Shown piece after piece: positions 1-64,000 of a stretch of DNA of 64,000 nt. Position 1 is the first letter of the stretch, and the number at the start of each line of letters is the position of its first letter. This stretch comes from Yuukianura sp. NJ FZ-2021 (Eukaryota), in contig CM102286.1 of the NCBI GenBank assembly GCA_046563655.1, positions 11,098,001-11,162,000 on the forward strand, written 5' to 3'. Made by a program: the position numbers and the translations under genes. The notes under the pieces are model-generated. The model had not been told where the DNA came from. It searched no databases and worked only from the letters and a program-made list of their open reading frames with translations.

Positions 1-836
1 GCTGACTTTCCGCGTGTGTGGGGGAGGATTGGTGTGGAATGACATTGGACCATTTGCCATTTCTATATTCACACATGGGGGGGGGGTTTAAGGTAATAGG
101 GCAGGTTGTGTACCTAGGTCGGGGATGAAATTAACGTCGAACAGAACGAAGGGAGAAAATATTCTGAGTGGTGAGGGGGGGGAGGCTTGTGTATAAACTA
201 GCTTGGGTGAGTGTTGGTGTCGAATCCATTCTAGAAAAGTGTGCGGCGCAGGGTGGAGGGGATTCCGGGAGAAATGTGAAGCAATAATGGCCCTTAGTCC
301 GTTTTTCTGCAGTTCCTCTTCATTCATTCTTCTCAATAGAGCCCTTCGGGAACGGAGCCTGTCCTTTTCCCTTCGTGCTGAAAACTAAGTTAGACAACAG
401 GGAAAGGCGGCCTCCGAACCCTTCGAATCCCCCATTCCCTTTATTCCTAAAGTATTGTGATAGAATTGAGCCACCTAGTACAATAAGGACGGCCGTCGGA
501 TAACAGAATGAAAGTGGAATCTGGGCACAAATCTGTACCAGAAAACGAAACGCCACGGATTTGGAAACTGGAAAGTGGGAATGGCGGCAAAGCAAAACAA
601 TCCATCTTTGCGCTTTCAATAAAATTAAGCTAAAAATGATACAGGCGTAGGTTTTCGTCCAAAGCATCCCGCCTATTAAAGTGTGGGGGGTCCGGAGGGA
701 CCCTGAACGAGAGGGATCCAGAGGCACCACTGAACACAATATAGTACGAATTCCCTTTTACATTTTCATATTTCAGTTTCGAATCCTTCATAAACTGGCT
801 CAGTTGTGTTCGCGATTCCGAAGAGATAACATCAAC

Positions 837-1259
837 ATGGGAGGTATTAATCAATTATACATCGACTATGTCATTCCTATTTCTCCCAGAACCGAAAAAG
901 AAACAAAAAAGCTGAGCTTTGTTCGTGGTAAAAATGGGAAACTTTCATGCCCTTATTGCCCAAAAGAGTTTGCCCGGAAAGACACCGTAAAGCGGCATGT
1001 TATTAACTTCCATTCACCACAAGTCGGAGGTGGAAAAACGGAAAACACGGAAAGCATGGAAGAAAGTCCATCTTCTCAAAGTGAAAGTAGCCTAGCTTCC
1101 GAAGAAAACAACGATTCGGAGGACGACCTGGAGAACGATTCGGAGATTTCTGCGGAAACAATTAAGCTCATTTTACACCTACTTAAGAATGCTCAAGCCG
1201 GAACTCAAAGATTAACAAAAAAACTTCTATACCAAGTAATAACGGATGCTGACCCTTAA
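837..1259 (+). CDS. Small C2H2 zinc-finger protein with acidic/Ser-rich tail
   Basis: First in-frame ATG of ORF 681-1259 is at 837. Motif CPYC-x12-H-x4-H (CPYCPKEFARKDTVKRHVINFH) is followed by an E/D/S-rich stretch. Confidence 0.65.
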   Translation: MGGINQLYIDYVIPISPRTEKETKKLSFVRGKNGKLSCPYCPKEFARKDTVKRHVINFHSPQVGGGKTENTESMEESPSSQSESSLASEENNDSEDDLENDSEISAETIKLILHLLKNAQAGTQRLTKKLLYQVITDADP

Positions 1260-1319
1260 GTGCTTTCTTCGCTGCCCTGTGGAGTTTGCCAACATGGCAC
1301 ATTACATAACATCACGCTC

Positions 1320-1445
1320 CGCTCCACCGCGCCTGATTCCGCTCTACCCCACCTCACCCCACCCCACCCCACCCCACCTCATCCCGCCCCTCCCCACCTC
1401 ACTCCACCACCCGACCTCACCCCGCCACACCCCGCCTGACCACAT
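1320..1445 (+). repeat. C-rich degenerate (CCCCA/CCTCA)n simple repeat
   Basis: Runs of cacccc/cacctc pentamer-like units. Confidence 0.7.
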
Positions 1446-1956
1446 TCGGTCCCAGCGCAGTAGAAATCAGGAAAACTAAAAAGAATGTAACATAACAATG
1501 GAAACTTTAAATTCGCCACTGACTGAGTGAGTCGTCTTCGGTCTGTACTATCACACAGATCGATACTAAAAGCAGTGGAAAAATAACTATTAAACCAGGC
1601 ACATTTCCAATTTTCAGTTCATTTGCAATCAAAGGTTTGACCCAAACACTTTGATTACTCTATTTGACTTGAAGAGTGCGAGTTTCTCCGCCAGACACGA
1701 TTAGACACAAACAATTGCGTCCTTGTTGAAAGCCAATACTCTAATTGAATTGTTGGACAACCGAGATCTACGGCGTCAAATCCCTTCCAGGTGGACTTCC
1801 GAACACTCTCGGTGATTCTATTTTAGGAAGTTGGCAGTATTGCAACATTTAATTTTCTTCGTATTAGGAAACTGGTCGACCTTTGTTTTGAACTACTATA
1901 GAAAACTCCACTCATATTTTTAGAAGGTAGAGCTGCTTCAGCCTGGTCCCAACACA

Positions 1957-4900
1957 ATGAACAAGTCAAAGAGAAAGCCAATTCGAAAAAGAAAGGTACG
2001 CCTCTAAGGTATCATTAGCAATTTCCAGAAAACTAAGTTTTCCTGTTTTCTCCCATTTCAGTTCAACTGTATACATTGTACATACGAATGTAGTACAGTC
2101 TATCAATTGGATTGTCACAACGAAACGAGGTAAGTTTACGTTCTCTGTTGCTCTTTTTCTCCAACATCTTAATAATCGGGAAAAATACTTGTTCAATTAG
2201 ACACTACTGTCACAAGTGCGGTGCAGTTGTAAATTCACTCCCTGCCCACGATCCCCAATGCGTCCAAGTTGGCGGCGCCAACCCGGCAGGAAATGATCTG
2301 GGTCCGCCAAACATTGACGAGAGTGTATTCAAGCAAGTGGAAACTACTCACCGAGGAGAGCTGGTCTCCTTTATTTTCAAACCCCTGCAAGACTTTAGAA
2401 TGCTTGCAGATTTGATCGAATCTGTCGAAAGTCCTCTTAAGTTATTGGTTGAGCAAAATTTGGCTCACTATGGAGCAATCAGAATCAAGTTGGTTCTGCT
2501 GCTCACTCTAGTTCAAAGTGGAACGCGTGAAAAACGACAAGACGTTCCTACTAGTAGCACTTGGGTTTCTGTTGGCCATAAGTCATTTATAGAAAATTCT
2601 CTAATAACCTGTATTTCGTTTATTATTACAAATTTAAACTTCATGTGCCAGACCAAGTCGGACATGGCCGTAGATAGAATAGACACACATTACGTGTTAA
2701 TAGGGAATTATGTGGTCCCCAAAGGAAGAGGCTGTAACAGTAAGCTGCCGGTCCGATTGAAAAACAAGAGAGGGCTTTTGAACCCAGAAGGGCCTCCGTC
2801 TCTTTGTTTTCACATGTGCATAATGATGAGCCAGTACAGGTACAAGATTCTGGCATTACAAATTGGAAAAGAACGGTTTGCATTCAAAACAAATCAAAAA
2901 CCGTTGAAACGCAAAGAACAGGAACAGTGGAAAAGGCGGCAAATGGTAAAGTTCAAAAACTACAAACAATACTTTCACCCACAGAGGATTAATTTTACGG
3001 AAATTAACAAGGATGGAAAAGGGGTTAGTCTGCTTGACCTGGACTTGTTTGAAAAAAATAATCCAGAATTTTCTGTAACAGTTTATGCCTTAGGGCCGCA
3101 TAAAAAAGTTCAAATTATCAGATATGCGCAAGCTCAAAAGTCCAGGCACGTAAATTTGCTTTATTTTGAAAATGAACCGGGTTATGGACACTTCGTTTTG
3201 ATTGAAAATATGAGAAAGTTTCGTTCTGAATACAAAAGCAAATGCTTTTGTGGCATCTGTGGAAAGGGATTCATAAGTACCAAAGCACTGGGAAAACACA
3301 ATTGTCTTCTCAGTAGTGCGTGCAGACTAAAATCTACAGCAGCTAAATTCTATAAATTCGATAAGCCAGAATACACTCTTAGACAGTCACACTTGATTTA
3401 CTTTTCTCTTCAAAAAATTTCCGTTACAAGGCAAAGACCCGAAGGATGGGTTACAAAGCAAGTAGTAGTGGGGTACAACATCCTTCTACTTTCACCGGAA
3501 GGAGTTAGCGAAGTGTGTCACTACTATGGGAAAAAGGCAATGAGCCACTTTCTTGACGCGGCACTTTGCATTACTGAAAAGTATTTGAAACTTTTAAGAG
3601 CCACAAATAACCATGTAGAAATGACCGAAAAGGAATGTGAAATTTTAAATTCCGCCTCAAAATGTACATTTTGCAATTGCCATTTTGACGCGTTTGATGT
3701 AAACCATAGGCGCGTAGTTCATCACCATCACTACTATGGAAACGCCGCCATTTTGCCAACAAAATCCTCCCAGCAAATGATTTTGTGCTCAGACTGCAAC
3801 TTGCGCGCACGTCAACCGCGCACTCTAACGGCCGTATTCTTTTCCGACGGTCCACATGATTTTCATCTAATCGCAAAAGGTATTGACTGCAGCAACGCTG
3901 CAGAGACGGTTACTCCGCTTTCTAGAAAAGGGGGCCAAATGGTTGGACTAATTCTAAATAAAATTTTGAGAATTGTAAATTTTGCAAATTTTCGAATGGA
4001 CGGATCCATATGGGACTTAGTGAGTGAAATGATGGAAGCCGGCCAACCGTTTCCTTGTCTTGACACGGAACTGAATGTCAAAAAATGTCCGGAAATGCTG
4101 GAGCTCTTCAGCGTAACACAATTTCCTTTAGTAGCAGTTGCAAATACATCAGAATTTTTTGGAATTTTGAGAGGAGATTTCAACGAAATGCAAATCGGAG
4201 AAAAGGATAGGGATTTGGCTTTGAGAATTTGTGAGAAATTTAAAATTTCCACGTTTGAGCAGTACTTTTCACAGAGCAATTTAATTCGCACACTAATTTT
4301 GGCTGATTTGTTTGAAAATTTCCGCACAATGTCCATGCAATATTATAGTCTCGACCCGAGTCATGTGTATACAGGTGGTAGGTATACACTGGATGCTGCA
4401 TTCTTTTATGACCGTGCCGAAGTGGAATTAGTCACAGACAAGCGTTTAGTGGACATTGTGGAAAGAGGACTCAGAGGGGGTGTTGTCCTTCTTTCTGAAT
4501 TTTTTGTAAAGGCAAACACAAAAAGATATGGACATTATGATCCATCCATTCCCACTACCAACATTTTGTCAATGGACTTGAATGGACAATATGCGCATGC
4601 GCTTTGTAAACAATTGCCAATGTCAGATTACCAGTTTCTTGATCAATCGGAGATTGACCGGCTGAATCTAATGGACCTCGCCACGGATGGCGAATACTCA
4701 TACCTTTTAGATGTGCACCTTCATATACCAGACCACCTCCATTTTTATTTACAGTCATATCCGCCAGTATGCGAAAAGAGGGCGGTAGATGTTGGTATGC
4801 TTTCCAGCGTCCAAATTGAAACCATGAATAGGCTTAGTTCTAGCGTCAGACTACAGGAGGAACGGCTAATGTCTACACTGTTTGATAAGACGTCCAATAT

Positions 4901-5855
4901 CCACCACGTTAAAAACATTCAATTTTTCCTGACGCTTGGCATTGAAATTAAAAAGATTCACTCAGTGGTAAAGTATAGACAGGCATTTCTTTTCAAAAAG
5001 TATGTCATGTTCAACACTGAAAAACGAATTTCGGCGCAAAACAAACTAGTCGACCAATTCCACAAAAATTACAACAACTTTCTAACCGGGAGACTTAGCC
5101 TTTCTCCAAACCAATACTCTACCAACAAATATTGCAAATCTGCACCACAGTTTCGAAAATATTTTGCGCAACACAATTTTGAAGACGTCTCTAGAATTTC
5201 AAAGCGAACCAGTCTGTTTCAGTTTAAAAAGTCTGAAAGTACCAATGTAAACTTTCGACTAATTTCCCTGGTAGTCTATGAACTCGCAAAATTGGAATTG
5301 CTGCAAAAAATTTACTATGAATTTATGCCTTTGTTTTCCCCCCTTTGCTTCCGTGTCATTCACTCTCATACCGACTCACTAATCGCAGCAGTGACATGCA
5401 GCGATGAAGACTATATTTTCAAATTAACTGCAATTTTGCATTTGCTCGATACTTCCAAGTTGGAAAAGTCGCACCCACTTTATTCGCCTCTAAACGCGCG
5501 AAAACTTGGTAAAATGAAAATTCAAGATGGAATTGTTGAATTTTGTGGTTTAAGAGCGAGCTGTTACAGCCTCTTGTTTCAAAATGATGTGGAAATTTGT
5601 AAAACTTCAGGGATTCCACACAGTGGAAACGAGCAATATTTAAAACATCAAAATTTTGTAAATACTTACAGTTCTGGTCTTTTAGCTGGGAATGTTGTCA
5701 TTCCGTGTGTAAAAATTGTAAATGGAAATGTAATGGAAGTAAGACTAACTAGACAGGGTCTACATAACCTTGATGTTTCTCGTTTTCGGATAGGAAATTA
5801 CTCCTTACCATTTGGCCATTGTTTGCTTAAAAATTATTCAACCCCTTCTTTGTAA
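1957..5855 (+). CDS. Protein-primed family B DNA polymerase (Polinton/adintovirus-like), 3 exons: 1957-1995, 2062-2129, 2201-5855 (~1253 aa)
   Basis: Motifs: LADLFENFR, SLDPSH, ERGLRGG, motif A SMDLNGQY, YPP..EK, motif C HTDS, LGKMK, EFCGLR, C-terminal LPFGH. Zn ribbons CGIC and an endonuclease-VII-like CTFC...HHHYYG...CSDCN. Two GT-AG introns join in frame and assemble a C2H2 finger. AATAAA at 5901. Confidence 0.88.
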
Positions 5856-8040
5856 AAACCCCACTGAAATTTTCACAATTTGTAAACATTTTGTACATTG
5901 AATAAATATATTTTTTTAGTTGAAGTCAAAGGTCAAAGTGCCAAGAAATCCGAATTGTATTTACTACATTTCGTAAATAATAATTTGTATTTAATTTATT
6001 ATTCTACACGGTGTAGGATAAAGAATTTGTTTATGAACTTTGTCAAAGGTCAAGTGGTGGCTGCTTATACATTGGTATCTACTGGCAACCCATAGAAAAA
6101 TCAATATCCGTGACGCCACCAAGTGGAATACACTGAGTTTTTTAGGATTCCTAGTGTGGAGGTGGGTGGAGGGTGATGTATTAGGCGATGGTTGGTCAGC
6201 GGTGGGGGGGGGGGCTAGGTCATTAGTACCATGGGAGTTGGGAGTTCCACCTAATTAATTAATCAGCCTAACCTAACCCTGCACTCATAACCGCCATGTC
6301 AATCATATTTTGAACACAATCCCAGCGGATCAAATGAACATACAGCACGGCTTAATTCATACAATCTGCACAGTTAACCTCCCCACCCCTTACCGCAATT
6401 GCCCACCCCATACTGGCCAATAAGACTTCATAAAAATTTGATTGACAGGTGAAGAATTAATTACGTGGTTGGTTGAAATTTATTAATTAATTGATTAGTT
6501 GGACCTGTATTACCAGAGTAGGTTTATGACGTGGAGAAGGGGGGGGGGATTAGTAGGGACAGGGGGTAATTGGTGGGGGCATATTTGAGGGAGTTAATTG
6601 GGGGTTAATATGGGTTTGGGGTTGGGGTAATGAATTGGCAATTATGCAAATCTGTCAGGCTGATTGACATAATGATTGACAGATAATCAATATTTTTTGA
6701 AGATTCTGTACACATTGTACCTACTTGTGGCATTTTACCGGCGGGAAAGCTTTGGCCTTACAAGGGCCGTACGCGACAATGTCAGGGAAATGATGGGAAG
6801 GATGCCTGGGTGATGTTTGGCCCAGCTTAGGTGCGCATCGCTGGGGAATGCTTGAGAGGGCGGCCAACCCCAGATGTTGGCCAAACACGTAAAAATGGCA
6901 CGGGCCAGTCTCGTCCCTCACATTTAGTGTTTATTGGGCAAGCAAATCCGGCCAATCCACCGCGAAACGTTACCGTTCGAGCGATGTCCGCCACACAACT
7001 CAAAGTTCGCTGGATCGTAAGTCACAATTTTCAATGTTACCATTACATTATGCATTTTATGTTTTATATATTTACTTTACGTGTTTGTACCATTCATTTA
7101 TGCATTTATACAGTACAAACATGTATTTACACCAAACGCGGATGTGTTTACATGAAATATTTATGTTCTTATGAATTTTTAGCCACTACAACAGTCGGAA
7201 TGGTACGGTAACGCCCGCGGGTACAACATTTCGTTTCGTCCGTCCGGAACGGCACGTTGGCCAAATCATCATTCATCATTGGCCAATTGGAGGAGTTTAC
7301 GCAATATGAAGTCGTAATGTCGGCTATCAACGATGTCGGTTCATCTGTACCGTCAGTACCATCTTTGGAACGCACTCGTGAAGCCGGTAACGAACTATCG
7401 CATATTTTCTAACAAACTTTACATTTGGTGTATAAAACGCGTCTTATACATACTTCTATGCGCACTATACACAAATTTCCAAATTTTTTTTAGTTCCGAG
7501 TGCCGGACCGACAGCAGTTGAAGCCAACGCTACTTCGTCAACGACAATCGTCGTCCGGTGGGGATCTGTTCCAGAAGTTCATGCCAACGGAGTCATTGAA
7601 GGATTCAAAATTTATTTTGGCGCCAAAAATGTTCCATTTCGCTACAAACAAATATCGTCTAACCTTACGTTCACAACAACTCTAACCGAACTTAAGAAAT
7701 TCACGCAGTATCACATCCAAGTACTTGCTTACACTCGTGTTGGAGATGGAAGTTTATCTAATCCGCCAGTTCAGATTCAAACTTGGGATGACGTTCCCGG
7801 GCCAGTTTCAAACGTTTCGTTTCCCGACGTTTCCACGACGATGGCAAGAATGATCTGGGACGCTCCAGAAGATCCAAACGGAGTTATTCTTGCATATAAA
7901 ATTACGTATGCCCTTGAGGGATTCACTACTGCCAGCTTTTCAATGGATTTCACGCCTGAGACGCGAACTTTTCGGTAAGAAATTTGAAAAACAACACAAA
8001 GTCTTTATTTGTTAAGGATTTGATAGCAAGACAGGACTTT

Positions 8041-8107
8041 GCCTGGGTAGCTCAATGGTGAGAGCGACTGAACCACAACCGGAAGACTACCCCGGAACGG
8101 TGGGATC
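8041..8107 (+). repeat. tRNA-like (SINE head) fragment in sdk intron
   Basis: GGGTAGCTCAATGGTGAGAGCG is an A-box/D-arm-like sequence; no complete cloverleaf. Confidence 0.4.
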
Positions 8108-9259
8108 AAGGTTCCTTGATAACGAAAAGCTAATTTTGTTTAACTTTTTATTAACAAGTTGAGTACTACCTTCTAAATGTAAATTTTAAATTTAGATTTC
8201 AAAATTTGGTTTTGCAGAGCAACTGATCTTGACCGTGAGAAAAACTACTGGTTTTCAATTTGTGCCAAAACACGTTTGGGGTGGGGCGACGTCGCTAAAC
8301 TTTTGTTTTTCACGACGAATAATCGCGAATTGCCCCAAACGCCGTCAGCTCCACGAATTTCTCCATCGCAAGTCCAGTCACGCCAAATCACGTTTTCCTG
8401 GACGCCAGGACGTGATGGATTCGGGCCAATCAGGTGACTTTGAAATTTTGAAAAGTAACTTTTGAAAAAATTTGAAGTTTCGAAATTTGAAAAATTGCAA
8501 TTCCCACGACTTTCAGATACTACACAATTGAGTACAAAGAGGGAGATGGACATTGGCAGAGAATTGGAGAGCGAGTAACGCCATCTGGAACTTCGTATAC
8601 AGCCAAAAATCTAAAGCCGTACACATCTTACCGGTTTAGGATTCAAGCGACGAACGATATTGGTCCGAGCGGTTTTCCTCCCGAATCCAATGTATCGTGG
8701 ACTCTACCTGCCGGTAAAACACGAAACTGAAAAAATTGATGTGAAAATTTTTCAAAAATTAAAATTTTGCAGTTTTTTTTTTTTTTTTTTGAAAATTTTC
8801 CCATTTTCGGAACTTTTAACAGCACCAAGTGGAGCCGTGGGCGATATTCACGTGATTCCAACCACTACCACAAGCATACGTGTCAACTGGAAACCGTTGC
8901 CACTTGAACGGTGGAACGGCGATGCCGAAACCGGTGGCTACCGGATCGAATACCGGCAGGTACTGGACTACCTCGTGGCGTCTGCGCAGTCATCTCCCAA
9001 TGAAGAAATGTGTGGAACGCAGTCATCTTCTATTGTGCTCAAAGATCTCACGAGAGACAAAAACTATGAAGTGACCGTCGTCGCTTTCAATTCGCGCGGA
9101 GACGGCGAAATTTCACGTCCCGCTACAATTTACGTCGGAGAAGCCGTGCCTACCGGAGAACCACGCGACGTCAAAATTAGTGCCGTCTCGTCCACTGAAA
9201 TTCAAATTCAATGGACCGCTCCGCTTCAAAATGAACAAAATTGAGATTTACTTAGAAAC

Positions 9260-9473
9260 CGGTAGTACTCCAATGCTCCGAATGGATTTCTCCGAAACCA
9301 ATTTTTCCGAAAGGTGCATTGGTTCGAAAGATAAGTTGATCCGAAATTGATTAGGTTACAGATTCTGTACAATGTAAAACTAGCTTTCGCAGCAATTTGC
9401 CGTTCGGAGCAATTCGTTTCGGAGAAATTATTTCGGGGTAATTAATTTATTCGGAGTAATTGCATGGAACCCA
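9260..9473. mobile_element. Degenerate MITE-like insertion at an sdk exon end
   Basis: Repeated TCCGAA/TTCGGA motifs in inverted arrangement; replaces the expected GYK exon end. A related fragment lies at ~14950-15120. Confidence 0.4.
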
Positions 9474-10859
9474 GAAAATAAACACTTCTAATTTTTGCTC
9501 TTTTTTTTTTTAATTTTCGCATGTTTTCAGCTATACTATCAGGCTGACGGCACTGAAGAGGAGGAGCTTGAAGTTGTTCCAGCGTGTTGTACAAAACAAT
9601 CTCTATTTTTCCTAGAAATGTACACATATTACTCTGTGCGCATGGCAGCCTTTAACCCTGCAGGGGACGGGCCCTTCACAGCCCCCTTAGGGGTACGCAC
9701 CCACCAAGGGCCCCCTGGCCCTGTTTTGAACATTTCCTTCCACGATATCACCATGACGGCCCTGCGAGTGACGTGGTTGAAGCCTTCGCGCCCCAATGGC
9801 GAAATCGCTCACTACTTGGTTACATACGAAACGGTTCTGGAGCAAGGGGGCGGAGCTAGTGGAGAAGATCAAGTGATTTCGAAACAAGTACGCCAGAAAG
9901 TGTCTTGTTGCACGCTATTGGTGGAGAATTTGGAAGAGGAGACACGACACAGTTTTTCAGTACGCGCTAAAAACGCGGTTTTGGGAGAAGTCGGCCCGTC
10001 AGAGAGGAAAAACGTGAGTACTGGACCACAGTTTGGCTCACCCAAGACTCCACGTGACTTGAGATTACACAAAATGTATGCAGCAGTGATGCTACAGTGG
10101 GTGAATGACGAAAAGTCAACTATCATTACTACATTGTTACATTTGGTTACTACATTGAAGCAAAACGTGAAGGTAAAATTTTTGAACATTTTCGAAAACA
10201 AAAATTGAAAATTTTCATTTTTCAAAAAAATAATTCTAAAACTTTCTCTGTTTGATAAAAAATTTCTGCTTTCACAGTGACCCATGAGTGGGAATTGAGT
10301 AAGTAAAACTTTCACTTTCTTTTCTACACCTTCTATTTTTCATTTCGTCCGTCCGTCTGTCTGTCTTTCCGCCTGTTGGGCAATTTTTGTTTTGTTTTTT
10401 TTTTTCAAAATTTTTTTTCAAAAATTCAACATTTTTTTCTCTTAGATGAAAATCGATGGACAACTGTCCAGAAGACTGACGATGGACGCCTGTCAAAGTT
10501 CACCGTGTCATTTCAAAATCTTCTTCCCTCTACTGCCTATACTTTCCGACTCATGGCCTATAACCAGTTTGGAATCAGCTACCCATTGGCATCTGACGAC
10601 ATTGTAATTTTTCACCAAATTTTGAATTTTTGGAATTTTTTAAATTTTAATGAAATTTTGAATTTTGCCGGCAAGGTGTTCACCCCGTCCAAACTGTTCT
10701 TGGAATATGTCTCAGAGCAGAGTCCGTTCTACAAACAGACGTGGTTTCTCGTCGTCATAGCTTCCGTATCAGTAACGCTAATCATTGGATTAGTGGCCTA
10801 CCTCTGCGTCAAAACCAAATCCTACAAATATAAACGTGAGTCAAAGATCAACAAAGAGC

Positions 10860-10927
10860 TCCAGAGCTCAAGGGTTAGTGTGCTTCCTGGATTGAAGAGA
10901 TGTGGGTTCGAATCCCATTCGGTTCCT
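10860..10927 (+). repeat. tRNA-derived SINE-like head in sdk intron
   Basis: AGCTCAAGGGTTAG (A-box-like) and GGGTTCGAATCCC (B-box/T-arm). Confidence 0.45.
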
Positions 10928-12624
10928 TATTTTTCTGCACACTGGTTCTTTGTCTCTCAAGCCATATGTGACCCCTGAATGTCAAATTGCGAAGAACGAA
11001 AATTTTTAGTGCCTGAGCAGAACTTAATTTTTGTTTTGTGCAGATGAAGCTGACCGGAGCTTAGAGGAGACGACCAGTATTGAGGAGGGGGCGCTGTACG
11101 GCTCTTCAGTGGAACTTCGGCAGTCACAGAAGAAGATCTCGACGCTCAAAAGGAAAGGCACGGCGGCATCCAAGGCCCCACCAAGACCCACCCCCGGCTC
11201 AGTCACTTACGTATGCAAAATTAATAAATTAATATAATGAATAATAATTAATTAATTATAATATATTTTATTAGACTGATGATGAGTCAGACAAGGCTTA
11301 TGACAACAACCCAGATGAGAGCAGCCTCACTGAAAAACCGTCTGAGATTAGTTCAACGGACTCTCAAGTAAAGGAATGCACAAATAATAGAAAATTAAAA
11401 CACAAATTACAATCTGTCTTTGGCGGGAAAAAGTCTCGCGTTGCCCCTTCTTTCTGCAACTAAAAAAACCTTTGAATTTTGGTGCCTTAAACTTCTCTAA
11501 GCTTCAACCTCCATCTATGGGTGACTTGCTTTTCAAAGTAAACGGAAATTTATCTCTCTACGCATGAGTTTTTTAAACTTTTGCAAATACGCTGCAAAAA
11601 CAAATTGACCACGCATGCTCAAATCTAACTGTATTTTTAAATGTCTTTCAACTTTTGAGCAATTTTTGCCGCTTTTTCTTTTGAAATTCCATCAAATGTT
11701 TCACTCTTCTTTGTTTATATACCAATTTTTGGCTGTTTTTAATAATTTTCCAAAATTTCAGACAAATTTTTGACTTTTTTAACATCACATGGTTGTGTCT
11801 TTTTTGTAGGGTAATGAAACAGAAATGGAGGACGAAGTTGACGGAGTCCCTGAGCCAAATCCGCATTCTTTCGTGAGTCACTACGCAAATGTGAATGACA
11901 CTTTGAAGCAGAGTTGGCAGAAGCAGAAGCCCGTGAGAACTGCTTCTGTCAACTACTCCAGCTACACGGAATCAGAGCCAGAAGCCACTGCCAGTCTCCA
12001 GGGGGGTCAAGGTCGCGTAGTCCTTGAGAACATGGCAAGGTCACGCAAACCCCTCCCGGGCTTCTCATCCTTCATTTGAACTTCCCGCTCCTTTCCAAGT
12101 CTGTGATACTCCCGAAATATCTTCATTAATCAAAAGTGATTAGTAATTTATAATTACAAATCTGCTTATACTTTGCCAGTTTTCAACAAATCACATACAC
12201 TGCATACAGGATTTAAAAATATCACCGAGAGTTCTCTAAAACTATCACATTTATACTGACTAATTTTGAAAATTCTAAAATTTAGATTCAGTTTTGAATT
12301 TTGGAGAAACAGCAGGTTTAACCGATTTCCGATTTAAAATAACAAGGTCTTCATAACTACTGTTTGTTCATTGCTCTTGTGGATTCCATATTCAAAATTT
12401 GAAATTGAAACAATAAAAACACATCCTGGAAATGCTTTTTAGTTTAATTTTTCGTACAACTTCTCAGAAGATTAATTTTTTGAAATAATGTTGCATTTGT
12501 GCCACATTTATTCTCAAAGTGTCTTTGTAGAGAAAGGTTTTACATTCTTGGGTTAAAATTTTAGTTGAAATTCCATTTTGCAGTTCTTTGCTCTGGTTTA
12601 AAGCTATACTCTATACATAAGTAA

Positions 12625-14747
12625 CTAGGCAACGTAGTTAACGAAGAAGCTAGCCCAAGCAATTTCAGCTATAATGACAACGATACAGACCAGTGTAAGT
12701 ACAGCGTGTATAATAAAAACTCCAAGCAGTAGACCACTGCCCCACGAGAGTCGCTCAAGTTTTTCCGGTAAATTTTGAATTGTCAATAATTTTTCCATAA
12801 TTTTCTTGACTTCGAATTTGTACGTTTTCGGACCATACAAGATGTACCGGAACAGTCCGCAATGTATGAGGGACTGCAACTGCCTGTGGATATGTCCACC
12901 CCGGTCAAAGGTCATTGGCCCCATGATCCAATATGTATTGTAGGAAAAGTACTTTTCTTTGCCGTAGTACAACTTCTTAGACGCTTTGGAATCGAGTTGT
13001 ACTAAATCTAAAAATGTTTTTCTTAACCCGAATGTATCGTCTATGTAGATTTTGTTTTCACACTTCAGAATTTCTCGCAGAAGTGTTTTGTTTCTCTCCC
13101 AAAATTCCACAAAAATTGGTGTAATGCTCTCTGTCAATTTTGGAAACATTTCATTTAGAACAGTCGAGTTAGCTGGGTATAATGTGCCTCAGCCGGCGTG
13201 ACGATAGATTCCGCGGATCAAAGGATTTCCATCCTTCGCCTTCATAACACATTTCCAATTGTGCTCCATTCCCTTAGTATAGTTCAACTGCTCAAGTTCT
13301 TCCCAGCAGGATTTGTCTCCGTGTATAAAAGTTGAGTGCATAATTGGAATTTTAAATTTTGCCGCCAAAGCGTCACTGACTGATTCCAGCCTAGTAGTTG
13401 GTAGCGGCGCAGTTAAATCAGCGGTTACCTCAGAACGATACAGATTTGACAAAGTAACCAAAATTAAAGCGAGTGTAGCCAAGAAAAATTTTAGGCGATA
13501 GATTTTCTTCAATTTGCCAGGAAAATAGTAATAGAAAAAGTAATGCTTTGTTCAAATAGCAATCGAAGCACAAAAAAAACATAATTGTCGGTACAACGCG
13601 TGTATCGAACTAAAACAAACTCAAAATAAACAGTAACTGTGAGTGAGGTCAAAAGACCAACCCAGGCCTCAAGGTTAAACGGTTTTGTAAACCCTGATAG
13701 ACTAATAAATTTTTCAACGCCCGCGCAAGTCATGAATTCAAAGTCGTGTGTGGTTTGGAGGTAAACCGATATGTATGGTAGCATCGTTTTTCTTTTTCTA
13801 CCATACATTTCAGCGGTTGGTGATGCGTCCTGGTAAACATAAATCAGGTTTTGATAGAAGTTACTCATATTCGAGTATTTGCGCTCAAATTTGATTACGT
13901 TCGGACCCAAATTTGATTTTGATGCAGCTGAAGCTGATTGGTTGAAATACCGGGTTACAGTTTTTAAAATAATTATGGAAACGGGATAATCATCGTATAC
14001 TTTCGCATTCGTGCCGATGAAAAAATCATGAATTATATCATTAGGTTCAATCATGACCCATTTCATAGGACACGCATGAAGTAGGACTTTTGTCAGTTCA
14101 GTATCGAGTAGTGACCGAAAAGGGACTACTGCAACATTTGTATCTATATTGCGTGTTCGGAGAGCGTATGTATTGCACGGTATTGGGGAAACTGTTGTCA
14201 CCTCGGTAATATTGCTTGACATACGGTACAGAAATAGTGGTACCGAATGCTCACTCCATGTTTTGTCACACTTCTCAAGGTACCGGTCTTCTTTTCCCAC
14301 CACTTTGTGAGAGTGTAACCACACAAAATAAATGTTTCGGCCGTAACATGGTTGCAATGTTATTGCATCGTAGGTATCGCACTCCACTAGCCAGTTGAAT
14401 CGAGACGGTAGTCGACATAGCTGCGCAGTAGGGAGTTCGTGAACCAAGTTTAGAATGAGTGCGCACGCGTGATTTTTTACCAATTTTCTAACTTGTAATG
14501 ACGTAAATGTAGAGTTAATTTGGGTTTCATTTTGTGGTAGCACAATTAGTTGAATAGGTTGACTTGAAAGATAATTCAATTCAAAACTTGAGGCAGCCTG
14601 CGCGACCACGATTACATGGCAGTAGTCGTATCCGAGATTTTCAAAAGCTGCATGTTTGAAATTGGTGGAAATTGTGGAGATAATAGTTGCAAAGTTTATG
14701 AAAAGTTTGAAAAGTTGGTGCACTGACTTCATCATGTGTGCTAACAA
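12625..14747 (-). pseudogene. Divergent ionotropic receptor (IR/iGluR)-like gene, copy 1
   Basis: Architecture FMTC...FTKPF..W.GL (M1), LFEQ (pore), LSNLYRSEVTADLTAP (M3), C-terminal M4. Frameshift at ~13530 from a small duplication and an in-frame TGA at 13189-13191 split it into three ORFs. Confidence 0.75.
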
Positions 14748-16058
14748 AGAACTGCCCTTGGTTTCAATTTCTCACTTGAATTTCTAGTTTTAATGGAACA
14801 TTTACTGTTCATGGGACTGTCTATTTTTGAATTTTGAGTTTCAAAGTTTGTGCCCTTGAACTTTTTCTTGTTAATCAAGATTATACTAGCGGATTGAGAT
14901 CAAATGATAGGTCCGGAGTTGTGTCGAGATGGTAATCTTCCAGAACATGACTATTTCCGAGTCGATAGTTCGCCAATTTGGCGAATGAGTCACTACAAAG
15001 CGCATTTCATGAATTTCATCGAAACGATTTAATTTACTCCGAGCGGCACTTTACTTCGAAAGCAAACTATTCCGGAGCAATTTATTGCGAAAGTTAAATT
15101 TATACGAAAGATAGTTTTTCTAAGCGCTAACATGTAAAACGTTATTTTAACACAAAATTTAATTTGCCGGTTTCTATTCTTCACGAAACTTGATGCAACA
15201 CTTTCAGTTCTGAAAAATTTTCAGTTACAGATGTAAAATTTAATAGGTGACATGCGTCGATACGACAGATCACTCCTTTGTAGGTTGAAATTAAATGGAA
15301 GACTTGAAACGAGAACTCAAATTGAGATTTCGCTTTAATTTTTGTTGTCAGAAGTAATTTCAATTTTTTGAAAACTGAAATTTGACACTTTTTCTTCTTG
15401 CTATTTGTGTACCTGCGCTGTGTGTATTTCTAATGTCCAGATACCATTAACCAGTTGATTCTTGAGTGTTATATTTTGGAAAAGTTTAAAGGCTGCATTT
15501 ACTTATACTTCCATCATCCAAAACAGAACTAAATCAAATTATTTTGGGTTATTACGCTAGTTCGCTTCACCTGGATGTGAGTAATTTAAATCTTTTTTAC
15601 CTAACAAAATCAAATGATGTAAATAGTTATTGCTGCTCAACGACACTTCATCTTTATTACTGAATGTTATACATAATATCCCACTACTCCTCACAGAAAA
15701 ACGTACATTAGTACAAGTGTGGACACAAAACAAAAGACAGCCTTTGGTTTGAAGTTCGCATTTGAATTCCTAGCTTTCATAGAATATTAAGTGGTTCGTG
15801 TGATTATTACTTTTTGTATTTTGGGTTAGAGTTTTCCAACTTTTTCGTCTTACTAAATATTTTATGGTACGAAATGATAGGTCCCGAGTTTGTCCAAGTT
15901 CTTTCATGTGACATGACATGGTCGTATCTGTCATCTTCATATCAAATGCATCACATCCAATCGAAAGCACTAAAACCCTTACGTATGAACAATCATTAAA
16001 TATGTTAATATAATATAAAATATATTAAAATGTATTACTTAAACATAATATACTTTAG

Positions 16059-16720
16059 ACTGATGATGAGTCGGACAAGGCCTATGACAACAACCCAGAC
16101 AAGAGCAGTGTCACTGAAAAACCGTCTGAGATTAGTTCAACGGATTCACAAGTAAAGGAATGCTCAAATAGTAGAAAATTAAGACAAATTACAATCTGGC
16201 TTTGGCGGGAAAATGTCTCGCGTTGCCCCATCTTTCTGCAACTGAAAAAAAACTTTTAATTTTGGTGCCTAAACTTCTCAAAACTTCAAACTCCATCTAT
16301 CGGTGACTTCCTTTTCAAAGTGTCTTTCAATACGCATGACTTTTAAGTTCTTGCAAATACGCTGCAAAAACAAATTGACCACGAATGCTCAAATGTAACT
16401 GTTTTTTTAAGTTTCTTTCACCTTTTAAGCAATTTTCGCCGCTTTTTTTTAAAATTCCATCAAATGTTTCACTTTTCTTTGTTTACATAATAATTTTTGA
16501 CTTTTTTTTAGTACTTTTTCAAAATATCATACAAGTTTTTGACTTTATTAGTACTTTTTTAAAATTCTATGATTGTTTTTTTTTTCGTAGGGCAGTGAAA
16601 CAGAAATGGAGGATGATGAGGTTGACGGCGTTCCGGAGCAGAATCCGCATTCATTTGTGAGTCACTATTTCAGTTTATGAGGATTCCGAAATCAAATTTG
16701 AAATTGAAACAATAAAAATA
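16059..16720 (+). repeat. Duplicated sdk 3' exons/intron fragment
   Basis: Near-copy of 11275-11885 (GACTGATGATGAGTC..., GAAACAGAAATGGAGGA...) fused to sequence from ~12380. Confidence 0.85.
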
Positions 16721-17061
16721 CATCCTGCAAATGTTTCTTTAGTTCAATTCTTCGTCCAACTTCAGTTGATTGATTTTTTCAACTCTGTAGCATCTGCATG
16801 TCTGCCACATTTTCTCCCAAAGTGTTCTGGAACTGGTCGTTTTGGAGAGAAAAGTTTCGCATTTGTGCTGTTTGCGTTAACATTTTTGTTGAAATTCCAT
16901 TGAGCAGTTCTTTGTTCTGATTCAAAGGTACACCGAAAGAAACACACAATTTTGCCAAAATATTTTAACTACAATAATTTATGATGTCGCATTTATTTTA
17001 AAGGTAAAAAAATTCATGTCGAAAATTTCACCGTGATGCTCCTAATGTCAATTACTTTCAG

Positions 17062-19093
17062 TTACCAACAGAACCTGACTGAACTGATTTTGTTTCTTAA
17101 GTCTCCTAAATCCGGAATTGATGAATATCTGGCAAAATTTCTTGATTGGCCAGTGCAGTTTTTGTCCACGAACACTTCGACACAGAGGTTACGCGTGCGC
17201 AAAGACTCCGAGTTGTCATTCAAGAAATCCAAATTTCGACAGCATTCAGATCCAACACAGTATAAACCACCGTTGAATTCGAACTCCGCGGGGTATACTA
17301 TGAAATATTTTTTTAGTTATAAATCAAACCCACTCAAGAACCATTTTAGAAAGTTAATTAATTAATTAATTAATTTAGTTGTACAACTCCTGTAATTCAG
17401 GCCTTCGTAGAATGTCACGGTACGTCCTCGCTCACTCTGTATTACAAAAAAAAAGTCAGATTTGTAACATTTTTATCATCGCTACTTACCAAGTACCACG
17501 AACATGTATTTGCAATAAAATTTGTAAGTTACAAACCCAGTCATGCTAAACTTATTGTGTTCGTAGTAAATTTTCATAAAGCAAACTGTGTCAGTCAGAT
17601 TATTCATTTTAATTGCTTTTACTGCATTCAGTTCAGCAAGTTTACCTGTGCTTCTAGAAAATCCAATTTTTCGTGGATATGGCGAGTACGTGCTGTCAGT
17701 TCCTGCTTAGCGAGATCAGCTGAGCTAGAAATATGTTGAGTTAATTGATTAACTTGATTTGTAGTGTATTCTCTCAGTAGCACTTCCGTTGAGTTCAATT
17801 TCTCAGAAAGAACTTCCTCCGTACGAGACAAGTTTTGTTGAGAATCTGTCGAAATTTGCTCAAGTCTCCGGCCAAGCATAGTAGATTGGTTTTTAGAATT
17901 CTGTCTCATTTCAGCAATATTTTCTCTCAAACTATTCTGAAACTGGTCGTTTTGCAGAGAAAAGTTGTGCATTTGTGCTGATTGGGTAACAATTGTCCTT
18001 GAAATTGTATTCTGTAGTTCTCTGCTCTGATTCAAATCTACTCCGAATTGTGCTAAACGTGCAGTAAGTTCTGCATTTTGTTTAACAAAGGCTTGAAGAG
18101 CTGCGATCTGATTGGCTGTTTGAATAGCAAGTTCTGCATTTTGTTTAACAAGGGTTTCTTCCCGCTTAGTATTAACAGCGTTGAGCCTAAAAAGTTGTTG
18201 GGTTTGATTCGTAAGTTGCTCAATTTGGTTTGTGAGTTCTGTGTTGCGCTGTTGAAGAGCTGCGCTTTGATTGGCTGTTTGAATAGCAAGTTCTGCATTT
18301 TGTTTAACAACGTCTTCTTCCCGCTTAGTATTAATAGCGTTGAGCCTAAAAAGTTCCTGGGTTTGATTGGTAAGTTGCTCAATTTGGTTGGTGAGTTCTG
18401 AGTTGCGCTGTTCAAGAGCTGCGTTCTGATTGGCCGTTTGGTTAGCAAGGTCCTCGTTTTGTCTTTCTAGGTTTGCGTTTTGTTCTAGCAGCTCTTGATC
18501 TTTTAATACAAGTTCAGCGTACCTTTCAGAAAGCAGTTGGAGGGCATTTTTTACGACAAGTTGATCGTTGAGCCTAAAAAGTTGTTGCGTTTGATTGGCA
18601 AGTTCCGCAATTTGATTTGTGACTTCTGCGTTGCGCAGTTGAAGAGCTGTGTTCTGAATGGCCGTTTGGATAGCTAACAATTCTGCATCTTGTCTGTGGC
18701 GTTCAGCAAGCAATTGCATGGCGTTCTGTTGTTCGACCAGTTGCTGCTCAATGTAGTTCATCTGGAAATGTACAAAGTGACTCAAACTCTTCAGCAGTTT
18801 GATCTAAAAATATTACTTTGAACTTAAGCATTTGAGGCGAATATTGGAAATTCCTACCCCTGTCACAACTTGCTCCAAGTATTGTCGCATGTTCAAGTTC
18901 CGTTTGTCACGCCGCCCAAACTCTGGCTGGTAGGAGGCAAATTTTAAAAAAAAACATTAACAAAGAAGCAAAAAATTATTTTGGTGAAAACAATTTTATT
19001 GCTGAAATTTTCAAAAAAATTCAACTTTACCTTTCCAACAGCACTACGGAGAGGGAGAATGCAAAGGCAAAGAAATATTTGCATAGAATCCAT
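17062..19093 (-). CDS. Secreted coiled-coil protein with C-terminal beta/gamma-crystallin-like domain (copy C1, ~511 aa); exons 19093-19031, 18926-18858, 18761-17646, 17436-17385, 17297-17062
   Basis: Signal-like MDSMQIFLCLCILPLRSAVGK; exon 2 PEFGRRDKR; Q/N/E/L heptad repeats; tail VTFYEGLNY...NDNSESLRT..CVEVFVDKNCTG...IPDLGDLRNKISSVRFCW*. All introns are GT-AG and phase-compatible. Confidence 0.75.
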
Positions 19094-19582
19094 TGGCACT
19101 AGTACCCAAAAATTCAGTTTGGAAAAATTCAGGTTTAAAGCAATTATGAAATATGAAAATATGATATTAAGAAACGAAATCAAATTTGTTAATTTGAGTA
19201 GGTATTTAGTCAACTCTGGTGTAAAACGTGGCTTATGCTGTTCATATAGAAGCAGCAGAAACTTCTCATAGAGCAAAATATCTGAAGAATTTTAATCAAT
19301 TAAAAATGCGGATAGACAATTTTAGTTTACTTTTGATAAAAGTTCTAAAATTTACTTGAATTAAAAAAAAATCAGGCTCCAGTCTCCAGCCTATGTTTTT
19401 GATTAAGAGATTGCAAATATTTACTTTTGGAATTCTTGGGATTTCTTGGTTTGAATGACCTTCGCGACTTTTTACGCTTAAGATAAGTTGATTTCAAGTG
19501 TTTATATAAAAACTGGCATCAAATTTTTTGCAAAAGTTTTCCATCTCCATTTAACCTAACATAAAGAAAAGACTCCAAGGAG

Positions 19583-20110
19583 AGAGCAGCCTCACTGAAA
19601 AGCCGTCTCAGATGAGTTAAACGGATTCACAAATAAAGGAATTGTCGAAATCTAGAAAATTAAGGCACAAATTACACTCTGTCTTTAGTGGGAAAAAGTC
19701 TCGCGTTGCCCCATTTTTCTGCAACTAAAAAACAACTTTGAATCTTTGTCGCCTGAAAACTTCTCGTTGCTTTAAGCTCCATCTATCGGTGACTTGCTTT
19801 TCAAAGTAAACGGAAATTTGTCTTTCTCTTCGCATGATTTTTAAGTTTTTGCAAATACGCAACAAAAACAAATTGACCACGCATGGTAAAATCCAACTGT
19901 TTGTTTTAAGTTTGTCTCAGCGTTTTGAGCATTTTTTCCTGCTTTTTCTTTTAAAATTCCATCACATGTTTCACTTTTCTTTGGTATGATACCAATTTTT
20001 GAGTTTGTTGAAGTACGTTTTCAAAATTCATATTTTTTGAATTTTTTGAAATTAAATTAAAACAATAAAAATACATCCTGGAAATTTTTTTTCGTCCAAC
20101 TTTTGTAGAT
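19583..20110 (+). repeat. Second duplicated sdk 3' exon/intron fragment
   Basis: GAGAGCAGCCTCACTGAAAAGCCGTCT and the following intron match 11317-11780. Confidence 0.8.
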
Positions 20111-20549
20111 TATTGATTTTTTGAACTAGTATGTTACATTTCTGCCACATTTTTCTCAAAGTGTCTTTGGAGAGAAAAGTTGTACATTTGTGGTTTTTGG
20201 GTTAAAATTGTAGTTGAAATTCCATTTTGTATTTCTTAGCTCTTGTTCAACGCTATACTCCGACTTATGATAACTGCTTAGTAAGTTCTTAATTTTGTTT
20301 TAAGGTTTTCGGAACCTCCAGACCGTCACAGTAACCTAAACGCCTATAATTTAGTAAATTTTCCGAAAAATTTTACCTACAATAATTTATGATGTCGGAT
20401 TGATTTTAAAGGTAAAAAAGTCGTGTCGAAGATTTCAACGTGCTGCTCCTAATGTTGATGACTTTTAGTAATAGCAGGGCTTGACTGAACTGATTTTGTA
20501 GGCGAAGTCTCCTAAATATCTGGAATTGATAAATGATTTTCATAAGATC

Positions 20550-22468
20550 TTATATTAGTGTTGAAGGACATGGTCTAAAAACATAGCCCATGCAGTCATC
20601 CTTGACCCAGCCCATCTTTTCTAATGCCTTGATGTTGTAGCCCAAAGCCATTCGATAAATATATCCTCGGTGGAGACCATAGAGTCCGAAAGTTCCTTCT
20701 TTAGGTTCTAAAAAGATGAAAGTTCGGACGTAGTCTGAATTTTCGTTAGGCCACCATCCAGAAGTTAAATTTTTTGTTGAAAACCTATTCCTCTTGCCAT
20801 TGTGTACCTCACTAGGGCAACTGTCCCATTAACTGCTGATTTTGCAACTCGCGCCAGTTCTCCCAAATGCTGGTATCCATAATATACTAATGAAAAAAGA
20901 GTTTGAATTTTAGTAATTCAGTTTTTCGTGACCGAGCTTTTGTGCACGTTCACACGTGACCGTCCATGAGGATAACGGTCGACAAGTTACCGTGTGTTAG
21001 TAACGGGTTACGCCACCAGATATAAACGGCGTAAAGGTAAAAACAAAACAAAGCTCCGCGAACGCCCATGAAAACTTTTTTCGAATTGTTACTCCATGGA
21101 GTTTTCGGGAAAAAACAGTTGAAAAAAAATAGTATTTCGTATTCCAATGATTTCATCTAGTCGTAAATAACATGAAACTTACAATTTTCCGGCCAGACTG
21201 AAGTGTAGTGAAAAGCAGGCTCACCTGTATTCACCAAGGTTCCTTGACAACGGAAAATTGTTGTTTTGTTTTGTTTGCGGTTAAGAGATTGGGTACTACC
21301 TCACTTGTTGACAAAAAATTGAAAGAAAAAAAAACAAAAAATTAGTACCAATTTAGTACCAATCCGAATGCAATATTGGTACCAATTATTGTTTTTTCAT
21401 TTTTTTGTCAACAAGCGAGGTAGTACACAACCTCTTAACGGAAAACAAACAAAACAACAATTTTTCGTTGTCAGGGAACCTTGTGTATTCACATACTCGC
21501 GGAGTGGAACAAACCGCGAATCAGAGCAGACGTCAAAAGTAAAGTTCAAATTGATTTTCGCTGCGGTGTATTCTTTTAGTAGCACTTCAGTTAAGTTCAA
21601 TTTCTTAGAAAGAATCTCTACCACCCTTGTCGTGTTTTGCTGAGATTCGGCCAAAATTTTTTCAATTTTCCGGTCAAGAATCGCAGACTGATTTTTTGAA
21701 CTCTGTCGCATTTCAGCAACATTTTCTCTCAAAGTATCCTGAAATTGCTCATTTTGGATAGAAAAGTTGTGCATTAGTGCTGTTTGGCTAACAATTGCCC
21801 TTGAAATAGAATACTGCAGTTCTTTGGTCTCATTTACAGCTACTCCGAATTGTGCTAATTGTTCAGTAAGTTGTGCATTTTGTTTAACAGCAGCTTCTTC
21901 CCGCTTAACATTAACAGCGTTAAGCCTAAAAAGTTCTTGGGTGTGATTGGTAAGTTGCTCAATTCGGTTTGTGAGTTCTGCGTTGCGCTGTTGCAGAGAT
22001 GCGCTCTGATTGGCTGCGCGAACTGCAAGGTCTGCGTCTTCATTTGCGAGTTTTCCATCTTGTTCGAGCAGCTCGTGGTAGCGTTCAGTCAGCAGTTGCA
22101 GGGCGCTCTTTAGTTCGAGTAGTTGCTGCTCAAAGTCACTCATCTGGAAATGTACACAGTGACTCAAAATCATTCGCAGTGTCAAAAAAAATGTTTTGCA
22201 AGAAGCATTTTTTCGGCAAAAACTGAAATTTTCTTACCCCTGTCACAACTCTCTCCAAGTATTCTCGGATCTCCACGTTCCGTTTAGCACGTCGTCCAAA
22301 ATCTGGCTGCCACGAAGCAAATTTAAAAAAAAATCAACAAATGAGCAAATAACAGTCTCAACGAAGCAGTTTTACTGTTGACATTTTTGGAAAATTCAAT
22401 TTTACCTTTGCAACAGCACTACGGAGCAAGAGAATGCAAAGGCAAAGAATAATTTGCGTAGAATCCAT
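20550..22468 (-). pseudogene. Coiled-coil paralog C2 with DUF5648-like head, disrupted
   Basis: Same signal and coiled-coil exons as C1. Head exon is homologous to 33668-34017. MITE inserted at 21235-21483 and a 1-bp deletion at ~20803. Confidence 0.7.
21235..21483. mobile_element. MITE with long TIRs and 9-bp TSD
   Basis: CAAGGTTCC(T/C)TGACAACG...CGTTGTCAGGGAACCTTG flanked by TGTATTCAC direct repeats. The empty site is seen in the paralog at ~34354. A partial relative starts at 8108. Confidence 0.88.
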
Positions 22469-24006
22469 TGTCGCGACGTAATTTAAATTTATATAAACTA
22501 TGAAATTTGAAAATATATTATGAAACGAAATTAAATTTGTTAATATGAGTTAGGTATTTAGTCAACTCTGGTGTAAAACTTGGCTTATGTTGGTCATATA
22601 TAAGCAGCAGAAACATCTCACAGAGCAAAATGAAGAATTTTAGTCAAATAAAATGCGGATAGACAATTTTAGTTTACTTTTGATAAAAGTTCGGAAATTG
22701 ACTTGAATTTAAAAAAAAATTAGGCTCCCGTCTCACATTATTTCTTTGATTAAGAGCTTGAAAATATTTACTTTTGCAGTTCTTGGAATTTGTTGGTTTG
22801 GATGATGACCTTCGTGACTTTTACGCTTAACATAAGTTGATTTCAAGTGCTAAAATAAATACTATTGGCATCAAATTTATACTTCAGTTTTTCTATCTCC
22901 ATTTAACCTAACATAAATAAAAGACTCTGATGCTGTTAATGTGAAATGGTCAAAAACAATTTGGTCAAAAAGTGAATACGCCAACCAGTGAGAAGGTCAA
23001 ACATAAGAATACGTGGCCTAACCAAACATAACCTACTATTTGCAACAGTTGACTTCTCACTTTTTGAACTTGTCAGTTCTTGATCGAAATATTTTGACCT
23101 TTTCACCAGCTACGGTTTCGGATTCGTTAAAATTTCACAAATCTCCCGTACTCTGAATTTGAAATTTTCATTTTTTTTACTTTATATAAAATTTAAATTA
23201 TTCAATTCAGCCATCAAAAATTTCGAATTTGTAAATTTATTTGTAGTAGTTCACTCTGCCTGTTTAAAGAATATGTAAACCTCAATTTATTGGGCCTCTG
23301 CAATGTTAACAGTAATAAATTGGTTTTGCGCCTACCTAGAAACCTAGCCTAAACTGAATTGCTGTAATTAGAGTATACAAATGAGTGTATTTGACCTATT
23401 ACTTGTGAACCGAAAAGGGGACTTGGCAGGTCAAAGGTCAATGACCTTCATGTCAAGGGCACACATAACTCACATTAGGCAAAAGAAGCTACTAGGAAAA
23501 AATGAAATTACTTTAGAGATTTCTAGTGGAGAAAACTTGGTTTTAAGTAGACCGAAACAGACTAACGGTGAGGCGTGAGGACTCAAAGAACAGAGTCGGG
23601 GGAACGAATCAAGGTGGAGCTGACTTTAAATAAAATAAATTACTTTATAAATTAACACACCACAACTTAGAATACACAACTTAATACTTTAGAAACTTAT
23701 TTAAACTATAAAAATTAAATTGTAAAAATTCACCGACGAGAGTTTTCTAAACAATCAATTGTTAGAATTATTAATTTTGAAAATTTTAAATTCAGTGTTA
23801 CACTTTGAGGCACAAGTTTGACCGATTTATTCAAAATAGCAAGGTCTTCCTAACTCCTTTTTTGAGGTCACCAGGCCGCGTGAAGTCACTACCAAAGCAT
23901 TTAGTCCTTGTGGATTCCGAAATGAAACAATTTGAAATTGAAACATAATAAAATGCATTTTGGAACTATTTTCCTAAAGTTTACTATAACTTGATAGTGA
24001 TTGTAA

Positions 24007-27000
24007 CTACAGTAACATAAGTAACTTGGCAGCGTACTTAACGAAGAAGCTATGCCAAGCAATTTCAGCTACAAATACAATGAGACAGACCAGTATAAAT
24101 ACAGAGTGTACAATAAAAACTCCAAGCAGTAGCCCACTGCCCCACGACAGTCGCTCAAGTAAATTTCCCGGTAAATTTTGAATTGCCACAAATTTATCAA
24201 CTTGTTTCTTGAGTTTGAATTTCACCGTTTCCGGACCTTCCAAAATGTAGCACAACAGACCAGATTGTATCAAGGACTGGAACTGCCTCTGAATATGCCC
24301 GGAGCGGTCAAAGGTCATTGGAACCATCATCCAATACGTGTTGTAGGAAAAGTACTTTTCTTTGCCGTAGTACAACTTCTTAGACGCTTCAGGATCCAGT
24401 TCTACTAAATCCAAAAAAGTTTTTGCTAAGCCCATTCCATCGTCTATGTAAATTTTGTTGTCGCACTTCACAATTTCTCGCAGAAGCTCGTGTGGTTCGG
24501 TTCTATTTTTGACAAAAATTGGTGTAATGCTTTCAATCAATTTTGGAAATATTTCAGTTACAACAGTCATATTAGTATATGGACGAGACGCACGAGCGTA
24601 ACGGAAGACTCCTTTGATAAAAGCATTTACTTGCAATATCTGCTTAACGCACCACCAATTGTACGCCACTCGCTCAGTATAGTTCAACTGCTCAAATTCC
24701 CGCCAATAACGTGTCTCTGCATCTTCTGGTTGACATGGAATTGCAACTTTAAATTTTGCCACCAAAGCATCATTGACTGATTCCAGCTTAGTGCTTGGTA
24801 GAGGCGCGGTTACGTCGGCTGTTACCTCAGAGCGATAAAGATTTGACAAAATTAGCAAAACTAAGGGTCGTATGCTTAATGCCAAAGTCAAAGTAAGGTT
24901 TGACCACGGTTCACCTAACCAGGGCTTTACCTTAACCGCCAGGTCACAGTAAGTTTCATATTTTTAATGAAAAAGTGAACCGAGGCTAGCTAACCGGGCG
25001 GTCAAAGTAAAGTTCACCGAGAGTTACGATTTCACTTGTCACATTTTTCTCAACCTTTTCACATAGCAGAAGTGGACACGAAATATGACAAGTAGAATTA
25101 TAACCCTCGGTTAACTTTTACTTTACCCTGACCGGAAGGTAAGCTAACCGCGAGTCACTTGTTCTTTACTGACAACAAAACAAATCACATGTTCACATCA
25201 GTTCAAGGTCTTAGCTTTTTGTTAGTTTTACCGTAATTAATCGAGCCAATTAACATAGTTAGTGATGGGTAGGTAATTACCACTTCATTATATTGTTATT
25301 TTGGTTATCTTTTAATTTGCTCAACGATACTTGTCTGATTAGTTGACGACGCTGGAGTCGTCTGGAAAGCCGCCTCAAGCGATAAAATGAACTTTCATTA
25401 GCCATTAGTTAAGTTTTATAAATAAAATAGCTAAGATTTCCAAAAAAGTAATCGCTAACCCTACCCCCTGACCAGGGTTGGATTTTTAACCTCGGGTTAG
25501 AGCTCAGTCACCTTACCAGGTGTCACATTTTCGATTAAACATACGAAATCCTAACTTTTACTCGAGGGTAAAAGTTGAGTTGACCACGGGTTGAACCATT
25601 GGTCAAAGTAACTTGAAAACTGCATTAAACATATGAAAACCTTACTTTGACCTGTGAGTCAAGGCAAGGTTACGGTAACTTTGGCATTAAGCATACGACC
25701 CTAAAGCGAGCGCGGTCAAGAAAAATTTGAGACAATAAATTTTGTTCAATTTGCCAGAAAAGTGAATGTTTTGTTCAAATAGCAATCGGATAACAAGAAA
25801 GATGTAGTTAGCTGTAGAACGCTTGTAGCGAACTACTAAAAACACAAAATAAACAGCAACTATAAGTAAGGTCAAGAGACCAATCCAAAGGTCAAGTTTA
25901 AAAGGTCGTGTGAAGGATAAGAGAGTAATGAATTTTTCTACGCCGGCGCAAGTAACAAATTGAAGCTCATGACTGTTTTTGTGGTACATGGAAGTGTATT
26001 GGTGCGCACTTGGATTTCGTGTTATATTAAGTCTGTTAGTAACGCCTGGGTATGCCTCAGGATAAACATACAATACCTTTCTACTCGCGTCTTGGCGTGC
26101 AAGTTTTGTTATATTCAGACCTTTTGATTTTGATGCTCTTGATGCTGATTGGTTGAGATGCCGAGTTACGCTTTTTAAAATGTTTATGTAAGGAATATCA
26201 GTTGTATTAGGAGTGTGTAATTCTGCATTTCCTCCGGTTGAAATCAAGTAACGGTGATTCAAATATTCATAGGCTGTCCATGTCATAGGACATGCATGTA
26301 CTAGAGTTCTTGTCAGTTCGGTATCGAGTTGCGAGCGAAAAGGGATTTGCACAACATTTGTACCTATTGGAATAAGTGTATTTTCATAATTTATAAAGGA
26401 TTTCAAAAATTCCAAAATATTTAATTTTGAAAAAAATTTACCTTTTTGCCGCATGCGTAGAGCATAGGTATTGCACGGGTACGGTGAAATTGTTGTCACT
26501 TCGGTAATATTGGTCGCACTAAAGTAAAAAAATAGTGGCAACAAAGGCTGCATGAGGGATGGTTCATCACATTTGGCAAGATACCGCTGTTCTATTCCCG
26601 CCATTTTGTGTAACCACACGAGATAAATGTTGCGGCCGTAACATGGTTGCACTTTTTTTGGTTCGTAGCCACATTGCACTAACCAGTTGAATCGAGACGC
26701 TAGACACACCTGAGTAGTAAACGATTCGTGTACAAAATTTAAAATTAGTGCGCAGGCGTGAATTTTTTACGAATCTGCCAATTTCCAAAGATTGAAAGGT
26801 AGAGTTAATGTAAGTTTCATTTTCCGATAGGACGATTAGTTGAATAGGTTGATTTGAAAAGTAGTTCAATTCAAAGTTTCCTGTAGCCTGTGCGACGACA
26901 AATACATGGCAGTAGTCGTATCCAAGATCTTCAAATTTAGCTGCCTGTTGCAAGTTGGTGGAAATTGTGGAGACAATATTTGCAAAATTTATAAAAATTT

Positions 27001-27043
27001 TGAAAAGTTGGTACACTGACTTCATCTTGTTTGTTTTTAACAC
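24007..27043 (-). pseudogene. Divergent ionotropic receptor-like gene, copy 2
   Basis: Paralog of 12625-14747. Has a +1 frameshift at ~26761, a 78-bp intron at 26364-26441 and a MITE in M3; removing the MITE restores TALALVLLILSNLYRSEVTAD. Confidence 0.75.
24865..25701. mobile_element. PIF/Harbinger-type non-autonomous element
   Basis: TIR GGGTCGTATGCTTAATGCCAAAG / CTTTGGCATTAAGCATACGACCC, with TAA TSD at 24862-24864 and 25702-25704. Confidence 0.92.
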
Positions 27044-27549
27044 ATAATTGGTTCCTCCCCACGACTCGCACTGAAAACGAAAATACGTGTGTAATAAGAA
27101 AAAAAAACTGCCCTTTGGTTTGAATTTTATTTTTGAATTCCTAGTTTAAATGGAGCATTATTGAACAGTTTTTGAAATTTTGAGTTTCAAAGTTTGTGCC
27201 CTTCAACTTTTTCCTGTTAATCAAGATTATTATTAGCGTATTGAGATCAAATGATAGCTTCGGAGTGGTGTCGAGATGGTAATCTTCCAGAACATGACAA
27301 TTTTCGTGTCAATATTATTTTGGCGAATGAGTCACTACAAAGCGCATTTAATGATTTTCATCGAAACGAAGCTGGATTTTGTTGTAGGATCTTAGGAAAC
27401 ATCAGACCGTGACAGTAACCTAAACACTTATAATTTGTTTCAAATTTTTCGACAAATTATAACTTAATTTATGATGTCACATTTATTCTAAAGGTAAAAA
27501 ATTCGTGTCGAAAATTCCAACGTGCTGCTCCTAATGTTAAATACTTTCA

Positions 27550-29695
27550 CTAATAGCAGGGCTTGACCGATGTGATTTTGTACGAGAAGTCTCCTAAATT
27601 TGGAATAGAAGAATATTTTTGATAAGTCCGTGATTCGCCGGTGCAGTTTTTGTCCAGGTACACCTTGACACAGACGTTAAGCGTGCGCAGAGACTGCGAG
27701 TCGTTATTCAAGTGATCCAAATTTTTGCAGCATCCAACAGATCCGGAACAGGATGAAGTGCCAAGATGGAACTCCTCGATTACTACGAAATATTTTTTTT
27801 AGTTTTAAAATTAACTCGCTCAGAAATCAATTTAAAAATGTAAATTAATTAATTACTACTGTATCCATTTGTACCAAAAGAGTAATTATAGCCATAGTAG
27901 AATGTCACGGTAGGTCCTTTCTCACTCTGTATTCCACAAAAAGAAATCAGATTCTTAGCATTTATGTTATGACTACTCACCCAGGAAGTACGCAAATGTT
28001 ACAGAAATGTAAAAGTTGAAGTAAAAATTTGTAAGTTACAAACACAGCCATTCTCAACTTTGTGTTCGTATTAGTGTAACTTTTCACAAAGCATGTTAGT
28101 TAACTTAAGATTATTCATTTTTAACACTTTTACTGCATTATGTTTGTGATGTTTACCTGTGCTTGTAGAAAATCCACTGAAGCGTTTAACCTTGTGTTGA
28201 TATCGTGAATATGTGTTGTTAGTTCCTGCTTAGCAACATCAGATGAGCGAGAAATTTGTTGAGTTAATTGACTGACTTGATTTGCAGTGTATTCTCTAAT
28301 TCGCACTTCGGTTAAGTTCAATTTCTTAGACAGAGCTTCTTCTCTACGTGTCAAGTTTTGTTGAGAATCTACAGAAATTTGCTCAATTTTGCGGTCAAAA
28401 GCAGCAGTTTGATTTCTTGAACTTTGTTGCATTTCAGCAACATTTTCTCTCAAACTATTCTGAAATTGCTCGTTTTGGATAGAAAAGTTGCGCATTTGTG
28501 TAACAATTGTCGTTGAAATTGTATTTTGTAGTTCTTTGGTCTGATTCAAATCTACTCCGACTTGTGCTAATTTTTGAGTAAGTTCTGCATTTTGTTTAAC
28601 AAGGGCATCTGCCCGCTTAGCGACAACTTCACGATGTTTGCGGAGCTCAGCAACTTCCGTAACAAGTTGAGCGTTTACTCTAAAAAGTTCTTGGGTCTGA
28701 TTCGTAAGCTGCTCAATTTGGTTTGTGAGTTCTGCGATGCGCTGTTGAAGAGCTGCGTTCTGATTGGCTGTTTGAATAGCAAGCTCTGCATTTTGTTTAA
28801 CAACGGTTTCTTCCCGCTTACTATTAACTGTGTTGAGTCTAAAAAGTTCTTGGGTCTGATTCGTAAGCTGCTCAATTTGGTTTGTGAGTTCTGCGATGCG
28901 CTGTTGAAGAGCTGCGTTCTGATTGGCTGTTTGAATAGCAAGCTCTGCATTTTGTTTAACAACGGTTTCTTCCCGCTTACTATTAACAGTGTTGAGTCTA
29001 AAAAGTTCTTGGGTTTGATTCGTAAGCTGCTCAATTTGATTTGTGAGTTCTGCATCGCGCTGTTGAAGAGCTGGATTTTGAATGGCCGTTAGAATAGCAA
29101 GGTCTTCGTTTTGTCTTGCAAGTTTTCCATTTTGGTCGAGCAGCTCTTGATTTTTTACGACAAGTTGATCGTTGAGCCTAAAAAGTTGTTGCGTTTGATT
29201 GGCAAGTTCCGCAATTTGATTTGTGACTTCTGCGTTGCGCAGTTGAAGAGCTGTGTTCTGAATGGCCGTTTGGATAGCTAACAATTCTGCATCTTGTCTG
29301 TGCCGTTCAGCAAGCAGTTGCATGGCGTTCTGTTGTTCGACCAGTTGCTGCTCAAAGTAATTCATCTGGAAATGTACAAAATGACTCAAACTCACCAGAA
29401 GTTTGATCTAAAAATATTATTTTGAAGAAGCATTTTGAGGGAAATATTGGAAATTCCTACCCCTGCCACAACTTGCTCCAGATATGGTCGAGTATTCACG
29501 TTCCGTTTATCACGTCGCCCAAACTCTGGCTGGTAGGAGGAAAATTTAAAAAAAAGTTAGCAAAGAAGCAAAAAATTCTTTTGGTGAAAACAATTTTATT
29601 GCTGAGGTTTTTAAAAAATTCAATTTTACCGTTGCAAGAACAGCACTACGGAGACAGAGAATGCAAAGGCAAAGAATAAGTTGCGTAGAATCCAT
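27550..29695 (-). CDS. Secreted coiled-coil protein with beta/gamma-crystallin-like head (copy C3), 5 exons, apparently intact
   Basis: Signal-like MDSTQLILCLCILCLRSAVLAT; PEFGRRDKR; 42-aa repeats; SEKGPTVTFYYGYNY; CCKNLDHLNNDSQSLRTLNVCVKVYLDKNCTGES...IPNLGDFSYKITSVKPCY*. Confidence 0.75.
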
Positions 29696-31193
29696 TTGCA
29701 CGACCCAAAAATTCAGTTTGAAAAAATTCAGTTTTAAAGAAATTATGAAATTTGAAAATATGATTATATTGAAACGAAATCAAAGTTAATTTGATTAGGT
29801 ATTTAGTCCACTCTAGTGTAAAACGTAGCTTATAGGTTGGTCATAAATACGCAGCAGAAACTACTCACAGAGCAAAATGTCTGAAGAATTTTAATCAATT
29901 AAAAAATGCGGATACACAATTTTAGGTTACTTTTGATAAAAGTTCGAAAATTGACTTGAATTTAAAAAAAATCAGGCTCCAGTGTCACTCTATGTTTTTG
30001 ATTAAGAGATTGCAAATATCTACTTTTGCAGTTCTTGGAATTTGTTGGTTTGGATGACCTTTGTGACTTTTACGCTTAAGATAAGTTGATTTCAAGTGCT
30101 AAAATAAATACTATTGGCATCAAATTTTTACTTCAGTTTTTCTATCTCCATTTAACCTAACATAAATAAAAGACTCCAATGCTGTTACATGTAAAATGGT
30201 CGAAAACAATTTGGTCAAAAAGTGAATACGCCAACCGCAGTGAGAAGGTCAAACATAAGAAAACGTGGCCTAACCAAACATAACTTACCATTTGTAACAG
30301 TTGACTTCTCACTTTTTGAACTTGTCAGTTTTTGATCGAATTATTTTGACCTTTTCACCAGCTACGGTTTCGGATTCCGTTAAAATTCCAAAATTTCAGA
30401 GATCTCCCTACCCGAAATATCAAATTTCATTTTTTGTTAATTTATACAAAACTTAAATTATTCAAATTCAGCCATAAAAAATTTCGAATTTGTAAATTTA
30501 TTTGTAGTAGTGCACTCTGCCTGTTTAAAGAAGATGTAAACCTCAATTTATTGGGCCTCTACAATGTTAACAGTAATAAATTGGTTTTGAGTCTACCTAC
30601 AAACCTATCCTAAACTGAACTGCTGTAATTAGAGTTTACAAATGAGTGTATTTGACCTATTACTTGTGAACCGAAAAGGGGACTGGGCGGGTCAAAGGTC
30701 AATCACCTTGACCTCAAGGCCACACAGAACTCACATTAGGCAAAAGAAGCTACTAGGAAAAAATAAACTAACTTTAAAGATTTCTAGTGGAGATAGAGAA
30801 AACTTAAGTAGACCAGTATTGAAACAGGCTAGAGGTGAGGCGGGAGGACTCAAAGAACAGGGTCGGGGGAACGAATCAAGGTGGAGCTGACTTTAAATAA
30901 AATAAATTACTGTATACATTAATACACCACAACTTAGAATACACAACGTAATACTTTAGAAACTTATTTAAACTAAATACACAAAATGTATACTTTTAGA
31001 ACTAGTCGGAAAAGATTTCTTATAATTGAAGAAAAATTTTCCAACTAAAGTTTCAATACGAAAAAAAAAATTTAACCTGGGCAGGATTCGAATACCGGCC
31101 AGGCCCTGAAGGTTCAAGTTATAATTTTTTGTTCGAATTTTAAAGTGAGCACAAATGTTAAAATAATATTTTTTTTTTATCACTTTAGTAGTA

Positions 31194-31407
31194 TAGCCGG
31201 AAACCCGTGATGTTTACACATCACGACATTAACTTAAAGCACTAGGTAATCGTAGCGTCAAACGAAAAGAGCTAGTCGATTTTTGACATGGAGCAAGAGG
31301 ATTTTTAACATTTTGTCAAAAATCTCCTACCTCTTTCGTTTGACCCTACGATGACCTAGTGCTTTAAGTTAATGTCGTTATGTGTAAACATCACGGGTTT
31401 CCGGCTA
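31194..31407. mobile_element. MITE (TAGCCGGAAACCCGTGATGTTTACACAT TIR)
   Basis: Near-perfect long inverted repeat; same family as 48008-48164. Confidence 0.8.
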
Positions 31408-31536
31408 ATTGAATAGAAAATTGCGAAGGCTGGGGGAAGGGGGCAAGCCCCCAGACCCCCCCCCCCCGGTTTTCAGTTGAGATGGAATTTGTGGAAGTCT
31501 AAGCCTAACCTAACCTAACCTTGGAGAAGTAATAGT

Positions 31537-32907
31537 GAGGTTGCGCTGCATTACCTATCACCTAAACCGAACGAAATACAGAGCGATTTTTACAAATAAA
31601 TGCAACAATAAAATAAATTAAATAAAATTTACTAAAATCACACATTAATTATAAATTAGGTATAATTTAAAAAAAAACAAAATGGCGGGTGATATAAAAC
31701 AGTTTTTATCGATTTTTTTCACTTCTTTCGTTAAACGTAGTAATAAATACACAAAAACCCCATTGATTAATAATCAATCTCAACTTGATTAAAACAAAAT
31801 GGCGGGTGATATAAAACAGTTTTTATCGGTTTTTTTCACTTCTTTCGTTAAACGTAGTAATAAATACACAAAAACCCCATTGATTAATAATCAATCTCAA
31901 CTTGATTAAAACAAAATGGCGGGTGATATAAAACAGTTTTTATCGATTTTTTTCACTTCTTTCGTTAAACGTAGTAATAAATACACGAAAACCCCATTGA
32001 TTAATAATCAATCTCAACTTGATTAAAACAAAATGGCGGGTGATATAAAACAGTTTTTATCGATTTTTTTCACTTCTTTCGTTAAACGTAGTAATAAATA
32101 CACAAAAACCGCATTAATTAATGAATTAATTAATTAATTAATTAAACCCTTGAGCATCGCCCTACCTTGTTTCCAATAAACCTAGTATAATTAATACATG
32201 AAACCACAAAATAGTTGACAATCGATCTCAAATTCTTCAGCATAAAATAGCGGGTGGTATTAAACAGTATATTTATAATTTTTTTTCACTATGCTCATTA
32301 AACCTGGTAATGAATACATAAGATAAGTATTTATTACTACGTTTAACGAAAGAAGTGAAAAAAATCGATAAAAACTGTTTTATATCACCCGCCATTTTGT
32401 TTTAATCAAGTTGAGATTGATTATTAATCAATGGGGTTTTTGTGTATTTATTACTACGTCTAACGAAAGAAGTGAAAAAAATCGATAAAAACTGTTTTAT
32501 ATCACCCGCCACTTTGTTGTAATCAAGTTGAGATTGATTATTAATCAATGGGGTTTTTGTGTATTTATTACTACGTTTAACGAAAGAAGTGAAAAAAATC
32601 GATAAAAACTGTTTTATATCACCCGCCACTTTGTTTTAATCAAGTTGAGATTGATTATTAATCAATGGGGTTTTTGTGTATTTATTACTACGTTTAACGA
32701 AAGAAGTGAAAAAAATCGATAAAAACTGATTTATATCACCCGCCATTTTGTTTTTTTTTTGAAATTATACCTAATTTATAATTAATGTGTGATTTTAGTA
32801 ACATTTTATTTAATTTATTTTATTGTTGCATTTATTTGTTAAAATCGCTCTGTATTTCGTTAGGTTTAGGTGATAGGTTTAGGTAATAGGTCATGCAGCG
32901 CAACCTC
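31537..32907. mobile_element. Foldback-like element: long inverted arms made of 117-bp tandem repeats
   Basis: Ends GAGGTTGCGCTGCA...TGCAGCGCAACCTC. Units AATGGCGGGTGATATAAAAC start at 31681, 31798, 31915 and 32032, with inverted copies in 32327-32750. No TSD seen. Confidence 0.8.
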
Positions 32908-33012
32908 CCCAATGTTAAAAGGTGCACCTCAGGGTCGTTCCACTCTTCCAAGAGTTTTTTCTACCTATAGTTTGCATGGCCAATGGCCATGTTAACATTG
33001 GGACGACCAACA

Positions 33013-33189
33013 CGAAACGAAGCGCGAATCCGAGCACACGTCGAAACTGAAATCCGGACATATCTTCGCCTGAGCGCTTTTGTCTTTATAATAAGCGCGG
33101 GTAGCTACTTTCTGCTCCGGTAATGCCATAGTAACATTCTCTTCGGCATAACCGTTAACAATTGACAGGACTAATACAAACGTTGACAT
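33013..33189 (-). pseudogene. Truncated 5' fragment of a short secreted protein sharing the start of the DUF5648-like head
   Basis: MSTFVLVLSIVNG...QAKICPDFSFDVCSDSRFV matches AKINLNFTFDVCSDSRFV of C2/C4 but has no coiled coil. Confidence 0.5.
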
Positions 33190-33667
33190 TTTACGAACGA
33201 TGTAGACGGAAATGTTAAAATATTGACCATGTTTGACGTATTTGGAGCCTTTTATATTCAAATTCTTTTTTGAAGCATTTCTGCTGCATTTTTTAACGAA
33301 AAGTCATGCCTGTGAAGGAACTTTGGGTATTTCATGTCCGGCCTCGATGTCGATCTAAGTTTCGCCACAACAAATTAGATACAACAAATTTAATAAAAAA
33401 GTGGGTGGTGGTATAATTTAAAATGGGTTAAACGACGGCACAAATTTATTGGTCGAATTACAGTTTCGATCAAAACATTTTAAATCACAACTTAACCTTA
33501 TTATTCTACGGTATAAAATTGATGTCACGTGTAAATCATATTTTTACAATTATTTTCTAATTTGAAATGATTTTAATTTGAAGCATTATGAAAACTGTTC
33601 AATTAGCTTAAAAAATATTTTAACCAGATTAAGGATTTTTGTTTCGAAATGTAAATTATCATAAGCC

Positions 33668-35535
33668 TTAAATCAGTGTTGAAGGACATGCTCTAAAAAC
33701 ATAGCCCAGGAGGTCATCCTTGACCCAGCCCATGTTCTCCAGTGCCTTGATGTTGTAGTCCAAAGCCAGTCGATAGAATGGAAATAGCACAGTTTCTCTG
33801 TGCAAACTGTAGAGCCCGAACGCTCCTTCCTTAGGTTCTAAAAAGATGTATGTTTGGACGTAGTGTTGATTTCTGCTAGGTGCCCATTCACCAGTTAAAT
33901 TTTTTGTTGAATACTGAGTCCATTTGCCTTTGTAGTACCACACTAGTGCAACTGTGCCATTAACTGCTGATTTTGCAACTCGCGCCAGTTCTCCCAAATA
34001 CTGGTATCCATAATGTGCTAATGAAAAAAGAGTTTGAATTTTAGTAATTTAGTTTTTGGTGACTGCGCTTGTATGAACGTGCACATGTGATCGTCCATGA
34101 GGGTAACGGTCCACAAGTTACCGTGTATTAGTGACGGGTTACGCCAACAGATATAAGCGGCGTAAAGGTAAAAACAAAGCAAAGCTCCGCGAACGCCCAT
34201 GAAAACTTTTTTGAATTGTTAGTCCATGTAGTTTTGGGAAAAAGCAGTTGAAAAAAATAGTATTTCATATTCCAATGATTTCATCTAGTCGTAAGTAACA
34301 TGAAACTTACCATTTTCCGGCCAGATTGAAGTGTAGTGAAATTCAGGCATACCTGTATGCACATACTCGCGGAGCGGAACAAACTGGGAATTAGAACAGA
34401 CGTCAAAAGTAAAGTTCAAATTGATTTTCGCCGTTGCGTTGTATTCTTTTAGTAGCACTTCAGTTAAGTTCAATTTCTGAGAAAGAATCTCTACCGCCCT
34501 TGTCGTGTTTTGCTGAGATTCGGCCAAAATGTTTTCAATTTTCTGCTCAAGAATCGCAGACTGATTTTTTGAACTCTGTCGCATTTCAGCAACATTTTCT
34601 CTCAAACTATTCTGAAATTGCTCGTTTTGGATAGAAAAGTTGCGCGTTTGTGTAACAATTGTCGTTGAAATTGTATTCTGCAGTTCTTTGGTCTCATTCA
34701 TTTCTACTCCGACTTGTGCTAATTTTTGAGTAAGTTCTGTAATTTGTTTAACAAGGGCATCTTCCCGCTTAGCGACAACTTCACCATGTTTGCGTAGCTC
34801 TGCAACTTCCGTAACAAGTTGAGCGTTTACTCTAAAAAGTTCTTGGGTCTGATTCATAAGCTGCTCAATTTGATCTGTGAGTTCTGCATCGCGCTGTTGA
34901 AGAGCTTCGGTCTTCGTTTCAAGGTCTTCGTTTTGTCTTGCAAGTTTTTCGTTTTGTTCTAACAGCTCTTGCGTTTGATTGGTAAGTTCTTGAGTTTGGT
35001 TTGTGAGTTCTGCGTTACGCTGTTGAAGATCTGCGTTCTGATTGGCCGTTTGGATAGCAAAAGGTCTTCGTTTTGTCTTCCAAGTTTTCCGTTTTGTTCT
35101 AGCAGCTCTTGATCTTTTACTACAAGGTCAGCGTAGCGTTCAGCAAGCAGTTGCTGGGTGTTCTGTTGTTGGAGCAATTGTTGCTCAAAGCCATCCATCT
35201 GGAAATGGACAAAATGAATCAAAATCATTTGCAGTTTGTCTAAAAAAAAATTTATTTTTGAAGATTTATTTTTATTTATTTTTTTCTGCAAAAACTGAAA
35301 TTTTATTACCCCTTTCACAACTCTCTCCAAGTATTCTCGGATGTCCAAGTTCCGCTTATCACGTCGCCCAAAATCTGTCTGCCAAGAAGCAAATTAAAGA
35401 AAAATCAAGGAGTAAAAAATCGTCTGAACGAAGCAGTTTTATTGTTGAGATTTTCGGAAGATTCAATTTTACCTTTGCAACAGCACTACAGAGGAAGAGA
35501 ATGCAAAGGCAAAGAATAATTTGCGTTGAATTCAT
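33668..35535 (-). pseudogene. Coiled-coil paralog C4 with DUF5648-like head; single frameshift at ~35060
   Basis: Signal exon, RDKR exon and coiled coil, then FVPLREY...FHYTS..|AHYGYQYLGELARV...GTVALVWYY...GLYSLH...GWVKDDLLGYVF. Two extra bases in a homopolymer run (could be a sequencing error). Confidence 0.65.
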
Positions 35536-38296
35536 TGTTGCGACCCAAAAATTCAGTTTGGAAAAATTCAGTTTTAAAGAAATTATGACACTTGACAATA
35601 TGATATTATGAAATGAAATGAAATTGTTAATTTGAGTAGGTATTTAGTCAACTCTGGTGCAAATCGTGGCTTAGGTTGCGCTTATAGTCAGCAGAAACTA
35701 CTCACAGAGCAAAATGTCTGAAAAATTTTAATCAAATTAAAAATGCGGATAGACAATTTTAGTTTACTTTTGATAAAAGTTCGGAAATTGACTTGAATTT
35801 TAAAAAAAAATTAGGCTCCAGTCTCTCTTTATGTTTTCGATTAAGAGCTTGCAAATATTTACTTTTGCAGTTCTTGGAAGTTGTTGGTTTGGATTATTTA
35901 TCTTCGTGACCTTACGGAAACAGGTAAGTTGATTTCAAGTGTTTAAATAAATATTCGCATGAAATTTTATAGCACTTTAGTTTTTCCCTCTCCGTTTAAC
36001 CTACCATAATAAAGACTCAAATGCGGTTCCTTCTAATATGGTCAAAATCAATTTGATCAACAAGGGAGAAGGATCAAACATAAGAAAACGTAACCTACAA
36101 TTTGTAATAATGGTTTACATTTTCTCTTTTTGATCAAATTATTTTGACCATTTCACCTGCTACGGTTTCGGATTTGTTAAAATGTCAAAATTTCAAAAAT
36201 CTCCCGTACTCTGAATTTGAAATTTCATTTTTTACTTTATATAAAATTTAAATTATTCAATTCAGCCATCAAAAATTTCGAATTTGTAAATTTATTTGTA
36301 GTGGTTCACTCTGCCTGTTTAAAGAATATGTAAACCTCAATTTATTGGGCCTCTACAATGTTAACAGTAATAAATTGGTTTTGAGTCTACCTAGAAACCT
36401 ATCCTAAACTGAACTGCTGTAATTAGAGTATACAAATGAGTGTATTTGACCTATTACTTGTGAACCGAAAAGGGGACTTGGCAGGTCAAAGGTCAATGAC
36501 CTTCATCTCAAGGGCACACAGAACTCCAAACACATTAGGCAAAAGAAGCTACAAGGAAAAAATGAAATTACTTTAGAGATTTGTAGTGGAGATGGCGAAA
36601 ACTAGGTTTTAAGTAGACCAGTATTGAAACAGACTAACGGTGAGGCTTCAGGACTCAAAGAACAGGGTCGGGGGAACGAATCAAGGTGGAGCTGACTTTA
36701 AATAAAATAAATTACTTTATAAATTAACACACCACAACTTAGAATACACAACTTAATACTTTAGAAACTTATTTAAACTGAACTAGAAAGTTGCTGGAGA
36801 GGGAATAGCTTAACTAAAGCCAGCATTTCGAGAAAAAAAAAACAAATTCAAGAAGAGAGACAAATTCAGGTTCAACAGTGGATTTTGCATTAAATGTTAA
36901 GTTAGACCTACACGAATTACAAAGTAATTACAATTACACGGTAATTACAATTACATAAAGTAATTACAATTACACAGTAATTAGTAAATTAGTTAATACA
37001 AATGACACATACACGCTTGCACAAAAATGCACAGGGTAAGAGCACCGAGACTTTTTACCTCTCCTCAACGAACAACGATCGACGATTAGGTTAATGTTAG
37101 GCTAAGTTAGCCTAACCATAACCTAACGTAAGTTTTTTGAGCAGGCAGAGCCAATTCTACTAAACAATTTTAACTTTTTAACAATGTTAGGCTAGGTTAG
37201 GCTAAGCTAACCTCAACCCTTATTCTTTTTACCTAACAAATGCCTTACAAAACCCTCAAGCATCAGTCTCCAGAGAATTAATTTTAGCCAAAAAGTCTCA
37301 TCTTGTTTAGTAAGTTGATTAATTACTCTAGTTAGTTAATTAGTAATTAGTAAATTCTTTTTTAGATTGATGATTCCAGTAGTTTCTAATGTGTAAATTG
37401 TAAGATGTTTTACATTGATGGAGAGGAGGAGAGGAGTGAAGAAGTATAAGTTTTTTATCTACCCTCATCCAACATCGCGTGTGTTTTTGCTTTTCCGTTT
37501 GTGATGAATTCTGCAACTGATGAATTTGTTGGCTGTTTTTGTAGTTGGGTTGTTTAGTCAGTGGCGACATTTCCACTTCCGTTGACAATTGGCCCCTCCT
37601 CTCGCCGCTTGTTGTTTCGTGTATTGGGTATAAGTGTAGAGTAGTGGGCAAGCACCGATTTTCTTGAAATTTTTTTTGTGAACACCCTATGGACCCCTGA
37701 TAACGAAAATATAATTTTTTTTGAGGGGTCTCAAAAAAAATATTTTTTCGAAATTTTGGAAAAAAAATTTCGAAATTTTTTTTGTCTCCGATTTGGCTCA
37801 AAATTGGTTTTTAGACTAATTTAAGTGTTCTAAACACGAATATGAAAGAATTTTTGTTCTAAAATGTAACACAAAAAAGTTACGAATTTTTAAAGCTATT
37901 CCTTCTACGAGGTTAGATAGGTTAGGTGGCTGAGGTAGGTTGGGTTCAAACAGGCAGCCTTATTTACTCTTTCATTCTAGTTAGATCAAGTTGTATTTTC
38001 CCGCGCCGAAGGCGCGGTGTTAGGTTTGGTTAGATTCACAACAGTGATTATTACTTTCAGTACCAAGTTTTATGGCATCACTGATGCCCATACGCAAACT
38101 TTGGGTATAAGTTGCCCTTACGTTTCTCATAGTACGATTTCTTAAGAAATTGCGTAACTTATTTGTCTTACATCCTAGAACAAAAATTCTTTCATATTCG
38201 TGTTTAGCACACCTAAATTAGTCTAAAAACCGATTTTGAGCCAAATCAGAAACAAAAAAAAATTTCGACATTTTTTTTTTCAAAATTTCGAAAAAA

Positions 38297-41200
38297 AAAA
38301 AAAAAAAAATCAATTTTGACGACACGCAAAAGTTGCTCCCTGCTTATCCATTTACCGAAATAGAAATTGCGAGTATTATCGAGGTTTTTTGGTATCAAAC
38401 TGTTCCTCAATCTCTCGCGCATCTTTTGACATACTTGTTTGGTCAATTTGTCTCCGGATATCCGTCAACCCGGCCATCTTCATCGTCCAAGTCGTCTCTC
38501 ATCTCTGGACAACTCGAAGGACGTTTTCAAACAAACAACTACTTGTGCTGCTAAGCGTTACCTTGTCAACAAATTATCAAATTCAACTTTAAATCTTGAA
38601 AATTCACGGATTTAGACAACCTTTTCTGCTCTTCATGGCAACTGAACGACAGATGAGATACCTCGGAAGTTGTGAAACAAACATCCAACTCAATTTTCCA
38701 GAAAATTCAACGATCAATTTGATTTGTGATAACACCCTGGACACAACCACGGAGAACCCCGGAATCGGGTCATCATCCGATGACTGCGGATTGGAGTTCA
38801 GTGGTTCATCAACTACATCATCGTCATCTACTACGTCATCCACTGGGTGCTTAAGAAAATCACAAATTTCTAAACTAACTGACGACTGGATCAAGAACAA
38901 CATTCAGGAGGCTTCTGGAGCTTTGATCAAGAAACAAGATCTAAAAGATAAATACCATTCTTTTTGCTCTGATGTGAAGATCAAACCTTTAGCCGACGCG
39001 ACAATTGGATTGAAACTATTAAAAGCTTTTCCAAACATTACCAAAACACGAGCCGGCGGACGCAAACATTCTCAACAATCTTACTTCGACATCACTTGGT
39101 CCGCTCCTTCCAATGAGGATATCTCTACAACTTCTCTTGGGCTAAAGCTTGCTGACTTAAGAAAATCTACGTCCACACTCAAACACATTCCAAAAGGAGC
39201 AAGAAGAACGACCGCCTCTGCCCTGTCCACCATCATCGACCAAGCAATCGAGCACAACTCTACAGATTCTTGGGCAAAGTTATTCTACTTCCCCTACCAA
39301 GTTTTTCCCATCCCGTCAAAAGACGATGCTGTCACAAATCTAACCAAATGGGTGAAGACAAACGCTAGCCGTATCACTTCTGAGGCGCCTGCAAACATCT
39401 CCCATCATCAATTCAACCAATTCTCTCGTGGCCATCATCCGTCCTCACATCACTGTAACTCCTCAAAGGTCATTCAATCTAAACTAGCCGACGGGGATAT
39501 ACGCGGTGCAGTTCGAATCCTGGTCTCCGAAGATTGCATAGCCTCCAAGGACTCTGATACTTTGAACATTCTCCACCAATTGCATCCCGATCATCCACTA
39601 CCAACCTCGTTTCCTGCCGCACCTCCGAGATCTGAGGTTATCTTTGAAAACTGTCACGTCATCAAAGCCATCTCGTCATTCCCAAATGGATCCGCCGGAG
39701 GCCTGGACTCTTTTCGTCCACAGATTCTAAAGGAACTAACTTCAAAGTCCTCAGGCGATGAAGGAGCAGCTCTTCTAGCATCAGTTTCTGGATTGTGTAA
39801 CTTCATTGCAAATGGTTCTCTTCCCGATGAAGTGAGACGAATTTTTTGGTGCAACTCTATTAGCAATCCAAAAGAAGAAAGGAGGCATTCGTCCTATCGC
39901 AATCGGCCTTACTTGGAGACGCCTCGTGTCTAAACTTATCCTATCTCACTCGTTGAATGTCATTACTTCAACCTTAAGCCCGATCCAAGTTGGCGTTGGA
40001 ATCAAGAATGGTGCTGAAGCCGTCGCCCACGCTGCCAGAATCTTCTGTAATGCCAACCATGGTTCTGCCAAGGTTCTACTCAAGATGGACTTTCGCAATG
40101 CCTTCAACTTAATTAGAAGAGACCGTATGCTGGACATTGTGAAGACCATACTTCCAGACTTCTACAAATTCGTCTCTGAAGCTTATTCGCACGACTCAGA
40201 TCTCTACTACGACTCTGCTTGCATCAAATCGAAACTAGGAGTGCAGCAGGGGGATCCCCTTGGTCCTGCTCTTTTCGCTTTAACAATCCACCAGCTGGCC
40301 TCTACTTTAACCACTGATTTCAACATCTGGTATTTGGACGACGCAACGATTGCCGATACTCCGGATGTCGTTCTAGAAAATCTAAAGTACATCCAAAGAG
40401 AAGCCTCTTCGTTTGGACTAGAACTCAACCTAAGGAAATGTGAAGTCATCATCCTAAACGCAGACGCAGATGAATCCCGATCAATCGTCCAATCATTCCA
40501 ATCTGTTTCTCCAGACATCATCTTTCCTGAATCTGATCAAGCTGAACTTCTAGGAGCGCCTCTTTTCAAAGAATCGACTCGTCGGATTCTCAAATGCAAA
40601 ACAGAGTACTTCAAGTCACTCTCATCCAAGTTGTCGGAATTACCAGCCCACATCGCGTTCTACCTGCTTCGAGCTTCAATTTCCACCCCAAGACTTCTAT
40701 ATTTCCTCCGATGTGCTCCTTCATTTTTGGAAACCGATCTTCTCGAAGCATACGACTGTGCGCTACGTGCAGTGATGGAATCAATTCTCAACTCTACTTT
40801 GTCTTCAGACGCTTGGTCTCAGTCAAGTCTTCCGGTGAATTTGGGCGGATTAGGAGTTCGCCACGCTAAGGACTGCGCTACATTTTCGTTTTTGGCATCA
40901 GTCCATAGTTGTGCGGAGCTAATTTCTACATTTCTGCCGTCTTCCCTGTCACCCTTCGACAATTCAATGGATTTGGTTTGTTCAACTGGTCTCAATTGGG
41001 CTTCGTTATTCCACAGGACAAAAAATCTCAAAACCTCTGGGAAATTCAAGTCTTTAAGCAAATTTCTTGTTCCCTAGTTCAGAACTCTTCAACCCTTATC
41101 GACAAAGCAAGACTACTGGCTGCCGCTGCACCACATTCTGGAGATTGGTTACACGCAATTCCCTCCGGACAACTTGGAACTCTACTTTCGGACGAATCTT

Positions 41201-41896
41201 TTAGGATTTCTTGTGCTCTTCGCCTAGGAACTGATATATGCCAACCTCATATCTGCTCGTGCGGTGCTCCGGTGTCAAGTAACGGTCTCCACGGTTTAAG
41301 CTGTAAGCGTAGCGCCGGAAGACACTCGCGTCACAACTCAGTCAACGACATAATCTTCAGAGCATTACAAACCGCTGGATTTCCTTCAATTAAAGAACCT
41401 GTCGGCTGCAGCAGATCCGATGGCAAACGACCAGATGGTGTTACTCTCATTCCTTGGAGCTCAGGACGCTGCCTCTGCTGGGACTTTACCTGCCGTGACA
41501 CTTATGCAAATTCCTACCTTTCGACATCGTCTTCCCGCTATGGTCATGCAGCCGAATTAGCAGAGACACACAAACATCATCTCTATCGTGACCTAGAATC
41601 TCGCTTCGTGGTATCCATCATTGCCGTCGAGACATCAGGTGTATTCGGATCCGAAGGTCTTCGTCTACTAAAACAAATCGGACATCGGCTGTCAGAAACA
41701 TCTGGAGATAAACGAGCCACGACCTTCTTCCTACAACGAATAAGCCTAGCTGTTCAACGCGGAAACTCCTGCTCAATCTTGGGAACCTTACCCTCAGGAA
41801 AAGATCTTTACGAATTATTCATATTATAATCTAATTTAAATCCTACTTCTTTTCTCAACCTGCCTTTGGCAGGTGACTGTGAAATAAAAATTCTAA
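38297..41896 (+). mobile_element. CRE-clade non-LTR retrotransposon (RT + restriction-like endonuclease)
   Basis: RT motifs GGIRPIAIG, QVGVG, DFRNAFN, GVQQGDPLG, WYLDD, LGGLG. RLE motifs CSC..H..C, RHN, RPDG, WDFT, K..Y. Flanked by TTCGAAAAAA direct repeats. Confidence 0.9.
38635..41829 (+). pseudogene. CRE polyprotein (RFX-like wHTH, RT, Zn knuckle, RLE) with two frameshifts (~39845, ~40975)
   Basis: ORFs 38596-39933, 39926-41077 and 40909-41829 are consecutive pieces of one protein. Confidence 0.85.
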
Positions 41897-42290
41897 TTCG
41901 AAAAAATATTTTTTTTTGAGACCCCTCAAAAAAAATTATATTTTCGTTATCAGGGGTCCATAGGGTGTTCACAAAAAAAATTTGAAAAAAATCGGTGCTT
42001 GCCCACTAGAGTAAAATTTTTCCGTGTATTGTTTCGCTGGGGCGGTTGTGCGCAAGGTTTCTATAGCAACCGCTGCTTCATAAGGTTAGGCAATAAGTCC
42101 TGTTTACGAAAAAATTCGCTCCAAACAATTTTTTCGCCCAATTTTCGCCCAATCCCATTTGATTGCATATAAATCATTACCATAGGAGGGCACGGTGAAC
42201 CAAGTTTTGCTAATTTTTAAACAAAATTTAAAACGCTTGAGTTATTGCCTAACCTGTTGAAGAAAAAACTATTTTTTTTTGTTTACAAAC

Positions 42291-42993
42291 CTTGGTTGTG
42301 CGTGTTGTGCTGCTGGAGCGGAAGATTGCTGCTGTAGTGGTCGACCGTCCTGAACTGGAGCCGTTCCCTTATCGTTCTCGGCAACTAAAAATAAAATCAA
42401 AATTTCGAACTCAAATTTTCCAAAATGTTCAAAAAATCAAAATCTCAGGAACTTTTCTCAAAATGTTACCGTCATTGTGATGATCTCCGGACCCACCTCG
42501 CTTTCCACCACGATTTGTAGGCGTTGGTCGTCGACGAGGATCACGATCACGTTCGGGATGATCATCATTCAATGAAACTGGACTTGCATCATTACTTGAC
42601 AAAAAAAAATTCAATGTTAGAGTTATGGTTTAACTAAAAATTTTAATTGAAACACCCTATTTATCGGCGTATAACGCGCACTAAAATATTCCTAAGACAT
42701 GTGCTTTCTCGCCTATAAAACGCTCTTATATTTTTAACAAAAATCGTCAGTTTTCAGGGAAAAAATTGTTTTTCCTTCCAAAACCAAAACTTTGCGAAAT
42801 TTCTGAGATAATACGCGTGTTATACGCCAGAAAATAAGTCAGTGTCAACAACTTACTTGCCCGGGTAATCATCTCTCCCACGGTGGTCACGACCACCACG
42901 TCTGAAGCTGCTTCCTCTTCCTCCTCCTCCACGCCCTCCTCCTCCTCCGCGGAACCGTCCTCCTTCATTCTCCCGTCGAAATCGGTCATCCAT
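42291..42993 (-). CDS. Putative small RGG/Arg-Gly-rich multi-exon protein (partial; 3' end uncertain)
   Basis: MDDRFRRENEGGRFRGGGGGRGGGG...|gtaag, followed by a further R/D/G-rich exon at 42468-42598 with splice-like borders. Confidence 0.4.
42655..42838. mobile_element. Degenerate Tc2/pogo-like MITE
   Basis: TATTTATCGGCGTATAACGCGC ... CGCGTGTTATACGCCAGAAAATA inverted ends. Confidence 0.5.
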
Positions 42994-43170
42994 TTCTCCT
43001 GGAGTAGACTGACGACTTGTGTTTGGACCAGCTTCAAAACAAAATTTCAAAAATCCATCAGTAAAAACAGAAACCACTGTCAGTACTTTAGTTAAGTTGT
43101 TAAATTGTTATCGCCTGACAACTAAATTTCGTTTCAGTTTGTTCATGCGACTGCTGGCTTTGGCGAAATA

Positions 43171-44324
43171 AGGCCGTTTCACACCGGACCACTGGATGGA
43201 TTTTCCTTCCACTGGACGGCAATCCAGTCTTTCACACCAGATTTAATCCGTCTGGATGGATCATCCAGAGAAAGTTGGGGTGGATTTTTTTTCCATGGAC
43301 TGGATTTCCGTTCGTTCAAGCCGAAAAACTCCATCTATGGAAATTTTTTCCACTGGATTTTCTTGTAATGCTGAGAGATGGGAGAAACGATCCAGACCAA
43401 AAGTTCATTCAGGTGAACTTTTGGTCTGGATTGAGTTATGATTTGTCTTACCTTGCCCCAATTTTCTCACGGGCGCGCTGATCGAAAGTTTAAAACGACA
43501 AAACAAATCAAACAGCACTTAGTTTTTTTTAATAACAATACACAACTACAACTTCGCTTTGATTTTAGTCGAAAGTTAATTATTGTTTACAATTAATCAA
43601 AGTTATAATGGATAACGATGGTAAACTGCACGACGGGGACGAGTTGTAAAGTTAAGCATGGCGCCATGCTATTAATCTAGTTGTTTATAGTTAAAGCTGA
43701 AGTTTCCAATTTAGAAAAACTTTGTGACTTGCGTGCCAGCCGAAAGATTCACCTCTACCAAACTTGCTTAGGTCAATGATGGGATCAACTTCTGTCCTGT
43801 GACTCATGACTCTCGACCCTGCGACCACACCCTGAGACTATAGGTTAGGTTCCGTTAGGCAAAACTACTCAGGTTGATAAAACTATACTCAAATGGAAGG
43901 AACTGATCATGTCAAAGGTCAAAGGTCACGTCAAAGGTCAAACATCATGACACCTTTTTCAGCATTGCGTCAAAGGTCATATGACACATACAAGCCAAGT
44001 TCTAGAAAAATCAAGCAATTATTTCGAAATTTGACCTTTGACACACTTTGACGGTAATTTTTTCATGTGTCACGGGCCATGTCACTCGCAAAAGGACTAC
44101 AATTCGGCGCCGGTCATTTACTTGCTTTTCAGAAATTCAATGGAAAATCTCTGTTCACACCGCATCCATGGAATTTTTTTCCACTGGACGGAAAATCCAT
44201 CCATGGAAAAAAAATCCACCCCTCGCTTTCCCCAAAATCTGGTGTGAAAGAGTCAAAATTTTATCCATGGACTGGACGTCCAGTGGACGGAAAATCCATC
44301 CAGAGCTCCGGTGTGAAACGGCCT
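43171..44324. mobile_element. Harbinger-like non-autonomous element
   Basis: TIR AGGCCGTTTCACACCGGA / TCCGGTGTGAAACGGCCT, 3-bp ATA on both flanks, and subterminal TGGA/TCCA repeats. Confidence 0.8.
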
Positions 44325-44778
44325 ATACTCTTTCTTGAACAAGCAAAGGGAGACATAGTATTTCAGAGGATTAGGGTACCTCATCTTGTGAAGTAGAAAA
44401 GTGGGTTGATATACGGGCAAGTTACGCACTTGCAACTGCATTGTGCACATACACCACAAACGTTTCATTTGTCACCACTTATTGGTAATGGTTTATAAGT
44501 GGATGTACATTATCTCGATACTTAGGCTACGTTAAGTTAATTGCTATCACGCAATGTGTACATAGTTGTTGCGATATGACGGGCAGCAATGGCTACATTC
44601 GATGGATACAAAGGATTCAATGAATTGTTAAGTTCACTGCAGAGTGACAGTAAACAAGAGGATAGGAACAGACACGGAGCTTAAGAAAGTACTACCTGCG
44701 ACAGAATTGTGATTTATTTGTCGTCGTCGTCGTCGGTGTCGCTCCGTGTGAAAAGCAGTAGGAAGACGACGTTTGGAA

Positions 44779-45303
44779 ATGGTAAGTACGGATGGGTTAC
44801 ACTTGACCTTGAGCATTGAATAACCATTTATTAAAACAAAAATCACCACGGAGTGTTTTCCATTTTTCTCTAGTCGGGTCAGCTTGTAGCAGTCGGTCTG
44901 GCCTTAACGGGCATCGGTTTCATTGGAAGGTACATCTTGAAGAGAGCCCCCAAAGTCGGCGAAGCCATGAAAAGCTTTCCGAATATGTTCGACGCGACAG
45001 CGTCCAGTAAATATTACCGTGGTGGTTTCGAGCCGAAAATGTCGAAAAGGGAAGCATCACTTATTCTTGGAGTCTCCCCGAGTGCACATAAATTAAGAAT
45101 TAAGGTAATTTCACCCCTGGTTTAATTGTGTAACGCTTATGTATGAGAAAAATGGATATAATTTTGACTGTGTTTATTAGGATGCTCACAAAAGAATCAT
45201 GCTAATTAATCATCCAGACCGTGGAGGATCGCCTTATCTCGCTTCTAAAATCAACGAAGCCAAGGACTTAATGGAAAATAGCTCAAAAAGTTCTCACACG
45301 TAG
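44779..45303 (+). CDS. DNAJC19: Mitochondrial import J-protein Tim14/Pam18; exons 44779-44781, 44874-45104, 45181-45303
   Basis: [20 protein letters not shown]...[28 protein letters not shown]. Confidence 0.95.
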
Positions 45304-45586
45304 TTGATATAATGTATGGCTAACAGTAACACGCATTTATTTTTAACGTTTCAGACGCTCCGAACTGAAATAAATACGATAGTGGGTGAAGTTGTGAGCA
45401 ACCAAAGGACAATCTTGATTCGTGATGTGAAGGTTGGGAGTGGAAGGTGAAGAAGAGGACAGGCATATCGTGTTTAGCTTAAGAATTACTAAAACTTAAG
45501 AAAGGTAATTGACTGACATCACATGACCCAGTGGTTTGTGAGGCGCTCCGGCTACGTATAGTTACCGTTCACATGTAATGCAAGTT

Positions 45587-48500
45587 CTAAGTAGCTATGA
45601 ATCTGTTCATGGTGGGTATTGTGCCAAGTTCAATTTCTTCAGCATTTTCAGCTCCTGGTGAAAACGTGGGAAACGATCTGTTTTCAACCATGTAACGGTA
45701 CACGCCATCTTTTTCGTAGTCACCAGTCGTGGATACAACTTCAGATGCTCTCGTCCATACAGAACTTTCATAAGAGCCGGTCGTCCCGTACTCAGTGGTG
45801 GTATCATCGTTTTCGATATCCAAATTATTATGATTCATATCTGTTGTGGTCCAATCCGTTGACACTTCGTTTGTTTCTTTAGTATTTGAACCGGGTTCGC
45901 TCGCGCTGACTTCAGCCGCATCAGTTAGCCCTCTTACGGTATCTGTTGAAGAATACGAGCTAGGTTCGCGGTTGTCATCAGAAGATTTTTCGGTTGAAGC
46001 TGTTTTTCCGTTTCGCTGGTTCGTTTTCATTTCACTTTTAACTCCGGGGTGTCGTCGTGAAGTAGACGAAATTGGTCCTTCGGGATTGCTAATTTGCCGC
46101 ATATTCTCCAACTGCTCGTCAAATTCACGGAGTAATTTCTTGTCTGCATCTTCCTCTGTAACGAATTCATTTTCTTGTCCAATCTCTGGTGAAGTCATCT
46201 CGGTTTGGGAATTTCCGGAGTCATATGTTGTTTGGGAACCAATCTCATCGCTATTCGAATCCAGAAGTCCGGTTTCGTTCTCATCGGAGGTGTACTCTGC
46301 GGTACTTTCGGAATACGGTGAAGAAACCTTTCTCCTATTCCCTATATTTCCGATTTCGTTCGAAAATTCAATGTGTGGACGAAATTGAATTGGATGGCGA
46401 TCTTCGAATTGTCGTACGCTTTCGTTTGATTCTTCACTGGCCGCTTCCGTTGAAACCTCGCCTTGATTGTCGTTCCGTGTCTCATTCAAATCTGTGTCGT
46501 TATCACGTCTGTTGGCCTCTTCCGTAACAGCAGCACTCGTCCCTGGAGGAGTTACATCATTATGGATGGCGTCACCGGTGGAATTAATTTTTAAAGTTTC
46601 GCGCTTTTTTCGCATTTCGTCTTTTTTAGTAACTTTCGTTTTTGCTTTCTTCGGCGGAGCTTTCCCTTTTCCAGGAGGGAATTCGCAAATAAATGCGAAT
46701 TGTTTGTAGCACTCGACAGGAGCCAAAGACCTTGTTGACATGCTCATTGAAGGGCACATGTTGGTTGGACCACCGCCGCCCCTGTCACAAAATAGAAAAG
46801 TAATAAACAGAGAAATCAACTTTAGCGAAAGTAATTTCATAGAAAGTAATAAAGCCGTAATTTGCGTAAGCAGCTTTCTGAGGTACAGAAACGTAGAATC
46901 ATGGCATGACCTTGATGTTACGTTATCGCTAGCCCCAAGGTTTGTAAACAAAAGAAAACTTTTTCTACACCAAGGTTATCCAATAACTGGATGTTTTAAA
47001 ATTTGTTTGAAAAAAAAATCTGCCTTTCTATGGTAATTTTTTGCTTGTAATGGGATTGGTACAGAAATGGTGCGTTTGAAGTAAGATTTTTTTGGAAACG
47101 CTGAGGTATTGGACAACCTGTTGTGGGAACTACAATTTGTTGTATTTGCATTTCGGTTGTCAAGAAACCTTGGCTAGCCCAGAAATGGCGGGCATTTATC
47201 TCAAATGAAACGTTAATTTCTTACATCATCATAGCGTTTGGTGGTAAATTTGGTCTCATTCCCAACATTTTGCTTGAATGTTTCCTCCATTCCCGTTTGT
47301 CTGCGCCAACCCAGACACTTGTTGTAAGTGTTGTTCCCTTCATAAGGAGCATTTGAATACGCTGCATTTCGTCAACATTCATGGCTAGATGGAAAAAGAA
47401 AAGAGCAGTTAAAGCGTCAACTTTCTCCGATTTGCTATGCATGTGAAAGTAAAAAAAGAGCTCTTCGGACAACTTTCTTTCTTGGCTTAAGTAGTTTTAG
47501 CATTGAGCATATTGATTTTGGATAATTTTTGTAGGAGCAAGGAACGAACGTACGCCGGTTCAAAAGTGACCTCGAATTGGCACGGCAAAGGACACTTCAA
47601 AAGCAAAAGGCTAAAAACGCTTTTCGTGTATGTTTGTGTTTTATGCTGTTATGAGTTATGTTTAAGCGTGTGTCCAATCGCTGATCAGAATTGGGGCACA
47701 AACGCTTAATATTTCATAGTTATTGATTAGAGTGAAGCTAAGAAGATTTCGACCAATTTTTTTTAATCATACTCTAATTGACGAGTGTCCCTTGGTCACA
47801 ACGTGAAATCCCATGCTAATGCAAACTATATGTGCAAAAAACTCTCTCTGCTTGGAAGAGTGGAACGATCCTGGGGTGTCCCTTTAACATTTACTTCTCC
47901 AAGCACAGACTTCCAAAAATTCCATCTCAACTCAGAAACCAAAAGGAGGGGGGGGGGGTCTGGGGGGGCTTGCCCCCCCAGCCTTTACAATACATTTTCG
48001 ATTCAACTAGACGGAACCCGTGATGTTTACACATCACGAAATTACCTTTAAGCACTAGGTCATACCTCGGGTCAAACGAAAAAGCTAGCGGATTTTTGAC
48101 AAAATGTTCAAAATCGTCCTTCCTTCATGTCATCGTGATGTGTAAACATCACGGGTTCCGTCTAGTAATTGATAATATCACCTTGCGCAAGCTGTCCTTC
48201 CCGCTTCTTGCAGAAAGCTTTGGCTTTGTCATGAGAGAGGCGACGCTTTTCGAAAAGCTTGAATTTCTTTTTCTTTGTACTTAGCTCATCGGGATAGCCA
48301 CGTCGTTGACTACGGATGTCGTCCATCATGTCTTCCCTGGACGACGGGTAATGGTGATCATAGTCACCAGGATCAGGGTAATGACCTGGACCCCCTCCCT
48401 CTCCTCCGTAATCATCATATCCAAAGCCCTATGAATGATTAAGTGATGAAGATTCAACGGTTTATTAAACAGAAGTTCTGGTATAACTTTTATATACCAC

Positions 48501-49201
48501 GATTTACATCACGAAAACTTTTTAACCAAATAAACTACAGGAACTAAGAATTCAGGAATTAGAAAATTACGAATCAGGGAGTTCAGACAGAATTTGGTTC
48601 ACGGCAATGGCAATGCGTCAATGTTCGTCTGGATTGTAATATTTGTAATTGTAAATTACAACTGGAATTACAATTTGCAATTGCAATAGTGATACACTTC
48701 TGCGGACTAATGGACAAGTGCCTTGTACTGTACTGCTACTTTTGAGTAATACTATGTGAATACCAGTAATAATAACAGTTTCGACGTTTGTTTCTGAAAC
48801 TGGAACAAATCGATAAGCGTTAAGCACAGTTCAGAAAACGATATCGTGCTCAATTTTAGGTGAATCCTCGACTTTGGGTGAATTGTTTACTAAAAGTGAA
48901 AAATTTCACACTTTGGTAAGTAGCGTTGGCGCTATTTTCGAATCAACTGCCAATTTTTGTTGGCGGATTTTAGAGAAACTGGTTAGGCTCTTAGGTTATA
49001 AGATTTATCAACTGGTATTAAGTTTTTTTTATAACATTCTTATAATTTGGTTAATAGACATACCTCAACACCGTGGATTCCGCCAGCCAGAAAAATTATT
49101 CCCAGTGAAAGCAAGCAAACAATACTGATAGGAATGGCGGAGAAACGCCAACTTTCTTGAGAGCCAGCATGTCGTAACTTCTGGTGTCCGACGTGGCCCA
49201 T
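45587..49201 (-). CDS. Secreted C-type lectin-domain protein with long S/T/E-rich disordered tail; exons ~49201-49064, 48429-48182, 47385-47225, 46782-45587
   Basis: Hydrophobic N-terminus (IVCLLSLGIIFLAGG); LSHDKAKAFCKKREGQLA; VWVG; C...C..QFAFICE. Introns are phase-compatible. Confidence 0.75.
48008..48164. mobile_element. MITE in lectin intron, same family as 31194-31407
   Basis: TAGACGGAACCCGTGATGTTTACACATCACG and its inverted copy. Confidence 0.8.
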
Positions 49202-50608
49202 TGTTGATAATGATCTAAGCACACCTACAGTAACAACTAAATTGGTATGCTAGAGACTACGAATCGCTGCGGCGCTTGTCCTCTCTTGTCCCAGCACTCA
49301 CGATCACAAACGAAATGGTCTATCACTTCTCGTTCCAGGTTGTTAGAAAAGAATGGTTTTGGCCTAGTCTCATTAGAATTTCACCGTAGAAAGTTCTGGC
49401 AGCTTTTGAACATGCTACCAAACATGCAACAAATTTTACTTCAACTATCCATTTCTTCCGATTGTTGAATAAAACAAAAGTCCTCTCGGAGTTTTAGTCG
49501 ATTTATATATTAAACATCCTAAAATATAAGTATGATACGTAGCCATAGCCATTCCAATAATTTCTCAACAGCGATTTTGTACTACTACCATGTTTAGCCA
49601 TATCCTTTAGCTGCTGCTGTACTTTCGTAGCGCAGCGCAACAGTTTTCGCAGAAATGTAGCACAAACGCGGCAACGCAAAAATGTTAACACGACTAATAG
49701 CAAACATTTATATAAAATACGTCAAACGAAAATAAGCTTTGAAGGGTGACAATTCGCATGACATTTACACTTGAAGGGTCAACAGTTCCTGTGTTAAACC
49801 ATTAACGTAAATCTACGCTCTTAAAATCTCCGTGAAGCGTCATACACTGTGAATCTACGGGTAGGTTGCGGCATCAACCGGGGAATTGGTTGAACTAAAA
49901 TACCACTTCCTGCAGTTATCTTTCCTTTCACATTCGCTGCTGTCTCTTCTCTCGTCATGCGAAAACAATAAAAAATGCAATTTGTCCCATGGTAAAGCGC
50001 TGGCGCTTCCATAATCCATATCCATACAGGCATCATTTTCTAAGTTCTAGTACCAGCTCCCAGCCTTGCCAATTCCAAACTTAACTGTACTTACTGCACA
50101 GCATCAAAGAGGGTTTAAATTTGCACCCAGCCCAACAACAGAGAAGGAAAACCAGACAAGGACATCGCAGGCATCAGAGACAGAGCCACAAAACAGAATT
50201 TAAGAAGCACGCCAGTCAGTGTGACAGTCAGAAGCAGAGACATCCCAATTCTGTACTTTAGTACTTTGTACTCTAGCAAGGTCGCTCGCTTAAACAGGTA
50301 AAACCATCGGTTTTTTACGATTTACTTTTATTGTAGATGTAGTAATTCAGTACCGTGAAGGTCAAGGGCAAACCAATCTCTGTAACCTGGAAATTGAGCA
50401 TTTGCCATTGAAGTCCTTAACATTAAGTATTTATTGATACTCCTGGTGACTTGAATTAGTCAAAGTTAACAATTTACGCTGTCAATGGGGGAGGATAATG
50501 TTGATTATTGTTATTGAATTGAATTAGATGACAGTTTGTAGATAAGTTACATTCAGTAAATTAATTATGAATTTATGATTATGACTTTATTTAGAATCGC
50601 CGCTCAAA

Positions 50609-53004
<2,396 letters not shown>

Positions 53005-53442
53005 CTCGTTTCGAATGAAGACAATGGAGAAACCGAGGAAACTTGAATGTGTTCTCCATTTTTGTTGCGGATTAAATAATTTAATTGAGTTGAGTATGCA
53101 TTTAAACGAAAGAACTATATTACTCTCTTCTGCACACAAACATATTCGAAATACTAATAAATACGGGATTTCTCTATGATTCGATGAAAAGATTTTTTCA
53201 CTGGAAGTCAATGCAGGAGACATTATTGGTGACGGTGGCCACGAAATGTAGTATGTAGCTCTTCAACTTGTTGAAACTAGAAGATCAATCGAACCGGACG
53301 GTCTAGATAGCTTTTAATTTTATTTTATAGGTATTAGATTTGCGTAGACATCTTGACGTTTGCAAAAGTACTAAGCTTTATAACCCATATATCTTTTGGC
53401 AGGTAATATGCTGATTTTAAAATCAACTTTCAAGTAGATGCG

Positions 53443-54055
53443 CTATGCGCTGCTTTCAGGAAAGAATTTCTTCTGCAAGAATTCTTCACACGTCGCGTAA
53501 GATTGCTGCATGTCTTTCTTATCCGTCATTTGCATAACCGTGGAAAGTTTGCACCACTGGTAATTCTCGTGTTCGTTTGAAAGCGTAATACGAACGTTAG
53601 GATCTTTGACTTTTCCCGCCCAGTAAGTGACCCTCTTCGGTTTGTTATTCACAGGATACTTTGATTGAAATGAGAAGAATGGGCCTTTTAAAACAAAGTT
53701 TTCTATATGGGTTTAAAAGCTTTAGCAGTTTACCCGCAACACATATTGGAACCCTTCGATAATGTCGTAATCTTCCGAACGAAGCCCACACTCCTCCTCA
53801 GTTTCACGTTTGGCTGTTATTAATTCATCAGTTTCCCCAGGGTCAACGTGTCCTGAGTACAACCAAACAATGATTAACATTAAAAATACTTGGTTTTGCC
53901 AGAGAATTGATTTTTTTTTAAGTGAAACCTTTCGGAGCCGTCCAGTGATGTTCGAGGTAAGATGCTTGCAAGAGCAGATATTCAATTTTTCTATTGATGA
54001 TTCTAAAAATCATAATTCCAGCGGCTCTGACCTCTGTTAGCGCAGTTGAAGCCAT
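53443..54055 (-). CDS. NUDT2: Bis(5'-nucleosyl)-tetraphosphatase (asymmetric Ap4A hydrolase), 3 exons
   Basis: RAAGIMIFR..IEYLLLQASY..HWTAPKG|HVDPGE..TAKRETEEECG (Nudix box); KPKRVTYW..LSNEH. Confidence 0.93.
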
Positions 54056-54152
54056 GACTGTTCGGATACAAACAAACGTTGACCACTGCTACTGCTACTC
54101 TGAAGCTGAGGAAAAAGAGCAGTCATCAAAATGTGACAACATGTGCCTAAAC

Positions 54153-54837
54153 GGTTGAGGTAAACTTTAACGGAACTCATTGTAGCCGCACAGTGTAGCC
54201 GCCGGCGGCCATCTTGAGTGGCTACAATGGGTGGCTACGCTTGAGCGGCAACATTTGTAGCCGCCCGTGGAGAATTTTGCCTTGTAGCCACCATATTGTA
54301 GCCGCACATGCTAAATAATACTGGCAACACTGTTTAAGAATTTAAGATGACATAACCTATAGACGCAATTAGTACTGAGAACTTTAAACAGCCTAACCTA
54401 CAGACGAAATCAGTATTGCGAACTTTAAAAACCTAACTCCGCGCCTTCGGCGCGGGAAAATATAACAGGATTAGAATTTACTGAATCAAAAAGTAAATGT
54501 TGCCAATCTAATTAATGTTTTTTGCTGCATCATTCAGAGAATTCACTTTTATTTTTCCGCGCCGAAGGCGCGGCGTTATGTTAGGTTAGTACTTGACAAT
54601 AGCGATAGATTCGAGGTTTTCGTTTAGATTATTGTATCTCGAGACCAAATTCTAAAACATTGTTGCCAGCATTATTTAGCATATGCGGCTACAATTGGGT
54701 GGCGACAAGGGAGATTTTCTCACAAGCGGCTACAAATGTTGCCGCTCAAGCGTAGCCACCCATTGTAGCCACTCAAGATGGCCGCCGGCGGCTACACAGT
54801 GCGGCTACAATGAGTTCCGTTAAAGTTTACCTCAACC
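54153..54837. mobile_element. Long-TIR non-autonomous DNA transposon with 8-bp TSD (Merlin/MULE-like)
   Basis: GGTTGAGGTAAACTTTAACGG... arms of ~180 bp, flanked by GCCTAAAC at 54145-54152 and 54838-54845. Confidence 0.9.
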
Positions 54838-55056
54838 GCCTAAACTCTAGTTGACGAAAACAATAATTAGGTTAACTTATTCCAAGTTGCCGAATTAACA
54901 GTCTCATGCAAACGCTACCATTTACGCCTCGCAACGCGGACCGTACGTACGGTCTGAGGTATTACGGCTGGCGCGCGTGAAATGCAAGAGCTGAATCTGT
55001 TATCCGTGTTTTGGGTTCCCCTCTTGTTATGTTGGTGCATGAAACCGAAACCTTTA

Positions 55057-55785
55057 AGCCTCTTTCACACCGGATACGTCGTAACAACTGCCGACGGCAG
55101 TTGTGACGGCGTATCCATTCACACCAAACCAACTCACCGCCGGTGAGTTGGACGACGGAAGAGAAAGTTGACGGCGGAAGACGGGTGAGGTGTTCACATT
55201 GCCTCACGGCTGCCGCCGTCACATTTTACGCCGTCAACTCTTCCTACAGGAGGAGATGGGACCCCCAAAAGTTGAAAAGTTTCAACTTTTGGACCAACTC
55301 CGGACGGACAGTTCCCATCTCATCCCAGCTGATCATCCTTCCCTCCTTCTTTCTACGTAATCAGCAGTACCGAAGTAGGAAAAACAAAAGTATAACATTG
55401 TTTAAGTGTTAATTAATAGCTAATTGTGCTAATTAGCTATTAATTTGTGTTAATACATCACCCTATAGGGAAATACGTTGGCTACTCCTCCCAAAGCATG
55501 GTAATAGAGCAATTACACATGAATACTTGTAATCATTTGGTTGTTTTCAATTCATTTACTTCATTTGTCTTCCCATATGAAACTGAAAGGCGCCTTTCAA
55601 GAATTGTGACCAAATGAAGCTGTATCACACCGAGACCGGCGTATAACTTTCCGTAGAAAAAATTTACGGCGTAAAAAGAACCGGTGGTGCAGTGTGAAAC
55701 CCTTCAACAACTATCTACGGCAGTTTGTTACGCCGCAACAACTGCCGACGGCAGTTGTTGCGGCGTATCCAGTGTGAAAGAGGCT
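55057..55785. mobile_element. PIF/Harbinger-type non-autonomous element
   Basis: TIR AGCCTCTTTCACAC / GTGTGAAAGAGGCT with TTA TSD. Confidence 0.88.
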
Positions 55786-56317
55786 TTATCATCATCCGTT
55801 TTGTAATTCTATTCTCTCTCTGGGTAGAAACCTAACGATAAAGTTACTGATTAAATTGAAATTGCTGACACCTTAGCACAAAATTAATTACAACTCATTT
55901 CCTGCTTTGTTGTTGGAACTTTGACGAACCCACTATTACAAGGTTCTGCTCACACGGACTTCTACTTGCCCACTTAATCAGGTCAGACGAGTTATAAAAA
56001 TCAAAATCCAGCAAAATGGAAGGAATAACTAAATTACTAAATAGTAGTAATATTGCTTTGTTTTACATCATACGCTGAAGTTCGGCAGTTGAGCATGGTA
56101 GTCCTAAATCACGTGTTTTACGACAGCGTATTACCGAGCTTTTTGGGGTAGTTTTTACCGAAACAGCGACTAGCAAGGCATGACAGACTATCCATTTTGA
56201 TGTTTTATTTGTACAGCGCAGCGGATCTCATGTGTAGTGTATTGCAAACACTTTCCTAAACTTTCATGTTCTGATTCTGTTTTTGGTCCTAGTCTCCCGT
56301 CGACACCAAAAAGGACG

Positions 56318-59300
56318 ATGTTTTACGGTGGTGGCGGTACTAGCCGAGGAGGAGAACGCGATCGAGAACGAGATGGCCCGAGAGGTCGTCTTGAGCGGTT
56401 CGATCAGATGTCGAAACAACAGCAGTTGATAGAACAAAAGAAGCGTGAGATTGAGGTCAAATTACAGGCCGAGCGTCATAAGAAGGCGATGGAAGCGATA
56501 CTCGGAAACCAAGACGTTTCAACCGGTAAGAAGAATTCAACATAGTTTATTAATGACTGTACAGTGAGGTTCGCTTGTTAGGATAGGCGAATTTACATTT
56601 ACACTAGACGTAAGTTTCAAGTTCGAAACCCACTGTACAGTTCATTTGATTTGGGGATGGATAGGTAAAGCAACCTAGAGTAAAATCCTAACTGAATCCC
56701 ATATAATTTTTCGAATGATTGATGTACCGAAAATTGAGTAGTTTTGAATCTAGCCGCAGGTGCTGTGAACTCTTCAGCCAAATCGGGTCAAGCGATTGCA
56801 GCGAATAAAAGGTGTCAGATGATGTCTCAGACGTTGTAAAATTACTCATGTTTTGGTCTTGCGGATACAAGTTCACAGCTTTTATTGAGAACATTCTACA
56901 ACTACTACTATTATACATCTACTTTCTACATCTCTCCGGCCCTATCATGAAACGAACACGAATTATTATTATATTTGTTTGAGACATGCCTATAATCATT
57001 TGTTTGTGTTGCTAGTCCTGCTGTCAAATCAGAACCCAAGAAAACAGCCGGTGATGTGAAGCCGACGTCGAGCCTTGTATTTGCAAACGATGGTAGTTTT
57101 CTCGAACAATTCAAGAAGATGCAGGAACAGAGTAACGTTTTCACCATAACATACGATTTGCCAAATCAAAACTGATGCTTCAGTGGGGTTACTCTTAACT
57201 TTATTTGTTTCCAGAACTCAAGGAGGAGAATGAGGCCAAAATGAACAGCAAAATCAAAGACGAACCCGAGGAATTTAACGAATATGGAATGCCAATGTCA
57301 TCCACTAAGAAACCACTAATAAAAATCATGAATGTAGCGCAACAGCAGCCTCGAAAATCTTTGACCCCGCCTGCTCCTGCGCCAACAGTTCCAAAAACCG
57401 AATCGAAAATTAATTCGGCAGCTTTCAGGAACAATGTTCCTCCACCAAATACCTATGGGGCACCGCCACCACCGCCTCCACCACCACCCCCTCCTCCGAG
57501 ACAAACTGCATCGCATCTTAAACTGGAGGATAACATTACTTCTTCAGTAGCCGCTTATCCTATTCATCAATTCGCAGGGAGTTACAATAACGCTCCTCCG
57601 CCTCCTCCTCCTCCCCCACCTCTACCTATGTATCCTCATCTTCAGCGGCAAACGCCGGCGGGCTTTCCGTCACAAATTGTGAAGAACTTTGCAGCAAATG
57701 TAGCGGAAAAAGGCGACCAACATGAAGACTCTGCTAGATTATCAAACAACCCTTTATTGTGGTAAAATGCATTACGTTATGTTTTTGTGCAAATGAGATG
57801 TAAACAAAATGAGATGTTAATTCTAATTTGTATTTCTGGAACTAGGTTTTTGAATCGTCCTGACTCTGAGGAGTACAGGGTGTACAGAGATTTGGTTGCG
57901 AATCTCAGGACCGAGAAGTTCAGTACATTTGAACAGGATTCCGGTGCACCAGGAATCGGCACACACAACCTCTACAATCAACCCAAATCATTTTCGAATC
58001 CCAACTTCGAATCGTCGGTTGCATCTATTACTAACAGTACTACCAAAGTAAAACGAGAAGTTGAAGAAGATGAATTTCACAACAGCAGTAAGAAAAGGAG
58101 AAGTCGTTGGGGTCCTCAAGACGATAACATCCCACCACCAGCCGTAGCTCCAGTGAACATCATTCAAGGCGTGAACCCCACAATGGTAGCAACAGGATTT
58201 CCGGACACGAGCGCGCCGTTGGGCGCAGTATCATTACCATCGCGTAAGATTCGATAGAATTCTTTTCAATTCAATTGTTTAAAGACTGTCATTAGTAATT
58301 TATTTGGGATAGAATTTGCACCGAATTCACCATGGTCTGGGCAAACGCAATTTGAAAAAGCCAAGATTGATCCACCGATTGCTCTTCAAAACATTCCTGG
58401 GATTACTGCAGCGGATTGGCAAGGACCTGCGCCGATGCTTACAGCAGCGACTAGGACAAATCCGCAGTTACTGGACTACGCACGGCAGTCGTATGGGACT
58501 ACCCAACTGGATGAAGACCAATGGAAGCAGTGCGAGGAAGCCTACAAAATGAATTTGCTGTTTCAAGACATAGCTCGCAAGAAGGCAAAAGACGAGAAAG
58601 CCAATCAACTTGGAAAGTTCAAGTAAATGCTCGCTTGCCTGATTTGTAGCAGCTGAACTTGTACTTTAAAAGATAACGAACTTTGTCCAGTATTACTATA
58701 GCCAGACGCTGTTTTCTACAGGTACGAATATGACAGTGATGAAGAGATTGATGAAAAAGGAACTTGGGAACACAAGAAACGATTAGAGGAAATGGAAAAA
58801 ACAAGGCAATGGGCTAATGAATTGACGTCTTCCGCCAAAGGGAAGCATCACATTGGAGATTTCCTACCTCCAGAAGAATTGGAAAAGTTTATGAACAAGG
58901 TTAGTACGACATTTTCATGTTATTTGCAAATGTCAATAAGATTTTAATTCCTTTCTAAACTGATATCCTACTTATAATTCAGTACAAGGCAGTAAAGGAG
59001 GGACAACAGATGACTCAAAGTGCCTACGAGGATTTCAAAATAGCACAGGACAATGTTGGCTTCAAATTACTTCAAAAAATGGGATGGGTTGATGGTCAAG
59101 GCTTAGGAGCCACTTCGCAAGGGATAACAGCGCCAATAGACAAGTGAGGAAAATAAGCAGTTTTTGTTCGAATATTCTAAAGAGGATTCTTATTGTACAG
59201 TTAAAACAAATCTGTGATCTTATTTTGTAACCTTAGAGGAACAACGGGATCCGAGAAACACGGATTGGGATTAGAACAACCGAATGAGATGAGGGAAGAT

Positions 59301-59393
59301 GACGATGAATACTCGGCGTATCGGAAGCGTATGATGCTAGCTTACAGATTTCGTCCCAATCCACTCAACAATCCTCGAAGGGCATACTACTGA
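56318..59393 (+). CDS. SUGP1: SURP and G-patch domain splicing factor (multi-exon)
   Basis: [50 protein letters not shown]-patch [18 protein letters not shown]-terminal [16 protein letters not shown]. Confidence 0.93.
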
Positions 59394-60748
59394 AAAAAAA
59401 ACTGAAGTTTCGATATTACCAGTGTAGCAACCCGGGGAATTACAAATTTAACGTTGATTTGTAAGGTGGGTATCTTTAAAACGAGTAGACTTGTTCCGAG
59501 GTAATTTACTAGCTTAGAAATTAGTAAGGTAAAGATTTTTCCTTCTAAAAGTTTGCTTCAAATTTTTATTATATTTCAAATTTAATTTAATGCTTTAACT
59601 TTAGATTCGGTTCTGCATGTATTGGACTTTTCTCTTTGTAAAGTCAATAAAATTAAAATTATTCAGCAAACGGGTAATTCAGGGCAGGCGAAGGCGATTG
59701 CTTGAAAGGGAAATCGTGTTTTCTTCTTTCTTTTTTTCTCCAGAACTCACTTTCTGTATTGCTGGTTACCCTGAATTTTTAAATTACAAAAAAAAACGTT
59801 TTTGAAATTCGAGTTGAAGGTTAATTTTGAAATTCGAGTTGAAAAGAATGGGTTAAATTAGAATACTTAATAAGAGTCACCCAAACTCAATTTTCACGGA
59901 CAACCCCATCAAAAATTAATGTGCACAAAAAAAATTTTTTTTGGTGTATGAAGATTACTCTAACTAAATTGATATTTAGGATGAATGTAAAAATACATTT
60001 ACATTTAGGATATAAAAACGTTTTGACATACCATGTTTTCAACATCACAACAATTGTAATAAATAATGTTTAATTGTTAACTAGTTATTAAGAAAACGTG
60101 TTTTATAGCATGACGAAGTGTGCAGAGTTTTAGGAAAAAAATGTAGGACATAGGAGTGGAAGAGCTAAAAGAGGTTTCCTATAGGTTTCCAGCAAATTGC
60201 ACCTTCCAAAATTTTGAAAATGAAATGCAGTGACTCAAAATGCATATACAACACGCTTGTGTAAAATCATATGTGAATAAGGAATCCAAACTTAAAATCA
60301 TAATTTCAGAAAAGCCTCGACGACGCTGTTCCAGGACGAAGAAAAATTGTTAAAGTTTGAAATTTGCTTGTACAGTGACGGCGTCATTCGTCATGCATCA
60401 CTCAAGTTGCCTGTTACATACACGCTGGACTGCAAAATTAACAAAACGAGTTTTTGCATTTGCAAGTTTTCCTTGTTTCAGTTCCTTGCAGTCGCCGTTT
60501 CTGTTTTTGTATCACTCTGCCTCCAAATCGATAGTTCATCCCGTTTGTCAGGAAACAACGGTAACCCAGTGTTTTTCTGCTCCAAAAAAATTTAACCGAA
60601 GAACCAGAAATTCGGATCGAATCGACCTTGCGTTAATCAACTTTAATCAACAAGGTAATACATTTTCGGTTTTTTTCAGCCTATTCACTTCAAAGCAATT
60701 TACGTCATGTTAATCACGTTTTCTTAAAACTTTTTAGATTGTCCAAGT

Positions 60749-61823
60749 ATGTCAGACAAGAAAGGTGGAATTTCGAACTGGGCCAATGAAAATGGAGAGT
60801 TCGTTCAAAAAGTTTCGCAGTTTCGGAACAAAATTTCCGCGAACGGTCCTTTCCCACCAGAATCCGGTCGTTACCACCTCTACATTAGCCTTGCTTGTCC
60901 ATGGGCTCACCGAACTTTGATAGCTCGACAACTGAAAGGACTCGAAGAGGTCATAACCCTATCTGTCGTGCATTATCTTATGGGAGAAAACGGATGGGAA
61001 TTTCGATCAGCTGATGAAGTTCCAGGATGTATTCCTGACAGCGTCACGAACGCCAAATTTCTCAGAGAAATCTACCTTCAATGTGAGGTTAGAAATGCAT
61101 CAAACTATTCTTTGTTTGGAATTTTTTAATGTATTTTTTAAATAGCCAAAGTATGACGGACACTTTACCGTTCCAGTTCTCTACGATAAGAAAACAAAGC
61201 AAATTGTAAACAACGAAAGTGCAGAAATTCTGCTAATGTTCAATTCTGAATTCAATGCTTTTGCCAAGAAACCAAAACTGGATCTGTACCCGATCTCACT
61301 TCGTTCAAGAATTGACGAACTGAATGAAATCGTCTACAATGGAATTAACAATGGCGTTTACCGCGCCGGATTAGCCACTGCGCAGGGTGCTTATGAGGAC
61401 GCCGCAAAGTTAGTTCATCGAACACTGTTGGACATGGACAAAATTTTGGGTGAAAACGAATTCATTTGCGGCGGCGTCCTGACCGAAACGGACATTCGAC
61501 TTTTTACGTCCGTCATCCGATACGACACAGTGTACTATGGTAAACTTTTAGCGTTTATGGTAGTCTTAATTTTATGGTAGTCTAATATTGTAAGTCTTCT
61601 ATAACACTAATTTTGTGATGCAACCTGTGTAGGACACTTCAAATGTAACCTAACCTCCGTCCGCGAACTTCCGAACATCAATCGATGGATGTTTTCCATT
61701 TTAAAGCTTCCCGGGGTCAAGGACACTGTCAACATGGAACATATCAAGAAGCACTACTACATGTACAAAGAGATAAATCCTACTGGGATTATCCCATTGT
61801 ACAATGGCCCTATGGAAGATTAA
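60749..61823 (+). CDS. Glutathionyl-hydroquinone reductase (Xi-class GST, YqjG/ECM4-like), copy 1, 3 exons
   Basis: GRYHLYISLACPWAHRT, TVPVLYDKK, VNNESAEI, INNGVYRAG, HFKCN, HIKKHYY, NPTGI. Confidence 0.9.
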
Positions 61824-62657
61824 GTTCAATTGGATTGCTAATTATGAATAATTGGTTTTCTGCGGATTGGGTGATAATAAGCCGAACAAATTTTCTTTGA
61901 AAGGCTTAAACCGATCTGCACCTATGTTGTCTCAAGATTCTTGATGTTTTTACCTTTGTCATTGTATTTTCAACGATTTGGTCATTTTTTGGATTTTTAA
62001 CCCTGTCTTGATTGTTAGTAAAAATTCTGGATGGATTTTTACTTTAGTTTTGGTTTATTCAAGTAAAATGGGCAGTGTCAATCAAAAGAGAAATACAGAC
62101 TGTGGTGCAAAATGGATTTTAAAATGCATCATGCAAAATTTCGAAAAAGTAGTGAAAGGACTAAAAGTGTCTAGACAACTCACTTTTAGGTAAAACAGTA
62201 CGTGAATAAAAAGAAATCACTAAGAATTTGACATACCGCAACAAAGGGACAAAAAAAATAATTTTTTTAAAAGTTCACTTGAGATTTGCTTGTCCAGTGA
62301 CGGCGGCGGCGGTATGCATCTTTCAAGTTGCTTATTGTCACTTCCAAACTGGACTGGAAGATTAATAGGACGAGTTTTTGCATTTACAGGTTTTCCTTGT
62401 TTCAGTTCCTGGCAATCGCCGTTTATGTTTTTGTCTCCGTCTGCCTCCAAATCGATAGTCTACCTCACTCGTCAAAAATCAATCGTAACCCTGTATTTTT
62501 CTACTCCAAGATTTTACCGAAGCACCAGAAATACAGATCGAATCAGCGTTGCTTACCAACAAGGTTATACCTACATTTCATTTGTTCACTTTACTTAAAA
62601 TCAAAATTTTCTATCATTTCAATCACGTTTTCTCAAAACGTTATAGATTATCGAAGT

Positions 62658-63720
62658 ATGTCAGAAAAGAAAAGTGGAATTTTGAACTGGGCCAATGAAA
62701 ATGGAGAGTTCGTTCGAAAAGTTTCGCAGTTTCGGAACAAAATTTCGGCGGACGGTCCTTTCCCACCAGAATCCGGTCGTTACCACCTCTACATCAGTCT
62801 TGCTTGTCCATGGGCTCACCGAACGTTGATGGTTCGACAACTGAAAGGACTCGAAGAGGTCATAACTCTATCTGTCGTGCATTACCTTATGGGGGAAAAC
62901 GGATGGGAATTTCGATCAGCTGATGAAGTTCCAGGATGTATTCCGGACAACGTCACGAACGCCAAATTTCTAAGAGAGATCTACTTTCAAAGTGAGGTTG
63001 GAAATGCATCAAACTATTCTTTGTTTGGAATTTTTTTAATGTATTTTTTAAATAGCCAAACTATGACGGACGCTTTACCGTTCCGGTTCTCTACGATAAG
63101 AAAACAAAGCAAATTGTAAACAACGAAAGTGCAGAAATTCTGCGAATGTTCAATTCTGAATTCAATGCGTTTGCCAAGAAACCAAAACTGGATCTGTACC
63201 CGACCTCACTTCGTCAAAGAATTGACGAACTCAATGAAATCATCTACAAAGGAATTAACAATGGCGTCTATCGCGCAGGATTCGCGACTGCGCAAGGTGC
63301 TTATGAAGATGCAGCAAAGTTGGTCCATCAAACACTCTTGGACACGGATAAAAGTTTGGGTGAAAATGAATTCATTTGCGGCGGTGTCCTGACCGAAACG
63401 GATATTCGACTTTTTACGTCCATCATTCGTTACGATGCCGTGTATTACGGTAAGTTTTTGCGTTTTACGTATAGCAGTTTTTAATATTGTTAATTTAGAA
63501 CACTAATTCTGTGATGTAACATTCAGGACACTTCAAATGTAACCTAACCTCCGTCCGCGAACTTCCGAATATCACTCGGTGGATGTTTGCCATTTTAAAG
63601 CTTCCCGGAATCAAGGATACTGTCAACATGGAACATATCAAGAAGCACTACTACATGTCTCATAAAAATATAAATCCTACGGGAATTGTCCCATTGTACA
63701 ATGGCCCTATCGATAATTAA
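62658..63720 (+). CDS. Glutathionyl-hydroquinone reductase (Xi-class GST), copy 2, 3 exons
   Basis: Tandem duplicate with the same motifs and intron positions; retains GRFTVP, EILRM and YYMSH. Confidence 0.92.
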
Positions 63721-64000
63721 ATTTAATCGGATTGTTAATTGTTTTTTGGCTTTGTGTATTAGTATTGTTCATCGCGGCAAATTCAAAGCCTAATAATAGC
63801 TCTCCAAAAATGTGTTTTAAAATTCCCGATTGCGTTCGTTTTTGCGTCATGCGTGCCACCTATGCCTGAAATAAACGTTTGAAAGGAGTTAGCGTCATGT
63901 TTCTTTACCGCTTGCATTGTGCAAGTGCAACTAGCAGTTAACCAAGGAATTTTTCGTGGTTTAGATTCACAGAACAATGACAATAATAATTTTTGAAATC

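Follow-up and report, generated by a model that had tools for sequence, protein, structure and literature searches.

The closest described relatives of the polymerase reported here are the protein-primed family B polymerases (PolB) of Polintons/Mavericks and adintoviruses, and the domain names that we use, TP-vOTU-Exo-Pol, follow PMC11161782. In Pfam these enzymes belong to PF03175, and they often have an Endonuclease_7 insert (PF02945). The locus protein has the same domain order as these enzymes (architecture as given in PMC11161782), carries an HNH insert at the same place and is homologous to them from end to end. Its N-terminal fold matches that of adintovirus PolB N-termini and its polymerase part is phi29-like. 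Compared with canonical Polinton PolB, however, the locus protein and a group of its relatives, here called G1, have other residues in place of the carboxylates of ExoI and ExoIII, the first DTD Asp in motif C, the KxY Lys and the aromatic residue in motif B. The locus protein also lies beyond the reach of the Pfam models at E 1, its gene probably contains introns, and no integrase, capsid or terminal repeat was found nearby. Among solved structures the best match is phi29 polymerase, with which motifs A, B and C align at about 10-11% identity, although phi29 polymerase has neither the TP-vOTU fusion nor the HNH insert. Its catalytic carboxylates are Asp249 and Asp458, and its full exonuclease site consists of Asp12, Glu14, Asp66, Tyr165 and Asp169 (PMC4974454).

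Proofreading was given up in two kinds of Polinton-derived polymerases (PMC11161782, PMC5499653). One is the exonuclease-less pPolB of mavirus-type virophages, and the other is the pPolB-S1H (Tlr1-like helicase) found in polinton-like viruses and transpovirons. In those proteins the exonuclease domain is deleted or unrecognisable and a helicase was gained, whereas the locus protein keeps a confidently folded domain in which only catalytic residues are replaced, and no helicase domain was found fused to it or nearby. Inactivated family B domains are described for the C-terminal half of Pol epsilon, an archaeal family, a poxvirus virion protein and herpesvirus UL8 (PMC5499653). In these too selection preserved the fold when catalytic residues had gone, but they lost the polymerase carboxylates, while the locus protein retains the equivalents of phi29 Asp249 and Asp458. 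Eukaryotic Pol alpha and Pol zeta are family B enzymes that have an exonuclease fold without its catalytic residues and continue to polymerise. They are cellular genes, are not protein-primed and have an intact DTDS; they offer the nearest functional analogy for the explanation that we favor below.

Gene structure and protein architecture

The window, i.e., the whole 64-kb stretch of DNA that was analysed, contains an intact gene for a strongly diverged protein-primed family B polymerase of the Polinton/Maverick-adintovirus type. Its open frame (2112..5855, + strand) encodes 1247 amino acids, or 1253 codons when counted from stop to stop (2094..5855), which agrees with the intact frame of about 1250 residues reported in the first-pass annotation. 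The stretch has no stop in this frame, whereas the other + frames hold 84 and 89 stops and each of the three - frames holds 56-62. Given the off-frame stop frequency, a stop-free run of 1247 codons has a chance of about 1e-39. The runner-up open frame in the window has 462 codons.

The gene probably has two 5' introns, as judged from the sequence. The earliest in-frame ATG of the long open frame lies at 2400. An upstream ATG at 1957 opens putative exon 1 (1957..1995; this and all following features are on the + strand), which would encode a basic, nuclear-localisation-like peptide (MNKSKRKPIRKRK). Without splicing, read-through from this ATG hits a stop at codon 17, and it reaches the long frame only via two GT..AG introns, putative intron 1 (1996..2061, 66 nt, GTACGC...CCCATTTCAG) and putative intron 2 (2130..2200, 71 nt, GTAAGT...TTCAATTAG); the spliced model is in frame. 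The length of putative intron 2 is no multiple of 3, and its donor site contains the stop TAA. Between the introns, putative exon 2 (2062..2129) would supply the bulk of a C2H2-type zinc finger (FNCIHCTYECSTVYQLDCHNET), the pattern being complete only across the joint with exon 3. This main exon (2201..5855), within the long frame that starts at 2094/2112, ends at the stop TAA (5853-5855), and an AATAAA 46 nt past the stop (5901..5906) may be a polyadenylation signal. Comparison of the exon 2 peptide with the N-termini of relatives gave a best score of 39, which is no evidence of similarity because 35 of 100 shuffles reached it. The match between a small upstream zinc-finger frame (651-1259) and the polymerase N-terminus was not significant either (E 3.3).

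Homology supports the first-pass assignment as a relative of Polinton-type pPolB. At E<=1e-3 the protein matched 5546 library proteins, the best being P0014 (1203 aa, 32% identity, E 1.3e-147, aligned end to end) and P0015, and the best 150 phmmer matches ranged from E 1.3e-147 to 1e-47. Relatives bear PF03175 and PF02945, with PF03175-bearing matches at E 1.6e-53 and below. An hmmscan of the 1247-aa protein itself returned neither PF03175 nor PF02945 at E up to 1; apart from chance rows, this search and a PDB sequence search with the whole protein gave no match up to that E-value. The ESM Atlas pointed solely to arthropod-rich PF03175/PF02945 clusters. A profile search with alignment A3 yielded only 4 matches, and in a metagenome scan P0001 had no match and P0167 matched only its own 1763-nt contig.

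The domain architecture is complete, in the order putative zinc finger, terminal-protein-like part, vOTU-like protease, exonuclease with Endo VII/HNH insert and polymerase. The predicted model of residues 400-1247 (pLDDT 88.6, pTM 0.90) has a phi29-like fold over the exonuclease and polymerase parts: phi29 DNA polymerase accounts for each of its nine best PDB matches (E 3e-14 to 1e-11; TM by target 0.62-0.69), and motifs A, B and C can be aligned with those of phi29 by a profile built from the relatives. The N-terminal module (residues about 60-400, 2289..3311), comprising the terminal-protein-like and vOTU-like parts according to alignments and model, was predicted with a pLDDT of 85.6. Its vOTU residues Cys232 (nt 2805-2807) and His360 (nt 3189-3191) are retained. 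A conserved QVGG, some 50 residues into the protein, is a candidate place for cleavage by the vOTU part. The best BFVD matches of this model were N-terminal regions of adintovirus and MELD-virus PolB (E 5e-21 to 3e-7). No PDB structure matched it at E<=1e-3; the rows returned were weak ones, from little-finger domains of Y-family polymerases.

Catalytic motifs of the locus protein and the G1 lineage

Motif columns were assigned by alignment to relatives and compared with the consensus motifs A (Dx2SLY), B (Kx3NSxYG), C (YxDTDS), KxY and ExoI (YxDxE). All motif strings quoted in the first-pass annotation occur at the places given there, and the alignment puts them in the ExoI, ExoII, ExoIII, motif B, motif C and Endo VII/HNH columns. 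In the ExoI block, YFSLQ (residues 430-434, 3399..3413), the Asp is replaced by Ser432 and the Glu by Gln434. The ExoII block, FSDGPHD (residues 577-583, 3840..3860), has Ser578 for Asn and His582 for Tyr and keeps Asp583. In the ExoIII block, YFSQSNLIR (4263..4289; SQSNLIR is residues 720-726), Ser722 stands for Tyr and Arg726 for Asp. Thus, among the proofreading-site carboxylates and the ExoIII Tyr, four residues are replaced and only Asp583 remains. The description of the exonuclease as degenerate is correct for the catalytic residues of ExoI and ExoIII and needs correction for ExoII, where the Asp is retained and only Asn and Tyr have changed. Carboxylates at shifted positions do not account for the losses, as the catalytic columns of ExoI and ExoIII have no acidic residue up to 3 positions away.

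For the Endo VII/HNH insert (residues about 515-567, 3654..3812), the first-pass annotation had also listed HHHH in place of DHCH (residues 537-540, nt 3720-3731). The insert is not a degenerate HNH: His at position 537 in place of the Asp of DHCH also occurs in 28 of 134 other relatives and is therefore a common variant rather than a loss. The insert retains its metal and catalytic residues His538, His540 and Asn563 and the zinc-binding Cys pairs of the CxxC columns, and carries a loop insertion of 9 residues with pLDDT under 50.

In the polymerase site, motif A, DLNGQY (4575..4592), is kept, and its Asp822 and Tyr827 align with phi29 Asp249 and Tyr254. Motif B, KNYNNFLTGR (5064..5093; KNYNNFLTG is residues 985-993), keeps Lys985, Asn989 and the Gly, and has Thr992 for the aromatic residue and Arg994 for Lys. 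In motif C, HSHTDS (residues 1084-1089, 5361..5378), the first Asp is replaced by His1086 and the Tyr is also lost; Thr1087, Asp1088, which aligns with phi29 Asp458, and Ser1089 are kept. The retention of the motif A Asp and Tyr and of the last DTD Asp had been recognised in the first-pass annotation. The KxY motif reads SCY (5559..5567), with Ser1150 for Lys and Tyr1152 kept.

Nine relatives, only about 30% identical to the locus protein and including P0014, P0015, P0019 and P0023, form a monophyletic group, G1, which shares the replacements at ExoI Asp and Glu, ExoIII Asp, the first DTD Asp, KxY Lys and the motif B aromatic. Because the G1 clade shares them, the losses do not represent private decay of the locus. 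Residues were counted over 166 aligned proteins, taking at each column only the members that cover it, and the comparison set comprised the 150 relatives outside G1 and G2. In this set the residues are nearly invariant: ExoI Asp is present in 130/132 and Glu in 130/131, ExoIII Tyr in 147/147 and Asp in 148/148, the first DTD Asp in 140/140, KxY Lys in 137/139 and the motif B aromatic in 145/146. The corresponding numbers for G1 are 0/5 for ExoI Asp, 0/5 for ExoI Glu, 0/6 for ExoIII Asp, 0/5 for the first DTD Asp (H, N, H, N, Y), 0/5 for KxY Lys and 0/6 for the motif B aromatic. On the other hand, G1 retains the motif A Asp and Tyr (6/6 each), the motif B Lys, Asn and Gly (6/6 each), the motif C Thr, Asp and Ser (5/5 each), the HNH His, His and Asn in every covering member, and the vOTU Cys (3/3) and His (5/5). 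The substitution of the first DTD Asp is not fixed within G1 (H/N/Y), which is unlike a selected new catalytic residue.

The branch with G1 as one side had an SH-aLRT of 100 in two trees, both from 'quick' searches: one of 51 rows and 927 columns (LG+G4), the other of 27 rows and 507 polymerase-domain columns (LG+C20 PMSF), in which the row of the locus protein is long (1.6). Between ExoII and ExoIII, G1 pairs are 23-27% identical versus 32-38% in the polymerase part, whereas four canonical pairs have 43-50% and 41-46%, respectively. Identity in the terminal-protein part is 32% for P0001-P0014 versus 13-22% in canonical pairs. This domain-wise pattern indicates that the exonuclease part of G1 is relaxed and that the priming and polymerase parts are constrained. 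A search of IMG/VR with P0014, P0015, P0001 and alignment A8, by a method that detects near relatives only, found no G1 relative.

Selection, copies and genomic neighborhood

The gene is under purifying selection. Four DNA runs from one sample provided the copy data. Among 20 in-frame substitutions listed between copies, a subset of more than 1600 listed copy differences, 16 fall on the third codon position and 14 leave the amino acid unchanged, against an expected synonymous share of 21% (p 4e-6). Since 13 of the 20 cluster in 4646-4766, these differences may come from one contig. The locus was also compared, over 551 codons, with L001, a metagenome relative of 54% identity. This gave a pN of 0.31 and a pS of 0.83, reported as such because the saturated pS makes the Nei-Gojobori dS not computable. 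Neither comparison resembles the dN/dS near 1 that the first-pass annotation had associated with neutral decay, and its view of a maintained rather than randomly decaying gene is borne out by these data and by losses common to a monophyletic group of about 30% identity. Its further proposal of a 'repurposed' enzyme goes beyond these data, and the gene is not single-copy.

Diverged copies in the same sample are about 84-97% identical, with contig depths 2-4x that of the exact copy, and diverged copies also cover the flanks, at 85-95% identity. Deletions occur in some of them: 1.5 kb is missing on the 5' side, with a joint of 1320 to 2849 that recurs in 4/4 runs, and one nucleotide is missing at 3441. 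As these deletions and one frameshift in L001 show, not every copy has been kept intact.

In this copy the polymerase gene stands alone, beside an fn3-repeat gene. A Pfam search of the flanks, covering 23 frames of >=150 aa across the window and 15 frames of >=75 aa within 1-12500, matched only fn3, zinc finger, reverse transcriptase and the like. No integrase (RVE), capsid, packaging ATPase or protease was detected by Pfam, which capsid proteins may escape, so that Polinton partner genes were found neither in the 58 kb downstream nor in the 2 kb upstream that the window covers. Seven inverted pairs were present within 1-32000; none brackets the gene as terminal inverted repeats would, although a partner repeat could lie beyond the window start, which is only 2 kb upstream. 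With neither partner genes nor terminal inverted repeats found, no element for the polymerase to replicate is visible here.

Possible roles of the G1 polymerase

The explanation that we favor, with a probability of roughly 0.45, is that the G1 polymerase lost its proofreading carboxylates, had its polymerase site remodelled and has since been under purifying selection, most likely as a lower-fidelity, protein-primed replication protein without proofreading. In this view the 3'-5' proofreading site was stripped of its carboxylates in the common ancestor of G1, three polymerase-site residues (the first DTD Asp, the Lys in KxY and the aromatic in motif B) changed as well, and the lineage evolved under purifying selection afterwards. 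Such a protein would be unable to proofread and would still bind metal and dNTP, using its retained counterparts of phi29 Asp249, Asp458 and Lys383. Polymerisation may still work because the two retained Asp residues correspond to the catalytic carboxylates named in a review of phi29 polymerase (PMC4974454). Speaking against this explanation, a site that lacks the first DTD Asp, the Lys in KxY and the aromatic in motif B may no longer polymerise.

If polymerisation was lost along with proofreading, G1 would have been kept for a non-catalytic role, e.g., as a scaffold, as a binder of DNA ends or terminal protein, or as a decoy that hampers related Mavericks or adintoviruses in their replication, and could be a domesticated host gene family. 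We consider this possible but on the whole doubtful. It would explain why three polymerase-site residues that are otherwise invariant or nearly so are gone in every covering G1 member, and inactivated family B polymerases with structural roles provide precedents (PMC5499653). The isolated position of this copy beside the fn3-repeat gene, with no other Polinton genes or terminal repeats found in the window, is consistent with it, as are the two likely spliceosomal introns and the AATAAA past the stop, given that intact vertebrate Mavericks are reported to be intronless (PMC8097293). The diverged copies that include the flanks (85-95%) would fit a host locus that was duplicated either segmentally or with the whole genome. 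However, the principal catalytic Asp pair, the dNTP-binding Lys and the steric-gate Tyr were kept throughout G1 over about 2 substitutions per site, and the vOTU Cys/His and the terminal-protein part were kept too, which would be unexpected were priming and catalysis obsolete. Purifying selection is no argument for domestication because it is also the rule in active Maverick genes (PMC8097293).

Conversely, the polymerase could belong to a still-mobile Maverick-like family that has its partner genes outside the window or on other copies and for which the odd motifs are the norm. Diverged copies of about 84-97% identity at 2-4x the depth of the exact copy, some of them broken or deleted in a transposon-like manner, point in this direction, and the synonymous bias of the copy differences is as expected for descent through active copies. 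Such an active element is nevertheless unlikely in view of the missing partners in 58 kb downstream and 2 kb upstream, the lack of detected terminal repeats, the duplication of the flanks as well, the probable introns and the absence of G1 relatives from the near-relative search of IMG/VR. Between a multi-copy mobile element and the host as the beneficiary of the gene, we put the odds at about even. A dead Maverick polymerase copy that by chance is still free of stops might have replaced catalytic residues in several motifs and match no Pfam family, but decay of this kind is highly improbable: no stop occurs in 1247 codons versus 56-89 in the other frames (chance ~1e-39), a clade shares the same substitutions, pN is 0.31 against a saturated pS, synonymous changes make up 14 of the 20 copy differences, and the fold is confidently predicted.

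In the literature surveyed, loss of proofreading in Polinton-type polymerases involved loss of the whole exonuclease domain and gain of a helicase, in mavirus and polinton-like viruses (PMC11161782, PMC5499653). With its entire architecture kept, only catalytic residues replaced and purifying selection acting on it, G1 represents another route by which such polymerases are remodelled; no earlier description of such a lineage was found in a search of open-access papers and bioRxiv preprints. G1 thereby offers a natural set of sequences for asking what role the exonuclease fold of protein-primed polymerases has besides proofreading, and whether a polymerase site with the other two carboxylates in place can do without the first DTD Asp, the Lys in KxY and the aromatic in motif B. 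It is also conceivable, although rather unlikely, that G1 is a host-retained, intron-bearing family derived from a Maverick/adintovirus polymerase and used by the animal, e.g., to block, as a decoy, the protein-primed replication of relatives that enter it, or to serve as a specialised polymerase of low fidelity. In this scenario the proofreading site would have been erased and the polymerase site remodelled in a common ancestor. If so, protein-primed polymerases would join the viral genes co-opted by animals, and G1 would be the first domesticated protein-primed PolB.

Identity and gene structure of the window protein

The window protein, encoded on the + strand at 2112..5855, matched no Pfam family at E values up to 1, and a PDB sequence search with it gave no match. 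A word-indexed search returned 12 relatives at 24-28% identity, the best with E 1.6e-53; several contain PF03175 (DNA_pol_B_2) and PF02945 (Endonuclease_7), and two have Ixodes scapularis as their named source. When phmmer was run exhaustively with residues 49-1247, 5546 proteins matched at E<=1e-3, of which 772 reached E<=1e-30. Library protein P0014 (1203 aa) ranked first, with 32% identity over an end-to-end alignment (E 1.3e-147).

The AlphaFold2 model of residues 400-1247 (pLDDT 88.6, pTM 0.90) had phage phi29 DNA polymerase as all of its top nine PDB matches (E 3e-14 to 1e-11, TM by target 0.62-0.69), with other family B polymerases ranking next. The model of the N-terminal 399 residues (pLDDT 85.6) retrieved nothing from the PDB at E<=1e-3; in BFVD it matched a C2H2 protein of Drosophila-associated adintovirus 2 (E 5e-21), MELD virus PolB (4.5e-11), an adintovirus polymerase (3e-7) and, weakly, mavirus polymerase (3e-3). 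Homology by phmmer, the phi29-like model and the adintovirus-type N-terminus support the assignment to Polinton-type pPolB made in the first-pass annotation. The protein has the terminal protein - vOTU - exonuclease - polymerase architecture that PMC11161782 describes for Polinton polymerases. It also has the Endo VII/HNH insert that is common in this group.

The frame was claimed to be intact, and it is: its 1247 codons (1253 from stop to stop, 2094..5855) contain 0 stops, against 56 to 89 in each of the other five frames across the same stretch. With an off-frame stop frequency of 0.069, a run this long has a chance probability of ~1e-39; the second-longest open frame of the 64-kb window has 462 codons. 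The first in-frame ATG, at 2400, lies well past the start of the region aligned to relatives. A candidate start ATG at 1957 (+) joins the frame via two putative GT..AG introns on the same strand, at 1996-2061 (66 nt) and 2130-2200 (71 nt), giving an in-frame model of 1253 residues with a basic peptide at its start. The proposal of an intron-containing gene gains from this model and from the C2H2 zinc-finger pattern, which is complete only across the second joint, but not from the exon 2 peptide, whose similarity to relatives was not significant on its own. On balance, two 5' introns are likely. An AATAAA sequence (+) lies 46 nt past the stop.

Catalytic residues in the window protein and its relatives

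Catalytic columns were read from an alignment of 166 proteins, in which two departing groups were set apart from 150 others. G1 comprises the window protein, P0014, P0015, P0016, P0018, P0019, P0023, P0031 and P0069; some are fragments, and counts refer to the members covering each column. G2 comprises P0030, P0032, P0058, P0059, P0066, P0102 and P0145. Among the 150 others, conservation was nearly complete for the exonuclease residues (ExoI Asp 130/132 and Glu 130/131, ExoII Asp 138/139, ExoIII Tyr 147/147 and Asp 148/148) and for the polymerase residues (motif A Asp 149/150, both Asp of DTD 140/140, KxY Lys 137/139, motif B aromatic 145/146). G1 had neither the ExoI Asp nor Glu (both 0/5), nor the ExoIII Asp (0/6), the KxY Lys (0/5) or the motif B aromatic (0/6), and the first Asp of DTD (0/5) was replaced by H, N, H, N and Y. 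Retained in G1 were motif A Asp and Tyr (both 6/6), motif B Lys, Asn and Gly (each 6/6), motif C Thr, second Asp and Ser (each 5/5), the vOTU Cys (3/3) and His (5/5), and, in every member covering those columns, the HNH His, His and Asn.

Alignment of the relatives' profile to phi29 polymerase placed Asp822 at Asp249, Tyr827 at Tyr254, Lys985 at Lys383, Thr992 at Tyr390, His1086 at Asp456 and Asp1088 at Asp458. According to a review of phi29 replication (PMC4974454), Asp249 and Asp458 are catalytic carboxylates of the polymerase, and the exonuclease site consists of Asp12, Glu14, Asp66, Asp169 and Tyr165. By this alignment, only one of the four exonuclease carboxylates remains in the window protein and the Tyr is gone, but both principal polymerase carboxylates are retained. 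All quoted motif strings were found in place, YFSLQ being residues 430-434 (nt 3399-3413). The motif A Asp and Tyr and the last DTD Asp are indeed kept. Of the exonuclease motifs described as degenerate, ExoII still has its Asp, as Asp583. The reading of HHHH as a degenerate DHCH motif is not tenable: His replaces Asp in 28 of 134 other, otherwise canonical relatives, and HHHH is thus a variant and not a loss. Colicin-type HNH nucleases also have a His-His pair at that place.

Lineage and selection

In both trees, a branch with SH-aLRT 100 separated G1 from the remaining rows; there was one tree of 51 rows and 927 columns (LG+G4) and one of 27 rows and 507 polymerase-domain columns (LG+C20 PMSF); both were quick searches, and the window row was long (1.6) in the second. 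In the first tree, the window protein was sister to fragment P0016 (support 100), and G1, G2 and relatives P0017, P0020, P0050 and P0024 were separated, at support 99, from 34 further rows that included 30 canonical ones. These four relatives retain the exonuclease and DTD residues, so the G1 losses are derived within the wider set. G1 members are only ~30% identical to the window protein, yet have lost and kept the same residues, which agrees with the earlier view that this is not random decay. P0016, P0018, P0069 and P0167 form a closer subgroup, with 43-57% identity to the window protein; each has the same HHHH, the same 9-residue loop within the HNH insert and the same variants of motifs A and B wherever its fragment reaches the site.

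Three results indicate purifying selection on the polymerase gene. Between the window and metagenome contig L001, which encodes P0167, pN was 0.31 and pS 0.83 (saturated) over 551 codons. Genomic copies were compared in contigs from four DNA runs of one sample, on window positions 1-12000 at >=80% likeness. Among the substitutions listed, with 1638 more beyond these, 20 were in frame; of the 20, 16 fell at codon position 3 and 14 were synonymous, against a random expectation of 21% (p 4e-6). The sample is small, with 13 of its 20 differences falling within 4646-4766. Neither comparison fits a dN/dS of ~1, the value that had been tied to neutral decay. By domain, three G1 pairs showed 23-27% identity in the ExoII-ExoIII part and 32-38% in the polymerase part, versus 43-50% and 41-46% in four canonical pairs. 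For the terminal-protein part, the window protein and P0014 share 32% identity, versus 13-22% in canonical pairs. Constraint therefore persists in the priming, protease and polymerase parts, and only the exonuclease part is relaxed.

Against this, some copies are broken. A junction of 1320 to 2849, present in 4/4 runs with 14 other letters between, points to a copy or allele, 96-97% alike, from which the promoter region and the first quarter of the gene are missing. One diverged contig has a 1-nt deletion at 3441, and L001, the metagenome relative with a 54% identical protein, has one frameshift near nt 573-620, between ExoII and ExoIII, from a broken copy or an assembly error. Neutral decay is nevertheless very improbable.

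Genomic surroundings and functional readings

Pfam searches around the gene found no integrase, capsid, ATPase or protease, and no inverted repeats bracketing it were seen. An (ACCCC)n array upstream (1346-1441) and G-rich runs downstream (~6150-6215), on the same strand, are roughly inverted; the repeat finder reported no inverted pair. Upstream, a small frame at 651-1259 (+) encodes one C2H2 finger, PQVGGG and an acidic tail. In the polymerase N-terminus, VQVGGA comes after a comparable finger, and Q.GGG-like strings occur at this place in relatives; similarity between the frame and the N-terminus was not significant (E 3.3). The Gly-Gly string could be a cleavage site for the vOTU part. Downstream are fn3-repeat exons (7436-10978, +). 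Tandem long open frames (420, 391, 278, 318, 359, 425 and 280 aa) occupy 11200-36800, mostly on the - strand, in units 76-92% mutually identical and with no convincing Pfam family. Further features are an inverted and tandem repeat cluster at 31553-32878 (97-98%), a retroelement at 38593-41829 (+) with three overlapping frames and RVT_1 (E 2.5e-18) and RFX-type DNA-binding (E 2e-10) matches, and a 1.5-kb direct duplication at 60357-63740 (86%) with a weak GST_N_2 match in one copy.

The polymerase gene occurs only once in the window, and many diverged copies cover it and its flanks in the sample contigs (X1 contigs at 99+, 95-99, 90-95 and <90% likeness: 177, 167, 290 and 414). That it is simply an ordinary gene of an active element family seems unlikely. 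The genes of intact vertebrate Mavericks are reported to be intronless, and the core set, which includes ppolb, to be under strong purifying selection (PMC8097293). The putative introns thus lean towards a host-like state, and purifying selection alone cannot separate host from element. Whether a mobile element or the host would benefit is about even.

Judged from the residues and the relaxed exonuclease part, proofreading is almost certainly gone. For the polymerase, the evidence points both ways. We favor, at a probability of roughly 0.45, a protein-primed replication protein that would lack proofreading but still be catalytic: all of G1 retains both principal carboxylates, the dNTP-binding Lys, the steric-gate Tyr, and the terminal-protein and vOTU parts, which would have a purpose only in protein priming. 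The same retained features weigh against a pseudo-enzyme, a reading that we consider somewhat less probable; it draws on the loss in G1 of three residues almost never given up elsewhere in the family and on the first DTD Asp having no fixed substitute. The polymerase site, earlier called altered, is so at these three positions and not at its principal carboxylates, dNTP-binding Lys and steric-gate Tyr.

Within this virus group, PMC11161782 and PMC5499653 describe exonuclease loss in mavirus and in the pPolB-helicase fusions found among polinton-like viruses; unlike here, the whole domain is missing and a helicase gained. Inactivated family B domains occur in Pol epsilon, an archaeal family, a poxvirus protein and herpesvirus UL8 (PMC5499653). 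Searches of open-access papers and bioRxiv gave no account of a Polinton-type polymerase lineage that is full length and has its exonuclease residues substituted. In function, the nearest analogues are Pol alpha and Pol zeta. The G2 proteins, full length at 1126-1299 aa, also lack the ExoI and ExoIII residues, and have Asp or Glu at the first DTD position in six of seven and Leu in the seventh. Their exonuclease residues were probably lost separately or in part, and exonuclease loss may have occurred more than once within the wider clade.

Follow-up and report, generated by a model that had tools for sequence, protein, structure and literature searches.

Four neighbouring paralogous genes, C1 to C4, lie on the minus strand of a 64,000-nucleotide stretch of Yuukianura sp. 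NJ FZ-2021 DNA (the window, from whose first letter all positions are counted), and the coordinates assigned to them in the first-pass annotation hold. The tblastn and blastn searches within the window confirmed that exon 1 (signal peptide), exon 2 (dibasic site) and a stalk exon were common to C1-C4, as that annotation had claimed; a crystallin-type head was found in C1 and C3 only and a three-repeat head in C2 and C4 only. The crystallin-type genes were intact. GT-AG models with five exons gave a single open frame of 511 aa for C1 (17062..19093; signal peptide at 19093-19031, dibasic site at 18926-18858, stalk at 18761-17646, head at 17436-17385 and 17297-17062) and an open frame of 542 aa for C3 (27550..29695; exons 29695-29630, 29529-29461, 29365-28157, 27926-27875 and 27782-27550). 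The DUF5648-type genes were disrupted. The structure of C2 (20550..22468) was derived from its alignment to C4 and the ORF list, with the exon 1 ATG at 22468, the stalk exon starting from 22143 and the last exon at 20886-20550, ending in the stop at 20550. C4 (33668..35535) has its exon 1 ATG at 35535 and its stop at 33668; exon 3 (35198-34311) encodes the stalk and blade 1 of the head, and is followed by an intron (34310-34018) and the last exon (34017-33668), which encodes the rest of the head. The gene models thus support the stalk-plus-head design of predicted secreted proteins put forward earlier.

The stalk is rich in Gln, Asn and Leu and comprises about 370-400 residues, about three quarters of the protein. 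Each of the C1 and C3 stalks (372-403 residues) contains at most one Pro (0-1), 2 Gly, no Cys and 10 N-glycosylation sequons, and the 3.5-residue hydrophobic periodicity of the stalk exceeded that of 500/500 shuffles. A 159-bp (53-aa) tandem repeat within the stalk was present in 2.2 copies in C1 (18093..18449, minus strand) and in 2.7 copies in C3 (28679..29114, minus strand), in agreement with the suggested change in stalk length. The C-terminal segment of the stalk was the best conserved part of the protein across C1-C4 (65-83% identity). When the C-terminal 148 aa of the C3 stalk were modelled in three copies, the complex-model score was 0.66 (at most 0.01 in 3 controls), partner pLDDT was at least 85 and contacts agreed between runs in at least 94%. 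Same-residue contacts ran along the whole length of the model, i.e., the chains formed a parallel, in-register bundle. Among solved structures, the mark for the complex score was reached by 21/30 one-chain pairs and by 0/23 single-chain proteins; this calibration used two copies, and the passes of eukaryote proteins may reflect memory. The model was given three copies only, so the trimer state is an assumption. Heptad-type periodicity and, by model, in-register self-association, which define the parallel coiled-coil class, were both found, and the model supports the view that the C1-C4 family proteins may be parallel in-register oligomers.

The C1/C3 head is a C-terminal domain of about 90 aa with six Cys; the Cys residues of the last exon were invariant between the two copies (6/6). 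The spliced heads were aligned by hhalign to a profile of I36 and Crystall domains over 75 columns (score 28.2, P 7.2e-5, probability 63%). The profile contained 24 of 27 I36 matches and 1 Crystall domain, with the partial sequences L041, L042 and L054 and one duplicate dropped. None of 100 column shuffles reached 28.2 (highest 17.0); scores were 14.6 with the query reversed and 10.0 in the cross-control against the DUF5648 profile. The Atlas feature search with the crystallin-type head ranked Crystall/I36 clusters first (0.94 and 0.93), the second of them being named peptidase inhibitor I36. Pfam searches covered single exons: Crystall_3 gave 16.1 bits (E 0.013) on the C3 last exon, below the cut-off of 27.3, and no match was obtained for the C1 last exon; because exons were searched singly, these queries lacked the domain's first hairpin. 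AlphaFold2 modelling of the last exon alone with a two-row alignment gave a pLDDT of 49.2, too low for the model to be of use, a search of the C3 last exon against the sequences of solved structures returned only two chance matches (E 1.8), and no relatives of the stalk or of the crystallin-type head were found by word-index searches. The whole-domain profile match, which no shuffle equalled, is in line with the initial description of this head as beta/gamma-crystallin-like and supports its placement in the beta/gamma-crystallin/inhibitor-I36 superfamily (I36 PF03995, Crystall PF00030, Crystall_3 PF08964), to which it is also alike in domain length and Atlas neighbours. It differs from the known members in scoring below the Pfam thresholds, in its six Cys and in being a single domain that ends a long coiled coil.

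Coding constraint on the crystallin-type copies was evident from the indels separating C1 and C3: their lengths were multiples of three in 9/11 cases within coding sequence and in 7/27 cases in non-coding DNA. The nucleotide divergence of the two genes was 11-27% per exon, with frames of 511 and 542 codons kept. In neutral simulations, the C3 frame stayed open in 2/2000 runs at 9% substitution and in 0/2000 runs at 18%.

The C2/C4 head consists of three blades in ~140 aa and is interrupted by an intron. When the C4 last exon was searched by phmmer against 1.84 billion representatives, the protein P0021 was matched (E 1.9e-4), which in turn matched Pfam DUF5648 (E 1.6e-122). The 26 listed matches were mostly repeat-protein noise ranked above P0021, and the E-value of the latter, a sum over repeats, is therefore weaker than it looks. 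In BLASTP, blade 3 aligned in register with each P0021 blade (21-32% identity). The spliced head scored 35.8 (P 2.7e-5) in hhalign against 8 DUF5648 domains; the alternative alignments were a full-length in-register one of 132 columns (P 4.2e-5) and one shifted by one blade (P 2.8e-4). The score of 35.8 was reached by 0/100 shuffles (maximum 27.1), and the cross-control against the I36 profile gave 9.0. Across the two head types, the hhalign probabilities were moderate (63% and 74%), the query profiles being two or three sequences. AlphaFold2 modelling of the last exon alone (2.3 blades, four-row alignment) gave a pLDDT of 39.0, likewise too low to be of use, and Pfam DUF5648, searched with exon pieces only and at E up to 10, showed no match to the C4 last exon, the C4 blade-1 piece, P0012 or the C2 pieces. 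The in-register profile alignment agrees with the earlier view of a DUF5648-like three-repeat head and supports a relationship to bacterial DUF5648 (PF18885), which is carried by BSAP pore-forming toxins, GH70 enzymes and an enterococcal endolysin. Shared features are the three tandem blades of ~45-50 aa and the location at the C-terminus, where the domain presumably serves in targeting. In contrast to the bacterial domains, the blade motif conserved among them is degenerate in blades 2 and 3 of the C2/C4-type head, which is intron-split, is fused to a coiled coil and not to an enzyme or toxin, belongs to a eukaryote host and has no exon piece scored by the Pfam model. In excerpts of the literature, DUF5648 is termed a three-bladed propeller present in O-antigen-targeting toxin domains (10.1101/2025.01.06.631476) and described as a (beta3-alpha)3 domain with surface aromatic residues (PMC11299179); its binding of glycans is put forward as a proposal in the same excerpts (10.1101/2025.01.06.631476, PMC11299179).

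In this assembly, the reading frames of the DUF5648-type genes C2 and C4 are both broken, by lesions that were new relative to the first-pass annotation. In C4, a four-T run (35059..35062, minus strand), in place of the two T present in C1, C2 and C3, shifts the frame by +2 early in the stalk, and the upstream frame ends at 34959. The last exon of C2 has a 1-nt deletion compared to C4 (20802..20805, between 20804 and 20803, minus strand), which shifts the frame within head blade 2. Exon 3 of C2 additionally contains an inverted-repeat (MITE-like) insertion (21226..21492). The element (21235-21483, 249 bp) has 45-nt terminal arms that are 89% complementary, is bordered by an exact 9-bp direct duplication (21226-21234 and 21484-21492) and is absent from C4 according to the C2/C4 alignment. 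That both copies are disrupted speaks against the DUF-type head being strongly required, and their disablement is recent, because each copy has only one frameshift, with one insertion in addition in C2.

The four genes are distributed over two collinear blocks. Block A (12615..23708) comprises a neighbour gene, C1, C2 and a shared upstream region, and is matched collinearly in blastn by block B (24015..36779), with its neighbour gene, C3, C4 and shared upstream region; the duplicated unit of ~12 kb thus contains one gene of each head type in addition to the neighbour gene. On the minus strand, immediately past the C2 stop, we identified a remnant of the 3' end and 3' flank of a crystallin-type last exon (20357..20546; blastn, 81-82% identity to C1/C3), in which 20471-20515 matches the final 15 residues of the C3 head in tblastn. 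Further remnants, all on the minus strand, are derived from the stalk, downstream of C1 (16694..16958; blastn and tblastn, 56% over 72 aa), of C2 (20049..20300; blastn and tblastn) and, weakly, of the block A neighbour gene (12488..12607; tblastn, 49% over 45 aa, E 2e-6), or from the DUF-type stalk-to-head linker, with a short and weak match downstream of C4 (33016..33069; tblastn, 67% over 18 aa, E 0.002). Since the crystallin last-exon remnant directly follows the C2 stop, the crystallin-to-DUF head replacement is real, and its breakpoints are located within exon 3 and within the last exon and do not coincide with intron borders. The ancestral gene would have been of the crystallin type, and a DUF5648-type cassette would have taken the place of a segment running from the terminal part of the stalk exon through two introns and exon 4 into the last exon, most of which was lost; the unit of neighbour gene, crystallin-type gene and DUF-type gene would then have been duplicated, and a frame-breaking lesion would have arisen later in each DUF-type copy. 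Given the collinearity of blocks A and B, one replacement followed by block duplication accounts for C1-C4. The first-pass annotation had described interchangeable heads in a polymorphic system; free swapping is superseded by this single event, and the term polymorphic does not suit one duplicated block in which both DUF5648-type copies are broken.

The heads diverged faster than the adjacent non-coding DNA. C2 and C4 differed at 50/334 positions in the last exon versus 22/293 in the intron (Fisher 0.004), and C1 and C3 at 68/275 positions in the head exons versus 70/395 in adjacent non-coding DNA (Fisher 0.03). For the heads, dN/dS was 0.71 between C1 and C3 and 0.56 between C2 and C4; for the stalk, it was 0.41-0.54 in pairs other than C2/C4 and 1.05 in the C2/C4 segment. 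Relaxed constraint is likewise compatible with the values of 0.5-0.7 and with the 1.05 of the C2/C4 stalk segment, and the head divergence above intron level could be due to patchy gene conversion instead of selection.

We favour, with moderate confidence, the interpretation that C1-C4 are a lineage-specific tandem family of secreted oligomeric stalk-plus-head binding proteins, formed by one head replacement and a subsequent block duplication. After the signal peptide would come a propeptide (about ten residues) with a predicted furin-type dibasic site at its end, then a helical stalk, putatively glycosylated at its ~ten sequons, and a small C-terminal head. The stalks would form a parallel, in-register assembly, probably trimeric, which would place two or three heads side by side at one end. 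The most likely role may be extracellular and lectin-like, in recognition or agglutination, with multivalent binding to surface ligands such as glycans. Collectins, ficolins, tetranectin and the invertebrate coiled-coil C-type lectins and FREPs are similar in being secreted (as predicted here), in their oligomerising stalk, in presenting several small C-terminal heads and in forming tandem families. The stalk described here is far longer, however (about 370-400 aa), and with its 2 Gly it has no collagen-like Gly-x-y region of the collectin and ficolin kind; the C-type lectin or fibrinogen head expected of those proteins had no Pfam match in the C1-C4 exons. Members of the olfactomedin family have a signal peptide, a coiled coil and a C-terminal, five-bladed beta-propeller. 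The DUF-type copies share this order of parts (signal peptide, parallel coiled coil, propeller-type head) but bear a small three-blade beta-alpha head related to DUF5648, with no sequence similarity and no Pfam match to that family. Coiled-coil lectin forms are described in excerpts of published work on shrimp and scallop (PMC5645147, PMC11741071).

The proportions of the protein could also point to structural secretory material, such as mucus, egg coat, adhesive or extracellular matrix, in which the stalk is the working part and the heads only cross-link, bind calcium or cap the fibre. The stalk accounts for about three quarters of the protein, is Gln/Asn-rich with ~10 sequons, varies in the number of its 53-aa repeats and has the best conserved segment of C1-C4 at its C-terminus, and microbial beta/gamma-crystallin domains are often calcium-binding. 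We nevertheless consider a structural role unlikely: the heads keep six Cys and in-frame indels yet outpace the divergence of neighbouring non-coding DNA, a pattern more fitting for a binding surface than for a cap, the Cys-free stalk showed no low-complexity or cross-linking motifs, and a matrix role would leave unexplained the swap to a domain for which glycan binding is proposed in the excerpts cited above. Somewhat more doubtful is that the genes encode secreted effectors, i.e., protease inhibitors or toxin-like proteins, with the crystallin-type head acting as an I36 metalloprotease inhibitor or a killer toxin of the same fold, the dibasic-ended propeptide marking a stored, processed product and the stalk only multimerising. 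The profile match was specifically to I36 (24 I36 and 1 Crystall domain) and the second Atlas cluster bears the same name, but I36 and the crystallins form one superfamily, so this match cannot tell them apart. The disulfide-rich, fast-evolving heads and the tandem expansion with pseudogenes would fit effectors, as would DUF5648 being the targeting domain of bacterial pore-forming toxins in the excerpted report (10.1101/2025.01.06.631476); against this, no catalytic or pore-forming module was found, Pfam detecting nothing else in any exon. A decaying, functionless cluster of recent duplicates drifting to pseudogenes, in which the C1 and C3 frames are open by recency, would accommodate the disruption of 2/4 copies, the at least five remnants in the locus, the dN/dS of 0.5-1.05 and the word-index searches that found no relatives of stalk or crystallin head, but is very improbable in view of the 511- and 542-codon frames kept at 11-27% divergence (2/2000 simulations at 9%, 0/2000 at 18%), the in-frame coding indels (9/11 versus 7/27 outside) and the recency of disablement, with a single frameshift per disrupted copy and the insertion in C2.

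Within the favoured interpretation of secreted stalk-plus-head binding proteins, a more far-reaching reading is offered as a tentative possibility, and not a strong one. A eukaryote may have grafted a bacterial-type glycan-binding DUF5648 propeller onto its own trimeric coiled-coil scaffold, replacing a beta/gamma-crystallin head; two classes of humoral lectin-like receptors would have resulted, with heads under diversifying selection, and the broken DUF-type copies would represent null alleles segregating at an immune-type locus. If this were true, C1-C4 would constitute an undescribed family of innate recognition molecules, and the locus would be a rare example of an exon still recognisable next to the one that took its place.

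Sequence reading and scripted gene models delimited a family locus of four genes on the minus strand (17062-35535), lying in eukaryotic DNA with a GC content of 39% and GT-AG introns of 87 to about 290 bp. Both approaches bore out the anatomy of the four-gene family as outlined in the first-pass annotation. Clean scripted models were obtained for the two genes with a beta/gamma-crystallin/I36-like head, C1 (five exons: 19093-19031, 18926-18858, 18761-17646, 17436-17385 and 17297-17062, minus strand; 511 aa) and C3 (five exons: 29695-29630, 29529-29461, 29365-28157, 27926-27875 and 27782-27550, minus strand; 542 aa). In these models, a hydrophobic N-terminus of approximately 21 residues comes from exon 1, a short segment carrying a furin-type dibasic site from exon 2 and the stalk from exon 3, while exons 4 and 5 together encode a head of approximately 94 aa. 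The two genes with a DUF5648-like head, C2 (22468-20550, minus) and C4 (35535-33668, minus), have exons 1-3 in common with each other and with C1 and C3. They depart from the common sequence within exon 3, approximately 40 codons ahead of the end of this exon in C1 and C3, and continue into a single intron of about 290 bp (34310-34018 in C4, as aligned with C2, and its counterpart 21182-20887 in C2, both minus) followed by a different head of approximately 140 aa.

Constraint was found between C1 and C3, both in the pattern of indels and by simulation. Nine of the 11 coding indels were multiples of three, and the remaining two were adjacent and summed to six; among the non-coding indels, multiples of three accounted for 7 of 27. 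When random substitution was simulated at 9%, the C3 frame stayed open in only 2 of 2000 runs. These data are evidence that C1 and C3 have been maintained as putative coding genes.

The stalk exon encodes 372 aa in C1 and 403 aa in C3, a difference due to the copy number of a 159-bp (53 aa) tandem repeat, present in 2.2 and 2.7 copies, respectively. The stalks of both genes contain 0-1 proline, two glycine and no cysteine residues, with glutamine, asparagine, leucine, alanine and glutamate making up about 58-61% of all positions and 10 N-x-S/T sequons per stalk. The 3.5-residue periodicity of their hydrophobic residues was above that of 500 out of 500 shuffles. The C-terminal 148 aa of the C3 stalk, entered in three copies, were modelled as a complex alongside three controls and yielded a parallel in-register bundle with a score of 0.66 versus 0.01 for the best of the controls, a partner pLDDT of at least 85 and contact agreement between runs of at least 94%. 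The mark applied to this score was reached by 21 of 30 proteins whose solved structure is a pair of the one chain and by 0 of 23 proteins solved as single chains, a calibration performed on two copies (the modelled stalk has three) in which passes among eukaryote proteins may reflect memory. The bundle model thus supports self-association of the predicted stalk and leaves its copy number unfixed. A search for relatives of C3 stalk residues 255-425 returned 422 candidates, 0 of them at E ≤ 0.001.

The crystallin-type head was assessed at several levels of sensitivity. Single exon pieces of these genes gave no Pfam match at threshold, and the only Pfam signal on the C1 and C3 pieces was Crystall_3 on the last exon of C3 (E 0.013; 16 bits versus a cut-off of 27). 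For the same exon, the solved-structure sequence search returned two chance matches (E 1.8), and the search for relatives of near length gave 0 candidates; the alignment of the C1 and C3 last exons gave 490 candidates of longer length and no relative among them. AlphaFold2 reached a pLDDT of 49 on the crystallin-type last exon folded alone, as a single-exon piece, which is too low for a usable model. The Atlas feature search ranked Crystall and Inhibitor_I36 clusters at the top (0.94 and 0.93), a ranking that is weak on its own given a recognition value of 2117, below the usual 2300. A reference profile was built mainly on I36 matches, since PF00030 was too rare, with 2 carriers among the 301 genomes surveyed in one bacterial phylum; the alignment comprised 24 of 27 I36 matches and one Crystall match from the 301 bacterial genomes. 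Aligned to it with hhalign, the spliced C1/C3 heads scored 28.2 (P 7.2e-5) over 75 columns that included both domain halves. Across 100 column shuffles the score never rose above 17.0; the reversed query scored 14.6 and the DUF5648 profile, as a cross-control, 10.0. The six cysteines of the last exon were invariant between C1 and C3. We consider the crystallin-type assignment to be of moderate strength, with the profile test stronger than the Atlas ranking and the profile scores themselves moderate.

For the DUF5648-type head, the last exon of C4 (P0001, 115 aa) was compared with 1.84 billion representatives by phmmer, which gave 26 matches at E ≤ 0.001, nine of which were scanned with Pfam. 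In six of the nine, the domains or repeats present were all unrelated (MucBP, secretion-tail proteins, galectin arrays and others), and a seventh had a sub-threshold Pfam match only. MucBP arrays, type IX secretion substrates and galectin arrays, all long repeat proteins, ranked above a true DUF5648 member; the unrelated matches appear to score through summed short repeats, and E-values obtained by phmmer with repeat queries need to be checked for this effect. Two matches were informative. P0012, a 104-aa protein without a Pfam family, showed 36% identity across nearly all of the C4 last exon, and P0021 was a true DUF5648 protein (E 1.6e-122) with an additional Peptidase_C70 domain. By BLASTP, each P0021 blade could be aligned in register to blade 3 of the C4 head (21-32% identity). 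A DUF5648 alignment of eight three-blade domains was assembled out of P0021 together with 6 of the 25 loci retrieved alongside it, the remaining loci being protease-part matches only or near-duplicates. The spliced C4/C2/P0012 alignment matched this profile in hhalign with a score of 35.8 (P 2.7e-5, probability 74%). A full-length in-register alternative covered 132 columns (P 4.2e-5) and another was shifted by one blade (P 2.8e-4), the pattern that a three-repeat relative should produce. None of 100 shuffles attained 35.8 (maximum 27.1); the reversed query scored 14.0 and the I36 profile 9.0. The Pfam DUF5648 model did not match the DUF-type exon pieces, AlphaFold2 gave a pLDDT of 39 for the last exon as a single-exon piece, likewise too low for a usable model, and a blade HMM trained on 23 closely related bacterial blades, too narrow to be informative, gave only 2-5 bits on the head. 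Metagenome scans yielded 116 pattern matches for P0012 and 79 for the C4 last exon, none of which was confirmed. The two head types recognized in the first-pass annotation were therefore recovered as profile-level similarities, and the predicted membership in both superfamilies holds at the profile-profile level and not at Pfam thresholds. In the literature, DUF5648 is found in O-antigen-targeting toxin domains with proposed glycan binding (10.1101/2025.01.06.631476), has surface aromatic residues located in grooves (PMC11299179) and is named among candidate cell-wall-binding domains (10.64898/2026.04.26.720912).

Both DUF-type copies have broken frames, as called on the assembly sequence by aligning C2 with C4 and both with C1 and C3. 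In C4, a run of four T (35059-35062), compared with two in the other three genes, shifts the stalk frame, and the frame upstream of the run ends in a stop at 34959 in the ORF list. In C2, one base is missing from the last exon between 20804 and 20803, and exon 3 holds a 249-bp element (21235-21483) with 45-nt terminal inverted repeats (89% complementary) and an exact 9-bp duplication on both sides. Reading the insertion as an ordinary intron was rejected on account of its terminal repeats and target duplication; in-frame removal of the element via a weak splice donor is possible. Since C2 and C4 are each open apart from these lesions, the damage is recent.

A trace of the head replacement lies immediately 3' of the C2 stop codon, where a remnant (20357-20546; 81-82% identity) corresponds to the crystallin-type coding sequence over its final 60-80 nt and to the 3' flank. 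The DUF cassette therefore replaced part of a crystallin-type gene, namely the stalk exon's end together with exon 4 and the bulk of the last exon, with breakpoints falling within exons. The locus is also a collinear duplication of 12615-23708 (block A) and 24015-36779 (block B), each consisting of the neighbour gene together with one gene of the crystallin type and one of the DUF type. As both blocks hold a DUF-type gene, the replacement is older than the duplication and one event covers C2 and C4. Of the earlier notion of interchangeable heads, a head replacement stands, but free interchange is reduced to one replacement followed by block duplication. Recent horizontal transfer of the cassette was rejected, given the intron within it and a GC content (42-43%) close to that of the stalk (40-41%), without compositional anomaly; an older transfer is possible. 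Remnants of the stalk (16694-16958, 20049-20300 and 12488-12607) and of the linker (33016-33069) are indicative of previous cycles of duplication and decay. The exons of the duplicated neighbour gene (12615-15027 and 24015-27369, minus; 68-83% nucleotide identity) are long and open, reach 420 aa and include hydrophobic stretches; Pfam matched none of those in block B at E ≤ 1 and none of those in block A at E ≤ 0.001. Between C3 and C4 lies a foldback (31553-32878) in which a 117-bp tandem repeat forms two arrays of inverted orientation (31674-32130 and 32327-32754; 97% matches).

In both pairs, the head exons diverged more than neighbouring non-coding DNA. The C1/C3 head exons differed at 68 of 275 positions versus 70 of 395 in adjacent non-coding DNA (Fisher 0.03), and the C2/C4 last exon at 50 of 334 versus 22 of 293 in the adjacent intron (Fisher 0.004), that is, 15% for the exon and 7.5% for the intron preceding it. 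This conserved intron is not a known RNA, since Rfam gave no match in the whole window. The dN/dS values were 0.71 (C1/C3) and 0.56 (C2/C4) for the heads; for the stalk segment they were 0.41-0.54 in all pairs except C2/C4 (1.05). The fast head divergence fits diversifying selection on a putative binding surface. Patchy gene conversion and relaxed constraint are also possible sources of it.

Other features were observed in the window, all on the plus strand. An unbroken 1253-aa open frame (2094-5855), unusual amid an intron-rich region, had no Pfam match at E ≤ 0.001 and may be part of a mobile element. An exon run encoding fibronectin type III domains and then a hydrophobic segment (7436-10978) is probably a large cell-surface receptor gene. 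A retrotransposon-like element (38593-41829) contains three overlapping long frames; the middle frame had RVT_1 clusters as nearest Atlas neighbours (0.97), the Atlas search with its reverse transcriptase returned plant and algal clusters, and the first frame matched an RFX DNA-binding domain (E 2e-10), which is odd beside a reverse transcriptase. Two closely alike tandem duplicate genes with long ORFs (60728-61580 and 62301-63484) include GST_N_2 and GST_C_2 domains in the first copy.

The best-supported mechanism for the family is a product that would be secreted, processed and glycosylated, with stalks forming a parallel coiled-coil oligomer that would display two or three small, putatively binding heads at one end. 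This design resembles that of the stalk-plus-head humoral lectins in showing heads at one end; the domains that define collectins, ficolins and olfactomedins are absent, so the family belongs to none of these. In the portions of the literature covered by our search, no eukaryotic coiled-coil protein with a DUF5648 or crystallin-type head was found, and neither head type was described on a coiled-coil scaffold. The value of the locus is bounded by the broken state of half of the copies and by head assignments based on moderate profile scores. If C1 and C3 are expressed, the stalk-plus-head design known from secreted recognition proteins would gain two head types. The locus records domain replacement inside exons with a remnant of the old exon still present, which makes it useful for studying how the binding end changes in modular secreted proteins.
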